This document shows positions 1-64,000 of a DNA stretch of 64,000 bases, in pieces. This DNA comes from Aigarchaeota archaeon. Lineage in GTDB: Archaea; Thermoproteota; Nitrososphaeria_A; Caldarchaeales; Wolframiiraptoraceae. The stretch covers positions 3,540 through 67,539 of the forward strand of contig JANXDW010000028.1 in NCBI GenBank assembly GCA_025058515.1. The letters are read 5' to 3'. Position 1 is the stretch's first letter. Each line of letters opens with the position of its first letter. A program made the position numbers and the translations under genes. Below the pieces are notes generated by a model. That model had not been told where the DNA came from. It saw only the letters and a list, made by a program, of their open reading frames with translations, and searched no databases.

Positions 1-463
1 TTACATCTATACTATGCTTTCAGAACTCGGATTATATGATACTATACCTGGATTGATCATAACATATAGTGGTTTATTTACTCCATTTGCAGTCTGGATC
101 CTTACAAGCTATTTCAGAGGGATACCTAAAGAGATTGAAGAAGCCGCTCTCGTTGATGGAGCGAGTAGGCTCAGTATTTTCTCTAAAGTGATAATCCCCT
201 TATCTCTTCCAGGCATAGCTGTAACAGCTATTCTTTGCTTCATCATAATTTGGTCTGAGTTTCTCATTGCATATACTATTACACTTACATATAATGCTAG
301 ACCAGTAACGATAGGAACTCTCTTATTTGTAGGATTATACGAGCTTCAATGGTCTGAGGTCGCTACCGCAGCACTAATAGCTACACTACCAGTCCTCATA
401 ATTGCATTTTTAACTAGTAAGTATATTGTCAAAGGTCTTACAGCAGCTGTCATCCGAGCGTAA
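1..463 (+). CDS. Carbohydrate-type ABC transporter permease, C-terminal part (5' end outside window)
   Basis: Frame of ORF 14-463 is open to the window edge. EAA-loop motif EEAALVDGASRLSIFSKVIIPLSLPG is typical of MalG/UgpE-type permeases. Sequence is hydrophobic and helical. Confidence 0.8.
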   Translation, partial: YIYTMLSELGLYDTIPGLIITYSGLFTPFAVWILTSYFRGIPKEIEEAALVDGASRLSIFSKVIIPLSLPGIAVTAILCFIIIWSEFLIAYTITLTYNARPVTIGTLLFVGLYELQWSEVATAALIATLPVLIIAFLTSKYIVKGLTAAVIRA

Positions 464-731
464 AACACTCCTTAATCTCTTATCATTAATAGATATTTTT
501 AAGTTGTGATTAATATAGACTTCAAACTCCAATCATTAAGTTGATAATTTCATTTATATAAATACTTATAAAATAAATATATAAATACTTATTAAAAAGG
601 CGCTTGATGCAGTGGAGTTACTCTTGTTAAGTTTTAGAGAATGTTTTTATCATATGGTGATTTTAATATTTTAATTTGATATATATGTATTTACGGTTAA
701 ACTTAAATATTACCAAAACAATTATAATTAC

Positions 732-2990
732 ATGCGAAAAAATTGGTTAAAACATAGACTATCCATCTATGTATTGGTTTGCAATTTCATCTTACTAGCG
801 GTTTTAACAATCCCTAATTCATTCACAGTAACTGCTATGCCGCAGCTACCAATTCCACCTGGAATACCGCGAGGAGATGTATTAGTAATAGAGAATGGAG
901 TAGTATGTCCAGGAGGATGGGGACCTGATCCCTACCAGTTTAACTATTATCAGGTAGGGTGGGCAACTGCATGTACAGGTTTTCTGCAAACAGGCTGTGG
1001 TAGTCCATTATGGTATATGAATCTAACTTCTGGAGAATTAATTCTCTGGCTTACTGAGAAACCTCCAATTTACTCTACAGATTATAAAACTTTATGGATT
1101 ATGTTAAGGAAGGGAATTAGTTGGAGTGATGGACACCCCTTTACTGCAGATGATTTAATATTTACTATTGAATATTGTAGGAAGTATCCAGAGCTTGGAT
1201 TGTGTAATGTTCGTATAACGACCAATGTTGAATCGGTACGAAAATTAGATGATTATACTGTTGAAATCAAGTTGAAGGAACCAAACCCGTATTACCATTA
1301 TGAATGGACTATGAGACATTATGGATGGCCTGTAAACTTCTATGTAATTCCAAAACATGTATTTGAGAAAATTGAAGACCCTGTTAAGTATAAATTCTAT
1401 CCTCCTGTATGTCTTGGTCCTTATAAAATAGTAGATGCAGACCCCACTGGTAAATGGTATCTCTGGGAAAGATTAGAAAATTGGTGGGGTACAAAACTTC
1501 TTGGTATAAAGCCGTCACCAAAATATATTCTATTCGTAGCTTTGGGAAGCCAAGAAAGATCTGTAATTGCTATGGCAAATAATGAATTAGATTTTACCGA
1601 GTTTACTTCAGAATACGTTAGAATCATAATGGATAGAAATCCATATGCATGGGCATGGAATAAAAGAGATTTCCCATGGGCTTGGACGAGAGATGAAGGG
1701 ACGAGAGAACTTGTATTTAATATATTAAAGTATCCGTTTAATTTAACTGAAGTCCGCTGGGCTTTAACTTATGCTATAGATTACAAGGTTATATTTGATG
1801 CTTACAAAACACCTGATGGTTCATCTATAGTCCCCAATCCACTTCCAGTATCAAGATTCTATCCATTAGAACAACTTTATGTATCTGGATTAAAGACAGA
1901 ATTAATGAAGTACAATCTAGACACTACTCCACCATCCTATATACAAGATTACCTGAGAGTATTAGGATTAGACGATGCTATAACATGGTATAAACACGAT
2001 TTAGAGAAGGCTGAAGAACTCCTTAAATCTGTAGGTTTCTATAGAGGAAGTGATGGTAAGTGGAGATTACCTGATGGAAAAATCTTTGAAGTTAATCTAA
2101 TCTCATTACCTGGAGCAGAATTCTCATTCCCACTAGTACATATTGTCGCTGATCAATGGAGACGGTTTGGAGTAGATGTTAAACTAGAAGTTATAGAAGC
2201 ATATTGGGATAGAGTTTATAGCCATACGTGGGATGTAGCTTTCGAATGGCCTGGAGGTGGCTTCCCAACTCTTGATTGGTGGGAAACTCCTAGAGAATGG
2301 CATAGTAAGAACTGCGTACCTGGAGCTAGGCTACCATGGGTTGGTTACATTATGTGTTATGGACTTCCTCCGGAAAAGATACCAGAAGGTGTTAGGAAGA
2401 ATATTGAAGTTGCTAAAACAGTATTCCCAGATAGAGAGAAACTCGATAACCTAGTAGAAAAATATATTGATACACCTCCATGGGATCCGAGAATAGTTGA
2501 TATAGTTAAAGATCTTCTTAGTATACATCTAAAATATAAGTTCTGGATAACGGTCTTCTCTCCAGCCAGATATATGGTTGGTAATAGTTACTGTTGGGAG
2601 GGATGGCCCACTCTTAAGGAGAGATATGCAGAGCCGAAACCTTATTGTTCATCATTCTTATTCACCATACTTGGATTGAAGCCTTCTGAAAGATGTCCCA
2701 TAAAGGAATCTACGACTGAGCCTGCTAAGGTACCTAAAGGTTTGACGGTTGAATTAAAACCTCTTGTATCAGAATATCCTCCAACTGTTACACCAACTGT
2801 TATAACTACACCTACTATGATTACAATTACAGTAGTAGAAGAAAGAACGAGGACTATTATCTCTACTATAACTACTAAAGTTGTTGAAGAAGTACCTACA
2901 ATCGATTGGACATTACTAATTACAATGGCGTTGGTAACCTTGGTCATAGGAGCTGCGGGTGGATATTTAATACGGGCTAGGAAAAAGTAG
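732..2990 (+). CDS. ABC transporter substrate-binding protein, family 5 (Opp/Dpp class), C-terminally membrane-anchored
   Basis: 752 aa with N-terminal signal/TM (LSIYVLVCNFILLAVLTIP). A Thr/Val/Pro-rich linker (PPTVTPTVITTPTMITITVV) precedes a C-terminal TM helix and RARKK. First gene of an operon with 2 permeases and 2 ATPases. Confidence 0.85.
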   Translation: MRKNWLKHRLSIYVLVCNFILLAVLTIPNSFTVTAMPQLPIPPGIPRGDVLVIENGVVCPGGWGPDPYQFNYYQVGWATACTGFLQTGCGSPLWYMNLTSGELILWLTEKPPIYSTDYKTLWIMLRKGISWSDGHPFTADDLIFTIEYCRKYPELGLCNVRITTNVESVRKLDDYTVEIKLKEPNPYYHYEWTMRHYGWPVNFYVIPKHVFEKIEDPVKYKFYPPVCLGPYKIVDADPTGKWYLWERLENWWGTKLLGIKPSPKYILFVALGSQERSVIAMANNELDFTEFTSEYVRIIMDRNPYAWAWNKRDFPWAWTRDEGTRELVFNILKYPFNLTEVRWALTYAIDYKVIFDAYKTPDGSSIVPNPLPVSRFYPLEQLYVSGLKTELMKYNLDTTPPSYIQDYLRVLGLDDAITWYKHDLEKAEELLKSVGFYRGSDGKWRLPDGKIFEVNLISLPGAEFSFPLVHIVADQWRRFGVDVKLEVIEAYWDRVYSHTWDVAFEWPGGGFPTLDWWETPREWHSKNCVPGARLPWVGYIMCYGLPPEKIPEGVRKNIEVAKTVFPDREKLDNLVEKYIDTPPWDPRIVDIVKDLLSIHLKYKFWITVFSPARYMVGNSYCWEGWPTLKERYAEPKPYCSSFLFTILGLKPSERCPIKESTTEPAKVPKGLTVELKPLVSEYPPTVTPTVITTPTMITITVVEERTRTIISTITTKVVEEVPTIDWTLLITMALVTLVIGAAGGYLIRARKK

Positions 2991-3031
2991 AGTGAAGAAA
3001 TCTTTTACTTCCCCCTCATTTATTTTTATAT

Positions 3032-4057
3032 GTGGTAAAAATGTTGCCAAAACACCTTATTAAATACTTTCTATTTAGGATCCTAATTTTACTTGCTACA
3101 ATTTTTACAGCATTTACCATAACCTTTGTAATATTAAAGATTATGCCAATTGACATAGTCAACAATATTATAGCTAGAAGTATGGCTGTTACAGGTGCGG
3201 CATTAGGAGATCCAGAAGCAGTTCGGAGAATGTATGAAATATATTATGAAATATTTGGTCTTAAAGGAACCTTCATAGAACAGTACGTAAGTTTTCTAAA
3301 CAGGTTTCTAACAATGGATTTTGGAATTTCTATTCTCGCTCGACCTGCTACAGTTCAAGAAGTAATCTCCTATAGATTACCATGGACTGTTGCTCTTTTA
3401 GTATTTTCAACCATTCTTTCATGGGTTATAGGAAACATTATTGGAGCTGTAGTCTCACTTTTCGAAGGATCGAAATTATCCAATATTCTACAATCTTTAG
3501 CTATTATACTATACCCAATACCATACTATGTGTTTGCACTTGTTCTGATCTATATATTCGGATATATTATTCCATTATTCTCTCTTACTCCTATCCGCTT
3601 ACCGTCAAATATCTTCTCTCTAGAATTTATAATAACAGTTTTCAGAGCTATGACTTTACCTGCGTTATCAATAATAGTTATCGGTGCTCTAGGATGGTGG
3701 TTTCTTAGTTCAAGAGCTATGGCATTGAATATTATTTCTGAAGATTTCTATCTCTATGGAGAGATAAGAGGGCTTCCTAAACTACATCTTTTAAAGAAAT
3801 ATTTACTTAAGAACATTCTTTTACCTCAGATAACAGCTTTAAGCATAAATCTAGGAACTATATTTGGTGGAGCTCTACTTACAGAGATATTATTTAATTA
3901 TCCTGGACTTGGGACACTTCTTTACCAAGCTGTCAATGCTGGCGATTACCCTCTAGTACTTGGGATAGTTTCAATGTCGATAATAGGCGTTGCAGTTGCT
4001 ACATGCATCATGGATTTACTTTACCCACTGATAGATCCGAGGATCAGATACAGATAA
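3032..4057 (+). CDS. Opp/Dpp-class ABC permease (DppB/OppB type)
   Basis: 341 aa polytopic membrane protein ending LIDPRIRYR, typical of DppB-type permeases. GTG start; operon position supports the call. Confidence 0.85.
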   Translation: MVKMLPKHLIKYFLFRILILLATIFTAFTITFVILKIMPIDIVNNIIARSMAVTGAALGDPEAVRRMYEIYYEIFGLKGTFIEQYVSFLNRFLTMDFGISILARPATVQEVISYRLPWTVALLVFSTILSWVIGNIIGAVVSLFEGSKLSNILQSLAIILYPIPYYVFALVLIYIFGYIIPLFSLTPIRLPSNIFSLEFIITVFRAMTLPALSIIVIGALGWWFLSSRAMALNIISEDFYLYGEIRGLPKLHLLKKYLLKNILLPQITALSINLGTIFGGALLTEILFNYPGLGTLLYQAVNAGDYPLVLGIVSMSIIGVAVATCIMDLLYPLIDPRIRYR

Positions 4058-4071
4058 TGAGGTGAGGGTAT

Positions 4072-4956
4072 ATGGGAGTAAGGTTAGTTGTTCAGGGTCT
4101 CTTTAAAAACATTATCAAAACACGTAAGATGGGTTTAAAGTTTAAGGCAGGGGCCACAATATTCTTCGTGATTATGATTTTTGGATTATTATCTTTTCTA
4201 ACTCCCCACTATCACAGTTATTGGTATCATTTTCCTCAGGCTCACCCTCCTTCTCTACAGTCAGTAGACTTTATTTTTGGAACTACTTCAAATGGACGTA
4301 GTGTTTTCTGGTCATTAACAAACGCAATCGTTAATTCACTTATTATAGCAGTTGTTACTTCGATGTTAGCATGCCACATTGGTTTAATTATCGGCATACT
4401 CTCTGGAATTAAAGGAGGAGTAATTGACAAGATCATGATGTTCTTAACCGATTCTTTCATAGCAATACCTGGCTTACCTCTAACAATTATGTTAGCGATG
4501 ATTTTGAAACCTATAATCAACCTTTTCCTACTTGGTGTCATAATATCTATTATTTCTTGGCCGTGGTCTGCAAGAATGATAAGAGCTATAACATTAAGTT
4601 TAAGAGAAAAAGATTTTGTTATTTTTGCAAAATTCTCAGGAATGTCTACATGGAAGATAATCTTTTCTGAAATATTTCCACACATTCTTGGATTCCATGC
4701 AACAAATATAATTAACACTATGTTAGGTGCGATAGGGGCTGAGGTAGGTTTAGCTTTTCTCGGGTTATCTATAATAGAGATGGATACTCTCGGCACTATG
4801 ATTTACTGGATACAGAGATATGGTGCTATTCTTCAAAATATGTGGTGGTGGGTAGTACCTCCAATCGCAACATTAATACTGCTCTTCCTCTCATTATACT
4901 TAGTTTCTACAGGCATCCAAGAATTTCTAAATCCTAGGCTTAGGAGAGTCAAATAA
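4072..4956 (+). CDS. Opp/Dpp-class ABC permease (DppC/OppC type)
   Basis: 294 aa polytopic membrane protein ending FLNPRLRRVK. Its stop abuts the start of the next gene. Confidence 0.85.
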   Translation: MGVRLVVQGLFKNIIKTRKMGLKFKAGATIFFVIMIFGLLSFLTPHYHSYWYHFPQAHPPSLQSVDFIFGTTSNGRSVFWSLTNAIVNSLIIAVVTSMLACHIGLIIGILSGIKGGVIDKIMMFLTDSFIAIPGLPLTIMLAMILKPIINLFLLGVIISIISWPWSARMIRAITLSLREKDFVIFAKFSGMSTWKIIFSEIFPHILGFHATNIINTMLGAIGAEVGLAFLGLSIIEMDTLGTMIYWIQRYGAILQNMWWWVVPPIATLILLFLSLYLVSTGIQEFLNPRLRRVK

Positions 4957-5948
4957 TGAATGATGAAGTATTGAGAATAAAGAATCTTTCTGGCGGATAT
5001 CTAGTAAAACGTGACAATACTCTAGATTATATTGATGCAGTAAATGATGTTAATATAATTATTAAGAGAGATGAAGTATTTGGAATAGCTGGTGAATCTG
5101 GATGCGGTAAATCAACTCTTCTTAAATTATTATATGGTTATGTTAAATCACCATTAATCATTAAGAAAGGAGAAGTCCTCTTATCTGAGTCCACAAATTA
5201 TTACTTAAATATTCTCTCATTAAAAAATGAAGAGGTAAAAAAGAAGATTTGGTGGAAATACATTTCCTGGATACCTCAGAATTCAATGAACGTATTAAAT
5301 CCAACTATTAGAATAAAAGATCACTTCCTAGAAATTTTGAGAATGCATATGAAGATAGAGAGAGATGAAGCTCATAAACTCATTGTAGAATATCTTGGTC
5401 TCTTAGGTCTTTCTAAAGATATAGTAAATGCCTTCCCTCACCAATTAAGTGGTGGAATGAGACAGAGAATAATTATAGCTTTAGCTCTAATAACTAGACC
5501 TAAAATAGTTTTAGCAGATGAGCCTACGACCGCACTTGATGTAGTTGTACAACGAGGGATACTTCAGTGGTTAGGATACAAACAGAGAGAACTGAAAAAC
5601 ACGATGATAATAGTTAGCCATGACCTTAGTATTCATGCAATGTTAAGTAAAAGGATTGGGATAATGTATGCTGGTAAAATTGTTGAGATAAGTCGATCTG
5701 AAAATATTTTTGAAAAACCTCTACATCCATATACCCAGTTACTACTATCCTCACTTCCTAGATTAGGAGATAAATCCTTACGGATAGGTATAACCGGTTC
5801 TCCTCCAGATCTTATAAGACCGCCGCTAGGTTGCAGATTTCATCCTAGATGTCCTTATTGTATTGAGAGATGCATAATTGAAGAGCCAGATCTTACAGAG
5901 GCCGAGAAAGACCATTTTATCGCATGTTCGAGAATTGAAAAGAGGTAA
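4956..5948 (+). CDS. Opp/Dpp-class ABC ATPase (OppD type)
   Basis: Walker A GESGCGKST, signature LSGGMRQR, Walker B LADEPTTALD, C-terminal GCRFHPRCPYC cysteine motif. Confidence 0.9.
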   Translation: MNDEVLRIKNLSGGYLVKRDNTLDYIDAVNDVNIIIKRDEVFGIAGESGCGKSTLLKLLYGYVKSPLIIKKGEVLLSESTNYYLNILSLKNEEVKKKIWWKYISWIPQNSMNVLNPTIRIKDHFLEILRMHMKIERDEAHKLIVEYLGLLGLSKDIVNAFPHQLSGGMRQRIIIALALITRPKIVLADEPTTALDVVVQRGILQWLGYKQRELKNTMIIVSHDLSIHAMLSKRIGIMYAGKIVEISRSENIFEKPLHPYTQLLLSSLPRLGDKSLRIGITGSPPDLIRPPLGCRFHPRCPYCIERCIIEEPDLTEAEKDHFIACSRIEKR

Positions 5949-5952
5949 GATT

Positions 5953-6936
5953 ATGGATAATAAGAATACTGCTCAATTACTTGTATTGAAGAATATTAAT
6001 AAGGTATTTCGTTACGGATTCTTCGGATTTGAATTCAAAGCATTGGACAAAGTGAATCTTACAATAGAACATGAAGGAATAATTTACACTATAGCGGGTG
6101 AGAGCGGTAGTGGTAAAACTACATTGGCAAGAATTATCTTAGGTGTACATAAGCCTGATGAGGGACTAGTGGAGTATAAAGGTAAGAATATTCATAGCTT
6201 GAAAAGTTCAGAAGCTAGATGGTTTAGGAGAGAAGTACAAGCAATATTTCAAGATCCATACGCAACATTTAATCCAATGAAAAAAGTCTACTCTTACTTA
6301 TATGAAACAGTTAGATCTTTTCTCGGATTTCACGATGAATCAGAAATAAATGAGTATATCAACAGCAGATTGCTAAGTATAGGTTTAAAATTAGATGATG
6401 TAAAGGAAAAATATCCTCATGAATTTTCAGGTGGTGAACTTCAAAGAATCGCAATAGCAAAATCCCTCTTAACAATGCCTAAATTAATAATTGCAGATGA
6501 ACCAGTTTCAATGCTTGATGCTTCCTTTAGGATAAACATTCTTAACTTATTTAAGGATCTTAAAAGAAGATATAATATCTCTTTTCTATACATTACTCAC
6601 GATCTAGCAACAGCATATTATATAAGCGACTTTATTGCTATTCTATATAGAGGAACTATTGTTGAAAGGGGACCCACAGAAGATATATTAAGAAACCCTC
6701 TTCACCCCTATACTCAAATATTATTAGACTCGTTACCTGAACCCGATCCGAAGAAGAGAGATAAATACATGAAGCCTTTAAAACTATCGGAGATTGAAGA
6801 AAAAGAATTTACAGTTCAAGGATGTAAATTTTCATTTAGGTGCTCTTATTCTAATGAAAAGTGTTTACAAACTCGACCACCTGAAATATTAATTAATAAT
6901 CGAGTCATCAGCTGCTGGCTTTACCATTATAAGTAA
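5953..6936 (+). CDS. Opp/Dpp-class ABC ATPase (OppF type)
   Basis: Walker A GESGSGKTT, signature FSGGELQR, Walker B IADEPVSMLD. I prefer the ATG at 5953 (MDNKNTAQ) over the track start 5878, which overlaps the preceding gene by 71 nt. Confidence 0.85.
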   Translation: MDNKNTAQLLVLKNINKVFRYGFFGFEFKALDKVNLTIEHEGIIYTIAGESGSGKTTLARIILGVHKPDEGLVEYKGKNIHSLKSSEARWFRREVQAIFQDPYATFNPMKKVYSYLYETVRSFLGFHDESEINEYINSRLLSIGLKLDDVKEKYPHEFSGGELQRIAIAKSLLTMPKLIIADEPVSMLDASFRINILNLFKDLKRRYNISFLYITHDLATAYYISDFIAILYRGTIVERGPTEDILRNPLHPYTQILLDSLPEPDPKKRDKYMKPLKLSEIEEKEFTVQGCKFSFRCSYSNEKCLQTRPPEILINNRVISCWLYHYK

Positions 6937-7282
6937 GACATTAAGTTATAAAATTAAACCTCCAATTATTATGCTATTTATCGAATAAATTCTCACATTT
7001 AATTCTAATAGATAATATTCTTTTGTACTCGATACATCTTCACTATGTTAATTAAATAAATCACGAGTTTTCCCTCAAAATCAAACAAAACAATCAACTT
7101 TTATTTCTAATAACCTATTTAATGATTACAGTTGAAGGATAAATCATCATTCTCAAGTATTCAATTATTTCTTACATTGTTATGATGTTTTGAAGGAGAG
7201 ATGAAAATCTAAAGAAGCTGTACCATCATTGTTAAAATTCTAATTCGGTGTTACGGTATTCTTTATAATTTTTATTAGAAAA

Positions 7283-9331
7283 ATGAGAATGTTAAAAATA
7301 AAATATATAAATCATATATTAGAAGAATTAGATGTGATTAAGGATATGTTAGGAAGGAATGTGTTTGCTGTTGATACTTCTCGAAGTCCTTATGCACTCT
7401 TAAAGCCTGTTTCTATTACTAGTGTTAAAATTACTGAAGGATTCTGGAAGATGCGTATTGATGCAGTTTTTCAGAATACTTTAATGTCTATATATAGGAA
7501 GTTAGAAGAAACGGATAGAATAAATAGGTTTAGATGGGCTGCGAGAGGCTTACCGATACAATCTGATAAAACGGTTTTTCCATTTGATGATACAGATGTA
7601 TATAAATGGATTGAAGCATGCGCTTATAAGCTAGCTCAAGCACCAGATGAAAATCTTGAAAAATTAATTTCTCAAATAATCTCTGAGATTGGCTCTGCTC
7701 AAGAGCCAGATGGATACTTATTCACAGAACTACATGGAAAACATGATTTAAGATGGAAAAATCTAGCATTCAATCATGAAATGTATACTGCAGGTCATCT
7801 AATACAAGCTGCGATAGCATGGTATAGAGCAACCGGAGATTCAAGTTTACTAAATATTTCTACGAAGTTTGCAGATCTAATTACTGAGACATTTAAGCCA
7901 GATGGGTTAAGAGGAGCATGCGGGCATCCAAATATTGAGATGGCCTTAGTAGAACTCTACCGAGAAACAGGTAAGAGAGATTACCTTGATTGTGCAATTT
8001 ATCTAGTTGAAGAAAGAGGAAGATCATTGATAAGGTCCGATGGAGAACGTGGTTTTATAACAGTATACAATATATTCGGAGGAGCGGAGTATCTTGTCGA
8101 CCATCAGCCTTTCAAAGAATTGAAAGAGATCGCTGGGCACGCAGTTAGAGCATTATACCTTAACTGTGGAGTTACAGATATCTATGCTGAGATAGGAGAT
8201 AAAGAGTTACTATTAACTTTGCATAGATTATGGGAAGACATGACTCAATATAAGATGTATATTACTGGTGGAGTAGGCTCAAGATACATTACTGAATCGT
8301 TTGGAGAACCGTATGAGTTGCCTAATATGAGAGCATACTCAGAAACATGTGCAGCAATTGCTAACTTCATGTGGAATTGGAGAATGTTAGGAGTAACATG
8401 CGATGCGAAATTCACAGATATTATGGAACGAACGATATATAATGGGATATTATCAGGCATATCTTTAAATGGTACACGATTTTTCTATATGAATCCTTTA
8501 GCAAGTAGAGGTCAGTACACTCGTCAAGAATGGTTTTTATGTGCGTGTTGTCCACCAAACATCGCTAGACTTTTAACTTCATTACCAGGATACATATACA
8601 GCGTTTCAAATGAAGGAATCTGGATGCATTTCTACACTAGTAATACTTCTAGTATAAAATTCAACAATATAGATGTAAAAATAACTGTGAAGACAGATTT
8701 TCCATGGAATGAAAAAGCTGAAATACTTGTTGATCCAAGTCAAGAAGAAAAATTTACTGTATTCTTATACATACCAAGTTGGTGTGATAATCCAGTAGTA
8801 AGAGTTAATAAAGAAAGAGTGAAAGCTACACCTAAAACATACCTACCTATTAATAGAGTATGGAGGTCAAATACGCTTATTGAGGTAGCTTTCCCAATGA
8901 AGGTTAAGTTCAACATAGCAAATCCACTCTTAGAAGAAAACTTTGGAAAGGTAGCATTAAGTAGAGGACCCTTAATATACTGTTTTGAAGAGGTGGATAA
9001 TCCTAAAGTTAATCTATGGAATATTTTAATAACCGATGAAAAAGATGTTAAACTAAGTTACCTGAATGATTTAAGTAGTATTGTTGGTTTACAAGTTAAT
9101 GGAATTGAGCTTATTGAAGGTCTTAGAGATTACTTATATCTTCCTATTAATGAGTTAAAAGTTCGATCTAAGAAAATTAAGTTGAAAGCTATCCCCTACT
9201 TTGCATGGGCTAATAGAGGCATGGGTAGTATGAGGGTATGGATTCCATCAACGAAGCGATTCACTATATTGGAAAGTCGATTACGCAGTAAGAAAGAAGC
9301 TAGGATGAAAGTAAGAAAAACTAAAAGATGA
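7283..9331 (+). CDS. Glycoside hydrolase family 127-like (beta-L-arabinofuranosidase / DUF1680 type)
   Basis: 682 aa. SETCAAIA (Glu-x-Cys) and CACCPPNI (Cys-Cys) resemble the Zn/Cys catalytic site I recall for GH127. The start could instead be the internal Met at 7346. Confidence 0.7.
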   Translation: MRMLKIKYINHILEELDVIKDMLGRNVFAVDTSRSPYALLKPVSITSVKITEGFWKMRIDAVFQNTLMSIYRKLEETDRINRFRWAARGLPIQSDKTVFPFDDTDVYKWIEACAYKLAQAPDENLEKLISQIISEIGSAQEPDGYLFTELHGKHDLRWKNLAFNHEMYTAGHLIQAAIAWYRATGDSSLLNISTKFADLITETFKPDGLRGACGHPNIEMALVELYRETGKRDYLDCAIYLVEERGRSLIRSDGERGFITVYNIFGGAEYLVDHQPFKELKEIAGHAVRALYLNCGVTDIYAEIGDKELLLTLHRLWEDMTQYKMYITGGVGSRYITESFGEPYELPNMRAYSETCAAIANFMWNWRMLGVTCDAKFTDIMERTIYNGILSGISLNGTRFFYMNPLASRGQYTRQEWFLCACCPPNIARLLTSLPGYIYSVSNEGIWMHFYTSNTSSIKFNNIDVKITVKTDFPWNEKAEILVDPSQEEKFTVFLYIPSWCDNPVVRVNKERVKATPKTYLPINRVWRSNTLIEVAFPMKVKFNIANPLLEENFGKVALSRGPLIYCFEEVDNPKVNLWNILITDEKDVKLSYLNDLSSIVGLQVNGIELIEGLRDYLYLPINELKVRSKKIKLKAIPYFAWANRGMGSMRVWIPSTKRFTILESRLRSKKEARMKVRKTKR

Positions 9332-9549
9332 GACTATAAATCATTCTATTTTTCTAAAATGCGTCTAGACATCCTCATTTATTTTATACGATTAAACTAT
9401 TTATCCAATGACTAATTCTCTATTCACATCAATTTTCAATGTATTTATCAATAAGTCGACACAAGTAAAAAATAATGGCTTTGGATAAAAATAAAAAGAA
9501 AATCTAAGTTCAAAGGCTGATAAGAGATCAATCTTATACTTTATCTTTT

Positions 9550-11571
9550 TTATTTTATCGAGACCTTTGAACCTTCTCTTATGTATACTGGGATTATCTC
9601 TAGAGGTGTTTCCCGCTCTATCCATCTCCCTCCATCATGTAAGACGTCATTCCATACATCAATCCATCTAGCTCCTTTCGGTAGGTATACTTTTTTTGAC
9701 TTTACACCTTTTTCATATACTGGAGCTACTAAAATGTCTGAACCAAGCATATACTCATCCTCCACATCATACGTATTAAGATCATCAGGGAAATCGAAGA
9801 AAAGTGGTCTCATTAATGGTATTCCTTCCTCACAGCAGAGTTTCATCTGTTCAATAAGGTAGGGTTTAATTTTCTCTCTAATTAATAGATATCGTCTAAG
9901 GATGTTGTAAGCTGTATCTCCAAAAGACCATACCTCATTTGGTCCTCCAGTCAATTTATATGGATCTGTTTCCTTTTCAAAGTTTTCAGGATAAGGTAGC
10001 CGGAATCCATGTAATCTGAATATGGGGCAGAATGCTCCATATTGAAACCATCTAATAATAAGTTCCTGAAATTCGGGGTCTCTCGGATCTCCACCCCAGA
10101 AACCGCCAATATCAGTAGTCCACCATGTTATACCGCATAGACCCATGTTTAATCCAGCTTTTATCTGTCTTCTTAATGAATCAAAGGTGGATGGTATATC
10201 TCCAGACCAGACTATAACCCTAAACCGTTGACTACCATGCCATGCAGCTCTTATCAAGAAAACGAACTCATCTTCACCAATCGACTTCATACCATCATAG
10301 AATGTTTTAGCATAATAGAATGGATAAAGATTAGCTACCTCTAGAGCATTGCCTAAATGGTATCTAATATTTTCATAATCGTAGGGTAAGACGTTATTGT
10401 ATCCGATTCCAGGCATTGCAATTTCTGGTTCTGCCTCATCAAGCCAAAACGCTTTTATACCATATTTATAGTAATTCTCTTTCACTTTTTCCCAGACGAA
10501 CTTCCTAGTCTCTAGATTCGTGAAATCACAATATGTCGTAATCCCTCTAAAAGTCATCAGTATAGGTATATTTCTCTCAGTCCTTACAAGTAATCCTTTG
10601 CTGACCATCTCATGATAATTACTACTGTTAATATCTACTGTCGGCCATATTGATACCATCACCTTAACACCGATAGATTCAAGTTCTCTAACCATCTCTT
10701 CAGGGTTAGGCCAGTATTTATTATCGAATTTCCATTCACCCTGCATAGGCCAGTGGAAGAAATCGATAACAATTACTGAAAGTGGTAGATTTCTTTTCTT
10801 ATACTCATGAGCTATCTCGAGTAACTCTTCTTGAGTTCTATATCTAAGTTTACATTGCCAGAAACCCAACGCCCACTCTGGTAATAATTCAGCTTTACCA
10901 ACTAGTTTCATATACTTCTTAACGATCTCACGTATCGAGTTGCCTGCAATTACTATGTAATCTATCTGTCTAGCTGCTTCTGCTTGGAACATTGTATGGT
11001 TTTTAGCTAATTCAGCCTTTCCAACTGATGGATTATTCCATAAAAATCCATAACCTCTAGTAGAAATAAGGAATGGAATACTTATTTGCGTATTTCTATG
11101 GGCAAGTTCTAGTACGCATCCTTTTAAGTTAAGGTATCCATTTGCATATTGACCCATTCCATAGAAACGTTCATCATCATTAGATTTGAAATAAACTTGT
11201 ATCTTAAATAATTCACTGCTTAATGACTTATAATTTCTTGCTTTAAGTAGCTCAGCATTATTCACTCGATAATCAATCCAAAGCTCTTCAAGCAATATCC
11301 TTGTAGTTATATTATCTAAGAATTTTAAACTACCATCATTCTTCACTTCGCATGTAAGTCTTCCCGACTTAATAATACTTTTATCTTTATCAGTGATTAA
11401 AATCATTGAAGCATTTTTAGGTTGCGGAAGTAGAAACCAATCATTTGCTACTAAGTCCTTCCCTTTTGTAGCTCTTACACGTAAAGCATCTTCTCCATAA
11501 GGCTCAATACATATTAATTCTCCTTCACCCGATACAATAAGCTTATCCTCTTCTTTCCTAAATGAATACAT
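9550..11571 (-). CDS. Glycoside hydrolase family 31 (alpha-glucosidase / alpha-xylosidase)
   Basis: 673 aa. GIKAFWLDEAEPE (nucleophile-region-like) and VWSGDIPSTFDSL (WxGD acid/base region) are typical of GH31. Confidence 0.85.
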   Translation of the reverse strand: MYSFRKEEDKLIVSGEGELICIEPYGEDALRVRATKGKDLVANDWFLLPQPKNASMILITDKDKSIIKSGRLTCEVKNDGSLKFLDNITTRILLEELWIDYRVNNAELLKARNYKSLSSELFKIQVYFKSNDDERFYGMGQYANGYLNLKGCVLELAHRNTQISIPFLISTRGYGFLWNNPSVGKAELAKNHTMFQAEAARQIDYIVIAGNSIREIVKKYMKLVGKAELLPEWALGFWQCKLRYRTQEELLEIAHEYKKRNLPLSVIVIDFFHWPMQGEWKFDNKYWPNPEEMVRELESIGVKVMVSIWPTVDINSSNYHEMVSKGLLVRTERNIPILMTFRGITTYCDFTNLETRKFVWEKVKENYYKYGIKAFWLDEAEPEIAMPGIGYNNVLPYDYENIRYHLGNALEVANLYPFYYAKTFYDGMKSIGEDEFVFLIRAAWHGSQRFRVIVWSGDIPSTFDSLRRQIKAGLNMGLCGITWWTTDIGGFWGGDPRDPEFQELIIRWFQYGAFCPIFRLHGFRLPYPENFEKETDPYKLTGGPNEVWSFGDTAYNILRRYLLIREKIKPYLIEQMKLCCEEGIPLMRPLFFDFPDDLNTYDVEDEYMLGSDILVAPVYEKGVKSKKVYLPKGARWIDVWNDVLHDGGRWIERETPLEIIPVYIREGSKVSIK

Positions 11572-11830
11572 ATATCTATCCTTTCTATACCTCTAAATAA
11601 ATATTGTCTTAAATCTTCTCAAGTACAATTATATTCAAAAGTTTTAAAGTTACATCAATAGGAAGAAAACTAAGAAGAAAAGTTATGGAGAATTTAGGAT
11701 TAAAAGCTGAAGTGGTAATGATTATATTAGTAACTAGAGAAAACGTGATATGAGAAAAATAGTAAGTTTAGAGTAGTCTTTAATTTAAGCAACAGTTATA
11801 TATAATCCAAACTAAGATGTAAACCTCACG

Positions 11831-11856
11831 CTTCTTTCAAATTAATTTGAAAGAAG
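11831..11856. promoter_or_regulatory. Perfect 26-nt palindrome in divergent GH31 / binding-protein intergenic region (candidate operator)
   Basis: CTTCTTTCAAATT/AATTTGAAAGAAG is its own reverse complement. The half-site ATTTGAAAG recurs at 11901-11909. Confidence 0.4.
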
Positions 11857-11910
11857 TTTTGTTTATCTCTTAATCGTGGAGCCTTTTATTAGTAGAAAGG
11901 ATTTGAAAGT

Positions 11911-11940
11911 TATTATTTTTTATTATTTTTTAGTATTTTT
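11911..11940. repeat. Three tandem 10-nt T-rich units just upstream of the binding-protein gene
   Basis: tattattttt tattattttt tagtattttt (third copy has 1 mismatch), followed by a TATA-like ataaaatctttatata. Confidence 0.6.
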
Positions 11941-11977
11941 ATAAAATCTTTATATACTGTTCTATACATATTTTTCT

Positions 11978-13732
11978 ATGAATATGAATGAAAAATATTT
12001 TAAACGGAAAAAATCAGCTACATTAAGAACCTTAGGAATTTCTAAGATTCTGAAACTAGTTATTATTGCAATCTTAGTAATCGTTGTTATTGCTTCTGCT
12101 GTAGGCATATATCTCATCACTACTCCTACTGCGCCAACTACACCGACAACTACTCCTGTAACCCCCGTTGTTCAAAAGAAGACGATTAGAGTTTTATTCG
12201 CATTCCCTGTACAGACTGATCCGGGTCTAGCTATAGATTGGGCAAGTCTTAGAGCAGTTAACAATATTTACGATAGCTTAATTCAGCTTGGTTCTACAGG
12301 TGAACCTGACCCACGATTAAGCATTGCCGAGAAATGGGAGGTGACACCTGATGGACTCACTTGGACTTTCCATCTGAAGAAGGATGTAACTTTCCACAGT
12401 GGTAGAACGCTAACAGCTAAAGATGTAGTTTTTTCCCTAGAGAGATTATTGAAGATGGGGTTAGGTCCTGCATTCGTCTTTGCACCATTCGTAGAATCTT
12501 TCAAAGCTATTGATGACTATACTGTTCAAATTAAGTTAAAGAAAACATACGGACCATTCATATACTCTCTTACACTACTCTACATATTAGATAGTGAAGA
12601 GGTAAAAAAGAATATTAAACCAACTGGTGAATATGGTGACTTAGGAGATTATGGAAAGGAATGGCTTAGAGCGCATGATGCAGGGTCCGGTCCTTATAAG
12701 ATAAAGGAACATGTTTTTGGTGAAAAATTGATACTTGAACGTTTTGAAAAATATTGGGGAGAGGTTAATCCGAGGGCTCCTGATGAAGTTGTACTTATTC
12801 CTCCTCCTGAGCCAGCTGCACAAGTAAGCTTATTCTTAACAGGAGAGATTGATATAACATATGGTCTTCCAATAGAGACTATAATTGAGAATATGAAACG
12901 TGATGGGGTTGGGGCTTCTAAATTACTCTATGGACAACAATTCTTATTCGTTCTAAATACTCAGAAACCACCACTGGATGATGTACACTTTAGGAGAGCA
13001 TTAGCATACGCCTTCGATTATGATAAGGCAGTAGGAGCATATGTGCCAGGATACGCTTGGAAATCTATTGGTCCAGTAGCTAACTATTTACCAGGTGCTC
13101 CAAAAGATCTACCAACTTATGAGAAAGATCTTTCAAAAGCAAGAGAAGAAATCAAGAAGTCTAAGTACTATGGTAAATTAAGTGAGTATCCAATAGAACT
13201 CTGGTGGTGTGCAGAAGATCCCTACCAAGAGAAAATAGTATTAATCTTTGTTACAAGTATGAAAGAACTTGATCCTGAAATCCGTATAGATGTTGTTAAG
13301 AAACCTTGGTCAGCGATGGCTGAGGCAACAGCTAAAATAGAGTCAACCCCGCACATAATGATACTACTCTCAACGCCTATATTCCCTGAAACGGGAAACG
13401 TATTACATTTGAAATTCCACTCAGAATATGCTGGCAAATCACTAATACATATCTCTTGGCTACTAAATCCTGAAATGGATAGACTGATAGATGATGCTTT
13501 AACGACGGTTGATGAAGCTACACGATTCAGTAAATACAAAGAAATCGTGAAGAGATTAAATGATATCGTTCCTGAGATTCCAGCATTCGATTTTGCCTAT
13601 ACAGTCCTTTACTGGAAACATTATATTAACTGGCCAGCAGGAGAAGGTAAACCTCCTTACGGTGTTCAATATAATTACAACTTCAGGTTTATGGAAGTTT
13701 ATCCAGAGAAGAAAGCAGAATTATTCAAGTAA
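11978..13732 (+). CDS. ABC transporter substrate-binding protein, family 5, N-terminally anchored
   Basis: 584 aa. N-terminal TM helix (LVIIAILVIVVIASAVGIYLI) followed by a TP-rich linker (TPTAPTTPTTTPVTPV). Family-5 SBP-like core. Confidence 0.85.
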   Translation: MNMNEKYFKRKKSATLRTLGISKILKLVIIAILVIVVIASAVGIYLITTPTAPTTPTTTPVTPVVQKKTIRVLFAFPVQTDPGLAIDWASLRAVNNIYDSLIQLGSTGEPDPRLSIAEKWEVTPDGLTWTFHLKKDVTFHSGRTLTAKDVVFSLERLLKMGLGPAFVFAPFVESFKAIDDYTVQIKLKKTYGPFIYSLTLLYILDSEEVKKNIKPTGEYGDLGDYGKEWLRAHDAGSGPYKIKEHVFGEKLILERFEKYWGEVNPRAPDEVVLIPPPEPAAQVSLFLTGEIDITYGLPIETIIENMKRDGVGASKLLYGQQFLFVLNTQKPPLDDVHFRRALAYAFDYDKAVGAYVPGYAWKSIGPVANYLPGAPKDLPTYEKDLSKAREEIKKSKYYGKLSEYPIELWWCAEDPYQEKIVLIFVTSMKELDPEIRIDVVKKPWSAMAEATAKIESTPHIMILLSTPIFPETGNVLHLKFHSEYAGKSLIHISWLLNPEMDRLIDDALTTVDEATRFSKYKEIVKRLNDIVPEIPAFDFAYTVLYWKHYINWPAGEGKPPYGVQYNYNFRFMEVYPEKKAELFK

Positions 13733-14207
13733 GACAAAGTAAACATTTAGAATATCATCCCATTCTTTTTTATTTGTAATCCATAAATGATGTAAAAATG
13801 AAAGAATGTTTAAGATCTGCTAAATTATTCTCTCCATGAATATTGGGATCCTTTCTATCTTCTCTTTAGTTATTCTAAGCGTAGTACTTTCAAGAGTAGA
13901 TGGTGACTCTCTTCTCCACTTCACAAATAGTAGAATAGGTTTTAGACTATTGTCTTCAAAATAATCTTCAAGGTTTCTCGTCTTCAAGTTTTTATAGTAC
14001 TGTGAAGCTCACCCTTCAGCATGGTCTAAAAGAGACTAATAGAGACTCGAGCTAAAAAAGATATAAAGAACTAAAACTCTCAAAAAAGTTTTAATTAAGA
14101 ACTACAGTTTTCACCGAGATCTAAAATTAAGATGATATAAGATAAATTATATTTAAATTAATAGTGTTTAATAGTTAATAGTTAGTTTACTCTTATCGTA
14201 TACCGGT

Positions 14208-15254
14208 ATGAAATCGTTAATAATAAGCAATGAAACTATTAAGTTTTTATTAAAGAGAGGTGGTTCAATAATATTTACACTTATAGGGCTCTCTATACTG
14301 ATATTTATATTAGCGAGAATCCTTCCCGGAGATCCAGCCCGCATGGCTGCTGGTTGGACCGCGCCTGACTGGGTTATTGAAGAAATGAGGAGAAAGCTAG
14401 GGCTAGATCAGCCTCTCCATATACAGTATATTCGATGGTTAAGTGATGTACTGAAGGGAGATCTAGGTTTCTCTATCTATACGAAACGTAGTGTAACGGT
14501 TGATGTTCTACAATATTTACCTAAAACATTAGAGTTAATATTCGTTGCTGAATTGTTCTCGATCACTGGAGGTATACTTCTCGGAATTTTAGCAGGTGCA
14601 TTTCCTTATAGATTACCCGATAATGTCGTAAGAGTAATGTCATATATAGCTATTTCTATGCCCGCCTTCGTATGGGCTATAATCCTCCAACTGATGTTTG
14701 CAAGAATAATTCCATTATTTCCTGCAGGAGGTCAGCTCAGCTCACATATAGTGCCACCACCTAGGATAACAGGCTCAATCTTTATAGATTCAATTATTAG
14801 TGGGAGATTTGATGCGCTCATAGACTGTCTTTGGCATACAATTCTACCTGCCCTGTCCTTATCATTTGGTTCCATGATGCAGAATGCTAGAATATTGAGG
14901 ATGGGTATGACAGATATTAAAGGAAAAGATTACATGGTGTTAAGTGATGCATTAGGTTTACCTCTAAGATTAAAAATATACAAATACCAATTTAGACCTG
15001 CATCAATTCCAGCTATTACTGCTATGGGTATGAGTATCGGTGCAGATTTAGGAAATGCCTTTCTTGTTGAGAATGTGTATAACTGGCCTGGATTCTCGAG
15101 ATATGGCGTGACTGCTATGCTCAACAAAGATCTAAACGCAATCGTAGCAGTTGTGTTAGTAGTGGGAATAGTGTACGCTATTGCTAACTTTATCGTAGAT
15201 TTAATAATATTATCATTAGATCCAAGAATTAGGCGTATGAGTCGTAGTGTTTGA
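14208..15254 (+). CDS. Opp/Dpp-class ABC permease (DppB type)
   Basis: 348 aa polytopic protein with C-terminal SLDPRIRRM. Confidence 0.85.
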   Translation: MKSLIISNETIKFLLKRGGSIIFTLIGLSILIFILARILPGDPARMAAGWTAPDWVIEEMRRKLGLDQPLHIQYIRWLSDVLKGDLGFSIYTKRSVTVDVLQYLPKTLELIFVAELFSITGGILLGILAGAFPYRLPDNVVRVMSYIAISMPAFVWAIILQLMFARIIPLFPAGGQLSSHIVPPPRITGSIFIDSIISGRFDALIDCLWHTILPALSLSFGSMMQNARILRMGMTDIKGKDYMVLSDALGLPLRLKIYKYQFRPASIPAITAMGMSIGADLGNAFLVENVYNWPGFSRYGVTAMLNKDLNAIVAVVLVVGIVYAIANFIVDLIILSLDPRIRRMSRSV

Positions 15255-15266
15255 GGTGGTGTAAGA

Positions 15267-16157
15267 ATGAATGAACTAGTTATTACTGGTAGAAGGTTTC
15301 GATTATTAAGTGATAGATTTAAGAAGTTCTGGTTTAAGTTCTCTAGGAGCTCTTTATCCATCATTGGTTTAATAATTTCAACTACATGCGTTATTCTTGC
15401 AGTTCTAGCACCTTATATCGTTCCCTATCCAGAACATATAGAATGGTATATCGATTATGATAATGCTCTCAGACCGCCTAATTTAGAACATATACTCGGT
15501 ACAGACCAGTATGGTAGAGACGTATTTAGTAGAATAATATTTGGAATGAGGTATTCTTTTACATTAGTAGTTGTCGTTTTATCAATAGTTATCCCGACGG
15601 GTATAGTTCTTGGAGTCTTAGCAGGCTATTTTAAAGATACATGGTTTGACTATTTAATAATGAGAATATCAGATACCTTTGTCGCAGTTCCTCCACTAGT
15701 TATGGCTCTAGCGATTGCAGCGGTCTTAAAACCAAGCATGATCAACTCTATGATAGCTGTTTCTCTTACTTGGTGGCCATGGTATGCCAGATTAACCTAC
15801 TCAGCTGTTTCGTCTTTAAAAAATGAGTACTATATAATATATTCCGAAGTGATAGGAGTTAGTAAACTTAGGGTAATGTTTGTGGAGATTCTACCTAATT
15901 GTATTGGACCTATACTAACTAAGGCTACCCTTGATGTAGGGTGGGTCATATTAGTTGGAGCAGCACTTAGTTTCGTAGGTCTAGGCGCTCAACCTCCTAT
16001 ACCTGACTTAGGGACTATGGTTGCTGAAGGCGCACATTTACTACCAACTACATGGTGGGTAAGCATATTCCCGGCTCTGACCATTACGATAATAATATTA
16101 GGATTTAATCTACTGGGAGATGGGTTAAAAGATGTATTTACAGAAGAGAAATATTAG
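15267..16157 (+). CDS. Opp/Dpp-class ABC permease (DppC type)
   Basis: 296 aa polytopic protein. N-terminal TM then a short loop (GTDQYGRDVFSR) typical of DppC/OppC. Confidence 0.85.
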   Translation: MNELVITGRRFRLLSDRFKKFWFKFSRSSLSIIGLIISTTCVILAVLAPYIVPYPEHIEWYIDYDNALRPPNLEHILGTDQYGRDVFSRIIFGMRYSFTLVVVVLSIVIPTGIVLGVLAGYFKDTWFDYLIMRISDTFVAVPPLVMALAIAAVLKPSMINSMIAVSLTWWPWYARLTYSAVSSLKNEYYIIYSEVIGVSKLRVMFVEILPNCIGPILTKATLDVGWVILVGAALSFVGLGAQPPIPDLGTMVAEGAHLLPTTWWVSIFPALTITIIILGFNLLGDGLKDVFTEEKY

Positions 16158-16166
16158 GGTGATTTC

Positions 16167-17141
16167 ATGGAGTCATTATTAAGAGTAGAAGATCTAAATG
16201 TTAGATATAAGAGTTATAGAGGAGAACTTAAAGTCTTAGATGATGTAAGCTTTGAAGTAAAAGTCAGAGAAAAAGTTGGATTAATAGGTGAATCAGGATG
16301 TGGTAAGACAACATTGCTTAAATCTATCCTAAGGATCTTACCTCCAAACTCAATAATTTATAAAGGCAAGATATTTTTTAAAAATATTGAGATTATTAAG
16401 GCAAACAAAAATGAAATCTTTAAGATAAGACGTGAAAATATTGGAATGATATTCCAAGATCCTATGAGCGCACTTAATCCATTCTTTAAAGTTAAAGATC
16501 AACTATACGATGCCCTAAGATATTCAGTGCATAACATAAAATCACAGCAAGATTTACAGCAGATGATTATAAAATTGTTGAAAGAAGTTGCATTATCAGA
16601 CTCTGAAAGAATTCTTGAGAGTTATCCCTTTGAGTTAAGTGGAGGCATGCGTCAAAGAGTATGTATAGCTTTAGCATTAACAAGATCAAACGATCTTTTG
16701 TTAGCAGATGAACCGACAACAAATTTAGATGTTACTATTCAAGAGCAGATACTGAATTTATTAAGGGAGTTAGTTAATAAGAGAGGATTATCTATTGTTC
16801 TAGTATCTCATGCACTAGGGATGGTTAAAGAATTTGTTGATAAGATCTATGTAATGTATGCAGGTCAAATAGTTGAAACGGCAAGTACCGATAAGATATT
16901 CTCTGAACCACTTCATCCATATACTAAACTCCTATTATCAGCTGTACCAAGATTAACGGGACGATGGAAGGCTGAAGGTTTAATTGGTAGACTACCCGAC
17001 TATGTGAATCCACCTCCGGGTTGTAGATTTTATATGAGGTGTCAGCAAAGTAATAGTAATTGTAAGATTAAACCAAAGCTCTTAAAATTAAATAAAGATC
17101 ACTCTGTTGCATGTTGGCTGTATGGTGATGAAGAGCATTGA
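16167..17141 (+). CDS. Opp/Dpp-class ABC ATPase (OppD type)
   Basis: GESGCGKTT, LSGGMRQR, LLADEPTTNLD, GCRFYMRC. Confidence 0.9.
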   Translation: MESLLRVEDLNVRYKSYRGELKVLDDVSFEVKVREKVGLIGESGCGKTTLLKSILRILPPNSIIYKGKIFFKNIEIIKANKNEIFKIRRENIGMIFQDPMSALNPFFKVKDQLYDALRYSVHNIKSQQDLQQMIIKLLKEVALSDSERILESYPFELSGGMRQRVCIALALTRSNDLLLADEPTTNLDVTIQEQILNLLRELVNKRGLSIVLVSHALGMVKEFVDKIYVMYAGQIVETASTDKIFSEPLHPYTKLLLSAVPRLTGRWKAEGLIGRLPDYVNPPPGCRFYMRCQQSNSNCKIKPKLLKLNKDHSVACWLYGDEEH

Positions 17142-18097
17142 ATGAGCTTCTTGTAGTTAAGAATTTGAAAAAATACTTCAAGACAAAATTTGGACTAGTT
17201 AAAGCAGTTGACGGTATCACTTTTCATATAAATGAAGGAGAAACATTTGCATTAGTTGGAGAATCTGGGTCAGGAAAAAGTACTACTGGACATATGATAG
17301 TAGGAATGTATGCTCCGACCTCAGGAGAGATATACTACAAGATGAACAACATCTCTGTACATGCTAGTAAGAGACCTAAAAACATAACTCGTGAGATACA
17401 AGTCGTCTTCCAAGATCCAGCTTCATCTCTTAATCCTTCAAGGTATATCAAAGATATAATTGGAACACCTTTAAAAGTTTACAACTTGATTAGAAATAGT
17501 ACTGAAGTAGAGCAGAAAGTTGCCGACCTACTAGAAAATGTGGAATTGCCTCCAGAACTATATATGTATAGGAAACCTAGAGAACTTGGTGGAGGAGAAC
17601 TACAAGCTATTGCAATAGCGAGAGCACTATCAACTAACCCAAAATTGATAATACTGGATGAGCCAACCTCTGCTTTAGATGTAATAACTCAGGCAAAAAT
17701 AATTAATCTCCTCCTTAATCTACAGAAAAAACACAATCTAACATATCTATTTATTACACATGATCTAGCAGTAGTAAGAAACATTGCATCTAGAGTTGCA
17801 GTTATGTATCTCGGAAAGATAGTTGAAACTGCCCCTACAATTGAACTCTTTAACCATTGTAGACATCCTTATAGTATGATGCTATTCTCATCTATCCCTG
17901 TAATTTCAGAAGATGAGAAGAATCTTAAGCCAAAGAAAATAACGTCTATCGGTGAGATCCCAAGTTCACTATCTATACCTCCTGGTTGTAGATTCCATAC
18001 AAGATGCCCATATGCTGAAGCTAGATGTAAGGTAGAAGAACCCTCATTAAAACATATCAATAGCGGGCACATCGTAGCATGTCATTTAGCAGAATGA
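17138..18097 (+). CDS. Opp/Dpp-class ABC ATPase (OppF type)
   Basis: GESGSGKST, LGGGELQA, ILDEPTSALD, GCRFHTRCPYA. TTG start overlaps the preceding stop by 4 nt. Confidence 0.9.
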   Translation: MNELLVVKNLKKYFKTKFGLVKAVDGITFHINEGETFALVGESGSGKSTTGHMIVGMYAPTSGEIYYKMNNISVHASKRPKNITREIQVVFQDPASSLNPSRYIKDIIGTPLKVYNLIRNSTEVEQKVADLLENVELPPELYMYRKPRELGGGELQAIAIARALSTNPKLIILDEPTSALDVITQAKIINLLLNLQKKHNLTYLFITHDLAVVRNIASRVAVMYLGKIVETAPTIELFNHCRHPYSMMLFSSIPVISEDEKNLKPKKITSIGEIPSSLSIPPGCRFHTRCPYAEARCKVEEPSLKHINSGHIVACHLAE

Positions 18098-18217
18098 ACT
18101 ATAAGAATAGTTATTAAGAGATACAATATCTTTTCTTCTAGGTAACGCTCTCAGTCTAAAAATTAGCATGTTTTAAGATTTAAATATTTATAAGTGGTTG
18201 AAATTGGTGAGATAAGA

Positions 18218-18958
18218 ATGTTAGATAAAGTGAAAATTTATTTCATAATTCCATGTGGGACTGCTATTTATGATGAACCTTGTCTTAAGACTATCGATAA
18301 AGTTAAAAAACATGATACCATAGTAGATGTAGTTCATCTCTCTAAAGGACCTGAACATGTAGAATACCATTATTTTGAACATATAGTTATGGATGAAACT
18401 CTTGATTTAGTAAGAAGGGCTGAGAGAGATGGTTACACTGCAGTAGTAATAGATTGTTTCTATGATCTAGGTCTTAGAGAAGCAAGAGAGTTGGTTAAAA
18501 TACCAGTTATAGGTATAGGAGAGGCAAGTTACTATGTAGGAGCAATGATGGGTCATAAATTCTCTGTTCTAGTTGGAAGAAGAAAAAGCATACCTAAGAT
18601 GTACGATAATCTAGTTGCTTATGGTCTTGAGAGGAGACTTGCTTCTTTCAGGTCTTTGGAGTTGAACCCAGTTCAAATGATTCAATACCCTGATAGGTTA
18701 AAGGAGAGAATAATTCAAGAAGCGGAGAAAGCTATTTACGAGGATCAAGCAGAAGTCATAATTCTCGGATGTGGTGCTCAAACTGGATTAGCTGAAGAAT
18801 TAATGAAGATACTTCATGTCCCAGTAATCGATCCAGTAGCTGTATCTATTAAAATTGCTGAGATGTTATCAGAACTTTATGTTAAGCTAGGATTATCACA
18901 TTGCAAATTATTTGGTTATGAGTCGCCTCCACCTAACCTATTTAGAGAGATAATATAA
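18218..18958 (+). CDS. Asp/Glu/hydantoin racemase family protein (HyuE-like, two-cysteine)
   Basis: VVIDCFYDLGL and IILGCGAQTGL match the two catalytic-Cys motifs of hydantoin/allantoin racemases. ATG at 18218 is preferred over GTG at 18194. Confidence 0.7.
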   Translation: MLDKVKIYFIIPCGTAIYDEPCLKTIDKVKKHDTIVDVVHLSKGPEHVEYHYFEHIVMDETLDLVRRAERDGYTAVVIDCFYDLGLREARELVKIPVIGIGEASYYVGAMMGHKFSVLVGRRKSIPKMYDNLVAYGLERRLASFRSLELNPVQMIQYPDRLKERIIQEAEKAIYEDQAEVIILGCGAQTGLAEELMKILHVPVIDPVAVSIKIAEMLSELYVKLGLSHCKLFGYESPPPNLFREII

Positions 18959-19050
18959 TGGATAAAAATTTCAACTCAACTATTTTTAATTATTCATTCG
19001 ATATCAAAATTAAAATTTTACTTTAACACTAACATATTAAGGTGTTTTAA

Positions 19051-21135
19051 GTGGATAAATGGAGGATAGGCATAGACATTGGTGGTGCTTTTACAGATCT
19101 ATACGCTATACATTTAAAGACTGGGGAAAGCGTGTGGAGTAAAGTAGAGTCAACTCCTCCAAATTATGAGATTGGCGTCTTGAATGGTATTGAAGAACTT
19201 GAGAATGTCAACGTATACGTTAGAGATGCTATTCAGATAATTCATGGTCAGACGGTTGTAATAAATACGATTATAACTCGTACAGGTTCAAGGGTAGGGT
19301 TTATCACCACTGAAGGATTTGATACTATAGAGATACAGCGTGCAAATAGGAGAGATATATTCAATTTTCGATATAGTAAGCCGAAGCCATTCGTTTCGAG
19401 AAGTTTAACTAGATGGGTAAAAGAAAGAATAGATGTCGACGGAAGTATATACATACCTCTTAGTGAGAGTGAGGTAAAAGAAGCGGTTAGGAGTCTTTTG
19501 CGAAGTGACGTTGAGTCAATAGCTATAGGATTCATAAATAGTTACATAAATCCGATTCACGAAACGAAAGCGAGAGAGTTAGCTGAAGAAGTTTTCAGAG
19601 AAGAAGGTAAGTCAAAAAATTATGTTACGATTTCTAGTGACTTAAGTAGGGAATGGAGAGAATATGAAAGATTTAATACAGCTATACTAAATGCTTACGT
19701 TCAGCCAGCTTTCGTAAATTATATCGAGAAACTGGAAGAGATATTGAAAAAGAAGGGTTTTAGGGGGACTTTCTACATCACGCTCTCATCTGGAGGTGTT
19801 GTTACTTCAGAATACGCTAAGAAATATCCAATAACTACGATTGAAGGAGGTCCGATAGCCGGAATAATGGGCGGAGTACGTTTAGCATCCCTATTAAATA
19901 TAAAGAATATTATAGTAATTGATGGAGGAAGTACAACAACTAAAGCCGGGATAGCAAAGGATCTTATTCCTAAAGTACATACAGAGTATTGGATTGAGCA
20001 AGATGAATGGAATGCTGGATATCCTTTAAGAGTACCTACTCTAGATATCCATGAAATAGGATTAGGTGGTACGAGTATAATCTACCTAGATGAGCTAGGG
20101 AATCTACGTGTAGGTCCACAAGCAGCGGGTGCTAGACCAGGTCCAGCATGTTACGGGATAGGTGGCAATAAACCTACTTTAACAGATGCATACGTGGTCT
20201 TAGGTTATCTTAATCCTAATTATCTCCTAGGAGGGAAACTGAAAATCGATAGTAAGAAAGCAGTTGAGGTAGTAAGTCAACTTGCAAAGAGTCTGAACCT
20301 AGATTATTGTAAACTAGCGCATGCTGCCATAATTCTAGCTAACGATTATGCAGCCAATCTAATTAGACAGATCTCTATTAAGAGAGGATATGATCCAAGA
20401 GAATTTACATTAATAGCTCATGGAGGTTCGGGACCGATGTTTGCACCATTTATCGCTAAAGAACTAAAAATTCCTCTAATATTAGTCCCATCTATACCTA
20501 GTGGAGTTTTTAATGCATGGGGAATGATAGGGCTAAATATAAGACATGAAGTAATACAGACAAATATTCTCCGTGTAGAAGAAAATGATAGATTCGTTGA
20601 GATAGTGAATAATGTATTTAGTGAAATCCGCAAGAGCATTATAAACATGTTTAAAAGTGAAAATATAGATCCAGAATCAGTTGAGACTTCAGGATATCTA
20701 GACATGAGGTATGAAGGCCAAGCTCATACATTAAAAGTCGAATCTCCATCTACTGAGATAACATTAAAAGATGTACGAGAGATAAAAGAAAGATTCCATC
20801 AAGTTCACTATAATGAATATGGTTTTAAATTACCAGATAGTAACATAGAAATTGTGAGCTTCCATTTAGTAGGAGTTCATAAAGTATCACCTCCAGGAAT
20901 TGAAAGAATAGCTCAGAAAGGAACAATTAAGAATGCATTCCTAGAAGAGAGAGAAATATATGTTGATGGAAGAGAAATAAGGACACCCGTGTATAAAAAA
21001 GAATTACTGCCTCCTCAAATAACACTTAACGGACCTTTAATCATAGAAGGTGATACTTCTACGGTGATAGTTCCTAAAGATTTTAAGATACTTCACGATG
21101 TTTATGGTAATATTCTAATGAAGCCGGAGGCTTGA
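19051..21135 (+). CDS. Hydantoinase/oxoprolinase family, A subunit (HyuA type)
   Basis: 694 aa. N-terminal IGIDIGGAFTD (ASKHA-fold ATPase motif of HyuA/OplA); size and layout fit the family. GTG start. Confidence 0.85.
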   Translation: MDKWRIGIDIGGAFTDLYAIHLKTGESVWSKVESTPPNYEIGVLNGIEELENVNVYVRDAIQIIHGQTVVINTIITRTGSRVGFITTEGFDTIEIQRANRRDIFNFRYSKPKPFVSRSLTRWVKERIDVDGSIYIPLSESEVKEAVRSLLRSDVESIAIGFINSYINPIHETKARELAEEVFREEGKSKNYVTISSDLSREWREYERFNTAILNAYVQPAFVNYIEKLEEILKKKGFRGTFYITLSSGGVVTSEYAKKYPITTIEGGPIAGIMGGVRLASLLNIKNIIVIDGGSTTTKAGIAKDLIPKVHTEYWIEQDEWNAGYPLRVPTLDIHEIGLGGTSIIYLDELGNLRVGPQAAGARPGPACYGIGGNKPTLTDAYVVLGYLNPNYLLGGKLKIDSKKAVEVVSQLAKSLNLDYCKLAHAAIILANDYAANLIRQISIKRGYDPREFTLIAHGGSGPMFAPFIAKELKIPLILVPSIPSGVFNAWGMIGLNIRHEVIQTNILRVEENDRFVEIVNNVFSEIRKSIINMFKSENIDPESVETSGYLDMRYEGQAHTLKVESPSTEITLKDVREIKERFHQVHYNEYGFKLPDSNIEIVSFHLVGVHKVSPPGIERIAQKGTIKNAFLEEREIYVDGREIRTPVYKKELLPPQITLNGPLIIEGDTSTVIVPKDFKILHDVYGNILMKPEA

Positions 21136-21138
21136 GGT

Positions 21139-22884
21139 ATGAGTGAAGAATTGATTTCAATACAAGTGATAAAGAATACTTTAACAAGTATAGTTAAAGA
21201 GATGTTTTGGACGACTGTAAGAGCTGCTAAAAGCAGTATCATATATGAGACGTATGATTTTTCTCCTGCGTTACTCGATGAAGATGGAAATTTGATAGCA
21301 ATAGGTACAGGTGTCCCTAACTTTATAGGAATTATGCCCTTTATTGTAAGATGCGTCTTAGAGGATGTTGAAAGAGAAGGATTAAGCATGGACCCTGGAG
21401 ATATCTTTATTGTTAATGATCCATACAGATCTGGGACTCATCTCAATGATGTTGGATTAGTTATGCCATTATTCTATGATAAAATATTGATCGCTACATC
21501 CGCTATTAAGGGACATATTAATGATGTTGGAGGAATGAATCCGGGAAGCTGGGGTCCAAACGCTGTCGAAATATTTCAAGAAGGATTGATCATACCACCT
21601 ACCCATCTTTATAGAAAGGGAGAACTAAATAAAGAAATCTTAAGAATAATCTTACATAATACAAGGATCCCCGAGTATGTTCATGGAGATATCGAAGCTT
21701 TAGCATCTGCTTTGAGATATGCGCAACGTCGTATTAACGAACTTTGTGAAAAATATGGTGTAAGGATAGTTAAGAAAGCTATAGTTGATAAGGTAGAAGA
21801 GGGTAAGCTGCTAGCAAAAAAGAATCTTGCTAAACTTCCAAAAGGTGAATTCTTTGCAGAAGAGAGAATAGAAAAATATGAGAACATGGAAGAAGATCTC
21901 AGGATTACGGTACGGGTAAAGATAACTGATGATGAATTTATTGCTGACTTCTCAGAGAATCCTCTCCAAGTAAAAGCTCCTATAAATACAACTTACCCTG
22001 GAACTTACGCATCTGTAGCCATAGCATTCGTAGCAGTAACAGATCCACATGTATCTCTTAGCCAAGGATATTTAGATCCCATCGAAGTTATTGCACCTGT
22101 AGGAACCCTTTTTAATGCAACCCCTCCTGCACCCGTCAGCTGTTATTGGGAGACGATGTTCTATGCGGTTGACTTGATATGGAAAGCTTTAGCAATACAT
22201 ATCCCTGATAAGCTTACAGCTGGACACTTCTTATCAGTAGTAAGTGAAACATTAAGTATGATAGATCCAAGAGATGGTAAGTATAAGATATTATGTGAAC
22301 CTAATCCAGGAGGTTGGGGAGCTGGAGTAGATAGAGATGGAGAATCTTGCTTGGTTTCATCTGCTGATGGAGAGACTTATACTCATCCAGCGGAAGTATT
22401 GGAGAGAGAATATCCGATACGTGTAGAATGTATGAAGTTGAATGTTGAGGAAGGCGTAGGTCATGGAAGATTTAGAGGAGGATTTGGACTGAGAAAAGAT
22501 TATAGAATACTTTCCGATGAAGCAGTATTAGTTTGCTCAATTAACAGGATAACTTATCCACCTTGGGGCGTCGAAGACGGAATGGATGGTACCTGCAATC
22601 ACATAGCTATCATTAGAGATGATAACATTATCTGGGATGGAGGGAGAGCATTCAATTTTAAACTAACTAAAGGAGATGTAGTAAGCATTAGAAGTGGAGG
22701 TGGTGGAGGATGGGGGAATCCACTTGAACGCGAACCTGAAAGAGTTCTTGAAGATTACAAGAATAAACTGATTACTTTAGATGTTGCTAAGAACGTTTAT
22801 GGAGTATTGATAGACCCCAAACATCTGAAAGTAGACATTGAGGCAACTAGAAAACTTAGAGAAGCTCTTTTATCGAAAACTTAA
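21139..22884 (+). CDS. Hydantoinase/oxoprolinase family, B subunit (HyuB type)
   Basis: 581 aa. VNDPYRSGTHLNDV is typical of Hydantoinase_B. Starts 4 nt after the HyuA stop. Confidence 0.85.
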   Translation: MSEELISIQVIKNTLTSIVKEMFWTTVRAAKSSIIYETYDFSPALLDEDGNLIAIGTGVPNFIGIMPFIVRCVLEDVEREGLSMDPGDIFIVNDPYRSGTHLNDVGLVMPLFYDKILIATSAIKGHINDVGGMNPGSWGPNAVEIFQEGLIIPPTHLYRKGELNKEILRIILHNTRIPEYVHGDIEALASALRYAQRRINELCEKYGVRIVKKAIVDKVEEGKLLAKKNLAKLPKGEFFAEERIEKYENMEEDLRITVRVKITDDEFIADFSENPLQVKAPINTTYPGTYASVAIAFVAVTDPHVSLSQGYLDPIEVIAPVGTLFNATPPAPVSCYWETMFYAVDLIWKALAIHIPDKLTAGHFLSVVSETLSMIDPRDGKYKILCEPNPGGWGAGVDRDGESCLVSSADGETYTHPAEVLEREYPIRVECMKLNVEEGVGHGRFRGGFGLRKDYRILSDEAVLVCSINRITYPPWGVEDGMDGTCNHIAIIRDDNIIWDGGRAFNFKLTKGDVVSIRSGGGGGWGNPLEREPERVLEDYKNKLITLDVAKNVYGVLIDPKHLKVDIEATRKLREALLSKT

Positions 22885-23071
22885 TCTACACAACTTAACA
22901 TATAATACCTCTTTAAAGTAAATTTAATAATTCTCATTGAGAAACATCTTTAACGGGCTTTATTGATAATTCATATTGAGTTAAGCTTACAAAGATGTAA
23001 AAACAATTCTACAGTAACTACTTGTTAGTGTTATACAAGAAAGCATAAATAAGAGTTTTGCGGGAAAACTT

Positions 23072-25507
23072 ATGATGACAATTTTAAATGAATCTATCGT
23101 CAAAGAAGTTGAGAGAAGAAGAGAGCGGATTAAGCCTTTCAACGAGAGAATTGCGAGATTAAGAGAATTAACAACACAATCTATAGTTAAAGTCTCTGTT
23201 GAAAGAGCTAAACTTTTAACAGAATTTTATAGAGATCATATTCGTGAAGGCTTATCTATTCCTGTTCAGAGAGCTTTGGCTTTTAAGTATTTAATGGAAA
23301 ATGTTTCCCTCCCAGTCGAGCCTGGTCAACTTATCGTAGGGATAAGAGGAACTGGTGTGAACGAAGTTCCAACTTATCCTGAAATTAATCTACATACAGT
23401 TGATGATTTGAAGATATTAAATGAAAGAGAGATCATGCCTTACAAAGTTACCTATGAAGATATTAAGATCTATGAAGAAGAGATAATTCCATTCTGGAAA
23501 GGTAGGACGATTAGAGATATTCTCTTTGTAAATATGTCTCGTGAATGGATAGATGCGTATGAAGCAGGTATATGGACAGAATTCATGGAGCAGAGACCAC
23601 CAGGTCACACGGCTGGTGGGGAAAGAATATTTAAGATAGGTGTTCTTGATATAAAGAAGAGAATTCGTGAAAAGATTTCTCAACTAGATCGTAAAGATCC
23701 AGAGTATCTTGAGAAGCTTGAAGAACTTAAAGCAATGGATATCGTTGCAGATGCGATACTTATCTATGCTGAAAGATATGCTAAATTGCTCTCAGACATG
23801 GCTGAGAAAGAGACTGATTCCGAGAGGAGGAGAGAATTAAAAGATATGGCAGAGATTTGTAGATGGGTTCCTGCAAATGCTCCCAGAACTTTCTGGGAAG
23901 CATTACAGCATTATTGGTTTATTCATGTTGGGATAACTTATGAGACAAATCCATGGGATTCGTTTACCCCGGGTAGGCTCGACTTATGGCTTTATCCATT
24001 TTACAAGAGAGATATTGATGAAGGAAGGCTTACAAGAGAGAAAGCTAAAGAACTGCTTGCATGCTTCTTCTTGAAATTCAATAGTCAGCCAGCTCCACCT
24101 AAAGTAGGTGTAACACATGAGGAAAGCTCAACTTATAATGATTTTTCAAAAATAAATATTGGAGGTATTAGAGAAGATGGTAAATGTAATGTTAATGAAC
24201 TATCCTATCTCATTTTAGAAGTTTATGATGAACTGAGAACTTTACAGCCAAACTTTGCAGTTCTAGTAAGCGAGAAGACCCCTGATAATTTTCTTATACA
24301 AGCCTTAAAGGTTGCTTCTGCAGGTTTCGGTGAACCACCATTCTTCAATCATGATGGAGTTATAGTTAAAATGCTTAGACAAGGTAAGAGCTTAGAAGAC
24401 GCAAGACTTTCAGGGGTTAGTGGATGTGTAGAATCAGGAGCATTTGGAAAGGAAGCATATATATTGACAGGCTACTTTAATCTGCCGAAGATACTTGAGA
24501 TAACATTAAACAATGGTGTAGATCCTAGAACTGGTAAGAAGATAGGTTTAGAGACTGGAAAACCAGATGAATTTAAGAATTTTGAAGAATTATGGAATGC
24601 ATTCTTAAAACAAGTAAAATATTTCCTAGATTTAAAGATGGAGGGGAACGATATTATAGAAGCAATATATGCAAAATACATGCCTGTCCCCTTCCTTTCT
24701 CTATGGATTGAAGATTGCGTAGAGAATTGCAAAGATTATAATGTTGGGGGAGCAAGATATAACACTCAATACATACAGATGGTTGGTCTAGGGACCGTTA
24801 CGGATTCTTTAGTAGCAATAAAGTATCACGTGTTTGAGAATAAAACGTTTACAATGTCAGATATATTAAATGCTTTAGGAAGAAACTTTGAAGGTTATGA
24901 ATTAATGATGGAATTGCTTAGGAATCCTGAAAAGACGCCTAAGTATGGTAATGATGATGACTATGTAGATGATTTAGCTGTAAGAATAGTGAAGACTTTA
25001 AGTGAACTCGTTGAAAGCTACCCACAATCTCCAACAAGGAAAGCTTCAAAGAGAGTCTACTGGCTTCCAACAACAGTCCACGTTTATTTTGGAAAAGTAA
25101 CTGGAGCTACACCTGATGGTAGGAGAGCTGGCTTCCCCGTCTCTGAAGGGATTTCACCAGTTCAAGGAATGGACCGTAAAGGGATCACAGCGACTTTTAA
25201 CAGTGTAGCAAAATGTGATTGGGATAAAACAGGTGGAGCATTGTTAAATGTTAAACTCTCTCCAGAGATATTTGAAGAAGAAAATGTTAAAAAGCTTGTA
25301 CAAGCTATAAGGTCATTCTTCAGACTCGGGGGGCATCATGTACAATTTAACGTAATAAGTACTGAAGTATTAAAAGAAGCTCAAAAAAGACCTAAAGACT
25401 TCCAAGACTTAATGGTTAGAGTTGCAGGATACAGTGACTATTTTGTAAAACTTCCAAAAGCATTACAAGATGAAATAATTGCTAGAGCTGAGAAGAAATT
25501 TATCTAA
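23072..25507 (+). CDS. Glycyl radical enzyme, Cys-x-Glu (eliminase / PFL2-like) class
   Basis: 811 aa. C-terminal glycyl loop MVRVAGYSDYF (Gly codon 25427-25429). Single thiyl Cys in SGCVESG (Cys codon 24425-24427, Glu at +2). Confidence 0.9.
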   Translation: MMTILNESIVKEVERRRERIKPFNERIARLRELTTQSIVKVSVERAKLLTEFYRDHIREGLSIPVQRALAFKYLMENVSLPVEPGQLIVGIRGTGVNEVPTYPEINLHTVDDLKILNEREIMPYKVTYEDIKIYEEEIIPFWKGRTIRDILFVNMSREWIDAYEAGIWTEFMEQRPPGHTAGGERIFKIGVLDIKKRIREKISQLDRKDPEYLEKLEELKAMDIVADAILIYAERYAKLLSDMAEKETDSERRRELKDMAEICRWVPANAPRTFWEALQHYWFIHVGITYETNPWDSFTPGRLDLWLYPFYKRDIDEGRLTREKAKELLACFFLKFNSQPAPPKVGVTHEESSTYNDFSKINIGGIREDGKCNVNELSYLILEVYDELRTLQPNFAVLVSEKTPDNFLIQALKVASAGFGEPPFFNHDGVIVKMLRQGKSLEDARLSGVSGCVESGAFGKEAYILTGYFNLPKILEITLNNGVDPRTGKKIGLETGKPDEFKNFEELWNAFLKQVKYFLDLKMEGNDIIEAIYAKYMPVPFLSLWIEDCVENCKDYNVGGARYNTQYIQMVGLGTVTDSLVAIKYHVFENKTFTMSDILNALGRNFEGYELMMELLRNPEKTPKYGNDDDYVDDLAVRIVKTLSELVESYPQSPTRKASKRVYWLPTTVHVYFGKVTGATPDGRRAGFPVSEGISPVQGMDRKGITATFNSVAKCDWDKTGGALLNVKLSPEIFEEENVKKLVQAIRSFFRLGGHHVQFNVISTEVLKEAQKRPKDFQDLMVRVAGYSDYFVKLPKALQDEIIARAEKKFI

Positions 25508-25526
25508 ATAGAAGGTTACCAATTTT

Positions 25527-26444
25527 ATGATTAAAGGAACAATCTTCAATATACAGAAATTCGCAATTTATGATGGACCAGGTTTAAGGACTTTAATCTT
25601 TATGAAGGGCTGTCCATTAAGATGTTTATGGTGCCAAAATCCAGAAGGATTAACTCTTAATCCTCAGTTAGCATATCATGACCGTATATGCATACATTGT
25701 CATACATGTGTAAAAGTTTGTCAACTTAATGTAATAAAGATAGAAGGAGATGATACTCACATTATAGATAGAGGAAAGTGTAATATGTGTAGAAGATGTA
25801 TTAATGTATGTCCTTCAGGAGCATTATCTGTAATCGGCAGAGAGATCTCTGTAGATGATCTTATTAAAGAGATAGAAAGAGATATGATATATTATGATTC
25901 ATCAGGAGGTGGAGTAACTTTTTCAGGGGGAGAACCACTATTTCAACCACAGTTTCTCTACGAATCTCTTAAAAAATGTAAGGAATTGAGTATACATACT
26001 ACAATTGAAACTTCTGGATATGCAAACCAACAAATATTTAAAAAAATATCTGAGAAAGTAGACTTATTCCTCTATGATGTGAAGATCGTAGATGAGGAAC
26101 TGCATAAAAAGTATACCGGTGTCTCGAATAGAAAGATATTAAGTAATTTAAGATTTTTAGTGATGTCTGGAAGAGGCAAAGACATAATAATCCGGATCCC
26201 TCTAATTCCAACTATTACTGACACTGATGAAAACATTGGTAACATTATGAGATTATTACTGTCGCTAAAAGATATAGAAGAAGTTCATCTCTTACCATTT
26301 CATGATGTTCATGAAAAGTATAATTATCTAGGAATGACGTATAGGATGCCAATCCATCAACAATTAAAAATTGAGAGAATAAAATCTATCAAGGAAGAGT
26401 TTGAAAAGAAAGGATTTTATGTAAGTTTATGGGGTGTTAAATAA
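25527..26444 (+). CDS. Glycyl radical enzyme activating enzyme (radical SAM)
   Basis: CPLRCLWCQNPE (CxxxCxxC) plus two ferredoxin-like motifs, CIHCHTCVKVC and CNMCRRCINVCP. The 305 aa size is typical of long-form GRE activases. Confidence 0.9.
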   Translation: MIKGTIFNIQKFAIYDGPGLRTLIFMKGCPLRCLWCQNPEGLTLNPQLAYHDRICIHCHTCVKVCQLNVIKIEGDDTHIIDRGKCNMCRRCINVCPSGALSVIGREISVDDLIKEIERDMIYYDSSGGGVTFSGGEPLFQPQFLYESLKKCKELSIHTTIETSGYANQQIFKKISEKVDLFLYDVKIVDEELHKKYTGVSNRKILSNLRFLVMSGRGKDIIIRIPLIPTITDTDENIGNIMRLLLSLKDIEEVHLLPFHDVHEKYNYLGMTYRMPIHQQLKIERIKSIKEEFEKKGFYVSLWGVK

Positions 26445-26672
26445 CCTAGTCAAACAACTCAATTTAAATAATTAATAGTCTCTAATATATTAATCATCTT
26501 GTCTCTTTAGAAGAGGGACAAGAAAGATTACAGTTCTAATCTAGATGTCCCGTAGACTATTGATTTTTACATCTACCTATCTTTCAAGATCTTTGATATC
26601 TCAAATCTTTAAAGAGTATGAGTGCGATATCATATAATCTTGTTGCTATAATTAGAGTCGTGATCGAGTTTT

Positions 26673-27176
26673 CTAGAATTTTTTAAACTTTTCTTTAGAT
26701 GCACCGCATATTGGACATTTATCCGGTAGCTCACCTTCTATGGTATATCCACATTTTTCACAAACATATATACTGGTTATCTCGAGGTCTTTTCTCTCCT
26801 CTACCGATTTTAACGCCTTCTTGTAAAGGGTTATGTGCTCTTTCTCTGCTTCTAGGGCCCAGTAGGTTGATAGTTCAGCTTGTTTCTCAGCTTGTAGTTT
26901 AGCTACAGTATTGTATGCTGGATACATTTCTTCAACCTCATAGCTCTCACCTTCTAGAGCCGTACGAATATTATCACTAGTTGTACGGATCATTCCAATA
27001 ACATTGAGATGGTTTGCAGCATGTACTAACTCAGCGTATGCTATTGCTCTAAAGAGTTTAGCTATATTTGGATAACCTTCTTCTTCAGCTTTCTTAGAGA
27101 AGATCATGTATTTCATATGTGCTTGAGATTCACCTGAGAATGCATTCTTAATATTCTCCTTAGTCATAACCTTCAT
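26673..27176 (-). CDS. rbr: Rubrerythrin
   Basis: Ferritin-like di-iron domain (GESQAHMKY, ELVHA, EGESYEVEEMYP) plus C-terminal rubredoxin-like CEKCGY...CPICG. Confidence 0.9.
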   Translation of the reverse strand: MKVMTKENIKNAFSGESQAHMKYMIFSKKAEEEGYPNIAKLFRAIAYAELVHAANHLNVIGMIRTTSDNIRTALEGESYEVEEMYPAYNTVAKLQAEKQAELSTYWALEAEKEHITLYKKALKSVEERKDLEITSIYVCEKCGYTIEGELPDKCPICGASKEKFKKF

Positions 27177-27276
27177 ACAGACCTACACCCTATACACTGA
27201 TATCATATCTTTCATATATATAAGCAATCCCAATCCACAAAGTTTTAGAATACTTTGTATACGTTACCATATCATA

Positions 27277-27369
27277 TGCCGGGGGAGGGATTTGAACCCT
27301 CGACTTCGAGGTTGCATCCAGCATGTGGATTATGAGCCTCGCACTCTAACCAGGCTGAGTTACCCCGGC
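27277..27369 (-). tRNA. tRNA with anticodon CAU (elongator Met, or Ile2 if modified), carrying an 18-nt intron at the canonical 37/38 site
   Basis: Hand-folded cloverleaf. Acceptor GCCGGGG/CCCCGGC plus discriminator A. D stem ACTC/GAGT. Anticodon stem CGAGG/CCTCG with loop CUCAUAA once ATCCACATGCTGGATGCA is removed. T arm GAGGG-TTCAAAT-CCCTC. No encoded CCA. Confidence 0.85.
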
Positions 27370-27548
27370 ATTAGTAACTCTAACCCTTAACTCAATTTTG
27401 GCCTTCTACGAAGTGGGATGATTTCTCAGACGATAATCTAGTTAAGTAGTATATAGCTTTTCGCAGAGAATCTACTAGTTTCAGAAAATATTATTCCTCT
27501 AAGCTTGAGTAGAAAATATTCTAAAAATAATTCTTGAGAGCCTAATGT

Positions 27549-28262
27549 TTATAATCTTTTTCTCTGAATATCTATCTCTTCAATACTCTGATCTATTCTT
27601 CCAATGATTATCTTATCAGCTAGTTTAGGGAATATGCCTGTCTCGAGTACTCCAGCTATAGACCTTAAGACTCTATCTAATCTCTCTGGATCTTCTATCA
27701 ATCCTGCATCAACATCTCCTATAATATTTCCATTCTCGCTTATTACTGGCCCCATCTTACCAGTAGACTCTCTTAACCTTAACTTAAGATTCATCTTATC
27801 TAGAGTCTTCTTAATATGTGGGTAAGCGTCTTCTAAGATCTCAATAGGTATAGGTATGTTCAATCTATCTACAAGCTTCATGTAATCTCCTATGAAGATC
27901 ACTTTCTTAGATGCTTGCGCAATTACTTTCTCCATCATCATTGCTCCACCACCTCCCTTGATAGCATCTCCATTTCTATCTACTTGGTCAAAACTATCGA
28001 TCATTAAATCTGGTTCAGGGTGCTCATAGAGGCTAGTGACTTGGAGTTGATTCTCTAAGAGTATCTGTCTAGATTGGAATGATGTTGGTATAAAGAAGAT
28101 GGTGAACTCATTTTCTTGAATTTTCTTCTTTATATAATTGACTGCTTGAGCCATGGTTGAGCCTGTTCCGAAACCCACTACCATCCCGTCTTTGATATAC
28201 TCTATCGCTTTTAAGATAGATGATTCTCTAGCTCTCTTTAATTCTTCTGACATTATCCGCAA
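27549..28262 (-). CDS. rpiA: Ribose-5-phosphate isomerase A
   Basis: GFGTGSTMAQAV and DQVDRNGDAIKGGGGAMMMEKV match RpiA signature regions. Confidence 0.85.
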   Translation of the reverse strand: MRIMSEELKRARESSILKAIEYIKDGMVVGFGTGSTMAQAVNYIKKKIQENEFTIFFIPTSFQSRQILLENQLQVTSLYEHPEPDLMIDSFDQVDRNGDAIKGGGGAMMMEKVIAQASKKVIFIGDYMKLVDRLNIPIPIEILEDAYPHIKKTLDKMNLKLRLRESTGKMGPVISENGNIIGDVDAGLIEDPERLDRVLRSIAGVLETGIFPKLADKIIIGRIDQSIEEIDIQRKRL

Positions 28263-28515
28263 TCTCCTTCACCTCTTCCCTTAATCTCCTCAACCTATCG
28301 ACTATATCTTCTAGATTCTCTACATCTTCTCTATTCTTTAAACTATCTCTTAACCTCTCTAATACTTCATGGTCTAGTAAAGATTGAGTTAACTGCTTCT
28401 CATTACTCTTCTCAATAAGCTTCAAAGTCTTCATATAAAAGAAGATGAATAGTGATGTAGTTGTTGTGAATACTATTATTGGTATAAAGAATAAGAGAGA
28501 AGGATAATCAACCAT
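28228..28515 (-). CDS. Hypothetical small membrane-anchored coiled-coil protein
   Basis: 95 aa with one N-terminal TM helix followed by a charged heptad-like tail. No recognisable family. Its 3' end overlaps the rpiA start. Confidence 0.4.
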   Translation of the reverse strand: MVDYPSLLFFIPIIVFTTTTSLFIFFYMKTLKLIEKSNEKQLTQSLLDHEVLERLRDSLKNREDVENLEDIVDRLRRLREEVKEIADNVRRIKES

Positions 28516-28596
28516 GTATACTGATTAGGTTCAAGATTATTAAAACCTTCTCTAACAATATTTTAAAATGGATGAAAGTAGGATCTCTTTAGGCTG

Positions 28597-29565
28597 TCAG
28601 TATAGGTAGCAAGCTACTGAGTGACCTTTCTTAACTTCTTTTAATTCTGGTTCATCCTTATCACATGGCTCGAACCTATATGGACATCTTGGGTGAAATC
28701 TACATCCACGTGGTGGGTTAGCTGGGCTCGGCGGCTCTCCTACTAAAACTCTTCTCTCTCTCAACCTATTTGATGGATCTGGTTCTGGAACTGCTTCTAT
28801 CAATGCATGAGAATATGGATGTAAGGTATCGTTAACCAGTTCACGGGATCCTCCAATCTCTACTATCTTACCTAGATACATTACAGCTATCCTATTACTA
28901 AAATGCTTAGCTGTAGCTATATCATGAGTTATATATAGAAATGCAATACCATACTTCTCTTGAAGTTCTTTTAATAGATAGAGTATCTCAGCTCTACTTG
29001 AAGCATCTATCATCGAGACAGGCTCATCTGCAGCTATGTAGTCTGGTTTTAAGATTAATGCGCGAGCTATCCCAACCCTCTGCCTCTGCCCCCCGCTCAG
29101 CATATGTGGATACTTTCCCAAGAACTCTTCAATAGGTGTTAGTTTAACATCTGCTAAAGCCTTACTAATCAATTCAAGCCTCTCAGTTCTATCTCCGACC
29201 TTATGTAGTATGAGTGGTTCTTCAAGTATCTCTCTAACCGTCATGAACGGGTTTATACTTGAGTATGGATCTTGAAAGACTGCTTGAGCTCTCCTCCTAA
29301 ACCATTTCAACTCCTTCTCATCAACATCCGTTATATCTTTACCCTCAAAGAATATTCTTCCAGAGGTTGGCTTAAGGAGTCTGAGAGAGATTCTAGCGAG
29401 AGTTGTTTTACCACATCCAGATTCTCCAACTATCCCTAGAGCTTCCCCTTTAACTATACTTACGCTAACACCATCTACTGCCTTTATAGGTATTGTCTTG
29501 AATAACCCTACTCTAGATTGAAAATACATCTTGATATCTTCAAGCTTTATTAGCTCTCTATCCAT
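28597..29565 (-). CDS. Opp/Dpp-class ABC ATPase (OppF type)
   Basis: GESGCGKTT, LSGGQRQR, IAADEPVSMID, GCRFHPRCPYR. ATG at 29565 (MDRELIKLEDI) is preferred over the track start at 29616. Confidence 0.85.
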   Translation of the reverse strand: MDRELIKLEDIKMYFQSRVGLFKTIPIKAVDGVSVSIVKGEALGIVGESGCGKTTLARISLRLLKPTSGRIFFEGKDITDVDEKELKWFRRRAQAVFQDPYSSINPFMTVREILEEPLILHKVGDRTERLELISKALADVKLTPIEEFLGKYPHMLSGGQRQRVGIARALILKPDYIAADEPVSMIDASSRAEILYLLKELQEKYGIAFLYITHDIATAKHFSNRIAVMYLGKIVEIGGSRELVNDTLHPYSHALIEAVPEPDPSNRLRERRVLVGEPPSPANPPRGCRFHPRCPYRFEPCDKDEPELKEVKKGHSVACYLY

Positions 29566-30523
29566 GTTCTCCACCATATAGCCAACACTTCGTTCTCCAA
29601 TTTCTCTCCAACTCAAAATCTAATGGTTCACGTTCTCTACAGATCTCCATAACATAAGGGCATCTTGGGTGGAATCTACATCCACTTGGTGGATTAACTA
29701 AGTCTGGAGGAGTTCCAGGAATGAAGTCTGGTTTCTCTTCTCCTCTCAATCTAGGAGTAGCTTTCAATAGCTTTTGAGTATATGGATGTTTAGGAGATAG
29801 TAAGATCTGTTCTGCTAACCCTATCTCAACGATCTGTCCAGCATACATTACAGCGATCCTATCACTTATATCGCTTGCGAGCGCGATATCGTGTGTGATG
29901 AAGATCATTGAGAGATTGAGCTCCTTCTTCAATCTCTTCAGTAGATTCATTATCTGAGCTTGAATACTTACATCTAATGCTGAGGTAGGCTCATCGAGTA
30001 TAATGATCTTAGGGTTCATTACCAAGGCCATAGCTATAACTATTCTCTGTTTCATTCCTCCACTCAGTTCATGAGGGTATCGATTGAATAATTCTTCATG
30101 TAATCCGACAAGCTTCATCTTCTCTCTAGCTATACTATATGCTTCATCCTTATTCATTCCCGCATGGATTATTAATGGCTCAGCTATCTGTAATCCTACT
30201 CTAATTACTGGATTCAATACGTTCATAGCTCCTTGAAAGACCATCGAGATCATCTTCCATCTAATCTTTCTCCTAACTTCTTCTTCAGTTAGCTCAACAA
30301 TATTAACACCCTCGATTAAGATCTTTCCTTCATACTTGTCTATATTGCTTGGAAGAGTCTTCATTATAGCATTAGCTAGACTAGTTTTACCACATCCAGA
30401 TTCTCCAACTATCCCTAGAGCTTCCCCATAATCTAACTGGAAAGAGATATTGTCAACAGCTCTAACAATTCCTCTAAGACTCTTGTAGAAAAGTTTTAAC
30501 CCCACTATTTCTAGAAGAGCCAT
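29558..30523 (-). CDS. Opp/Dpp-class ABC ATPase (OppD type)
   Basis: GESGCGKTS, LSGGMKQR, ILDEPTSALD, GCRFHPRCPYV. Confidence 0.9.
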   Translation of the reverse strand: MALLEIVGLKLFYKSLRGIVRAVDNISFQLDYGEALGIVGESGCGKTSLANAIMKTLPSNIDKYEGKILIEGVNIVELTEEEVRRKIRWKMISMVFQGAMNVLNPVIRVGLQIAEPLIIHAGMNKDEAYSIAREKMKLVGLHEELFNRYPHELSGGMKQRIVIAMALVMNPKIIILDEPTSALDVSIQAQIMNLLKRLKKELNLSMIFITHDIALASDISDRIAVMYAGQIVEIGLAEQILLSPKHPYTQKLLKATPRLRGEEKPDFIPGTPPDLVNPPSGCRFHPRCPYVMEICREREPLDFELERNWRTKCWLYGGEHG

Positions 30524-30541
30524 AATAATCCACCAGAACTA

Positions 30542-31978
30542 TTACTTTATCTTTCTTAACCTAGGATTGACGACAGGCTCCATGCCTAATGCTATTAATA
30601 CGAAGGTTATGGCCGTCCATATGATTAGGATACCTGGAGGGATTATCCACCACCATAACCCTACGTATATCCCACCACTTCTAAACCCGTATTCTAAGAT
30701 CTGACCCCAAGTAGGTAGAGTAGGATCTCCTAATCCTAGAAAGCTAAGTGCTGCTTCAAGAAGTATGAATGTAGGGGTGAAGAAGATCAATTGGGCAAAG
30801 ATGAATGGTGCGACTTGTGGAAAGATGTGTTTAAACATTATCCACCATCTAGGAGCACCAATAGAGATCGCTGCTTCTATGAATTGTCCAGATTTGAGCT
30901 GTAAGACCATGGATCTTACTATTATAGTTAGTGTTGGCCATCCGAAGACTACGAGTAAGAAGACTAGTATCCATATATTCTGACCGAGAATGAATGCTAA
31001 GAATATTAAGAATGGAAGGAGAGGAATATTGTTGATGAAGTCTGCTATTCTCTGTATGACTTCATCTACCCTCCCCCCTAGGTATCCTCCAACTATTCCC
31101 AGACCTGCACCTAATAGTGTAGTAATCGTTGAGGTCACTATACCTATGAATAGAGCTACTGGGAAACCGAAGAGTAATCCAATAAATAGATCTCTTCCAA
31201 GAGAATCTGTCCCCATTACTCCATATACCTCTCCTCCTATAACTAGAGTGACCTCGCCTACCTCGTCGTTTGGATTATATGTATAAACATCTATTGTAAA
31301 GATGTATTGACCTTTCAACACTTTGAATTCCCTATCTCTTACAGGTATACTGAATAAGATTTTATGCTGCCCGATAGAGTTTACTTCACTAGGTCTCAAG
31401 GTCACATTGTACTCTCTGTACAAAAATCTAGATAGAGCTGTTGCGGTTAACATGTCTCCCGTTATAGAAATTCGCTTCGGTTGATCGTAATATCTACGAT
31501 ATGGTGGTTCTTCTCCAAGGTATGGACCAGACACGATGAACGAGTATACTTCTATATTCTTCATGTCAGGTCTGAGTACACTTAATTTTACAGTTGAAGG
31601 TCTCTCATGATATGTTATATCTAGGATGGTGAATGAGATGAATGAGGGAGGTCTATCTGCTTGAAAATCTATCTCAAAGATGTATGATAACTTTCTCTCA
31701 GTACCAGTTAGAGTAATGTTAGATGGTTTAGTGTATGTTAAAACATAGTGTTCAGGAGCTTTCTCACTTGATATGAGGTTTACCCATGCTGGTGGAGCAG
31801 ATTTAGGATAGTCTGCCCAGTAAGATGGATTATTCCAGTATCTTACTCCAAAATCTAGTGGATAGGAGGCAACTACATATATGCTGGCTAAAATTAGCAT
31901 AGATAAGAATATCAATCCTACTTTCGATACATTCAACCTCCAAAATTCTTTTAGAGACTCTCTTAAATTCATTGCCAT
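30542..31978 (-). CDS. Opp/Dpp-class ABC permease (DppC type) with a large extracytoplasmic N-terminal insertion
   Basis: 478 aa versus 294-296 aa for the paralogues in this window. One TM helix, about 220 non-hydrophobic residues, then the usual permease core ending VVNPRLRKIK. Confidence 0.85.
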   Translation of the reverse strand: MAMNLRESLKEFWRLNVSKVGLIFLSMLILASIYVVASYPLDFGVRYWNNPSYWADYPKSAPPAWVNLISSEKAPEHYVLTYTKPSNITLTGTERKLSYIFEIDFQADRPPSFISFTILDITYHERPSTVKLSVLRPDMKNIEVYSFIVSGPYLGEEPPYRRYYDQPKRISITGDMLTATALSRFLYREYNVTLRPSEVNSIGQHKILFSIPVRDREFKVLKGQYIFTIDVYTYNPNDEVGEVTLVIGGEVYGVMGTDSLGRDLFIGLLFGFPVALFIGIVTSTITTLLGAGLGIVGGYLGGRVDEVIQRIADFINNIPLLPFLIFLAFILGQNIWILVFLLVVFGWPTLTIIVRSMVLQLKSGQFIEAAISIGAPRWWIMFKHIFPQVAPFIFAQLIFFTPTFILLEAALSFLGLGDPTLPTWGQILEYGFRSGGIYVGLWWWIIPPGILIIWTAITFVLIALGMEPVVNPRLRKIK

Positions 31979-33024
31979 CAGTATCTCACTCTCGGATCTA
32001 GGATAACATAGAGAACTTCTAGGATGAATCTTGCTACAACGTATACTAGTGTGAATATGTAGGTTAAGGCTATGACTACTACTTCATCCATAACTAGTAC
32101 GGCATCATAGAAGAGCCTCCCTATTCCAGGCCAGCTAAAAACGGTCTCAGTTAAGATAGCTCCAGAGATTGAAGTAGCTAATCCTAGGATAACATTTGTA
32201 ATGATTGGTGGAGCTGCGACTCTGATAATATATCTTCTTCTAATAAGTTCTTCAGGGAATCCTTTAGCTCTAGCAGCGTTTACGAAATCTTCTTGAGCTG
32301 TATTGAGAACGATCGTTCTAGTTGTGTATATCCATACTCCTACAAGAGCTATAACTAGGGTTGTCACTGGTAGAACTGCATGCCATAGCATATCTAGAAA
32401 TCTTAGGAAAGGATCTGTGGGAGGAGGGGTACTATAGAGCCCGCCGAAGGGAAATAATCGGAGGAAGAATGAGAATACTAGTATGAGTATTATTCCTATC
32501 CACCATGTTGGGATAGCGTATGAGACTGCTGAGAAGTATGATGAGATTCTATCTAATAGACCTCCAACTCTCGTCGCTATCCTCACACCTACAATTAATC
32601 CTACTAATGCACTAATAGCGGTAGCTGAGGTAACCAATATGATAGTGTTCGGTAATCGCTCCATGATTATCTCTGAGACTTTATTACCTCCTGCAAAAGT
32701 CTTTAATGTTCTTGCTTTACCTAAATCTAAAGTTATAACCCTCCAAGCCATATCAGGTAGACGAATATACCAAGGCTTAGTTAAACCATAAAACTCCATT
32801 AACTCTTGTTTTCTTATAGCTAGTACGCGGTTGAGTTCTTCAGGGTCTTTGATAGTTTTAGCAAGAGCTTGTCTAAGCATCATTACTTCTTCATTAACCA
32901 TGGCTTGCAAGATCTTGTCGGATGTACCAGTAGCCCCTAGGATTATCACCATGAAGAAAACTACAAGTATTAATACTAAGGCTAAAGTGGTAGCTCTAAA
33001 TATTAGCGTCCTAGCTAAACCCAT
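31978..33024 (-). CDS. Opp/Dpp-class ABC permease (DppB type)
   Basis: 348 aa polytopic protein ending ILDPRVRY. Confidence 0.85.
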   Translation of the reverse strand: MGLARTLIFRATTLALVLILVVFFMVIILGATGTSDKILQAMVNEEVMMLRQALAKTIKDPEELNRVLAIRKQELMEFYGLTKPWYIRLPDMAWRVITLDLGKARTLKTFAGGNKVSEIIMERLPNTIILVTSATAISALVGLIVGVRIATRVGGLLDRISSYFSAVSYAIPTWWIGIILILVFSFFLRLFPFGGLYSTPPPTDPFLRFLDMLWHAVLPVTTLVIALVGVWIYTTRTIVLNTAQEDFVNAARAKGFPEELIRRRYIIRVAAPPIITNVILGLATSISGAILTETVFSWPGIGRLFYDAVLVMDEVVVIALTYIFTLVYVVARFILEVLYVILDPRVRY

Positions 33025-33085
33025 CTCAACTAAGAGAGCTTTTTAAACACGAACATATAAGTATTCAAAAAAATAATAAGTTGGT

Positions 33086-35686
33086 TTATTGTGTTTTCTT
33101 TAATCTCCTTGATAGTATTGTTGTTAAAGCTACTGCGACTATTAGTATAACTGCGAAGACTCCTATAGCTTCTACAGGTATAGTTGTAACTGTAGTTGTG
33201 ACAGTTGGTGGGGTAACCGTCTGAGTCACATATACTGTCTCTACTGCTTCTACTCTACGTTCCAAGACCTTAAAGCTTTCAACACCTTCTGCTACGAATG
33301 CTACTTGGTCACTATATCCACCTATTACTAGATTATACGTGCCAGGACCTATCTCCCATGTGAATCCTTTCGATAACCTTATCTCAAATCTCGTAGGTGT
33401 AACTTTTTCAGCCTCACCTGAAGCTAGTATCTGCCCTGTAGCTGGATTAACTACGAGGTACTTAGCTTCAAGTGTTCCTGGTCCAGATAGATCTACTGTG
33501 AATAATGCCTCATCCCCTGCAGTTACATCTTTTACTTTAACATCTATTATCTCTACTCTTTCAGGTATACCGAAGTACCAGTCTCCAGGCTTAAATGGAT
33601 ATGTTGCATCTCTGAAGGCTTTCAATTCAGCGTACTGAGCAGCAGAGTCAAATCTATTTAGATAGAATGGTCCATTACTTATCTGCATATGTCCATGCTC
33701 ATTGAACCATGATATCGCTGCACGATATCTAGCTAATGCCTCATCTCTTGATGAATATATCTTATCACCGACCTTGAAGTAATTCTCTGGGAAGTATCCT
33801 CTTCCCGCAAACTCTTCCAAGACGTTCTTGATCATCTCAGCATGATCTTTTAAGACTACCGAGAGCCATGGTATTCCTAGCTTCTCAGCAGTTGTCTGCC
33901 CATATGCTGCCTGCTTCTTAACGAATACGAGTTCATTCATAGCGGCCATGAGTTCCCATGGAGGCGTCTCACTATAATACATAGAGTAATCAACTCCTAG
34001 AGGTGATGCGAACTCGGCTATATAGTTTGGATCGAAGTGCCAGTAGTTAACATAGATCTCGACAGTGTTTTGATCAACTATTCTTAATCCAACGAATTTG
34101 TCTAGAGTTACTTTCACGGTCTCAGCGATAGCGCTCTCAATAGTAGATCTCTCCTCATCGTAAGTGTTCTCTATCATAGAGGCTATGAAGTATAGTAGGT
34201 CGGCGATTGTTATCGGTTGTCCATGATGCCACTTAGACTTAAAGTATTTACTTAGATCCCATGTTACCTTACTCGTGGCCTCTTTACCTGCTACCGAGAC
34301 CCATCTATCTTCTTTAGCACTCCAAGTATATGCTCCCTCGGGTAGGATTAGCTTTCCGAACGGCCCCTCTGTTTCAACTTTATAACTTGCTCTAAATGGG
34401 ATAGGTGGACCCATGAATGGATGCCTGTATACAGGAGAATCGTATGTAGCCTTCCTAATATCAACACTATAAACATCTTGGAAACCTCCAACCCAGTTCC
34501 AAGTCGTGGTCTCGGTCCAGACCCATAGATGTCCAAACACTAAAGTATCTTTTCCAGGTATCCAAACTTCTCTAGGATTCCACGTACCTCTTAATCCTGT
34601 CCCAATATCATTTGTAACACCCTTCATATTCGGGTTAAAACCATATGCATCTAATCTCGTTGCTACCCATAATCTAATAGATTCTTGAATGCATATCTCG
34701 GTCGCCCGTCTATATAATTTATTCCTTGTCTCTAAATCTTGGAACTCTCCGACAGATATCTTCATACCAATGTCATCTAGCTCTTCATTTACGTAATTCC
34801 AGTAAGCTGGGTCTTGCCATCCAGGCATGTATCCAAACCATGGAGCACACATCTGGTTTATAGTTGATGAATCATATTTCTCCGGTGCACCTTTACCCCA
34901 TGCCTCAGTATAGAGATGCCACTCGAAATCTTTTGGATCAGTTAGATATACTTTTTCTATTGCTACACCAAATGGATGATATAATCTCTCTACTTGGAAT
35001 CCAAGTCTTTCAAGATCAGTTGCCACCGAGTCTCCGATCTGCCTCCTCTCATCTTCAATTCTTATTATGAATTTTAATGTTATAGGTTGATCTTTGTAAT
35101 ACCATTTACCTTCTTTCATAACCGCTCCAGCCTTAGTCATAGCATCTCTAACAAGCTTCATCGCATACTCTGGATCATATCTAAACTCATACTTCTTAAC
35201 AATATCAAATATGGTTATATAGTCTGGATCATATGCGCTTAGAAAAGTTATCATTGGAGATGCAAAACCTCTGAAGATCTCCTTACTGATATAATCTCTA
35301 TTAACGATATATTGTAATGCAATTCTTACTTCAGGTATTGATAGAGGATTCAACTGACCTTCTGGAGGAGGTGCAGGATTTATAACAATACTATACAATC
35401 CTGATGGAGCATTTATCAAGCTGATTGTAGGTTTTCCTACAAGCTCAGCGGCCACAGTAGATCTCAGACCAAAGAGATATGCATCTATCTCTCCAGCCTC
35501 TAATGCAGCAGGTGCAATGTCTAAGCTAACAGACTTAAATATTATTGATTCAGATGCTGGCCCCGGTCTTGTATGCGGTGGAGTATACTCGTTTATTATA
35601 TTCTGAAGATCTATCGCTGTGATCGTTGGTATTAGAAGAAGCATTAATGCAAGACAGATCCCGAGTAAAACCCATTCTTTTCTCAT
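33086..35686 (-). CDS. ABC transporter substrate-binding protein, family 5, C-terminally anchored
   Basis: 866 aa with N-terminal signal sequence. C-terminal Thr/Val/Pro linker (TVTPPTVTTTVTTIPV), then a TM helix and RRLKKTQ. Confidence 0.85.
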   Translation of the reverse strand: MRKEWVLLGICLALMLLLIPTITAIDLQNIINEYTPPHTRPGPASESIIFKSVSLDIAPAALEAGEIDAYLFGLRSTVAAELVGKPTISLINAPSGLYSIVINPAPPPEGQLNPLSIPEVRIALQYIVNRDYISKEIFRGFASPMITFLSAYDPDYITIFDIVKKYEFRYDPEYAMKLVRDAMTKAGAVMKEGKWYYKDQPITLKFIIRIEDERRQIGDSVATDLERLGFQVERLYHPFGVAIEKVYLTDPKDFEWHLYTEAWGKGAPEKYDSSTINQMCAPWFGYMPGWQDPAYWNYVNEELDDIGMKISVGEFQDLETRNKLYRRATEICIQESIRLWVATRLDAYGFNPNMKGVTNDIGTGLRGTWNPREVWIPGKDTLVFGHLWVWTETTTWNWVGGFQDVYSVDIRKATYDSPVYRHPFMGPPIPFRASYKVETEGPFGKLILPEGAYTWSAKEDRWVSVAGKEATSKVTWDLSKYFKSKWHHGQPITIADLLYFIASMIENTYDEERSTIESAIAETVKVTLDKFVGLRIVDQNTVEIYVNYWHFDPNYIAEFASPLGVDYSMYYSETPPWELMAAMNELVFVKKQAAYGQTTAEKLGIPWLSVVLKDHAEMIKNVLEEFAGRGYFPENYFKVGDKIYSSRDEALARYRAAISWFNEHGHMQISNGPFYLNRFDSAAQYAELKAFRDATYPFKPGDWYFGIPERVEIIDVKVKDVTAGDEALFTVDLSGPGTLEAKYLVVNPATGQILASGEAEKVTPTRFEIRLSKGFTWEIGPGTYNLVIGGYSDQVAFVAEGVESFKVLERRVEAVETVYVTQTVTPPTVTTTVTTIPVEAIGVFAVILIVAVALTTILSRRLKKTQ

Positions 35687-35833
35687 TTCTTATCGTGAGA
35701 ATCTAGCATGTCCATGTATATTTGTTTTCCTATGATAAACTGAGATCATTTATTAATTCTTGCCTACAGGGTCAAACTCATATATATGCTAACTCCATGG
35801 GCGGTTCAGAATCTCTAAACGTGTAACTTATCC

Positions 35834-36733
35834 TTATCTAGATAAAATTGATAAGATAAATGTTGATGTAAGTGCTAAGAGAAGTGGTATTGGTAGTCCT
35901 GGTAACTGTCTTCTCTTACTTAGCGAGTATAGTACTATCATGTATCCAATAATTATACTTATCGATGATGCTATTGCTGAGATTAATCCATGATTCAAGT
36001 ATATTGCAGAGATGGTTAAAGAGTAGAAGAATAAATCTCCTAAACCTACTGCTACATCTCCAATCTCAACTATGAGCCCTTTTAAGACTGGCGCATCCAT
36101 CTTAGTTATAGATGAGAGATGTCCTTTAAAGACTGCAATGATATCGTATATGGAGATCCCGATAATGAGTACTAAGAACGTCCAGTAAGGTAAGCTTACA
36201 CCTACCACAACTCCAGCTCCAGAAGCTATATATGCTGAGGCGGTAGAAGACTTCAATTCTCCTCCTTTAATAATAGAATATGCTACTAGAGTAGCTATGA
36301 CCGATGAAGAGATCAACAGTAAGTAGAATGAATATAGTTGGAAGGTTAATGTACTGATTAGTGTGTAGAGAGTGGTTATTCCAAAAGATATAACCCATAT
36401 CAATAAAGTTATCAAGACCTTGAAGAATCTAGGTTTCCTCCTTGCAAAATACAGTAAACCTATCCCAGAAATAGTAATGATCATTATAAACACTAAAGTG
36501 TTTAAGTATGGTGCAGGGTTTGATAATGCTTCAGCTGGAGGAGTAGATGGCTCAGGCTCTTCTAAAGGTGTTATTATAGGTTTATCAAATTTAACATCTG
36601 AAGATATCAAGATGCTTGAGAATGTCCAAGTCATAAATATAGTTAAGAAGACTGGGAGATAATTTATCAAGTTTGCTATTCTTGGAGCATCCAATCCTTG
36701 AAAATAGAGTGAAGACCAAAATAAAAATATCAT
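35834..36733 (-). CDS. Presenilin / signal-peptide-peptidase-like intramembrane aspartyl protease (A22 family)
   Basis: Polytopic protein with SIYDIIAVFKGH (YD motif), VGLGDLFFYS (GxGD motif) and a later LPGLPIP (PAL-like). Start is uncertain (36733, 36784 or 36856); I chose 36733 to avoid overlapping the divergent gene. Confidence 0.65.
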   Translation of the reverse strand: MIFLFWSSLYFQGLDAPRIANLINYLPVFLTIFMTWTFSSILISSDVKFDKPIITPLEEPEPSTPPAEALSNPAPYLNTLVFIMIITISGIGLLYFARRKPRFFKVLITLLIWVISFGITTLYTLISTLTFQLYSFYLLLISSSVIATLVAYSIIKGGELKSSTASAYIASGAGVVVGVSLPYWTFLVLIIGISIYDIIAVFKGHLSSITKMDAPVLKGLIVEIGDVAVGLGDLFFYSLTISAIYLNHGLISAIASSISIIIGYMIVLYSLSKRRQLPGLPIPLLLALTSTFILSILSR

Positions 36734-36782
36734 TAAGAAAAGTCTATTAGTTAAAGGAAATCCATAGCTGTTGAGATCGACC

Positions 36783-37172
36783 ATGAAGTATAGATTAATG
36801 GATCTACTCGCTTGCCCTATATGTAAGAAGTTCCCTCTAAACTTAATAGTATTCATGGAAGAAGAGATAAAGCCTCCTCATAAGATAGTTAGATGCGAAT
36901 TATTCTGCGCATATCATAATATAGATCTCTCTAATCAAGTAAGTACAGATTGTGAAAAATGCTATAGTAGAGAGATTAGAGATGGATTGATCTTCTGCGG
37001 TAATTGTAATCGTTGGTACCCGATTGAAGAAGAGATACCTAGAATGCTTCCCGATGAATTAAGGAATAAAAATGATGATATATCTTTCTTGAATAAGTGG
37101 AGGATGAAGATCCCTGAGAGAATACTGTATGAAGGAAAACCATCATCATTAACAACTAGAAATAACATCTAG
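36783..37172 (+). CDS. Trm112-like zinc-ribbon protein
   Basis: MKYRLMDLLACPICKKFPL ... CGNCNRWYPIEEEIPRMLP fits the split Trm112/UPF0434 zinc-ribbon pattern. Confidence 0.7.
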   Translation: MKYRLMDLLACPICKKFPLNLIVFMEEEIKPPHKIVRCELFCAYHNIDLSNQVSTDCEKCYSREIRDGLIFCGNCNRWYPIEEEIPRMLPDELRNKNDDISFLNKWRMKIPERILYEGKPSSLTTRNNI

Positions 37173-37352
37173 GTTCAGAGACCTATTAGAAAGATATCTA
37201 TTTAGAAACTCTCTAATAAAAAGAAAAGTTAAATACTATTGACAAGATCTCCAATATCCTCGGCTACCGTTCTTAGCTTTGTGGTTAAATGTAAATAAAG
37301 GTCTTTTAACTACCTCATACTTAAGAATCTTGTATAATAGAGGTGAACATGG

Positions 37353-37673
37353 ATGAGCGTAGGACCATCCGGTGAAGCTATTATCTTGGTGGGGAAGAAG
37401 CCGACGATGAACTACGTCCTTGCAACCACTCTACCATTGACAGAAGGAAGAAAAGTTGTATTGAAAGCACGTGGAAGAGCTATCAGTAAAGCTGTAGACG
37501 TAGTAGAGGTTGTTAGGAGAAGGTTCATCCACGATGCGCAGGTAGAGAACGTTAAGATAGGAACTGAAGAAGGAAGAGTTGGAAACGATGGAAGACCGAG
37601 GAACGTTAGCACTATCGAGATCGTATTGACACCGCCAACCCCAGCAGCCTCAGCACCCAGCAAGAAGAAGTAA
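37353..37673 (+). CDS. albA: Alba DNA/RNA-binding chromatin protein
   Basis: ILVGKKPTMNYVLATT ... LKARGRAISKAVDVVEVVRRRF is the classic Alba fold sequence, followed by a Pro/Ala/Lys tail. Confidence 0.9.
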   Translation: MSVGPSGEAIILVGKKPTMNYVLATTLPLTEGRKVVLKARGRAISKAVDVVEVVRRRFIHDAQVENVKIGTEEGRVGNDGRPRNVSTIEIVLTPPTPAASAPSKKK

Positions 37674-37760
37674 CAACCTTACTCCACACCTATTTATTTT
37701 TAATTTTTAACTATCTTCTTCTATAAAGATCTTTGAGTAGAAGGTTTTTACTTATTAAGT

Positions 37761-38201
37761 ATGGAAGACCTCTATTATTTACAGAGTATGAGTGGATTGA
37801 ATACTTCTGAAAAGCCTGTCGCTGTTTTCGTCTTGACGATAGTATCTGGGTTATTAATGGTCGCTATAAGTGTATACAGTCTATTCATGTGGTTCTTCCC
37901 TCCATTTAAAAGTTGGTATCCGCCTATGTATGGACCGATGTGGTGTCATATGTGTGGATGGATTACGGGAACTTTTAACTGGAGTTTCTTTACACTATTC
38001 ATGATATTAACTATAGCTTTTGGAGTAATCATCCTCTTAAGTGGATTTATGGCCTACATGCATCCAGAAAATATACAGATCTGGGGAGTGATAATAGTAA
38101 TCTTCTCTACACTAAGCTTACTAAGTGGTGGAGTTCTCATAATAGCATCAATCCTCGGACTAGCTTCAGGAATAATCGCATTAACTTGGAAGAAAACATA
38201 A
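37761..38201 (+). CDS. Hypothetical integral membrane protein
   Basis: 146 aa with about 4 predicted TM helices. No family recognised. Confidence 0.45.
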   Translation: MEDLYYLQSMSGLNTSEKPVAVFVLTIVSGLLMVAISVYSLFMWFFPPFKSWYPPMYGPMWCHMCGWITGTFNWSFFTLFMILTIAFGVIILLSGFMAYMHPENIQIWGVIIVIFSTLSLLSGGVLIIASILGLASGIIALTWKKT

Positions 38202-38274
38202 ACGTTAAATCATCTATTCGAATTGTGGTCACTGATTTATATACTCGAGATTATACAAGATTTATGATGCATTC

Positions 38275-39138
38275 ATGGATGTTATTGAAGTTGATGAAGA
38301 ATTTGTTAAGAAAGTTATTAAGCCTAGGAGATCTTCATCTCATAAAGGTCAGAATGGTATAGTATTAGTGGTTGGAGGAAGCTGGCTATATCATGGCGCA
38401 CCATTCTTATCTGCTATGGCCGCTCTCAGAACTGGAGTAGACTTAGCATACATAGCAACACCTGAAAAAACTGCTCTCTCTATCAGAGCCCTCTCACCCA
38501 ATATTATAGTGATACCTTTAACAGATGTAAAGTTAACTAGAGGTGCCTCGAGAAGGATTATGAAGATCCTTCCAACTGTAGATGCAGTAGTAATAGGGCC
38601 TGGGTTAGCTGAAGGAAGTGAGAAGGGTATAGAATACGTTATCCAAGAAGCTCTAGCACTCGATAAGAAGCTCGTTCTAGATGCTGCAGCACTCTATCCA
38701 AGAGTACTCTTGAGAATAAGTAAGAGAAAGGTTGTCGTAACCCCTCATGCAGGAGAATTTAAAAGAATGTTTAACTTAGAGTTATCTGGAGACTTATCTG
38801 AGAGGATTACTAAAGTTAAGGAGAAGGCTGTGGAGTTTAAGATTACGATCCTACTTAAGGGAATGATCGATATAATCTCTAATGGTGAGAAGATAGCGAT
38901 AAACAAGACAGGTTCACCAGCAATGACAGTAGGAGGAACAGGAGATGTATTAACTGGAATAGTAGCCGCTATATTAGCTAAAGGTGTTGAACCATTTGAG
39001 GCAGCAGCAGTTGGAGCATGGTTCAATGGGAGAGCAGGTGAAGAAGCATTTAAGATCTATGGATTACACATAACTGCTACAGATTTGATAGATCTCATCC
39101 CCAAGGTTATGAAGAGTTTCGATGTGATAGTTGATTAG
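38275..39138 (+). CDS. nnrD: ADP/ATP-dependent NAD(P)H-hydrate dehydratase (YjeF C-terminal type carbohydrate kinase fold)
   Basis: HKGQNGIVLVVGGS near the N-terminus and an intact GGTGDVLTGIVAAILAKG motif. Confidence 0.8.
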   Translation: MDVIEVDEEFVKKVIKPRRSSSHKGQNGIVLVVGGSWLYHGAPFLSAMAALRTGVDLAYIATPEKTALSIRALSPNIIVIPLTDVKLTRGASRRIMKILPTVDAVVIGPGLAEGSEKGIEYVIQEALALDKKLVLDAAALYPRVLLRISKRKVVVTPHAGEFKRMFNLELSGDLSERITKVKEKAVEFKITILLKGMIDIISNGEKIAINKTGSPAMTVGGTGDVLTGIVAAILAKGVEPFEAAAVGAWFNGRAGEEAFKIYGLHITATDLIDLIPKVMKSFDVIVD

Positions 39139-39140
39139 AT

Positions 39141-39887
39141 ATGATTCAAGATATTCTCTTCTCAACTAGGATCTCTATAATCACTGCTACATTATTATAC
39201 ACGTCTTACCTAGATTGGAGATACCGTGAGATAGACGATCGAATATGGATAATCTCAGGAACTCTTCTCACAATCTTAACAGTATTAGACTTAACCATGG
39301 ATTGGAGTATAGATAAGCTATTCCTATCTCTACTATCTATCGGGTTCTCAAGCGGCTTAGCATTTGCATTCTATTTTTTCGGACTATATGGAGGAGCTGA
39401 TGCTAAAGCTATCTCTGTAATATCTTTAGGCATGCCTATATATTATTCACCTAGAGGGCTCCACCCATTCACAGGTTTAGCATCTTTAACAAATGGATTA
39501 ATATTCTCGCTTACACTACCTCTCATTCTACTTGCATACAATATCATTCAGATGATAAAAGGAAGAAAGATCTTCGAAGGGTTTGAACATGAATCGATTA
39601 TTAAAAGAATCTTTGCAGTACTCTTTGGAGTGAGGTTGAGGAATGCTAAGAGTAGGAAGTTCTGGTTTATGATGGAGGAGGAGATTGAAGGTATTAGAAG
39701 GTTTAAGTTTAACTTATTCTCTCTCGAACTCTCCGAGATCGATAGAGATGATGTATGGGTTACGCCGGGAATACCTCTCTTAATATTCATTACAGCAGGG
39801 TTCCTATACTATATCTTCATAGGAGACATATCGCACTCTATAATCAAAAGTATACTAGCTCTCCTAAACATAAGAATAATACCTTGA
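39141..39887 (+). CDS. Type IV prepilin / preflagellin peptidase (A24 family)
   Basis: Polytopic protein with DWRYREIDD (first catalytic Asp region) and GLYGGADAKA (second Asp motif). Confidence 0.7.
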   Translation: MIQDILFSTRISIITATLLYTSYLDWRYREIDDRIWIISGTLLTILTVLDLTMDWSIDKLFLSLLSIGFSSGLAFAFYFFGLYGGADAKAISVISLGMPIYYSPRGLHPFTGLASLTNGLIFSLTLPLILLAYNIIQMIKGRKIFEGFEHESIIKRIFAVLFGVRLRNAKSRKFWFMMEEEIEGIRRFKFNLFSLELSEIDRDDVWVTPGIPLLIFITAGFLYYIFIGDISHSIIKSILALLNIRIIP

Positions 39888-39945
39888 TAGTCTTAGATAT
39901 TCTTTAAGTATAGGATATGATGAGATTAGTGAAAAATATTTATGA

Positions 39946-40767
39946 TTAATTATTTCTTTATCTGTATTTGGGGGAGTAGAGGTTAAGAGGCTTAGAACAG
40001 GAATAGAAGGATTAGATAGACTGATAGAAGGAGGTATACCAGAAGGATTCTTCATAGCTGTGGCCGGAGAGCCAGGCTGTGGTAAAACCATCTTCACTAT
40101 ACACTTCATTTATCAAGGAGTACTTGATAATGAAAAGTCCATATATGTAACAACTGAAGAGAGTAGAGAATCGATAATAAATCAAGCCTCTCAATTTAAT
40201 ATGGATTTTGAGAAAGCGATTGAAGAGAAGAAGCTTATTATAATAGATGCTTTAATGGGTAGAGAAGATAGATGGAGTTTACAGAGCCTAGATATAGAGG
40301 TTCTCGTAGGTAAGATAATAGAAGCAAAGAAAGAGCTTGGATATGGTAGAGCTAGAGTTGCGATCGACTCGATAAGTGCTTTCTGGCTAGACCGACCTGC
40401 AATGGCCAGAAGATACTCTTACTACGTAAAGAAAGTATTATCAAAATGGAATTTCACAACAATCGCAGTCAGCCAGTATGCTATAACTACTTCAGAGGCC
40501 TTCGGCTGGGGAATCGAGCATATAGCTGACGGCATAATAAGATTTAGGAGGAGTATTAGATCTGGAGAGCTTAAGAGATATGTTTTGATAGAGAAGATGA
40601 GGCAGACGAATCATAATAGGTATCTAAACGAGATAGATATAGTTCCTGGGAAAGGCTTAGTAATTCTAGGACCAGTAGAGAGGAGAAAAGAAGATCTTAG
40701 TCTTCCTAGAGATGTTTTCAAAAAGATTATCGATACAAAGAAGAAAAGTGATGTAGAGATACCTTGA
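39946..40767 (+). CDS. KaiC/RadA-like RecA-superfamily ATPase (start codon unresolved)
   Basis: RLRTGIEGLDRLIEGGIPEGFFIAVAGEPGCGKT (Walker A), then IIIDAL-type Walker B. The open frame begins after the TGA at 39943-39945. The first in-frame ATG/GTG/TTG is the GTG at 40060, inside the P-loop strand. Confidence 0.75.
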   Translation, partial: LIISLSVFGGVEVKRLRTGIEGLDRLIEGGIPEGFFIAVAGEPGCGKTIFTIHFIYQGVLDNEKSIYVTTEESRESIINQASQFNMDFEKAIEEKKLIIIDALMGREDRWSLQSLDIEVLVGKIIEAKKELGYGRARVAIDSISAFWLDRPAMARRYSYYVKKVLSKWNFTTIAVSQYAITTSEAFGWGIEHIADGIIRFRRSIRSGELKRYVLIEKMRQTNHNRYLNEIDIVPGKGLVILGPVERRKEDLSLPRDVFKKIIDTKKKSDVEIP

Positions 40768-41636
40768 GTGAAGATATAATCATTAAACATTATATGAAAG
40801 ACGAGGTTTTACGAGAGATCGTAGATTTCTCTATCGGTAAATGGATTGCAGTTCACTGTGCTAAGACCGATGAAAGTGGAGAACAATTAATGTTCAGATA
40901 CTATCCGAAGACCGGTAAACCCCTCAAAATATCCTCTCCAGAAGATGTAAAGAATTTATTGATAATCTTTGAAAGATTTTCACCGAGGACATTTTATGCC
41001 TCGATAAATGTTTATAAGAGATTAGAAGTTAAAGAAGATATCTTAGATAGAATCAATATTGTAGCTTCTACTCCTACATGGGATATAGACCCGTTGAAAG
41101 AAGATTACAATATAGTGATAAGGTCTGTAGAAGAACTGGTCAGCAAATTAGATAGTCTAGGTGTATCTAGATCTGTTATAGTTAAATGGAGTGGGAGAGG
41201 TGCACACGTTCATATACATCCAAATGCTTTTAGTCCTAAGATATATCGAAAGATACATCCCCTTGATGTTGCATATTCTGTAACAGAATACGTTCTAAGG
41301 AAGATGTCGAACTATGATAATGTAAAGATAGAGAATAAAATAGATCTCGGAAGAGTCTTCACAATTCCACTATCTATACATAGGAGACTCAACAGGGTAT
41401 CAGTTTGCATTAATGTAAATGAAATCTGGGGATTCGACTTAAGCTGGACAGATATAAACAGTTTTAGACACGATAGTTCTTGGAGAGACCATATAGTTGG
41501 AGAAGGAGATGATCTAGCTGAGAGAGCATTTAGAGAAATTGGACCCTACTTGTATAAGGGGAGAAAGAAGAGAGTTAGTAAACCACTGGATAAGCAGATC
41601 CTTGAAACACTTGAGAAGTTTAAAGACGTAGTCTAG
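40764..41636 (+). CDS. Archaeo-eukaryotic primase (AEP) catalytic subunit-like protein, possibly PriS
   Basis: AEP motifs TWDIDP (DxD), WSGRGAHVHIH (sGxGxH) and DLGRVFTIPLSIH. Only 2 Cys, so no zinc-knuckle. The start overlaps the KaiC-like stop by 4 nt. Confidence 0.7.
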   Translation: MSEDIIIKHYMKDEVLREIVDFSIGKWIAVHCAKTDESGEQLMFRYYPKTGKPLKISSPEDVKNLLIIFERFSPRTFYASINVYKRLEVKEDILDRINIVASTPTWDIDPLKEDYNIVIRSVEELVSKLDSLGVSRSVIVKWSGRGAHVHIHPNAFSPKIYRKIHPLDVAYSVTEYVLRKMSNYDNVKIENKIDLGRVFTIPLSIHRRLNRVSVCINVNEIWGFDLSWTDINSFRHDSSWRDHIVGEGDDLAERAFREIGPYLYKGRKKRVSKPLDKQILETLEKFKDVV

Positions 41637-42883
41637 ATCTTTCTAATATCCATCTCTACGCTTAGTTTTTCTAATCCATTCTCTTCAACGAATCCAGCTA
41701 GATAGCCTGCAGCACAACAAGCTCTAAACGGGTCTAATCCATGAGATAAGAAGAAGAGTAGTGTAGCTCTCAATGTGGATGACCCAACTTCTTTTAAAGG
41801 TCTCGAACGCCAAGAAGCTTTACACCTAGAACCATCTGTAACAATATCAACATCGGATTCTACGTAAATAATCTTACCTAATTCAACTGCAAGTTCTCTA
41901 ACTTCTCTACATCTATCTACAATCTTCTTATTAGAGAACCTATTATCTTTAATTAGAGAGATATCAGCTTCCTTCCTCAACCCCTCTGAGACCATGAGAG
42001 TTTTTGAAGGTATTCTATATTCCTGTTCAACATTTTCACCAAGATATATTATTGGACAATCTAGATATTCATCTATCTTGAAATTCATTCTTAGTTTTTC
42101 AAGAATACTAGTTATCTCTTTTCTAGGATTTATCAAAGCTACAGGTTTTGCCCCTAAGGTTAAATCCATCAATGCATCTCTTAAGTCTCCTGGCCCCATC
42201 ACTATCTCGGCTTCAGGTGGAATACCTATAGATTCTATTATGACTTCTCCACAGTATCCAGCTGCCGCCGGTATTCCTCTCTTGACTTTATGGAATGTCA
42301 CGGTCATATCTGCATTCACAGCTACATCTTCAACCTCTCCAGTATCAGGATTAACACCTGAAGGAATATCTACTGAGAGCTTGAATGCTTTAGATGAGTT
42401 TATCATCTCTATCGCAGTTCTCCATGGTTCTTTGATCTTTCCCTTAATCCCTGTCCCGAATATAGCGTCAACAATAGCTTCAGCCTTCTCTACCATAGGC
42501 TTTAGCTTCAAAAGATCATCTAGATTCTCTACTACGATGAATGAGATGCTCTCTCTCATTGATCTCAGAGCTTCCATGTTTATTCTTGCTTCATTTGTTC
42601 TAACTTTTGCTGGAGATCCTAAGAGTATAACGGTTACCTTCGCGCCTATTGAGACTAAGTGGCGGGCTGCAACCATGCCATCTCCACCATTATTGCCTAA
42701 TCCGCAGAATACTACGACATCTACCCCTCTTACTGTTCCGATCCAGCTGTGAACAGCTCTCGCAATAGCTGCTCCAGCATTCTCCATAAGGAGAATCCTA
42801 GGTACTCCGAGCCATTCTGAATTCTCATCAACTATCATCATCTCTCTACTAGAGATGGTAAGCTTATCCAACTCAAAGACCAT
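41633..42883 (-). CDS. NAD(P)H-hydrate epimerase (YjeF N-terminal domain) fused to a degenerate kinase-like C-terminal domain
   Basis: GLGNNGGDGMVAARHL motif in the N-terminal half. The C-terminal half aligns loosely to the dehydratase fold, but GxGD is replaced (EVGSSTLRATLLFF). Confidence 0.75.
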   Translation of the reverse strand: MVFELDKLTISSREMMIVDENSEWLGVPRILLMENAGAAIARAVHSWIGTVRGVDVVVFCGLGNNGGDGMVAARHLVSIGAKVTVILLGSPAKVRTNEARINMEALRSMRESISFIVVENLDDLLKLKPMVEKAEAIVDAIFGTGIKGKIKEPWRTAIEMINSSKAFKLSVDIPSGVNPDTGEVEDVAVNADMTVTFHKVKRGIPAAAGYCGEVIIESIGIPPEAEIVMGPGDLRDALMDLTLGAKPVALINPRKEITSILEKLRMNFKIDEYLDCPIIYLGENVEQEYRIPSKTLMVSEGLRKEADISLIKDNRFSNKKIVDRCREVRELAVELGKIIYVESDVDIVTDGSRCKASWRSRPLKEVGSSTLRATLLFFLSHGLDPFRACCAAGYLAGFVEENGLEKLSVEMDIRKI

Positions 42884-42966
42884 GATCCTCAGATCACTAT
42901 TAATAAACGAAGTAAAATAACTTATCCTTAGTCAGATTATACTATCTAAGCTATTTCTCAACTTGC

Positions 42967-43596
42967 TTAAAGGATTTCTAAATAGTGTAAGACTCTATCT
43001 ACGGCGTAATCAACTAGCTCCTTTGGAACATTCTTTACACCACATCCAACTATGAGTATTCTTCTCGTCCCCCAGTCTATCATAGTTCTTAGACTATCTC
43101 TATGTGGAAATATGTGTACGATCCCTATCTCATCTGATAGAACGATCGTATTTGACTCAAGCTTTTTTACCCTCCCAGTTATATCTATGAATTCTTCTCC
43201 ATCTTTTGCAAATCTAAGAACCAATCCTCCAACTATCTTATCTAGATCATATAATCCTATTGGTATCAATGTTTCAGTTGATGCAAGGTTTCCAGCATCT
43301 ACGACATTATTTATTGAAGGTAGGGATGATCCTGAGAGTATTCTTCTAACTAATGCCTCACTAGCAGGTCTAATCTTTGTTGGGTCTATCCCAATCTTCC
43401 AGTAAAAATCTCTGAAAGCTCTAATGATAGGATTATCCTTCAAATCCTCCAAACTATGAGTTATAGAAGATCTAAGTTTAGAGACTTGCTTATCTAAGTC
43501 TTTAGATTGTCTAATTACTGTCTCAATTTCTCTAGTTGAGATATAGATGTCTGGAAAGACCTCCTTTAGATAAGAGTCTATCTCAATTCGGACCAT
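42967..43596 (-). CDS. B3/B4 (PheT-like tRNA-binding) domain protein
   Basis: SINNVVDAGNLASTETLIPIGLYDLDKIVGGLVLRFA resembles the B3_4 domain core. Confidence 0.6.
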   Translation of the reverse strand: MVRIEIDSYLKEVFPDIYISTREIETVIRQSKDLDKQVSKLRSSITHSLEDLKDNPIIRAFRDFYWKIGIDPTKIRPASEALVRRILSGSSLPSINNVVDAGNLASTETLIPIGLYDLDKIVGGLVLRFAKDGEEFIDITGRVKKLESNTIVLSDEIGIVHIFPHRDSLRTMIDWGTRRILIVGCGVKNVPKELVDYAVDRVLHYLEIL

Positions 43597-43637
43597 CTAT
43601 CCTCTAAGTATTGCTTCTAAGGTCTATTAAGAGGTTA

Positions 43638-44315
43638 TCAGAGTGGTGGTGGGAGCTCTGAAGGAGATGGTGGCTCTTTTACAAAGGTTTCTGGAATAGT
43701 GAAGAACGATATAGCTGAGAAGATTAATGAGAGTAAGTGGAATACTGCTGGAATGATTAATATAGATATGAAAGTCCAGATTAGATTAATTATTTTAGAG
43801 GGGTCTATAGAGAAGGGTCCCATAGATATTAGACTAAATATTTGAGTAAGTAAGAATACCAATGCTCCTACTAATGTAATGATTGTAATTATCCTCATCC
43901 ATCCAGCTCTTCTAAACCATTTAACATTATACACTGAAGCAGCTCTAAAGTGGGATACCAATTCTAAAATCCACTCAACTATTCCTAAAACGGCCATGAC
44001 CGCGAAAATTATGAGGAAGATCCCTAGAGCTCCGTAGAGGTAAGAGAACATATCAGGTGGTAAGCTAGGTGTTACTCCCCATAGATCTTGTCCCATCATA
44101 ACTCCCATGAAGGGGAATAATGTTGCTACAAGAACTAAGCTTAGAGCCATCACGGTTATCATCAATACTCCAGTAGCTTTGAATATACCTTGCTTCGTAT
44201 CACCTCCAGCCATTATCCAAGCTATCGCTACGAGGATCGACCCGATAAAGTTCACGAAGGGTATCAGTAGAAGAATGTACCCAATACCACCTATCCATCT
44301 ATATCCTCTTGTCAT
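43638..44315 (-). CDS. Hypothetical integral membrane protein
   Basis: 225 aa with about 6 TM helices and a Pro-rich C-terminus. Family not recognised with confidence. Confidence 0.5.
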   Translation of the reverse strand: MTRGYRWIGGIGYILLLIPFVNFIGSILVAIAWIMAGGDTKQGIFKATGVLMITVMALSLVLVATLFPFMGVMMGQDLWGVTPSLPPDMFSYLYGALGIFLIIFAVMAVLGIVEWILELVSHFRAASVYNVKWFRRAGWMRIITIITLVGALVFLLTQIFSLISMGPFSIDPSKIINLIWTFISILIIPAVFHLLSLIFSAISFFTIPETFVKEPPSPSELPPPL

Positions 44316-44486
44316 ACAACTTCTAAGGATTAAGAAGTATATAAAAACAATCTAATTCGAGAATAGTTATACTGACTACCCATATCTCTACGTAACAATC
44401 CTCTTTAAAGCATTCTCTATCAATCTATCTTTAAAGATGTTTTCTTCAGAGGTTAAACTTTCCTTCCAACTTCTTTAAATGGATCT

Positions 44487-45059
44487 CTACTTACTCTTCT
44501 TAAATAACGGTAAGATCCCGAGATGCTGTACATCTGTTCTATATTCTCCTTCTACTAGAACTGCAACAGTCTTTACTACTTCTCCACCAGCTTCTTCAAC
44601 TATCTTCTTCATAGCTTTTATTGTCTCTCCAGTACTAACTATATCGTCAACGATCCCAACCTTCTTTCCTGCTATTCTATCTCTATATCTACCATCTATG
44701 CAGAGGACGAGCTCATGTCTACTAGTTATAGGCTTATACTTTACAACTATAGGGTCTTTCATAAATGGTTTTAATTCTTTCCTACAGACTACGTAGTAGG
44801 GATGCCCGAGCTTCTGAGAGATCTCATGAACTAATGCGATACCCTTGCTCTCAGCAGTCATCAAAAGTTCTGTATCTCTAAGGTAATCCACGAGGATGTT
44901 AGCACAATGACTTATGAATTCTCTATCACCAAGGCTATCGAAGTAGGCTATCCAGACATCTTCATCAACTCGAACCATAGGTAATCTCCTCTTAAACCCT
45001 TGAATGTTTAATTCATAATACTCTTGACCAGTGTATGGTGCGAAAACATACTCTCCCAT
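44487..45059 (-). CDS. Type I phosphoribosyltransferase (purine/adenine PRTase-like)
   Basis: PRPP-binding motif KKVGIVDDIVSTGETI. ATG at 45059 (MGEYVFAPY) is preferred over the track start at 45110. Confidence 0.75.
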   Translation of the reverse strand: MGEYVFAPYTGQEYYELNIQGFKRRLPMVRVDEDVWIAYFDSLGDREFISHCANILVDYLRDTELLMTAESKGIALVHEISQKLGHPYYVVCRKELKPFMKDPIVVKYKPITSRHELVLCIDGRYRDRIAGKKVGIVDDIVSTGETIKAMKKIVEEAGGEVVKTVAVLVEGEYRTDVQHLGILPLFKKSK

Positions 45060-45520
45060 ACTGAACACCCATCGAACATTATCAAAATAATATAAGCGGT
45101 AATTAAACATTCCTAAAGATATTCTATAAGGTATTAATGAATTAATTAATGAATAATTAATTTAAGATGTTAAGTAATCCTACAAGACCTTTCTTGATTG
45201 AAGAATAGTGTTTAAATTAAATCGATGGAGATTCTCTAACAAAATACAAGGAGCTCCTTAAACAACATATGTTGATCTTAATTATATGCTGAGATTACAT
45301 AATCTGGAAAGATGCACGTATCTTTCATAGTGTATTCAAATATTATCTTAATCTGGTAGTTTGCGGAATCGGTTATCTCTGAGTGGATTGAAGCCACTGT
45401 TCACGCACCACACATATCAATCGAAAACTCTTGCTCTAGATCTTTCATAATCTCATATTGATACTGTAAACTTACTAGGCTAATTATCTCAATTCCCGGA
45501 AAAGCTAATGATTAAAACTA

Positions 45521-46762
45521 TTGTTGTTAGAGCCTCATTCCGCATTGAGTAGACATAGGTATATTCAGAGCTACAGTATAAGCGACTCGTGGAAGTATGC
45601 TGAGAATGGATGGGGTATCAGCTTACATAGAATCTGTTCTAGAACAGGTTCATTTCCACCTTCTCTAGCCTATTACTTTATCATGAAATACTCTAAAGCT
45701 GGAGATATCATACTAGACCCTTTCAGCGGTAAGGGCACAGCGCCCTTAGAAGCATGTCTAAATAATAGAGTAGGGATGGGCAATGACTTAGCACCTGAAG
45801 CATATGTTTTAACGAGAGCTAAAGTTAGACCTGTAAGATATCGTAAGGTTCTAGAGTGGATCGAGTGGGCAAAGAATAAGATTATGCCTATAGAATACAG
45901 AGTATGTGATGTAGAAGAAAATGTAAGAGTATTCTATAGTGATTATACTTTAAGACAGATCTTAGCGGTACGAGATCTACTCGATGATATGGAAGACAAC
46001 GATCTATCAAACTTCATAAAAGCGTTGATGCTTGGAATACTTCATGGTCCATCTAGAATGCATCTTAGTATAAAGAGTTCTCACTCATTCTCTATGTCTC
46101 CAAATTATGTAAAACATTACATGAAGGAAAATGGTGTGAGGAAGCCTAGGAGAGATGTATTAAAGTGTTTAAAGATGAAGGCTGATAGAGTCTTTAGAGA
46201 TGGTATACCTGCAGTTAGAGGAGAAGCATTCATTGTCGATGCTAGAAATCTACCGATTGAAGATGAAAGCGTAGATCTAGTGATCACTTCTCCCCCATAC
46301 TTTAATATGCAGACATATGCGTGGGACAACTGGTTAAGATTATGGTTTCTAGGATATAGGTATGAAGAAGTAAGAGAAAAACTCTTTCAGACAAACTCTC
46401 TAAATAAGTTTAAGACATTCATTAAAGAATGTTTGAGAGAGATATTCAGAGTATTGAGATGGGATAGAGCTGCAGTAATAGTCCTGGGCACGGTTAAGCT
46501 TAGAGATAACATTGTGAATATGGCTGAAGAGGTAGCTCCGATAGCTGAAGAAGTCGGGTTCAATATTGAATTCTTTATCTCTGATGGTGTTCCTAAATCC
46601 AACAAGTATCTCTGGTATCTGAATGATGAACAAGGTGTAAATAGAGAAGTGATACTAGTAATGACTAAAGGAGAGTTCATTCCAAACGATCTAAGAATTG
46701 ATTGGAGTAACGCTAAGCCAACTTCACTAATAAGAGAACTTGAAGAAGTGGTGATAGTATGA
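45521..46762 (+). CDS. SAM-dependent N6-adenine/N4-cytosine-type methyltransferase, motif I before motif IV
   Basis: FPPSLAYYFIMKYSKAGDIILDPFSGKGT (SAM-binding motif with preceding FP element) lies near the N-terminus. VITSPPYFN (catalytic SPPY) lies about 190 aa later. TTG start is the first start after the stop at 45509-45511. Confidence 0.75.
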   Translation: MLLEPHSALSRHRYIQSYSISDSWKYAENGWGISLHRICSRTGSFPPSLAYYFIMKYSKAGDIILDPFSGKGTAPLEACLNNRVGMGNDLAPEAYVLTRAKVRPVRYRKVLEWIEWAKNKIMPIEYRVCDVEENVRVFYSDYTLRQILAVRDLLDDMEDNDLSNFIKALMLGILHGPSRMHLSIKSSHSFSMSPNYVKHYMKENGVRKPRRDVLKCLKMKADRVFRDGIPAVRGEAFIVDARNLPIEDESVDLVITSPPYFNMQTYAWDNWLRLWFLGYRYEEVREKLFQTNSLNKFKTFIKECLREIFRVLRWDRAAVIVLGTVKLRDNIVNMAEEVAPIAEEVGFNIEFFISDGVPKSNKYLWYLNDEQGVNREVILVMTKGEFIPNDLRIDWSNAKPTSLIRELEEVVIV

Positions 46763-47871
46763 TACTCGAGACTCATGGAGATACTTGTAGACTTGGCTAT
46801 CTAAGGATAATACCATGCATCATGGAGGATGAAGAACCTAGGAGTTTTGACTTCATCTCCAGCATACTATATGATATCATTAAGAATGCAGAAGATCTAA
46901 GAACTATAGGACGTAATGCAGTAGGCTTAATTACTAGACCTGTAAACGCTAGAAACTATGTTACACTTGCTGTAGAGATGGGGATGATAGATAGAAAGAT
47001 GCAGAAGCTCGGAGTATTTGGGAAGATCTATCTCGTACTTAACTCAAGTGATCTAATCAGAGAATTTGTTGAAGGTAGATCTCAGCTCTCTATGAGAGAC
47101 TTGATAAATCTATCAGATTCAGAGAGATTATACTTTATGTGGGTGGTGGCCGTCTCAGACTATCCTTTCATACAATTAATAATCAACTGGGCTGTAGAGA
47201 AAGAAAGATTTACAAGACAAGAAGCGATGAACTATATTATGGAGGAAGCTTACCCAGCTTCTCTAAAGAAGATCTTGAATACCCTTCCAGAATCTAAGAG
47301 AAAAAATATTGAATTGGAGATAGTTGAAGCAGAGAAGTTTAGAGATAAGAGAACCTCTATCATTGATAAGACTGATTGGATAAGGACAAGCCTATACTCT
47401 AAATATAGACATATTGCACCACCTAGACTTGAATGGTTAGTCGATGTGGGAATTCTTAGAAGAGATGGTAGAGGAAAATACTCTGTAGATGAGCAAGTAG
47501 TGCGTAATATTGAGAAGTTCTCGAAGATTCCTAAGATGAGCTTACATAAATTTGAAGAATACATCTTTGAAGAAGTATCTAAGATGATGTTTGGATCATT
47601 TAGGAGTGCTGGAAGATATGAGATCTCGAAGACTATTCTAGAAGCTTACTCAAGACTTGAGAAACATGGACTAGGACAGATAAGATTAGATTATTTAGAA
47701 AAGGTTACGTCATTACTACTTATAGAGAAGAGGCTATACGCATCTCTATCATCAATACACGATGTATTTAATAGCTTAGCTATAAGATTTCCAGATAAGA
47801 TCTATGTAGCTCCAAGTCCTGGAGGAAGCTTAAACGTTGCTAGGATCGATTTAACAGAATCTGAGATCTAG
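46759..47871 (+). CDS. Hypothetical 370-aa protein translationally coupled to the methyltransferase
   Basis: The ATG overlaps the MTase TGA (ATGA). Two winged-helix-like stretches (YVTLAVEMGMIDRKMQKLGVFGKIYLV; LEWLVDVGILRRDGRGKYSV). No PD-(D/E)xK, HNH, GIY-YIG or PLD motif found by eye. Confidence 0.5.
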   Translation: MILETHGDTCRLGYLRIIPCIMEDEEPRSFDFISSILYDIIKNAEDLRTIGRNAVGLITRPVNARNYVTLAVEMGMIDRKMQKLGVFGKIYLVLNSSDLIREFVEGRSQLSMRDLINLSDSERLYFMWVVAVSDYPFIQLIINWAVEKERFTRQEAMNYIMEEAYPASLKKILNTLPESKRKNIELEIVEAEKFRDKRTSIIDKTDWIRTSLYSKYRHIAPPRLEWLVDVGILRRDGRGKYSVDEQVVRNIEKFSKIPKMSLHKFEEYIFEEVSKMMFGSFRSAGRYEISKTILEAYSRLEKHGLGQIRLDYLEKVTSLLLIEKRLYASLSSIHDVFNSLAIRFPDKIYVAPSPGGSLNVARIDLTESEI

Positions 47872-49670
47872 GAGATGTCTACTCCCAGCTTCTTCAAGGT
47901 CTCCTCTTTAGGTATTCCAGTAGACTCATCCCATCCTCTTAACTTGTAGTACTCACTTAATGATTCTTCAAATTCTCTTCTCGGAACTACTTTTCCATCT
48001 GTCTTCCCGCCTCTTAATGGTTGCTCAAACATCTTAGGAGGCAGTGTATCATCTATTCTCTTGAAACCCTCCCTCATATTGAATATCTTGGTAAGATTCC
48101 AGATCCTTTCGCCTATAATCTTAAGCTCTTCTACACTGTATTCTCTGCCTAGAGCGGGCTTCAAGAGTTTGGCCATATCTTCATAACTAGAAAGCCAGAA
48201 ATCGCATATTATGAGAGACCACTTAATGCTATTCAGATCTTGGAGATCTTTAACTAGTTTTGCTTTTCCTGTAAAACTGTAGGGGTCCATCTCTCCGAAT
48301 GCATCGCTTGCGACTGCCCATGCTCTCAGATGACATCCACCTCTATCTGCAGTTGCATATGCAAGGGCCATACCGTACGTACCTCTAGGATCATAAGCTG
48401 GTAGTTCTAATCCTTTAACATCTAATCTCTCCTTCTCAGCCTTCTCCCCAATTTTTTGAACAGCTCTTCTAACACCTTCAGCCATTTTATCTCCAATACC
48501 TCTTCTATACGCTATCATCTTGCTCATCTCAATTATGAAGTCTAAGCTATTCCACGAAGGCTTTAAACCATTTAGATCTTTTTCAGATAATATCTTCTCC
48601 TCATAAAGTCTAACCGTGAAACCAATAATACTTCCAAGAGAGATCGTATCCATCCCTAGGTCCGTTGCAACTATAGCAGCTTCAGCAACATCCTTAAGAT
48701 TTCTCACTCCTAGATTAGATCCCATCATACTAAGAGTCTCATACTCAGGAGATTTTATCAATCTATTATTAAATTTGAGTATTCTTTTACATGCTAAAGG
48801 ACAGAATGGGCATGCATATTTTTTAGCTGTAGCTTCTTTAACTCTCTCTGTATTGATTTTATCATGATATTCGAATGAGCCTGATCTAAAACCATATGAA
48901 GGAAGGACTCCAGCATTATGTGATAGATCGACTATTATTGGTGTTCCATCTGTCTGAGCCCAGAGATTCTCAGCTGTCTTTACTCTCTTCCTTGTCAATT
49001 CTACTACTGTATTCTTGAAACCTTCTGGATCATACAGTTTAACCTCTCCCTTATAGTTCTTGATAGCTAATGCTTTCAGGTTTTTCGATCCGAAAACTGC
49101 TCCAACACCACCTCTACCATTAACCCACAATCCACTATCAACGACACAAGCAAATCTTACTAGATTCTCTCCAGCTGGACCAATAGTTAAAACACTGGAA
49201 TTTTCATCTCTCAACTCTTCTTTTATAATTCTAGATGATTCTAGAGTGCCTAGACCCCAGAGATGAGAAGCATCTCTTATAACTGCACCATTCTCTGTGA
49301 TCTCGATGTATGAAGGTTTACTCGCTCTACCTTCGACTATGAGTAGATCGTATCCAGCGTACTTCATCTTAACTGCGAAGAATGATCCACTGTAGCTATC
49401 GCAGACAGTGTTTGTTAGAGGAGACTTCGTAACTATTGGAAATCTACCTGAAAGAGGTGCGATAGTCCCAGTAAGAGGACCTGTCGGTATTATTATCTTA
49501 TTATCTGGAGATAATGGGTCTATCCTCGGCGGAACCTCTTCTAATAAGTATCTTAATCCAAGACCTCTACCACCAATATACCTCTCAATAAACTCTCTTC
49601 TAATCTCTTCTACCCTAAAACTACTAGTGCTAAGATTGATCCTTAAGACTCTTCCCGTGTAACAGTACAT
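47868..49670 (-). CDS. aor: Aldehyde:ferredoxin oxidoreductase family (tungstopterin enzyme)
   Basis: N-terminus MYCYTGRVLRINL, cluster motif CPFCPLAC (CxxCxxxC), pterin-region DLGMDTISLG, about 600 aa. Confidence 0.9.
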   Translation of the reverse strand: MYCYTGRVLRINLSTSSFRVEEIRREFIERYIGGRGLGLRYLLEEVPPRIDPLSPDNKIIIPTGPLTGTIAPLSGRFPIVTKSPLTNTVCDSYSGSFFAVKMKYAGYDLLIVEGRASKPSYIEITENGAVIRDASHLWGLGTLESSRIIKEELRDENSSVLTIGPAGENLVRFACVVDSGLWVNGRGGVGAVFGSKNLKALAIKNYKGEVKLYDPEGFKNTVVELTRKRVKTAENLWAQTDGTPIIVDLSHNAGVLPSYGFRSGSFEYHDKINTERVKEATAKKYACPFCPLACKRILKFNNRLIKSPEYETLSMMGSNLGVRNLKDVAEAAIVATDLGMDTISLGSIIGFTVRLYEEKILSEKDLNGLKPSWNSLDFIIEMSKMIAYRRGIGDKMAEGVRRAVQKIGEKAEKERLDVKGLELPAYDPRGTYGMALAYATADRGGCHLRAWAVASDAFGEMDPYSFTGKAKLVKDLQDLNSIKWSLIICDFWLSSYEDMAKLLKPALGREYSVEELKIIGERIWNLTKIFNMREGFKRIDDTLPPKMFEQPLRGGKTDGKVVPRREFEESLSEYYKLRGWDESTGIPKEETLKKLGVDIS

Positions 49671-49693
49671 TCCAATCAAGATTTATTTTATAA

Positions 49694-50764
49694 TTATTTG
49701 TTTATAATGCTTTCTACGAGACTCGTATATATCTTCAAGGCTTCTTCTCTAGATTCTACTCCTTCTACTATAGCCACTCCTGTGATAAGAAGACTGAACT
49801 TGATCTTCCTATCTATCTGCAATGTTACACCAAGCTTACTGTTCGTGGTCAATTTATATCTCGGATCATTTAATTTGGATACGACTTCATGTAAGTTGAA
49901 TGACTTGATCTGACCGGGGTTGATCATGAATGTTGCTAAACCTTCTCTAGCACATACCTCTTCAACAATAGGATACTTTATTTCTTCTCTCTCAGCCTCC
50001 AACTCTCTACAGACTGGACAGTATCTAGATCTATTCACATCGATCATGCTTGAAGATAGATCTACTAGATCGTATAGTAGTAGCTTGCCGAGGAGGATTG
50101 GATTCTTCTTGGTCAAGATATTGATAGCTTCATAGACTTCTATACCTGAGATTATCTGTAGTATTGATGGGTGGACTCCAACGATAGAGCATGTAGGTAG
50201 ACCTTCATCTGATACATTAGGAAATATGCATTCTAGACATGGTCCTTTTCCTGGAATTATGGTGGTAATAGATCCATATGTCTCGATTGCGGAAGCGTAT
50301 ATGTAAGGGATTGATAATTTATAACAAGCTCTATTTACCGCTCTTCTAGCTTTAAAATTATCCAATCCATCTACTACTACGTCAACATCTCTAACAGCTT
50401 CCATCACTGTAGAATCATCTATAAACAGTGGTAGAGGATCGATCTCTACATATGGATTCAGTTCTCTCAGTCTCTTTGCAGCTATCTCAACTTTTGGATA
50501 TCCTACATCATTAGATGTATAAAGATGCTGTCTATGGAGATTCGACCTCTCTACGAGGTCTCTATCTATTAATCTGATATATCCTACACCCATGGCCGTT
50601 AAGAGCGTTGCTACAGGGCTTCCCAGACCACCTACTCCAACTACTGCAACCCTGCTCTTCTTCAACTTCTCCTGTCCATGAAGCCCTATAATGTTTAAAA
50701 CTATCTGCCTAGAATATGTTTCAAATTCTTCATCTGTTAATTCTTCAGCCACTTTAACATCCAC
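49694..50764 (-). CDS. ThiF/MoeB/UbaA-type E1-like adenylyltransferase with a non-rhodanese C-terminal domain
   Basis: YSRQIVL...VAVVGVGGLGSPVATLL nucleotide-binding motif; CLEC and CPVC zinc pairs; about 100 extra C-terminal residues. GTG start overlaps the upstream gene by 11 nt. Confidence 0.85.
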   Translation of the reverse strand: MDVKVAEELTDEEFETYSRQIVLNIIGLHGQEKLKKSRVAVVGVGGLGSPVATLLTAMGVGYIRLIDRDLVERSNLHRQHLYTSNDVGYPKVEIAAKRLRELNPYVEIDPLPLFIDDSTVMEAVRDVDVVVDGLDNFKARRAVNRACYKLSIPYIYASAIETYGSITTIIPGKGPCLECIFPNVSDEGLPTCSIVGVHPSILQIISGIEVYEAINILTKKNPILLGKLLLYDLVDLSSSMIDVNRSRYCPVCRELEAEREEIKYPIVEEVCAREGLATFMINPGQIKSFNLHEVVSKLNDPRYKLTTNSKLGVTLQIDRKIKFSLLITGVAIVEGVESREEALKIYTSLVESIINK

Positions 50765-51038
50765 CTCCTAGAGCAGGTATCACGGAGACCTCGTCACCAT
50801 CTTTAAGCTCTGTCTCTATTCCCTTGAGAAAGTATGCGTTTACACCATTTACATAAAAATTGAAAGATCTATTGAGCTCTCCATCAGGTGAGATTAGTCG
50901 GTCTCTTATCTCAGGCTTCAAATCGCAGATGTAATCTATGATATCTTTTAGAATTGAAGCGTTGATCTCTCGAACTCTATCTCCACCTCCAGCGAGTATA
51001 GATGGAAGAACGAGACGTACCTTAGGCAATCTTCTCAA
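50754..51038 (-). CDS. MoaD/ThiS-like beta-grasp sulfur carrier protein with C-terminus GGGC
   Basis: LKDGDEVSVIPALGGGC* matches the MoaD C-terminal pattern (DGDEV..PP.SGG), but one Cys follows the glycines. Confidence 0.75.
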   Translation of the reverse strand: MRRLPKVRLVLPSILAGGGDRVREINASILKDIIDYICDLKPEIRDRLISPDGELNRSFNFYVNGVNAYFLKGIETELKDGDEVSVIPALGGGC

Positions 51039-52203
51039 CTCCTATGATCTTCTTCAACTCATCTATCGATGGTTTAATTATTAGAGGTTCAAGAGCATGT
51101 TCATGTACGATGTGAGGAGTTTTCAAACCACTTCCTGTCAGTAGGCAGACAACTTCTTCATCTCTATCTATCAATCCTTCTTCTACAATCTTTTTTAGAC
51201 CAGCGATAGTTACAGCTCCACCCGGCTCAATGAATAATCCTTCTAGACGAGCTAGATCATTAACCGCTTCAATAATCTCTCTATCAGTGACAGAGACAGC
51301 AGTACCTCTTGTTCTACGTATAGTTCTCAGAGCATATACCCCATCTCCAGGATTTCCTATAGCTAAACTAACCGCTATAGTATTTATATTGCGTATAGGC
51401 TTAATGTAATCTCTATTCTCTCTGTATGCTGTGATTATCGGTGAGCAGCCTTCAGGTTGAACACCCGATATCTTAACATCTCCATCTATTAATCCAATAG
51501 TTTTCAATTCATTCAAGCCTTTATCTATAGCATTTAAGAGAGCGCCACTAGCCATAGGTATGATTATGTGGTCTGGAGTTCTCCAACCAAGCTGTTCACA
51601 TATCTCATATGCTAATGTCTTAGAACCTTCAACATAGTATGGTCTAATGTTAACGTTAACTATACCTATACTCTCTTCTTCAGCAAATCTTGAAGCAATC
51701 CAGTTGGCTTCATCGTAAGTTCCCTCAACCAATACTATTCTAGCTCCATAAGATAATGCATGAGATAGCTTCTCTTTCTCTACTCCAACTGGAGCAAAGA
51801 TATAACATGGTAGACCAGCTCTAGCTGCATGTGCAGCAGTAGCGGCCGCTAGGTTTCCAGTAGATGCGCATCCAACTGCATTTAACTTAAACTCTAATGC
51901 TTTTGAGATTGCGACACTTGCAGCTCTATCCTTGAAGGAATGTGTAGGATTAGTGATGTCTTCTTTCAAATAGAGGTTCTTCAAATTGAACTTTTTTGAG
52001 AGTCTAATCGACTTGATCAGTCTTGTAAATCCAGCGCCTAGAGATACTATGTTCCTGGGGTCCTGAAGAGGTAGCAACTCAATATATCTCCAAAGGTCTC
52101 TTCCTCTACTAGCGATCTTCTCAGGGTTTAAGTCTATATTATCTAGGTCTCTGTAGACTACATCGAGAGCACCGAAACAATTAGGACAGATGTACTGGAT
52201 CAT
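51022..52203 (-). CDS. Threonine synthase-like PLP enzyme (conserved N-terminus continues upstream of the first in-frame ATG)
   Basis: PLP-lysine motif HSFKDRAASV and the second half of a zinc ribbon (CPNC). Upstream in frame, 52204-52245 encodes IYLKCRDCGKEYPP, the first CxxC. Confidence 0.8.
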   Translation of the reverse strand: MIQYICPNCFGALDVVYRDLDNIDLNPEKIASRGRDLWRYIELLPLQDPRNIVSLGAGFTRLIKSIRLSKKFNLKNLYLKEDITNPTHSFKDRAASVAISKALEFKLNAVGCASTGNLAAATAAHAARAGLPCYIFAPVGVEKEKLSHALSYGARIVLVEGTYDEANWIASRFAEEESIGIVNVNIRPYYVEGSKTLAYEICEQLGWRTPDHIIIPMASGALLNAIDKGLNELKTIGLIDGDVKISGVQPEGCSPIITAYRENRDYIKPIRNINTIAVSLAIGNPGDGVYALRTIRRTRGTAVSVTDREIIEAVNDLARLEGLFIEPGGAVTIAGLKKIVEEGLIDRDEEVVCLLTGSGLKTPHIVHEHALEPLIIKPSIDELKKIIGVEKIA

Positions 52204-52355
52204 GGGAGGATACTCTTTTCCACAATCTCTACACTTTAAATAAATCTCTCGTGAGAGCTCCCATAAACCCCCCTTACTTGTTTTCTATGAAAATCTCCTC
52301 TCTAATAAGTTTTCCGCTATAATCAACTTACTCCATCTATGCATTACTTTAAATA

Positions 52356-53504
52356 TTATGCGTAAGAGTGCAAGGCTTTTAACTTCTTCAATAGGTCTTC
52401 AACATCATCGAATTTGTATATTCTTCCTTCTTCTCTTACACCATAAATTTTCTTAACAATTTCAATTCTCTCTTCTATATCTGGAAGTCTTCTAAGCCAG
52501 TCAGTATATCGTAGATATACCTCTTGGAGATAAGGATATCTAGAGATTATATGGTCTCGAATCTCTTTCAAGAATCTAAGTACGTAGTCTCTATAAGAGA
52601 ATATGCTATCAGCTGAGATGATTAGTACTCTCCCTTCTTTTATAGTCTCAGCTAATTTTAATGCTTGTATAAACACCATACCTGTAGATGGACCTGAGTA
52701 AACTCCCTTCTCCCAAAGCATCATCAACCCCGCGTATGCATCTATATCATCTACAGTTACTATCTTCTTACTTATCAGGGGGGAATATATTTCCGGACTC
52801 CACTCACATCCACCAACTATGTAGTGAACACCAGGTATGTTGTGGTATCTTGTAGGCTGAACTCCAATAAGATCTATCTTTTTCTTTTCTAGACTTGATG
52901 CAAGAGATATTCCCATAAATGTTCCAGTGCTTCCAAGTGGTATACATGCATAATCTATTTCTCCAATCTCCTTGATCTCATTCCAAGTCGTGTATATGTG
53001 AGACATAACATTCTGCCAACTAATATACTGGTCAACATTAACAAGTAGATACCTATAGTTCTCAGCTAAAGATCTCGTGTAAAATACGGTCGTCTCTCTA
53101 GGACATAGATCATATTCTTCTGTTATATTGATTATATTTACTCCTAACGCTGTCAGTATCCTTAGATTTTCATAAGGAATTCTAGGAGGAGTTACGCCTA
53201 AGATCTTGAATCCACGCCTTAAAGCTATTAAAGCCAACTCTCTTAGAAAGTTCCCAGAAGATGCAGTAACTATTACTCTATCTTGCTTTAGGAACCCTTT
53301 ATAAGAGAGGTCTTCAAAAAGCACCGTAGCAGGTTTCCTCTTAATAGTTCTCAACGGATCATTCATAAAATCTTCAGGATACTCTAACTTTACAATAATA
53401 GAGACTCCGTTATCCACTTCAATGATTCTATTTTTACATGGCTTTAACCAATCTCCACTAAATTCTTCTAATAATTTATTAATTGGGAGGTCAGGATGCA
53501 TCAT
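52356..53504 (-). CDS. Fold-type II PLP enzyme, O-phosphoserine sulfhydrylase / CysM-like
   Basis: DPLRTIKRKPA (PLP Lys region, compare SxKDRPA) and TASSGNF. Overall similarity by eye to Aeropyrum-type OPSS (VDQY..., PLGSTGT, GVQP...IPG). Has an approx. 80-aa C-terminal extension. Confidence 0.7.
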   Translation of the reverse strand: MMHPDLPINKLLEEFSGDWLKPCKNRIIEVDNGVSIIVKLEYPEDFMNDPLRTIKRKPATVLFEDLSYKGFLKQDRVIVTASSGNFLRELALIALRRGFKILGVTPPRIPYENLRILTALGVNIINITEEYDLCPRETTVFYTRSLAENYRYLLVNVDQYISWQNVMSHIYTTWNEIKEIGEIDYACIPLGSTGTFMGISLASSLEKKKIDLIGVQPTRYHNIPGVHYIVGGCEWSPEIYSPLISKKIVTVDDIDAYAGLMMLWEKGVYSGPSTGMVFIQALKLAETIKEGRVLIISADSIFSYRDYVLRFLKEIRDHIISRYPYLQEVYLRYTDWLRRLPDIEERIEIVKKIYGVREEGRIYKFDDVEDLLKKLKALHSYA

Positions 53505-53576
53505 TTAACATTAGTATAGAATTATAAACTTTTATTAGCATTAGGCTTTTTTACTATGATAAGTAAATTCGGAAGA

Positions 53577-53585
53577 TTTATATAA
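53577..53585 (+). promoter_or_regulatory. TATA-box-like element for the sulfite reductase gene
   Basis: TTTATATAA is centred 26 nt upstream of the GTG at 53607, the spacing expected for an archaeal leaderless transcript. Confidence 0.35.
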
Positions 53586-53610
53586 CGGTGTTATACTTAC
53601 AAAGCGGTGA

Positions 53611-55095
53611 AAAAAGCTCCAGCTAGAAGAAATAGAAACCCTCAATAAATTTGTAGGTAAATATGCTTTAGGCTTTGAACAGGGAAATAGCTCTACCCAC
53701 TTCTTAAGAATAAAGATAGTAGCAGGAATACTAAAGGTAGATCAAGCTAGAATTATAGCAGAGTTATCTAAAAGATATGGAAGAGGATATCTTGAAATAA
53801 CTACGAGACATGATATACAGCTTCACTGGATTAAAGATGAAGACGCTTTAGACATCTTCTCAAAGCTTGAAGAAGCAGGTCTATATACAGATATGTGTGG
53901 ACAATATTATCCTAAAGCAGGATACGGTGATGTTAGAAATATCGTTACATGTCCTTTAACAGGTATCCACCCTCACGAGCTAATTGAAACAAGCTCAATA
54001 ACTAGAAAAGCTGTAGAGATGTTCACTGGCAAGAAAGAATATCTAAATCTTCCAAGAAAATTTAAGATAGGTATATCTTCATGTAAAATAAACTGCATAA
54101 AACCCGAGCTAAATGATTTAGCACTAGTAGCTATCAAATCAGAGTATGGGATAGGGTTTATACCACTTGTTGGAGGGGGCTTAGGTCCTCCACCATTTCT
54201 TGCTCAACCATTAAACATCTTTGTACCATTATCTGAAGCATTAGAATTCATAAGAACGGTAGTCGAGGTCTATAGAGATCATGGGCCTAGAGATAGAAAA
54301 AGCAATGCGAGGTTTAAATGGTTGATCAAGGAGAAGGGCTTGAGTAGAGTGAGAGAGTTAATTGAAGAAAAGATGGGTAAGAGCTTTCAATATCTTGACT
54401 GCAGTAAGTTAAATCTAGAGTGGAGAGAGCATGATATCGTATCGCATGAGAAGGAGAATGGATTATACTCTTTAGTTGTACCAACTTTCACAGGTCTCTT
54501 AAACGTTCATCAATTCAAGAAGATAATTGAGATAGCTGAAAGATATGGTGATGAGATTAGAGTTTCTCCAGCCCAGAAGCTAGTACTAATACATGTTCCT
54601 GAGGAAGAGTTGAGTAGAGTTAAGGAAGAGTTGAAGATGATTGGTCTGGATCTAGGACAACCGTTGATAAAAATTAGGACCAAAGCTTGTCCAAGCGATT
54701 TCTGTGGTAAGAGTCTTGAAAGTAGTAAGAAGAGGGCAAGCATGTTGTTAGATTATTTAGTTGATAAATTTGGTAAAGATCTTGAGAAGCTTGACATCGG
54801 TATTTCTATTAGTGGATGCCCAAATTCATGTGCACAACATCTCATCTCTGATATAGGTTTACAATCAACTCTCATTAAAAAAGATGGAATCTCAACACCA
54901 TGTTTCAACCTCTACATAATGGGTAAGGGCTCGAAGCTCTCCAAATTATTTATCAAGAATATTCCAGAAGATCGTGTAAATCTTGTAATTGAAGATATTT
55001 TAAAGAAGTTCATTAATAGTGGTTTAAGAGATTTTCACCAATTTGCAGATAAGCTTCTAGAAGGTGACTTAGATTATGAATATAGAGGTATGTGA
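53611..55095 (+). CDS. Sulfite/nitrite reductase (siroheme-[4Fe-4S] family, two-module), start codon out of frame
   Basis: The open frame from 53611 encodes a conserved ferredoxin-like half-domain (RGYLEITTRHDIQLHWI). Cluster/siroheme Cys motifs ACPSDFCGKS and SGCPNSCAQH are present. The first in-frame start is the ATG at 53893 (track ORF). Confidence 0.8.
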   Translation, partial: KKLQLEEIETLNKFVGKYALGFEQGNSSTHFLRIKIVAGILKVDQARIIAELSKRYGRGYLEITTRHDIQLHWIKDEDALDIFSKLEEAGLYTDMCGQYYPKAGYGDVRNIVTCPLTGIHPHELIETSSITRKAVEMFTGKKEYLNLPRKFKIGISSCKINCIKPELNDLALVAIKSEYGIGFIPLVGGGLGPPPFLAQPLNIFVPLSEALEFIRTVVEVYRDHGPRDRKSNARFKWLIKEKGLSRVRELIEEKMGKSFQYLDCSKLNLEWREHDIVSHEKENGLYSLVVPTFTGLLNVHQFKKIIEIAERYGDEIRVSPAQKLVLIHVPEEELSRVKEELKMIGLDLGQPLIKIRTKACPSDFCGKSLESSKKRASMLLDYLVDKFGKDLEKLDIGISISGCPNSCAQHLISDIGLQSTLIKKDGISTPCFNLYIMGKGSKLSKLFIKNIPEDRVNLVIEDILKKFINSGLRDFHQFADKLLEGDLDYEYRGM

Positions 55096-55369
55096 GGTTG
55101 AACCTGGTAGGTACGTATTAAAGGTTTTAGGCTTGCCTTGTCCATATCCTACCATGTACACTATTAAAACATTGGAGAAGATTAAAGAAGATGAAGTACT
55201 GGAGGTAATATTCGATAACCAGCCATCTTCTAAAACTATTCAAGATGCAGTTGTAGCGAGAGGTTATAAGGTGTTAAGTGTAGAACGTTTAGAAGAAGCT
55301 CTATGGAAGATAGTAGTAAAGAAGACTCATACTAAAGATGATCAACATAAAACTATAAACATTTTATAA
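55076..55369 (+). CDS. tusA: TusA/SirA-family sulfurtransferase
   Basis: VLKVLGLPCPYPTMYTIKTLEKIKEDEVLEVIFDN carries the CPxP motif and family layout. Overlaps the reductase stop by 20 nt. Confidence 0.8.
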   Translation: MNIEVCEVEPGRYVLKVLGLPCPYPTMYTIKTLEKIKEDEVLEVIFDNQPSSKTIQDAVVARGYKVLSVERLEEALWKIVVKKTHTKDDQHKTINIL

Positions 55370-55384
55370 GATCGGAGAAGATGA

Positions 55385-55528
55385 CTACTTTACATATTTC
55401 TCTGGATTATTCTTAAATATATTCATGCAAGCCTCTGAGCAGAAGTAGTATCTCCTAGATTTGTATTCGAAAACATATTTCGTTTTCTTTTCATCTACCA
55501 TCATTCCGCAAACTAGATCTCTAGCCAT
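55385..55528 (-). CDS. YHS/TRASH-type small metal-binding protein (47 aa, below the ORF-track cutoff)
   Basis: Hand translation: MARDLVCGMMVDEKKTKYVFEYKSRRYYFCSEACMNIFKNNPEKYVK. It follows the YHS pattern CGM.V......Y.G..YYFCS..C...F..NPEKY. Confidence 0.6.
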   Translation of the reverse strand: MARDLVCGMMVDEKKTKYVFEYKSRRYYFCSEACMNIFKNNPEKYVK

Positions 55529-55583
55529 ATAGATTCCACGCATAAATACGTTGAGTGAGTTCTTAAGGTTTTCTAATGAGTTT

Positions 55584-55597
55584 TCTAATGATTAAGA
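55584..55597. repeat. 14-nt motif TCTAATGATTAAGA, copy 1 (upstream of RHH gene)
   Basis: Exact copy of 56182-56195. Contains the palindromic core TAATGATTA and is preceded by a partial copy, TTCTAATGA, at 55571-55579. Confidence 0.5.
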
Positions 55598-55641
55598 AGG
55601 ACATATTTATAATTCAGCTTGATGTATGGTTCGTAGTATTG

Positions 55642-56169
55642 ATGGATTTTGAGAAGACAGTAACTAGATCGTTTAGGATAAGTGAGATAGCTTTAAAGAT
55701 ACTTCAAGAAGATGCTAGAAGATACAAGGTAAGTGTAAATACACTTGTAAATCAAGTCCTCCTCTCTTATGTAAACTTCGATAGATATGCAGAAAAACTT
55801 GGTGTAATAAAATTAATGACTTCAGCTTTTAAACATCTATTAGATGCGATTCCTGAAGAACTATTAATAAAAGCAAGTTATACAGCTGGTAAAGATACTT
55901 CAGAAACATTCATAATTGCGAAAGAAGGAACTTTATCGCTTGAAGCAGTGATAGATTATCTAAAGACCTTGGCAGAGTATGCAAACTTCTTTGAGTATAG
56001 TGAGGTTGTAAAAGAAGATGAGGTTATTATTACGCTAACACATCCTCTAGGTTTAAAAGGGTCTCTCTTCATAGCCCACTACATCCAACCAATATTTGAG
56101 AGAATAAGGATAGATGCTTACTACTCTCTAAGTGACCACGCTGTAGTAATTGAGTTAAAGAAGCAATAG
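55642..56169 (+). CDS. Ribbon-helix-helix (CopG/Arc-like) regulator with an uncharacterised C-terminal domain
   Basis: MDFEKTVTRSFRISEIALKILQEDARRYKVSVNTLVNQVLLSYV fits the strand-helix-helix pattern. ATG at 55642 is preferred over the track start at 55576. Confidence 0.6.
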   Translation: MDFEKTVTRSFRISEIALKILQEDARRYKVSVNTLVNQVLLSYVNFDRYAEKLGVIKLMTSAFKHLLDAIPEELLIKASYTAGKDTSETFIIAKEGTLSLEAVIDYLKTLAEYANFFEYSEVVKEDEVIITLTHPLGLKGSLFIAHYIQPIFERIRIDAYYSLSDHAVVIELKKQ

Positions 56170-56181
56170 CCTAACATATAG

Positions 56182-56195
56182 TCTAATGATTAAGA
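56182..56195. repeat. 14-nt motif TCTAATGATTAAGA, copy 2 (downstream of RHH gene, upstream of PepSY gene)
   Basis: Exact copy of 55584-55597. Confidence 0.5.
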
Positions 56196-56425
56196 TAGTG
56201 TGATTAGCTTCTAAATCAATTTGCATAATATACTTAATTTGTAGATGGTCTAGACTACCTGTATCCGAATAGCTACAGAGAACTACAAATGGTTATAGAA
56301 GATACATACCGCTTAAATACCTAGAAAATAGATGTAATGTAGATGTTTCTATGTTTAGGAAAAAAGAAGGGATTAAAGAGGTAAAACGCACAGTCACATT
56401 CCACATCTTAGCTGAAGGTGATAAT

Positions 56426-57166
56426 ATGATCCATATGAAAAATTCTCATCTTTTTACGTTTGGACTAGTTCTCCTAGTAGTAATCGGTGTAATAGGCTTC
56501 TCAACAAATTCTGCAGCCGCTTCATCAGAGAATACCTCCATAGCTTCAAGTAATTGGATATATGAGTATCCAATACAGATGCAGTGGAGTAGGTGGTACA
56601 GTAGTGGAGGAGGATGCCCAATGTGGAGTGGTTGGTGGTATCCGGCAAGTGGTGTTCAAAGGCTTAACATAGATGAGGTTAAATCGAGATTGAGTTTATA
56701 CATCTCCAGCATAGGTCAAGGCTTCTTTATTAAAGAGATAATGGAGTTTACGAATAACTTCTACGCTATTGTAATCGAAGAAGATACGGGTATGGGAGCT
56801 TTCGAAGTTCTTGTAAACCCGTACACTGGACAGATAATGCCTGAGCCAGGACCCAATATGATGTGGAACATAAAATATGGAATGCATTCTAGGATGTGGT
56901 ATATGATGAGTCCTAGAGCTATTATAAATCCAGCTACCCTAGTTACAGAAGATGAGGCAATGCAGATAGCATTCGAGTATCTTTCACGTATCTACTCTGG
57001 AAGCATAGAAGTAGAAGAACCGACAAAATTCTACGGCTACTATACAATGGATTACAAGCTCGATGGGCGGATACATGGAATGTTAAGTGTCAACCAGTTT
57101 ACAGGAGCTGTATGGTACCATTCTTGGCATGGCGACTTCATCCAAGAAATAGAATTAATTAAATAA
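56426..57166 (+). CDS. Secreted/membrane-anchored protein with two PepSY-like repeats
   Basis: Signal/TM LFTFGLVLLVVIGVIGF. Two modules end in FYAIVIEEDTGMGAFEVLVNPYTGQI and YYTMDYKLDGRIHGMLSVNQFTGAVWY, the PepSY-like pattern. Trp/Met-rich linker. Confidence 0.55.
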   Translation: MIHMKNSHLFTFGLVLLVVIGVIGFSTNSAAASSENTSIASSNWIYEYPIQMQWSRWYSSGGGCPMWSGWWYPASGVQRLNIDEVKSRLSLYISSIGQGFFIKEIMEFTNNFYAIVIEEDTGMGAFEVLVNPYTGQIMPEPGPNMMWNIKYGMHSRMWYMMSPRAIINPATLVTEDEAMQIAFEYLSRIYSGSIEVEEPTKFYGYYTMDYKLDGRIHGMLSVNQFTGAVWYHSWHGDFIQEIELIK

Positions 57167-57339
57167 ACAAGCTAGAGACAAGATTGGACCATCCTTTTTA
57201 TAGTAAATATAAATAAAACTTTGAAAGAACGTCGATTTCAAGCCTCGTAAATAAAAATATTTATCTCTATTTGAAATAGTTGGCTTTTTTATATATGGAA
57301 TGATTTATATTTTACGTTTATAACATAGTTATATTGGTT

Positions 57340-58578
57340 ATGAGGAAGGTTTCCGAGTTTTTAATAGAACATGGTAAACCATCTAGAGAGGTCTACTTAG
57401 ACCATGAGAACTCTGGATGGGTTCCACCAGAAGTAGTTAATGAGATGCTTCCATACTTTAATCAAAAAGGTTATGGTCACCCATCTATTACGAATAGACC
57501 TGGATGGGAAGCGTACGAGGTATTAGAATCTACTCTTGAACTAGTAGGTAGAACACTCAATGTAAGCGATGGTGAACTCATAATAACTCACAGTGGTACA
57601 GAGTCAAATAATCTAGCCATTAAAGGTGCAGCATTAGCTAGAACTGACAAGGAGAGATACAAGATAATAGTATCAGCTATAGAACATCCTAGCGTGATCT
57701 TTCCAGCTAGAACATTAGAAGAACATGGTTTCAAACTTGTAACAATACCTGTAGATAATGAAGGATTTGTAGATCCTGAGATGCTTGAAGCATTAATAGA
57801 TGAGAAGACCTTTATGGTTAGTATTCAAGCAGTCAACCATGAGATTGGAACTATACAAAACTTAGAAGAGCTAGTTAAGATAGTAAAAGAAAGAGATGAG
57901 AAGATAATCTTCCACACAGATGCTTCAGATGCATATGCTAGGATACCTCTAGATGTTAAGAAGCTTGGGATAGATATGATGACTATCAGCAGTCATAAGA
58001 TCCATGGACCTAAAGGCGTAGGTCTACTGTATGTAGATAAAAAAATTAAGATAAAATCTATCCTAGATGGAGCATTGAGCACTCAGAGATTTTGGCCAGG
58101 AGTTGAGAATGTACCAGCATTAGCTGGCTTCAGGAAAGCAGTAGAATTAGCTTTTACAGATTTTGAGAAAATTGTAGAGAGAATGAAGGTCTTGAGAGAT
58201 AGATTGATAGATGGGATAATTGAAAAAGTCCCCGATGTTCTTTTAAATGGTCCAAGAGGTGAGAAGAGAGCCCCAGACAATGTCAACGTCAGTTTTCTCC
58301 ATGTTGAAGGAGAGTCTATAACAATTGAACTCAGTACTAGAGGAGTATACGTCTCAAGTGGTAGTGCGTGCACTAGTAGAGTGCTAGAACCAAGCCATGT
58401 TATCTTAGCCATAGGTAGAAGATATGAAGAAGCACATGGTAGCATACTCTTCAAGATATCCCGTTACCATACTGAAGGAGATATAGAATATGCATTAAGT
58501 CAGATACCTCCTGCAATTCAGAGACTTAGAACTATCAGTCCACTAGGTAGAGAGATCATGGAGGAGGCGGTAGATTAA
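57340..58578 (+). CDS. iscS: Class I cysteine desulfurase (NifS/IscS type)
   Basis: PLP-lysine motif SSHKIHGPKGVG and active-site loop SSGSACTS. Confidence 0.9.
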   Translation: MRKVSEFLIEHGKPSREVYLDHENSGWVPPEVVNEMLPYFNQKGYGHPSITNRPGWEAYEVLESTLELVGRTLNVSDGELIITHSGTESNNLAIKGAALARTDKERYKIIVSAIEHPSVIFPARTLEEHGFKLVTIPVDNEGFVDPEMLEALIDEKTFMVSIQAVNHEIGTIQNLEELVKIVKERDEKIIFHTDASDAYARIPLDVKKLGIDMMTISSHKIHGPKGVGLLYVDKKIKIKSILDGALSTQRFWPGVENVPALAGFRKAVELAFTDFEKIVERMKVLRDRLIDGIIEKVPDVLLNGPRGEKRAPDNVNVSFLHVEGESITIELSTRGVYVSSGSACTSRVLEPSHVILAIGRRYEEAHGSILFKISRYHTEGDIEYALSQIPPAIQRLRTISPLGREIMEEAVD

Positions 58579-59075
58579 TGAGTACTAGGACACCTCTAAT
58601 CTATTCTCCAAAAGTCTTAGAAATATTTAGAAACCCTAAGAATCTAGGAGCGATGCAAGATGCGAGTGTAGTATCTCAAGCTGGGAGCCCTGCATGTGGA
58701 GATGTAATAAGAATATACTTGAAGATAGAAGATGGAAAGATCTTAGATGCATCTTTCGAGAGCTATGGGTGTGCTGCCAACATAGCTGCTGCAAGCATTT
58801 TAACAGAGATGGTTAAAGGGAAGACATTGAAGGAAGCATGGATGATATCATGGGAGGAAGTAGCGGAAGAGCTTGGAGGTCTCCCCGCAATAAAATACCA
58901 TTGCAGTATATTAGCTGTCGGAGGGTTAAAGAGAGCTATAAGAAAATATATCGATGAGACTAGGAGAGAGCGTCCAGACTGGTTACCTGTAGATTTGAGT
59001 AAAGAGGAGAGACAAGCTTTAGAGGAGGAAGAATTGATAGAGAAGATGTATAAGAAGCATGGTAGAGCGCCATGA
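58578..59075 (+). CDS. iscU: IscU/NifU-like Fe-S scaffold with charged C-terminal extension
   Basis: Three conserved Cys contexts: PACGDVIRIYL, SYGCAANIAA, KYHCSILA. The start overlaps the desulfurase stop (TAATG). Confidence 0.9.
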   Translation: MSTRTPLIYSPKVLEIFRNPKNLGAMQDASVVSQAGSPACGDVIRIYLKIEDGKILDASFESYGCAANIAAASILTEMVKGKTLKEAWMISWEEVAEELGGLPAIKYHCSILAVGGLKRAIRKYIDETRRERPDWLPVDLSKEERQALEEEELIEKMYKKHGRAP

Positions 59076-59311
59076 GTGATGTGTATTTTATAGATCTTAC
59101 AGAGAAGAAGCCTGGATGTACTGAGAATCCAGTGATTAGGTTAACCCAACTATTATCAAGAGTAGAAGAAGGTCGAGGAATTCTAAGAGTAACTTCAGAT
59201 GAAAGAGAGATACCGTTGAAAGTTCTTGAAAAACTTGCAAATAAGAGAAATCTAAAACTCGAAGTAGTTGAAAGAGATGGGACCAAGATAACTGTTACAT
59301 ATTCTAAGTAA
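59072..59311 (+). CDS. Small TusA-fold-like protein with noncanonical Cys motif
   Basis: The 79 aa align by eye to TusA (IDLTEKKPGCTENPVIRLTQLL...GILRVTSDE), with GCTENP in place of CPxP. The ATG overlaps the iscU stop (ATGA). Confidence 0.45.
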   Translation: MSDVYFIDLTEKKPGCTENPVIRLTQLLSRVEEGRGILRVTSDEREIPLKVLEKLANKRNLKLEVVERDGTKITVTYSK

Positions 59312-59361
59312 AGTATCCTAAAAATATTATTATACTCTGAGTTCGCAATTATCATGAGAGG

Positions 59362-60588
59362 ATGTCGTTTCTAAAAGTTGAAGAGATCCGTAAAGATTTC
59401 CCAATATTAGAAGAGAAGATTAGAGATAGGAAACTTGTCTATCTAGATAGTGCTGCATCCTCCCTTAAACCAGTACAAGTCGTTGAAGTAGTGAAAAAAT
59501 TCGAACTATATGAATACAGTAACATCCATAGAGGAGTTTATACTCTTAGCCAGAAAGCGACTCAAAAATATGAAGAGGCTAGAGAAAAAATCTGCAAGTT
59601 TATTAATGCTAACAGTCTAGAGGAGGTGATCTTCACTTACGGTACTACTGACGCCTTAAATATAATTGCATATACTTACGGTCTAAAACACTTACAGAAA
59701 GATGATGAAGTACTCTTAACCATCTTTGAACATCATAGCAATATACTTCCATGGAGAGCGGTCGCATCTATGAAAGGAGCTAGAATAAAGTATGTAGATA
59801 TATTGGATGATGGGAGATTAGACTACTCTGACTTTGAAGAAAAATTGAGTGAGAAGACGAAGATAGTCTCGATAGCTCAAACATCAAACACTCTTGGAAC
59901 ACTCGTCGATGTTAAGAAGATAGCTAAGAGAGTTCATGAAGTAGGCGGGGTAGTAGTTATTGATGGCGCTCAATCAGTACCCCACCTCCCAGTAGATGTC
60001 CAAGATCTAGGAATAGATTTTCTAGCATTTAGTGGTCACAAGATGCTTGGTCCAACGGGCATAGGAGTATTATGGGTTAAACGAGATCTAGTTGATGATA
60101 TACCTCCACTTCGTCTAGGTGGTGGAGCTATAAGAGATGTTGAACTAGATCGGTTTACGTTACTTGATCCTCCTCATAGATTCGAGGCAGGTACTCCAAA
60201 TATTTCAGGAGCTATAGGTCTCGGAGCAGCAGTAGAATACTTGATGAAGATAGGTATTTCGAATGTTAAGAGACATGAAGAAGAATTAATGAAGTATACA
60301 TTTAAGAGATTTGAAGAATTTGGGGATTCCATAATAGTTTATGGTCCTAAAGATGTTTCTGAGAGAAGTGGGATAATGTTGTTTAACGTAGAAGGTATGG
60401 ATCCAAATATCGTTGGAAGTCTACTCGACAGCTATGGGATAGCTGTAAGATCAGGTAAACACTGTGCCCACCTCCTATACAGAAGACTTAAATTAGATGG
60501 AGCTGTTAGAGCAAGCTACTACATATACAATAATGTAGATGATGTAGAGATTTTTGCTTCTGCTCTAGAAGAGATTATAAAAACATAG
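59362..60588 (+). CDS. sufS: Class II cysteine desulfurase (SufS/CsdA type)
   Basis: FSGHKMLGPTGIGVL PLP-lysine motif and RSGKHCAH active-site Cys loop. Confidence 0.9.
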   Translation: MSFLKVEEIRKDFPILEEKIRDRKLVYLDSAASSLKPVQVVEVVKKFELYEYSNIHRGVYTLSQKATQKYEEAREKICKFINANSLEEVIFTYGTTDALNIIAYTYGLKHLQKDDEVLLTIFEHHSNILPWRAVASMKGARIKYVDILDDGRLDYSDFEEKLSEKTKIVSIAQTSNTLGTLVDVKKIAKRVHEVGGVVVIDGAQSVPHLPVDVQDLGIDFLAFSGHKMLGPTGIGVLWVKRDLVDDIPPLRLGGGAIRDVELDRFTLLDPPHRFEAGTPNISGAIGLGAAVEYLMKIGISNVKRHEEELMKYTFKRFEEFGDSIIVYGPKDVSERSGIMLFNVEGMDPNIVGSLLDSYGIAVRSGKHCAHLLYRRLKLDGAVRASYYIYNNVDDVEIFASALEEIIKT

Positions 60589-60675
60589 GCGGTTAATGTA
60601 TCTATCAATAAACTCTACCCTATCTAAGTATATGTAATCTAGTATTTTTCAGAATTCTTTTAACATTATTCTAGA

Positions 60676-61659
60676 TTACTCAGTATTGATGTGGAACCAC
60701 TTTACATCTACTTCATCTATCCTATATCTTGGTCTAACTCTACTCTCCTCTACAGATACAACTTGTCCTGTTAGAAGTTGTAATGCTCCAGTCCATGCTA
60801 TCATCGCTCCATTATCTCCAGCATATGCATCTGGGACGACGTAAGCTTTAGCATCGTGTAGCTTTACCATCTCATCCATCATCTTCCTCAGCCTCTTACT
60901 TCTAGATAGCCCCCCAACTATCAGAACCTCCTTCTTCTCTGTAAATGCTAAAGCTCTCTCAGTTACCTCTGTCAACATACTGTAGACAGTCTCCACTAAA
61001 CTGTAACAGATATCTTCCAATCTAACCCCTTCTTTCACAAGTTTTAAAGCAGCTGTAAGTATACCTGAGAAAGAGACATCCATACCCTTTACCTTGTATG
61101 GTAATGGATAGAACTTCTCTCCATAACTTGCTCTTATCTCTGGGTTAGGCATAGACCCGATACCCATCTTTATCCCGAACACGTCTAAGCAGTTTCCAGC
61201 AGCAATATCGAGGGTCTCTCCAAAGATCCTATATCTACCATCTTGATAAGAAGTGATTAGAGTGTTCCCACCTGCAACATACAATACCACTGGGTCTCTA
61301 CATCCAGTAGTCAGTCTACCTATCTCTATGTGAGCCACCCCATGATTAACAGCTATTAATGGAACTCTAAGTTTTAGAGATAGAGCTCTAGCGACTGTTG
61401 CACCGACCCTTAGACATGGCCCCATCCCCGGTCCAGCTGAGAAAGCTACTCCACCTATCTCTGAAAGAGATATATTAGAAGATTGGATTGCTCTCTTAAT
61501 CGTATCTGGAGCAACTAGAGCATGGTGTTGAGCAGCTTCTCTCGGATGGATCCCTCCAGACTTCGGAGTATAGATCTCGTAAATATTCGCTAATATCTTA
61601 CCAGATGTTGTAGCTAAACCGACCCCGAATGTATGAGCAGTAGATTCTATGCCGAGCAC
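60676..61659 (-). CDS. kae1: tRNA N6-adenosine threonylcarbamoyltransferase Kae1 (stand-alone, no Bud32 fusion)
   Basis: LGIESTAHTFGVGL and VNHGVAHIE motifs. GTG at 61659 gives the family-typical N-terminus MLGIEST; the track start is 61701. Confidence 0.85.
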   Translation of the reverse strand: MLGIESTAHTFGVGLATTSGKILANIYEIYTPKSGGIHPREAAQHHALVAPDTIKRAIQSSNISLSEIGGVAFSAGPGMGPCLRVGATVARALSLKLRVPLIAVNHGVAHIEIGRLTTGCRDPVVLYVAGGNTLITSYQDGRYRIFGETLDIAAGNCLDVFGIKMGIGSMPNPEIRASYGEKFYPLPYKVKGMDVSFSGILTAALKLVKEGVRLEDICYSLVETVYSMLTEVTERALAFTEKKEVLIVGGLSRSKRLRKMMDEMVKLHDAKAYVVPDAYAGDNGAMIAWTGALQLLTGQVVSVEESRVRPRYRIDEVDVKWFHINTE

Positions 61660-61773
61660 AACCTTCTCTTCTCTACTCAACCTTAACCAACTGATAAACA
61701 CCGAATCTTGAATATTAAAATAATTTATATTCTCGATTGGGTAAAATAGACTAGATGCGGAGGCTGTTTAAGA

Positions 61774-62781
61774 TTGTTTATTACTGATTGTTATGGAAGA
61801 CCTGTAAGAGGTGTTAGGATCTCTGTAAATCCAAGTTACAATTGTAATTTTAGATGTATTTTCTGTCATATGGAGGGTGTTGAAAGAAGGTCAAGTGTAA
61901 TTATGTCTCCTATAGAGATTGAAAAGATCGTTAAGATTATGAAGAATTACGGTGTAGATAAGGTTAAGTTAACTGGTGGAGAACCTATGCTCCGTAGAGA
62001 TATCTTAGAGATCGTAGAACGTCTAGGTAAGCTTGAGTTAAGAGATCTTAGCATGACTACTAATGGTACGCGGATGGTGTCTATGGCCAAGAAGTTGAAG
62101 AAAGCTGGATTGATGAGAGTTAATATCAGCTTGCACACAGTAAACAAGGATAAATATTGTTGGATTACTGGAACGCAGAATAAGAAAAGTGGGAGAACCA
62201 GATACGACTATCTCGTGGATGCTATAAGAGCTGCAATAGAAGCTGGCTTGAACCCTGTAAAACTCAACGTAGTAGTTATGAAGAATGTAAACGATGATGA
62301 GATACAAGATCTCATAAACTTCACTTCAGAATTCGGTGACAAGGTCATTCTACAATTGATAGAACTTGTTGAAGAAGGATTTGCAGATAGAGACTTCTAT
62401 GTAAAATACTATTACAATCTAAAAGAGATTGAAGAAAGATTTGAGAAAGAAGCCGTAAAGATCATTACTAGACCTCTCCAAATGAGAAAACAGTACTTAT
62501 TACCGAACGGTGTATGGGTTGAGATAGTTAAGCCAAACAATAATTATGAGTTCTGTATGAACGACGATAGAATAAGAATAACTCATGATGGAAAATTTAA
62601 ACCCTGTTTAATGAGAGAAGACAACTTAGTAGATTTTCTAACACCGATGAGGAGTGGAGCATCAGAAGAAGAAATTGAAGAGATATTTAGAAAAGCGGTT
62701 AAACTAAGAGAACCATTTTATAAACCATCTAACATCAAGCCTTCCAGTGATATGTCTATCATGTATAAAGAGGTAGCATAG
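61774..62781 (+). CDS. moaA: GTP 3',8-cyclase MoaA (radical SAM, molybdopterin/tungstopterin biosynthesis)
   Basis: DCYGRPVRGVRISVNPSYNCNFRCIFCH (CxxxCxxC) and KLTGGEPMLRRDI. TTG start. Confidence 0.85.
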   Translation: MFITDCYGRPVRGVRISVNPSYNCNFRCIFCHMEGVERRSSVIMSPIEIEKIVKIMKNYGVDKVKLTGGEPMLRRDILEIVERLGKLELRDLSMTTNGTRMVSMAKKLKKAGLMRVNISLHTVNKDKYCWITGTQNKKSGRTRYDYLVDAIRAAIEAGLNPVKLNVVVMKNVNDDEIQDLINFTSEFGDKVILQLIELVEEGFADRDFYVKYYYNLKEIEERFEKEAVKIITRPLQMRKQYLLPNGVWVEIVKPNNNYEFCMNDDRIRITHDGKFKPCLMREDNLVDFLTPMRSGASEEEIEEIFRKAVKLREPFYKPSNIKPSSDMSIMYKEVA

Positions 62782-62890
62782 AGGAAACATCTAAAAATAG
62801 GAACATTGTCTTATTCATGAATATTTTTCTAGAGATGGAGGATAACAGTTTTTAACATAGTTTAAAGAAGTTATCATGGAGGATGGATAG

Positions 62891-64000
62891 TTGAGCACGA
62901 GATTACGTCAACCGATAGTAGCGGTATTAGGTCATGTAGACCACGGTAAGACTTCTCTACTCGATAAGATGAGAGGGACTATAGTAGCAGTAAGAGAAGC
63001 TGGAGGAATTACTCAGCACATAGGTGCAAGCCTCTTTCCTCTAGAAGCTGTAGTAGAAACTTGTAAAGCACTCCTAGGAGAAATAAAGATTGAGAAACTC
63101 AAAGTCCCAGGATTGCTGTTTATCGATACTCCTGGTCATGCTGCTTTTGCAAATTTGAGGAAGAGAGGAGGGTCGGTCGCTGACTTAGCTATCCTAGTCG
63201 TAGATATAATCAATGGTGTTCAAGAACAGACTCGAGAATCAATCCAGCTTCTAAAATCTCGGCGTACCCCCTTCGTTGTTGCAGCCAATAAGATCGATCT
63301 TATCATGGGTTGGAAACCAAGCGGGGTCACACCATTCAGTAAAGCATTCGAATCTCAGAGTAGAATAGCTCAAGAAGAATTAGAGAAGAGAATCTATAAC
63401 TTAATAGGTGAATTATCCTTCTTCGGGTTTAAAGCCGACCTCTATACTAGAATAAAAGACTTTACCAAGACTCTTGCAATAATCCCAGTGAGTGCTAAGA
63501 CTGGAGAAGGTATACCAGATCTACTGCTCGTTCTCCTAGGGTTAGCCCAATCATTTATGCAAGAACGGCTACTGATATCTTCAGCTGTTGGAGAAGGCGT
63601 AGTACTAGAAGTTATGGAAGAAAGCGGTATCGGACATACTGTAAACGTTATCTTAAGCGATGGTATCCTAAAAGTCGGAGATAGAATTGGTTTAATGGGT
63701 ATAGATGGACCGTTCTCGACACGTGTTAAAGCTCTACTCATGCCTAAGCCTCTCGATGAGATGAGAGATCCTAGAGATAGATTTAAGAGGGTAGATGAAG
63801 TTGAAGCAGCTGTAGGTGTTAAAGTCGTTGCTGAAGGTTTAGAGAAATGCTTAGCAGGTTCACCTCTCTACGTAATTCCATCGCAAGATATGGAGAGCGA
63901 GATCCTTGAGAAGATAAAGAATGAGATTGGAGAGTTCATGATAACTACGGATAAGATTGGTTTGGTCTTGAAAGCTGATACTCTAGGCTCACTAGAAGCA
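62891..64000 (+). CDS. infB: Translation initiation factor aIF5B (IF-2), 5' part; continues beyond window
   Basis: TTG start, then STRLRQPIVAVLGHVDHGKTSLLDKMRGT (G1), DTPGH (G3), NKID (G4). The frame is open to position 64000, so it is absent from the ORF track. Confidence 0.9.
   Translation, partial: MSTRLRQPIVAVLGHVDHGKTSLLDKMRGTIVAVREAGGITQHIGASLFPLEAVVETCKALLGEIKIEKLKVPGLLFIDTPGHAAFANLRKRGGSVADLAILVVDIINGVQEQTRESIQLLKSRRTPFVVAANKIDLIMGWKPSGVTPFSKAFESQSRIAQEELEKRIYNLIGELSFFGFKADLYTRIKDFTKTLAIIPVSAKTGEGIPDLLLVLLGLAQSFMQERLLISSAVGEGVVLEVMEESGIGHTVNVILSDGILKVGDRIGLMGIDGPFSTRVKALLMPKPLDEMRDPRDRFKRVDEVEAAVGVKVVAEGLEKCLAGSPLYVIPSQDMESEILEKIKNEIGEFMITTDKIGLVLKADTLGSLEA

Follow-up and report, generated by a model that had tools for sequence, protein, structure and literature searches.

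A predicted trans-4-hydroxy-L-proline dehydratase beside a racemase, HyuAB and transporter cassette in an Aigarchaeota archaeon, with a possible link through lactam opening

On one contig of an Aigarchaeota archaeon, genes for an Opp/Dpp-class transporter, a racemase, paired HyuA- and HyuB-type subunits, a glycyl radical enzyme (GRE) and an activase follow each other on a single strand, which raises the question of whether their products act together and on what substrate. The window is the whole 64,000-nucleotide stretch that was analysed. A sequence-only reading had placed four elements on one strand after the second ABC operon (ABC2) and joined them in one novel pathway. Open reading frame calls, Pfam matches and translations located all five proteins with their motifs on the + strand directly 3' of the ABC2 genes (substrate-binding protein (SBP), two permeases and two ATPases, 11978–18097), in the order racemase-HyuA-HyuB-GRE-activase. 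The family assignments made in that reading were correct (two-Cys hydantoin-type racemase, HyuA/HyuB, Cys-x-Glu eliminase GRE, long-form activase, Opp/Dpp-class transporter), and chance is ruled out for these reading frames because they are long and have strong family matches. The features are:

732–6936, + strand: ABC1, first Opp/Dpp-class operon (752-aa SBP, two permeases, two ATPases; Pfam)
7283–9331, + strand: GH127 glycoside hydrolase, beta-L-arabinofuranosidase family (three GH127 Pfam domains, E = 3e-103)
11978–13732, + strand: ABC2 SBP, SBP_bac_5, Dpp/Opp/Nik class, 584 aa (PF00496, E = 3e-68)
14208–15254, + strand: ABC2 permease, DppB/NikB-like (BPD_transp_1 and BPD_transp_1_N)
15267–16157, + strand: ABC2 permease, DppC-like (BPD_transp_1 and OppC_N)
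16167–17141, + strand: ABC2 ATPase, DppD/OppD-like (ABC_tran and oligo_HPY)
17138–18097, + strand: ABC2 ATPase, DppF/OppF-like (ABC_tran and oligo_HPY)
18218 (ATG) or 18194 (GTG)–18958, + strand: two-Cys racemase/epimerase, hydantoin/allantoin-racemase branch of PF01177 (Asp_Glu_race, E = 4e-38)
19051–21135, + strand: HyuA-type subunit, ATP-dependent lactam/hydantoin hydrolase, 694 aa (Hydant_A_N, Hydantoinase_A, Hydant_A_C)
21139–22884, + strand: HyuB-type subunit, 581 aa (Hydantoinase_B, E = 1.6e-151)
23072–25507, + strand: GRE, predicted HypD (trans-4-hydroxy-L-proline dehydratase), 811 aa (PFL-like, E = 2.7e-221, and Gly_radical)
25527–26444, + strand: GRE activating enzyme (AE), radical SAM, 305 aa (Radical_SAM and Fer4 families)

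The HyuA stop codon (TGA, 21133–21135) and the HyuB ATG (21139) have 3 nt between them. The remaining gaps are 120 nt from the last ABC2 ATPase to the racemase (96 nt with the GTG start), 92 nt from racemase to HyuA, 187 nt from HyuB to GRE and 19 nt from GRE to activase; the 187-nt gap includes an AT-rich, TATA-like stretch and so permits separate transcription.

The GRE passes the NCBI HypD equivalog model NF043068 (glycl_HYPD; 1108.1 bits, cutoff 1100) and is 52% identical over its full length to C. difficile HypD (6vxc, E = 4e-273), compared to 2e-139 for the next-best match, a glycerol dehydratase; other GREs, among them HplG (7vua) and the N-methyl-Hyp dehydratases 8id1 and 8iof, trail by a very wide margin. 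It shares the Cys-Val-Glu and Gly loops of the C. difficile enzyme (SGCVESG and MVRVAGYSD in the translation) and is identical to it at every one of the 14 residues scored, which comprise the catalytic, pocket and nearby charge positions listed in PMC7077986. All 14 are kept in 81 complete GREs, whatever their neighbours, and four GREs that are incomplete at one end keep each residue that they cover. Judged from sequence, the GRE is almost certainly HypD and has an assignable substrate, contrary to the view that it was an archaeal GRE without one; the sequence-only reading had proposed a pocket alignment and named a match to a known dehydratase as the result that would speak against it, and the pocket matches HypD. 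Archaeal HypDs were recorded as a clade in 2018 (PMC6219649) and are so far known from sequence (PMC13450708).

As in the C. difficile system (6VXC/6VXE), a dedicated activase lies directly downstream. It exceeds the cutoff of TIGR02494 (355 bits, cutoff 174), falls below that of the HypD-activase equivalog NF043069 (352 bits, cutoff 425), and carries CPLRCLWC (CX3CX2C) together with two ferredoxin-type clusters (CIHCHTCVKVC and CNMCRRCINVC); an activase adjoins HypD in 73 of 79 HypD loci. By analogy with the C. difficile chemistry, the activase would install a glycyl radical on Gly786, which would pass to Cys452; this residue would abstract hydrogen from C5 of hydroxyproline, and loss of water from C4 would give pyrroline-5-carboxylate (P5C). 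The window differs from C. difficile in its archaeal host and in its neighbours, which are Dpp-class transporters, GH127 and the racemase-HyuAB genes, and no P5C reductase, the usual partner of clostridial HypD (PMC6219649), adjoins the gene.

Comparison with other loci indicates that the region very probably consists of two separately conserved cassettes placed head to tail, so that the four-part array is a juxtaposition. Cassette A comprises HypD and its activase (23072–26444), and cassette B the Dpp-class ABC2, the hydantoin/allantoin-type racemase and HyuAB (11978–22884). The order racemase-hyuAB-GRE-AE was absent from all 79 HypD loci compared in other genomes. In the nearest relative (L003, GRE 81% identical), whose locus contains no racemase or hyuAB, a GH127 gene lies beside orthologues of ABC1 (81, 73, 68, 64 and 64% identical), which are directly upstream of HypD (81%) and AE (63%) and on the same strand as these two. 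Cassette B occurs on other contigs in permuted form and without HypD, as HyuAB-ABC-racemase (L088), racemase-ABC-HyuAB (L090) or ABC-HyuAB-cupin-M24 (L083), and the majority of loci of either cassette are without the other.

The cooperation between elements that had been proposed survives in part: the four-gene synteny is not conserved, but the racemase-ABC core is again found beside this GRE in several lineages that are not related to each other. In at least five different architectures, a racemase of the window family and HypD are no more than 10 kb apart (the window; L012/L015/L093; L105/L112/L119; L131; L069/L073), among them a tight same-strand array AE-HypD-racemase-ABC (L105, L112, L119), and HyuAB adjoins HypD in L131 and three Nitrososphaerales loci. 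Of 30 racemase neighbourhoods (deduplicated, locus at least 10 kb), 4 include HypD, compared to a rough chance expectation, itself an estimate, of about 0.3 in 30. We therefore lean, by a narrow balance, towards the two cassettes being functionally linked. The L105, L112 and L119 loci contain neither HyuAB nor DUF917, so the association does not always involve ring opening.

The best-surviving alternative, which we consider unlikely but take seriously, is that the cassettes are unrelated: ABC1 would import the peptides or glycopeptides from which HypD obtains its hydroxyproline, and cassette B would be an independent lactam or hydantoin salvage system inserted between ABC1/GH127 and hypD. The contiguity of ABC1-HypD-AE in the nearest relative, the self-contained form of cassette B elsewhere, the 26 of 30 racemase neighbourhoods without HypD and the 187-nt spacer, which could carry its own promoter, are all consistent with this. 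Against it stand the five architectures, the excess over the rough chance expectation and the absence of any repeats or mobile-element boundaries found flanking cassette B.

A second source of hydroxyproline in this lineage is likely to be its glycosylated form, which ABC1 would import and GH127 would trim. Homologues of the window GH127 (43–49% identity) lie beside HypD in L003, L016, L046, L051 and L064, three of which have GH127-M24-HypD-AE on one strand; such operons, present in Thermotogota and Atribacteria, are consistent with the recovery of hydroxyproline from arabinosylated peptides. Bifidobacterium HypBA1 is reportedly a GH127 beta-L-arabinofuranosidase that acts on hydroxyproline-linked arabinosides. 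The window GH127 gene shares with it a position beside an oligosaccharide/peptide ABC operon, although the likeness is at family level only, and its best NCBIfam match is aceric acid hydrolase at half the cutoff.

Solved relatives of the ABC2 SBP bind peptides, nickel, haem or opines, and its orthologues (70–90% identity) occur in the stand-alone cassette-B loci L083, L088 and L091; the DppB/NikB-like permease is 53–59% identical to the permease of most racemase-anchored loci and the DppC-like permease 56–63% in such loci. The racemase (motifs VVIDCFYD and IILGCGAQ) is closest among solved structures to allantoin racemase (5lfd, 8e-27) and hydantoin racemase (3qvj, 2e-24), also matches the fungal cyclic-peptide epimerase OpaE (9qbx, 2e-15), and across 29 relatives Cys80 is invariant and Cys185 nearly so. 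HyuA and HyuB have N-methylhydantoinase 7hk5 as solved relative (E = 1e-118, the best for HyuA, and 4e-77), and match caprolactamase alpha (475 bits, the best NCBIfam match of HyuA) and beta (236 bits), each against a cutoff of 1000; orthologues of HyuB occur in Bathyarchaeota, Desulfurococcaceae and Tepidanaerobacteraceae (70–78% identity) and in Atribacteria and Hadesarchaea (67–68%). The pair shares its two-subunit A/B architecture and domains with caprolactamase CapAB (6YRA), N-methylhydantoinase (7HK5) and 5-oxoprolinase, but scores about half the equivalog cutoffs or less and, unlike them, is linked with a racemase and an importer of the dipeptide class. Carboxylation, offered as an option in the sequence-only reading, is unlikely, since there are two subunits only, with no extra carboxylase subunits, and the nearest families and structures are lactam hydrolases.

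The 30 racemase neighbourhoods all contain ABC transporter ATPase genes, together with M29-like (14/30), CDOA-like (14/30), HyuB (13/30), M24 (12/30), CDOB-like (12/30), DUF917 (9/30), Pro_racemase family (4/30) and OCD (3/30) proteins. The M24 proteins best match the archaeal Xaa-Pro dipeptidase PepQ and are thus prolidase-like; AlbA (8uc3_A, 6e-31), of a cyclodipeptide oxidase (CDO), is the best match of the CDOA-like proteins, and the profile of their small partner matches AlbB (8uc3_D, 6e-12). In PMC11055893, PF01177 racemases, DUF917, dipeptide ABC transporters and peptidases are described as enriched around CDO-like genes that lie outside synthase clusters, and its authors favour hydantoin- or allantoin-like substrates. 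Relatives of the window racemase sit in exactly such clusters, and the window shares with these non-CDPS AlbA/AlbB-like neighbourhoods the hydantoin-racemase homologue and the dipeptide-class ABC, but not the CDO pair, peptidase or DUF917. Term searches of that paper and literature searches found no CDO-HypD link.

Our proposal, which we hold at a little under even confidence, is that the lactam-opening cassette feeds HypD from cyclic dipeptides of proline or hydroxyproline, or from a related lactam; that cyclic dipeptides are themselves the substrate of cassette B is more tentative and rather doubtful. Cassette B would import Pro- or Hyp-containing 2,5-diketopiperazines or a lactam closely resembling them, the racemase would equilibrate the stereocentres of the ring, and HyuAB would open the ring, which is unstrained, at the cost of ATP. 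The linear product would be an X-Hyp or X-Pro dipeptide, from which a prolidase-type peptidase encoded outside the window would release hydroxyproline for dehydration by HypD. We know of no HyuAB enzyme that hydrolyses a diketopiperazine. In nocardioazine biosynthesis, diketopiperazines are epimerised by NozR, a homologue of Asp/Glu racemases whose structure was modelled on that of allantoin racemase, so this fold is able to act on such stereocentres (PMC10156859); NozR belongs to the same family as the window racemase and also has a two-Cys dyad, but is biosynthetic and actinobacterial. Because HypD takes free trans-4-hydroxy-L-proline, it could use the HyuAB product only after a further hydrolysis, for which the window encodes no enzyme. 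The window contains no M24 or M29-like homologue, CDO pair or P5C-consuming enzyme, and the chain is therefore incomplete locally.

The Pseudomonas hydantoin-utilisation genes hyuA, hyuB, hyuC and hyuE combine a racemase with ATP-dependent HyuAB, and convert hydantoins by racemisation and opening to N-carbamoyl-amino acids. Were cassette B a classical system of this kind, acting on 5-substituted hydantoins, the nearest solved relatives of its racemase and of HyuAB would be explained, and similar clusters have been interpreted in this way (PMC11055893). This is improbable, however, as no N-carbamoyl-amino-acid amidohydrolase (carbamoylase) is encoded in the window or found among the recurrent neighbour families annotated in 85 racemase loci and 79 HypD loci, dipeptidase-type M24 and M29-like proteins recurring instead; the importer belongs to the dipeptide class, and the only known substrates of AlbA/AlbB homologues are cyclic dipeptides. 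There is also little to recommend 5-oxoprolinase activity of HyuAB, with the racemase acting on D/L-5-oxoproline or glutamate in a pyroglutamate salvage, common in thermophiles, that is unrelated to hydroxyproline. HyuAB-type enzymes do include 5-oxoprolinases and the taxa are mostly thermophilic, but the cassette is always accompanied by a Dpp-class importer, its racemase is hydantoin-type rather than glutamate-type, its recurrent neighbours are proline/hydroxyproline enzymes and CDO-like proteins rather than glutamate enzymes, and HyuAB reaches equivalog level with none of the characterised members. That the GRE is a new eliminase of the ring-opened or carboxylated HyuAB product in one linear pathway, as first read from the same-strand adjacency, is very improbable given the HypD equivalog score, a HypD pocket in every complete homologue regardless of neighbours, and a four-gene order that recurs nowhere else among the loci compared.

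Cassette B also has a partial counterpart in the agropinic-acid aga genes of Agrobacterium, which pair a Dpp-type permease with a HyuAB-like lactamase; it shares the importer and the lactam opening, and is without opine enzymes. Relative to both the hyu and the aga systems, its link to HypD is new. If the proposal is true, a cassette for uptake, racemisation and ATP-dependent ring opening that feeds HypD would constitute a breakdown route that nobody has described.

The array considered here lies on the forward strand of the window, with families assigned from Pfam and NCBIfam:

11978-18097 (+): second Opp/Dpp-class ABC transporter operon (ABC2)
18218-18958, or from a GTG start at 18194 (+): PF01177 racemase
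19051-21135 (+): HyuA
21139-22884 (+): HyuB
23072-25507 (+): glycyl radical enzyme (GRE), 811 aa
25527-26444 (+): activase (AE), 305 aa

Successive gaps along this array are 120, 92, 3, 187 and 19 nt, the 3 nt lying between the HyuA stop and the HyuB start. The genes, families and motifs named in the sequence-only reading are all present, Pfam and NCBIfam agreeing on the families and the translations containing IDCF, LGCG, GCVE, RVAGY, CPLRCLWC and two CxxCxxCxxxC clusters. The window is archaeal, as it carries Alba, an archaeal A24 peptidase, KaiC-type ATPases and AFOR. At 35% GC, TATA-like or T-rich stretches in the spacers, including the 187-nt one between HyuB and hypD, do not discriminate for or against a promoter. 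A repeat search of the window found no mobile-element ends or repeats at the borders of the ABC2-racemase-HyuA/HyuB block (cassette B, 11978-22884), and an Rfam search of the window found no regulatory RNAs. Within ABC2 an unusually long AT-rich gap (13733-14207, 475 nt) separates the gene for the substrate-binding protein (SBP) from the permease genes, and a 55-aa ORF is annotated in the source on its opposite strand. Beyond the array lies a 93-nt tRNA (27277-27369, minus strand, anticodon CAT; Rfam tRNA 58.8 bits, unnamed by ARAGORN), which exceeds the length of a plain tRNA and probably has an intron.

Sequence comparison identifies the GRE, with high confidence, as a trans-4-hydroxy-L-proline dehydratase, HypD, that is, a known kind of enzyme in an unassayed archaeal clade. 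It narrowly passes the NCBI HypD equivalog NF043068 (1108.1 bits against a cutoff of 1100), the next NCBIfam family being PFL2-3 at 634 bits. Among solved structures it matches C. difficile HypD at E = 4e-273 and glycerol dehydratase at 2e-139, with the N-methyl-hydroxyproline dehydratases 8id1 and 8iof and HplG (7vua) weaker than the latter. The glycyl radical motif RVxG occurs as MVRVAGYSD, with Gly786 aligned to HypD Gly765, and the Cys-x-Glu loop as SGCVESG, with C452/E454 aligned to C434/E436. The catalytic, substrate-binding or nearby charge residues of HypD are F152, R156, H160, W277, D278, K326, S334, D339, F340, C434, E436, Y450, T645 and G765, R156 and K326 being nearby charge residues (PMC7077986). 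All 14 are identical in the window GRE and 20 aligned relatives, and all are kept in 81/81 complete GREs of the 85 aligned; the remaining four lack one end and are conserved at each of these positions that they cover. The sequence-only reading had held that such GREs have no assigned substrate, and had itself named a pocket matching a known dehydratase as the observation that would count against its proposal. The first statement fails for the window GRE, which passes the HypD equivalog and has the HypD pocket residues, and the second observation is what the pocket comparison returned.

Members of the clade to which this GRE belongs, at 65–85% identity, come from many archaeal phyla and from thermophilic bacteria; Huang et al. 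placed archaeal HypDs in a clade adjoining those of thermophilic bacteria (PMC6219649). A 2026 review states that a function has yet to be demonstrated for any archaeal PFL-like GRE (PMC13450708), and the window locus is a confident candidate for a functional test of one. The activase carries CX3CX2C as CPLRCLWC and ferredoxin-type clusters CIHCHTCVKVC and CNMCRRCINVC; it passes TIGR02494 (355 bits, cutoff 174) and misses the cutoff of the HypD-AE equivalog (352 against 425). To our knowledge, HypD assays have been confined to bacterial enzymes.

The sequence-only reading had joined the racemase, HyuAB, GRE and activase into one novel linear pathway and had proposed recurrence of the four-gene order as a check. 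Among 79 HypD loci from GTDB genomes in our GRE-anchored set, none from another genome repeats the racemase-hyuAB-GRE-AE order. HypD and its activase (cassette A, 23072-26444 in the window) are adjacent in 73/79 loci. Other families near HypD are less frequent: M24 peptidase with Creatinase_N, best matched by archaeal PepQ (13/79), Pyr_redox_2/Fer2_4 protein (8/79), DAO oxidoreductase (7/79), M29-like protein (6/79), GH127 and the Pro_racemase family (5/79 each), PF01177 racemase (4/79 by ORF clustering, with tblastn matches in 5) and HyuAB (3/79, all Nitrososphaerales). In the nearest relative, L003, whose GRE is 81% identical, the order is GH127 (minus strand), then SBP-perm-perm-ATPase-ATPase-HypD-AE. 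Its transporter is orthologous to the first Opp/Dpp-class operon of the window (ABC1, 732-6936; 81, 73, 68, 64 and 64% identity) and not to ABC2; relative to L003, therefore, GH127, GH31 and the whole ABC2-racemase-HyuAB block intervene between ABC1 and hypD in the window.

Cassette B likewise occurs independently. Its closest orthologues lie on GRE-free contigs (HyuB 70–78% and racemase 63–84% identity) in shuffled orders: HyuA-HyuB-SBP-perm-perm-ATPase-ATPase-racemase in L088, racemase-SBP-...-ATPase-HyuA-HyuB in L090, SBP-...-ATPase-HyuA-HyuB-cupin-M24 in L083, and SBP-...-ATPase-racemase, at 82–91% identity, in L091. A small cupin gene (~111 aa) lies between or beside hyuA and hyuB in eight loci (e.g. 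L086 425-4604, L083 11754-12089, L131 3324-3662) and is absent from the window. The four-part island is probably specific to this lineage, two conserved cassettes having come to lie side by side.

A further likely source of hydroxyproline is suggested by GH127. It adjoins HypD in L003 and L016, and in Thermotogota and Atribacteria the order GH127-M24 (PepQ-like)-HypD-AE occurs on one strand (L046 2788-8200, L051 7473-13400, L064 6981-13400; ends approximate). The GH127 family includes a Bifidobacterium enzyme that cleaves beta-L-arabinofuranose from hydroxyproline, and because of this family function we propose that arabinosylated glycoproteins of plants or algae are a source from which hydroxyproline is salvaged. 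The GH127-HypD loci suggest beta-L-arabinosylated glycopeptides as the source, and the operons that include M24 suggest that in anaerobes cell-wall proteins of plants or algae, when arabinosylated, supply hydroxyproline in this way. ABC1 together with GH127 (732-9331) is the window counterpart of these arrays, its GH127 (7283-9331) lying 13.7 kb upstream of HypD. A literature search found no paper combining GH127 with hydroxyproline and a glycyl radical, or GH127 with HypD. The window packs three Opp/Dpp-class ABC operons into 36 kb (732-6936, plus; 11978-18097, plus; 28597-35686, minus), the SBPs of the first and third being unusually large (752 and 866 aa) and the glycosidases GH127 and GH31 sitting between the first and second; at least some of the three may transport glycosides, not peptides.

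The GRE-anchored scan by itself gave the impression that HypD has almost no synteny with hyuAB or the racemase, an impression revised by a racemase-anchored metagenome scan. This gave 80 loci, reduced by deduplication at 90% racemase identity to 30 neighbourhoods with a locus of at least 10 kb. ABC ATPase genes are present in all 30 and an SBP in 26, followed by HyuA or a HyuA-like protein (15), HyuB (13), an M29-like family (14), a nitroreductase-fold protein (14) with a small partner of ~100 aa, DUF6092 (12), M24 (12), DUF917 (9), HypD and the Pro_racemase family (4 each) and OCD/mu-crystallin (3). The M29-fold family (~348 aa, below Pfam thresholds) has as its best solved relative the ring-cleaving NicX (7cn3, 8e-28), and up to four paralogues per locus surround the racemase-ABC core (e.g. 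L110 4629-9331; L124 4530-8097 and 16781-17812). In a more distant branch (L170 10663-19230, L159, L171, L154) the genes after the racemase are a short HyuA-like gene, DUF917, M24 and another DUF917; L170 and L171 continue with a Pro_racemase-family gene and then a Pyr_redox_2/Fer2_4 flavoprotein, L154 stops at the Pro_racemase gene and L159 is without it. The L170-type layout has the look of a proline/hydroxyproline branch of the same system, either aerobic or alternative.

Five distinct layouts bring a racemase of the same family next to HypD, and the GREs in all of them keep the HypD pocket:

ABC-racemase-HyuAB-HypD-AE: the window
CDO pair-HypD-AE convergent with racemase-ABC: L093
AE-HypD-racemase-ABC on one strand, OCD and M29-like genes upstream: L105, L112, L119
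HyuBA-ABC divergent from racemase-HypD: L131
AE-HypD, then an M29-like gene on the opposite strand, then the racemase: L069, L073

The convergence seen in L093 recurs in L012 and L015, which have homologues of the pair of cyclodipeptide oxidase (CDO) subunits on the contig. As a rough estimate, assuming one hypD per 2–3 Mb genome, ~0.3 of the 30 racemase neighbourhoods would contain HypD by chance, against 4 observed; given this excess and the recurrence in five layouts, we think that the association of the racemase core with HypD is real but loose, most loci of either kind being without the other. The L105-type loci have no ring opener, so HyuAB is not always part of the link. On balance we lean slightly towards a functional link between cassettes A and B.

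In L093 an AlbA-like/AlbB-like pair (10305-10987, minus strand) lies directly upstream of HypD-AE in the same orientation, and L105, L112 and L119 have such a pair close by; the L093 racemase matches one named Candidatus Bathyarchaeia. The hosts of these loci are likely anaerobes. The best solved relative of the nitroreductase-fold neighbour is AlbA, the CDO A subunit (8uc3_A, 6e-31), and its DUF6092 partner matches AlbB by profile (8uc3_D, 6e-12), a single-sequence PDB search returning nothing; in the L093 partner the residues follow the E-P-x-x-Y-x-x-x-R spacing, reported to be conserved in AlbB, from which other members depart slightly. In a 2024 Nat Commun paper, CDO-like genes located away from synthase clusters are reported to occur together with PF01177 racemases, DUF917, ABC transporters of the dipeptide type and peptidases (PMC11055893). 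The window has the racemase and dipeptide-class transporter of such neighbourhoods, and tblastn with representatives found no homologue of the AlbA-like/AlbB-like pair in it.

The proteins of cassette B delimit its chemistry broadly. HyuA (Hydant_A_N, Hydantoinase_A and Hydant_A_C) and the adjacent HyuB (Hydantoinase_B) score 475 and 236 bits on the caprolactamase models, against cutoffs of 1000, and far below the cutoffs of the Apc models, so that no NCBIfam equivalog-level match to a characterised HyuAB (caprolactamase, acetophenone carboxylase) is reached; by these profiles they fall in the ATP-dependent hydantoinase/oxoprolinase/caprolactamase superfamily, not as orthologues of any assayed enzyme. 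The racemase (PF01177, E = 4e-38) has 5lfd and 3qvj as best solved matches; across 29 relatives its Cys80 never varies and its Cys185 is kept in at least 90%. Among solved structures the ABC2 SBP matches only generic peptide, nickel, haem and opine binders, at ~1e-30, which do not narrow down its ligand.

We tentatively favour, from genomic context, cyclic dipeptides containing proline or hydroxyproline over hydantoins as the substrate of cassette B. The importer belongs to the dipeptide class; the hydrolases that recur are of dipeptidase type (PepQ-like M24, M29-like) and not carbamoylases; and the downstream neighbours (HypD, the Pro_racemase family, OCD, a PDH-type flavoprotein) all handle proline or hydroxyproline. 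OpaE, a PF01177-family member whose substrate is a cyclic peptide derivative, is one of the solved relatives of the window racemase, which also argues for such substrates. HyuAB-type enzymes open unstrained lactams at the expense of ATP, including five-membered (5-oxoproline, hydantoins) and seven-membered (caprolactam) rings, and a diketopiperazine is a six-membered bis-lactam, notably protease-resistant, that arises spontaneously from X-Pro peptides on heating. A further argument is that cyclic dipeptides are the only known substrates of AlbA/AlbB enzymes (PMC11055893). The authors of that paper leaned to hydantoin- or allantoin-like substrates for such clusters, without committing themselves to a function. 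A classical hyu cluster requires an N-carbamoyl-amino-acid amidohydrolase, which is absent among the annotated ORFs of the window, and no carbamoylase is among the recurrent annotated neighbour families of the HypD or racemase loci. A creatinine/N-methylhydantoin pathway is rejected, as its achiral substrate makes a racemase pointless and carbamoylsarcosine amidase is not present. A hydroxyectoine (Eut-like) analogy, suggested by co-occurrence of PF01177, M24 and OCD, is rejected on account of the HypD pocket kept in every GRE and of the M24 proteins, which best match PepQ and not ectoine hydrolase.

Under the cyclic dipeptide reading, substrate would enter through the dipeptide-class importer, be epimerised by the PF01177 enzyme and have its diketopiperazine ring opened by HyuA/HyuB with ATP, and hydroxyproline from cyclo(X-Hyp) would pass to HypD in anaerobic archaea and thermophiles. 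The window has no prolidase, CDO pair, DUF917 or pyrroline-5-carboxylate-consuming enzyme, so that other parts of the genome would have to supply the genes that complete this chain. Literature searches found no paper on HypD together with hydantoinase or diketopiperazines, and neither they nor term searches of PMC11055893 gave any link of CDO-like clusters to HypD.

Diketopiperazines are abundant, heat-formed and protease-resistant, and little is known of their microbial degradation (PMC3852281). The recurrent, loose tie of the racemase-importer core to HypD, prolidases and CDO homologues suggests that cyclic dipeptides or related lactams are broken down by a route not yet described. It is possible, if doubtful, that cassette B is the core of a widespread 2,5-diketopiperazine catabolism so far undescribed, in which HyuAB would become the first known hydrolase to open cyclic dipeptides with ATP and cyclo(X-Hyp) would supply hydroxyproline to HypD in anaerobic archaea and thermophiles. 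The recurrent neighbourhood provides candidates for each step, namely an importer, an epimerase, an ATP-dependent ring opener, a CDO-like dehydrogenase and a prolidase, and ties them to the catabolism of proline and hydroxyproline.
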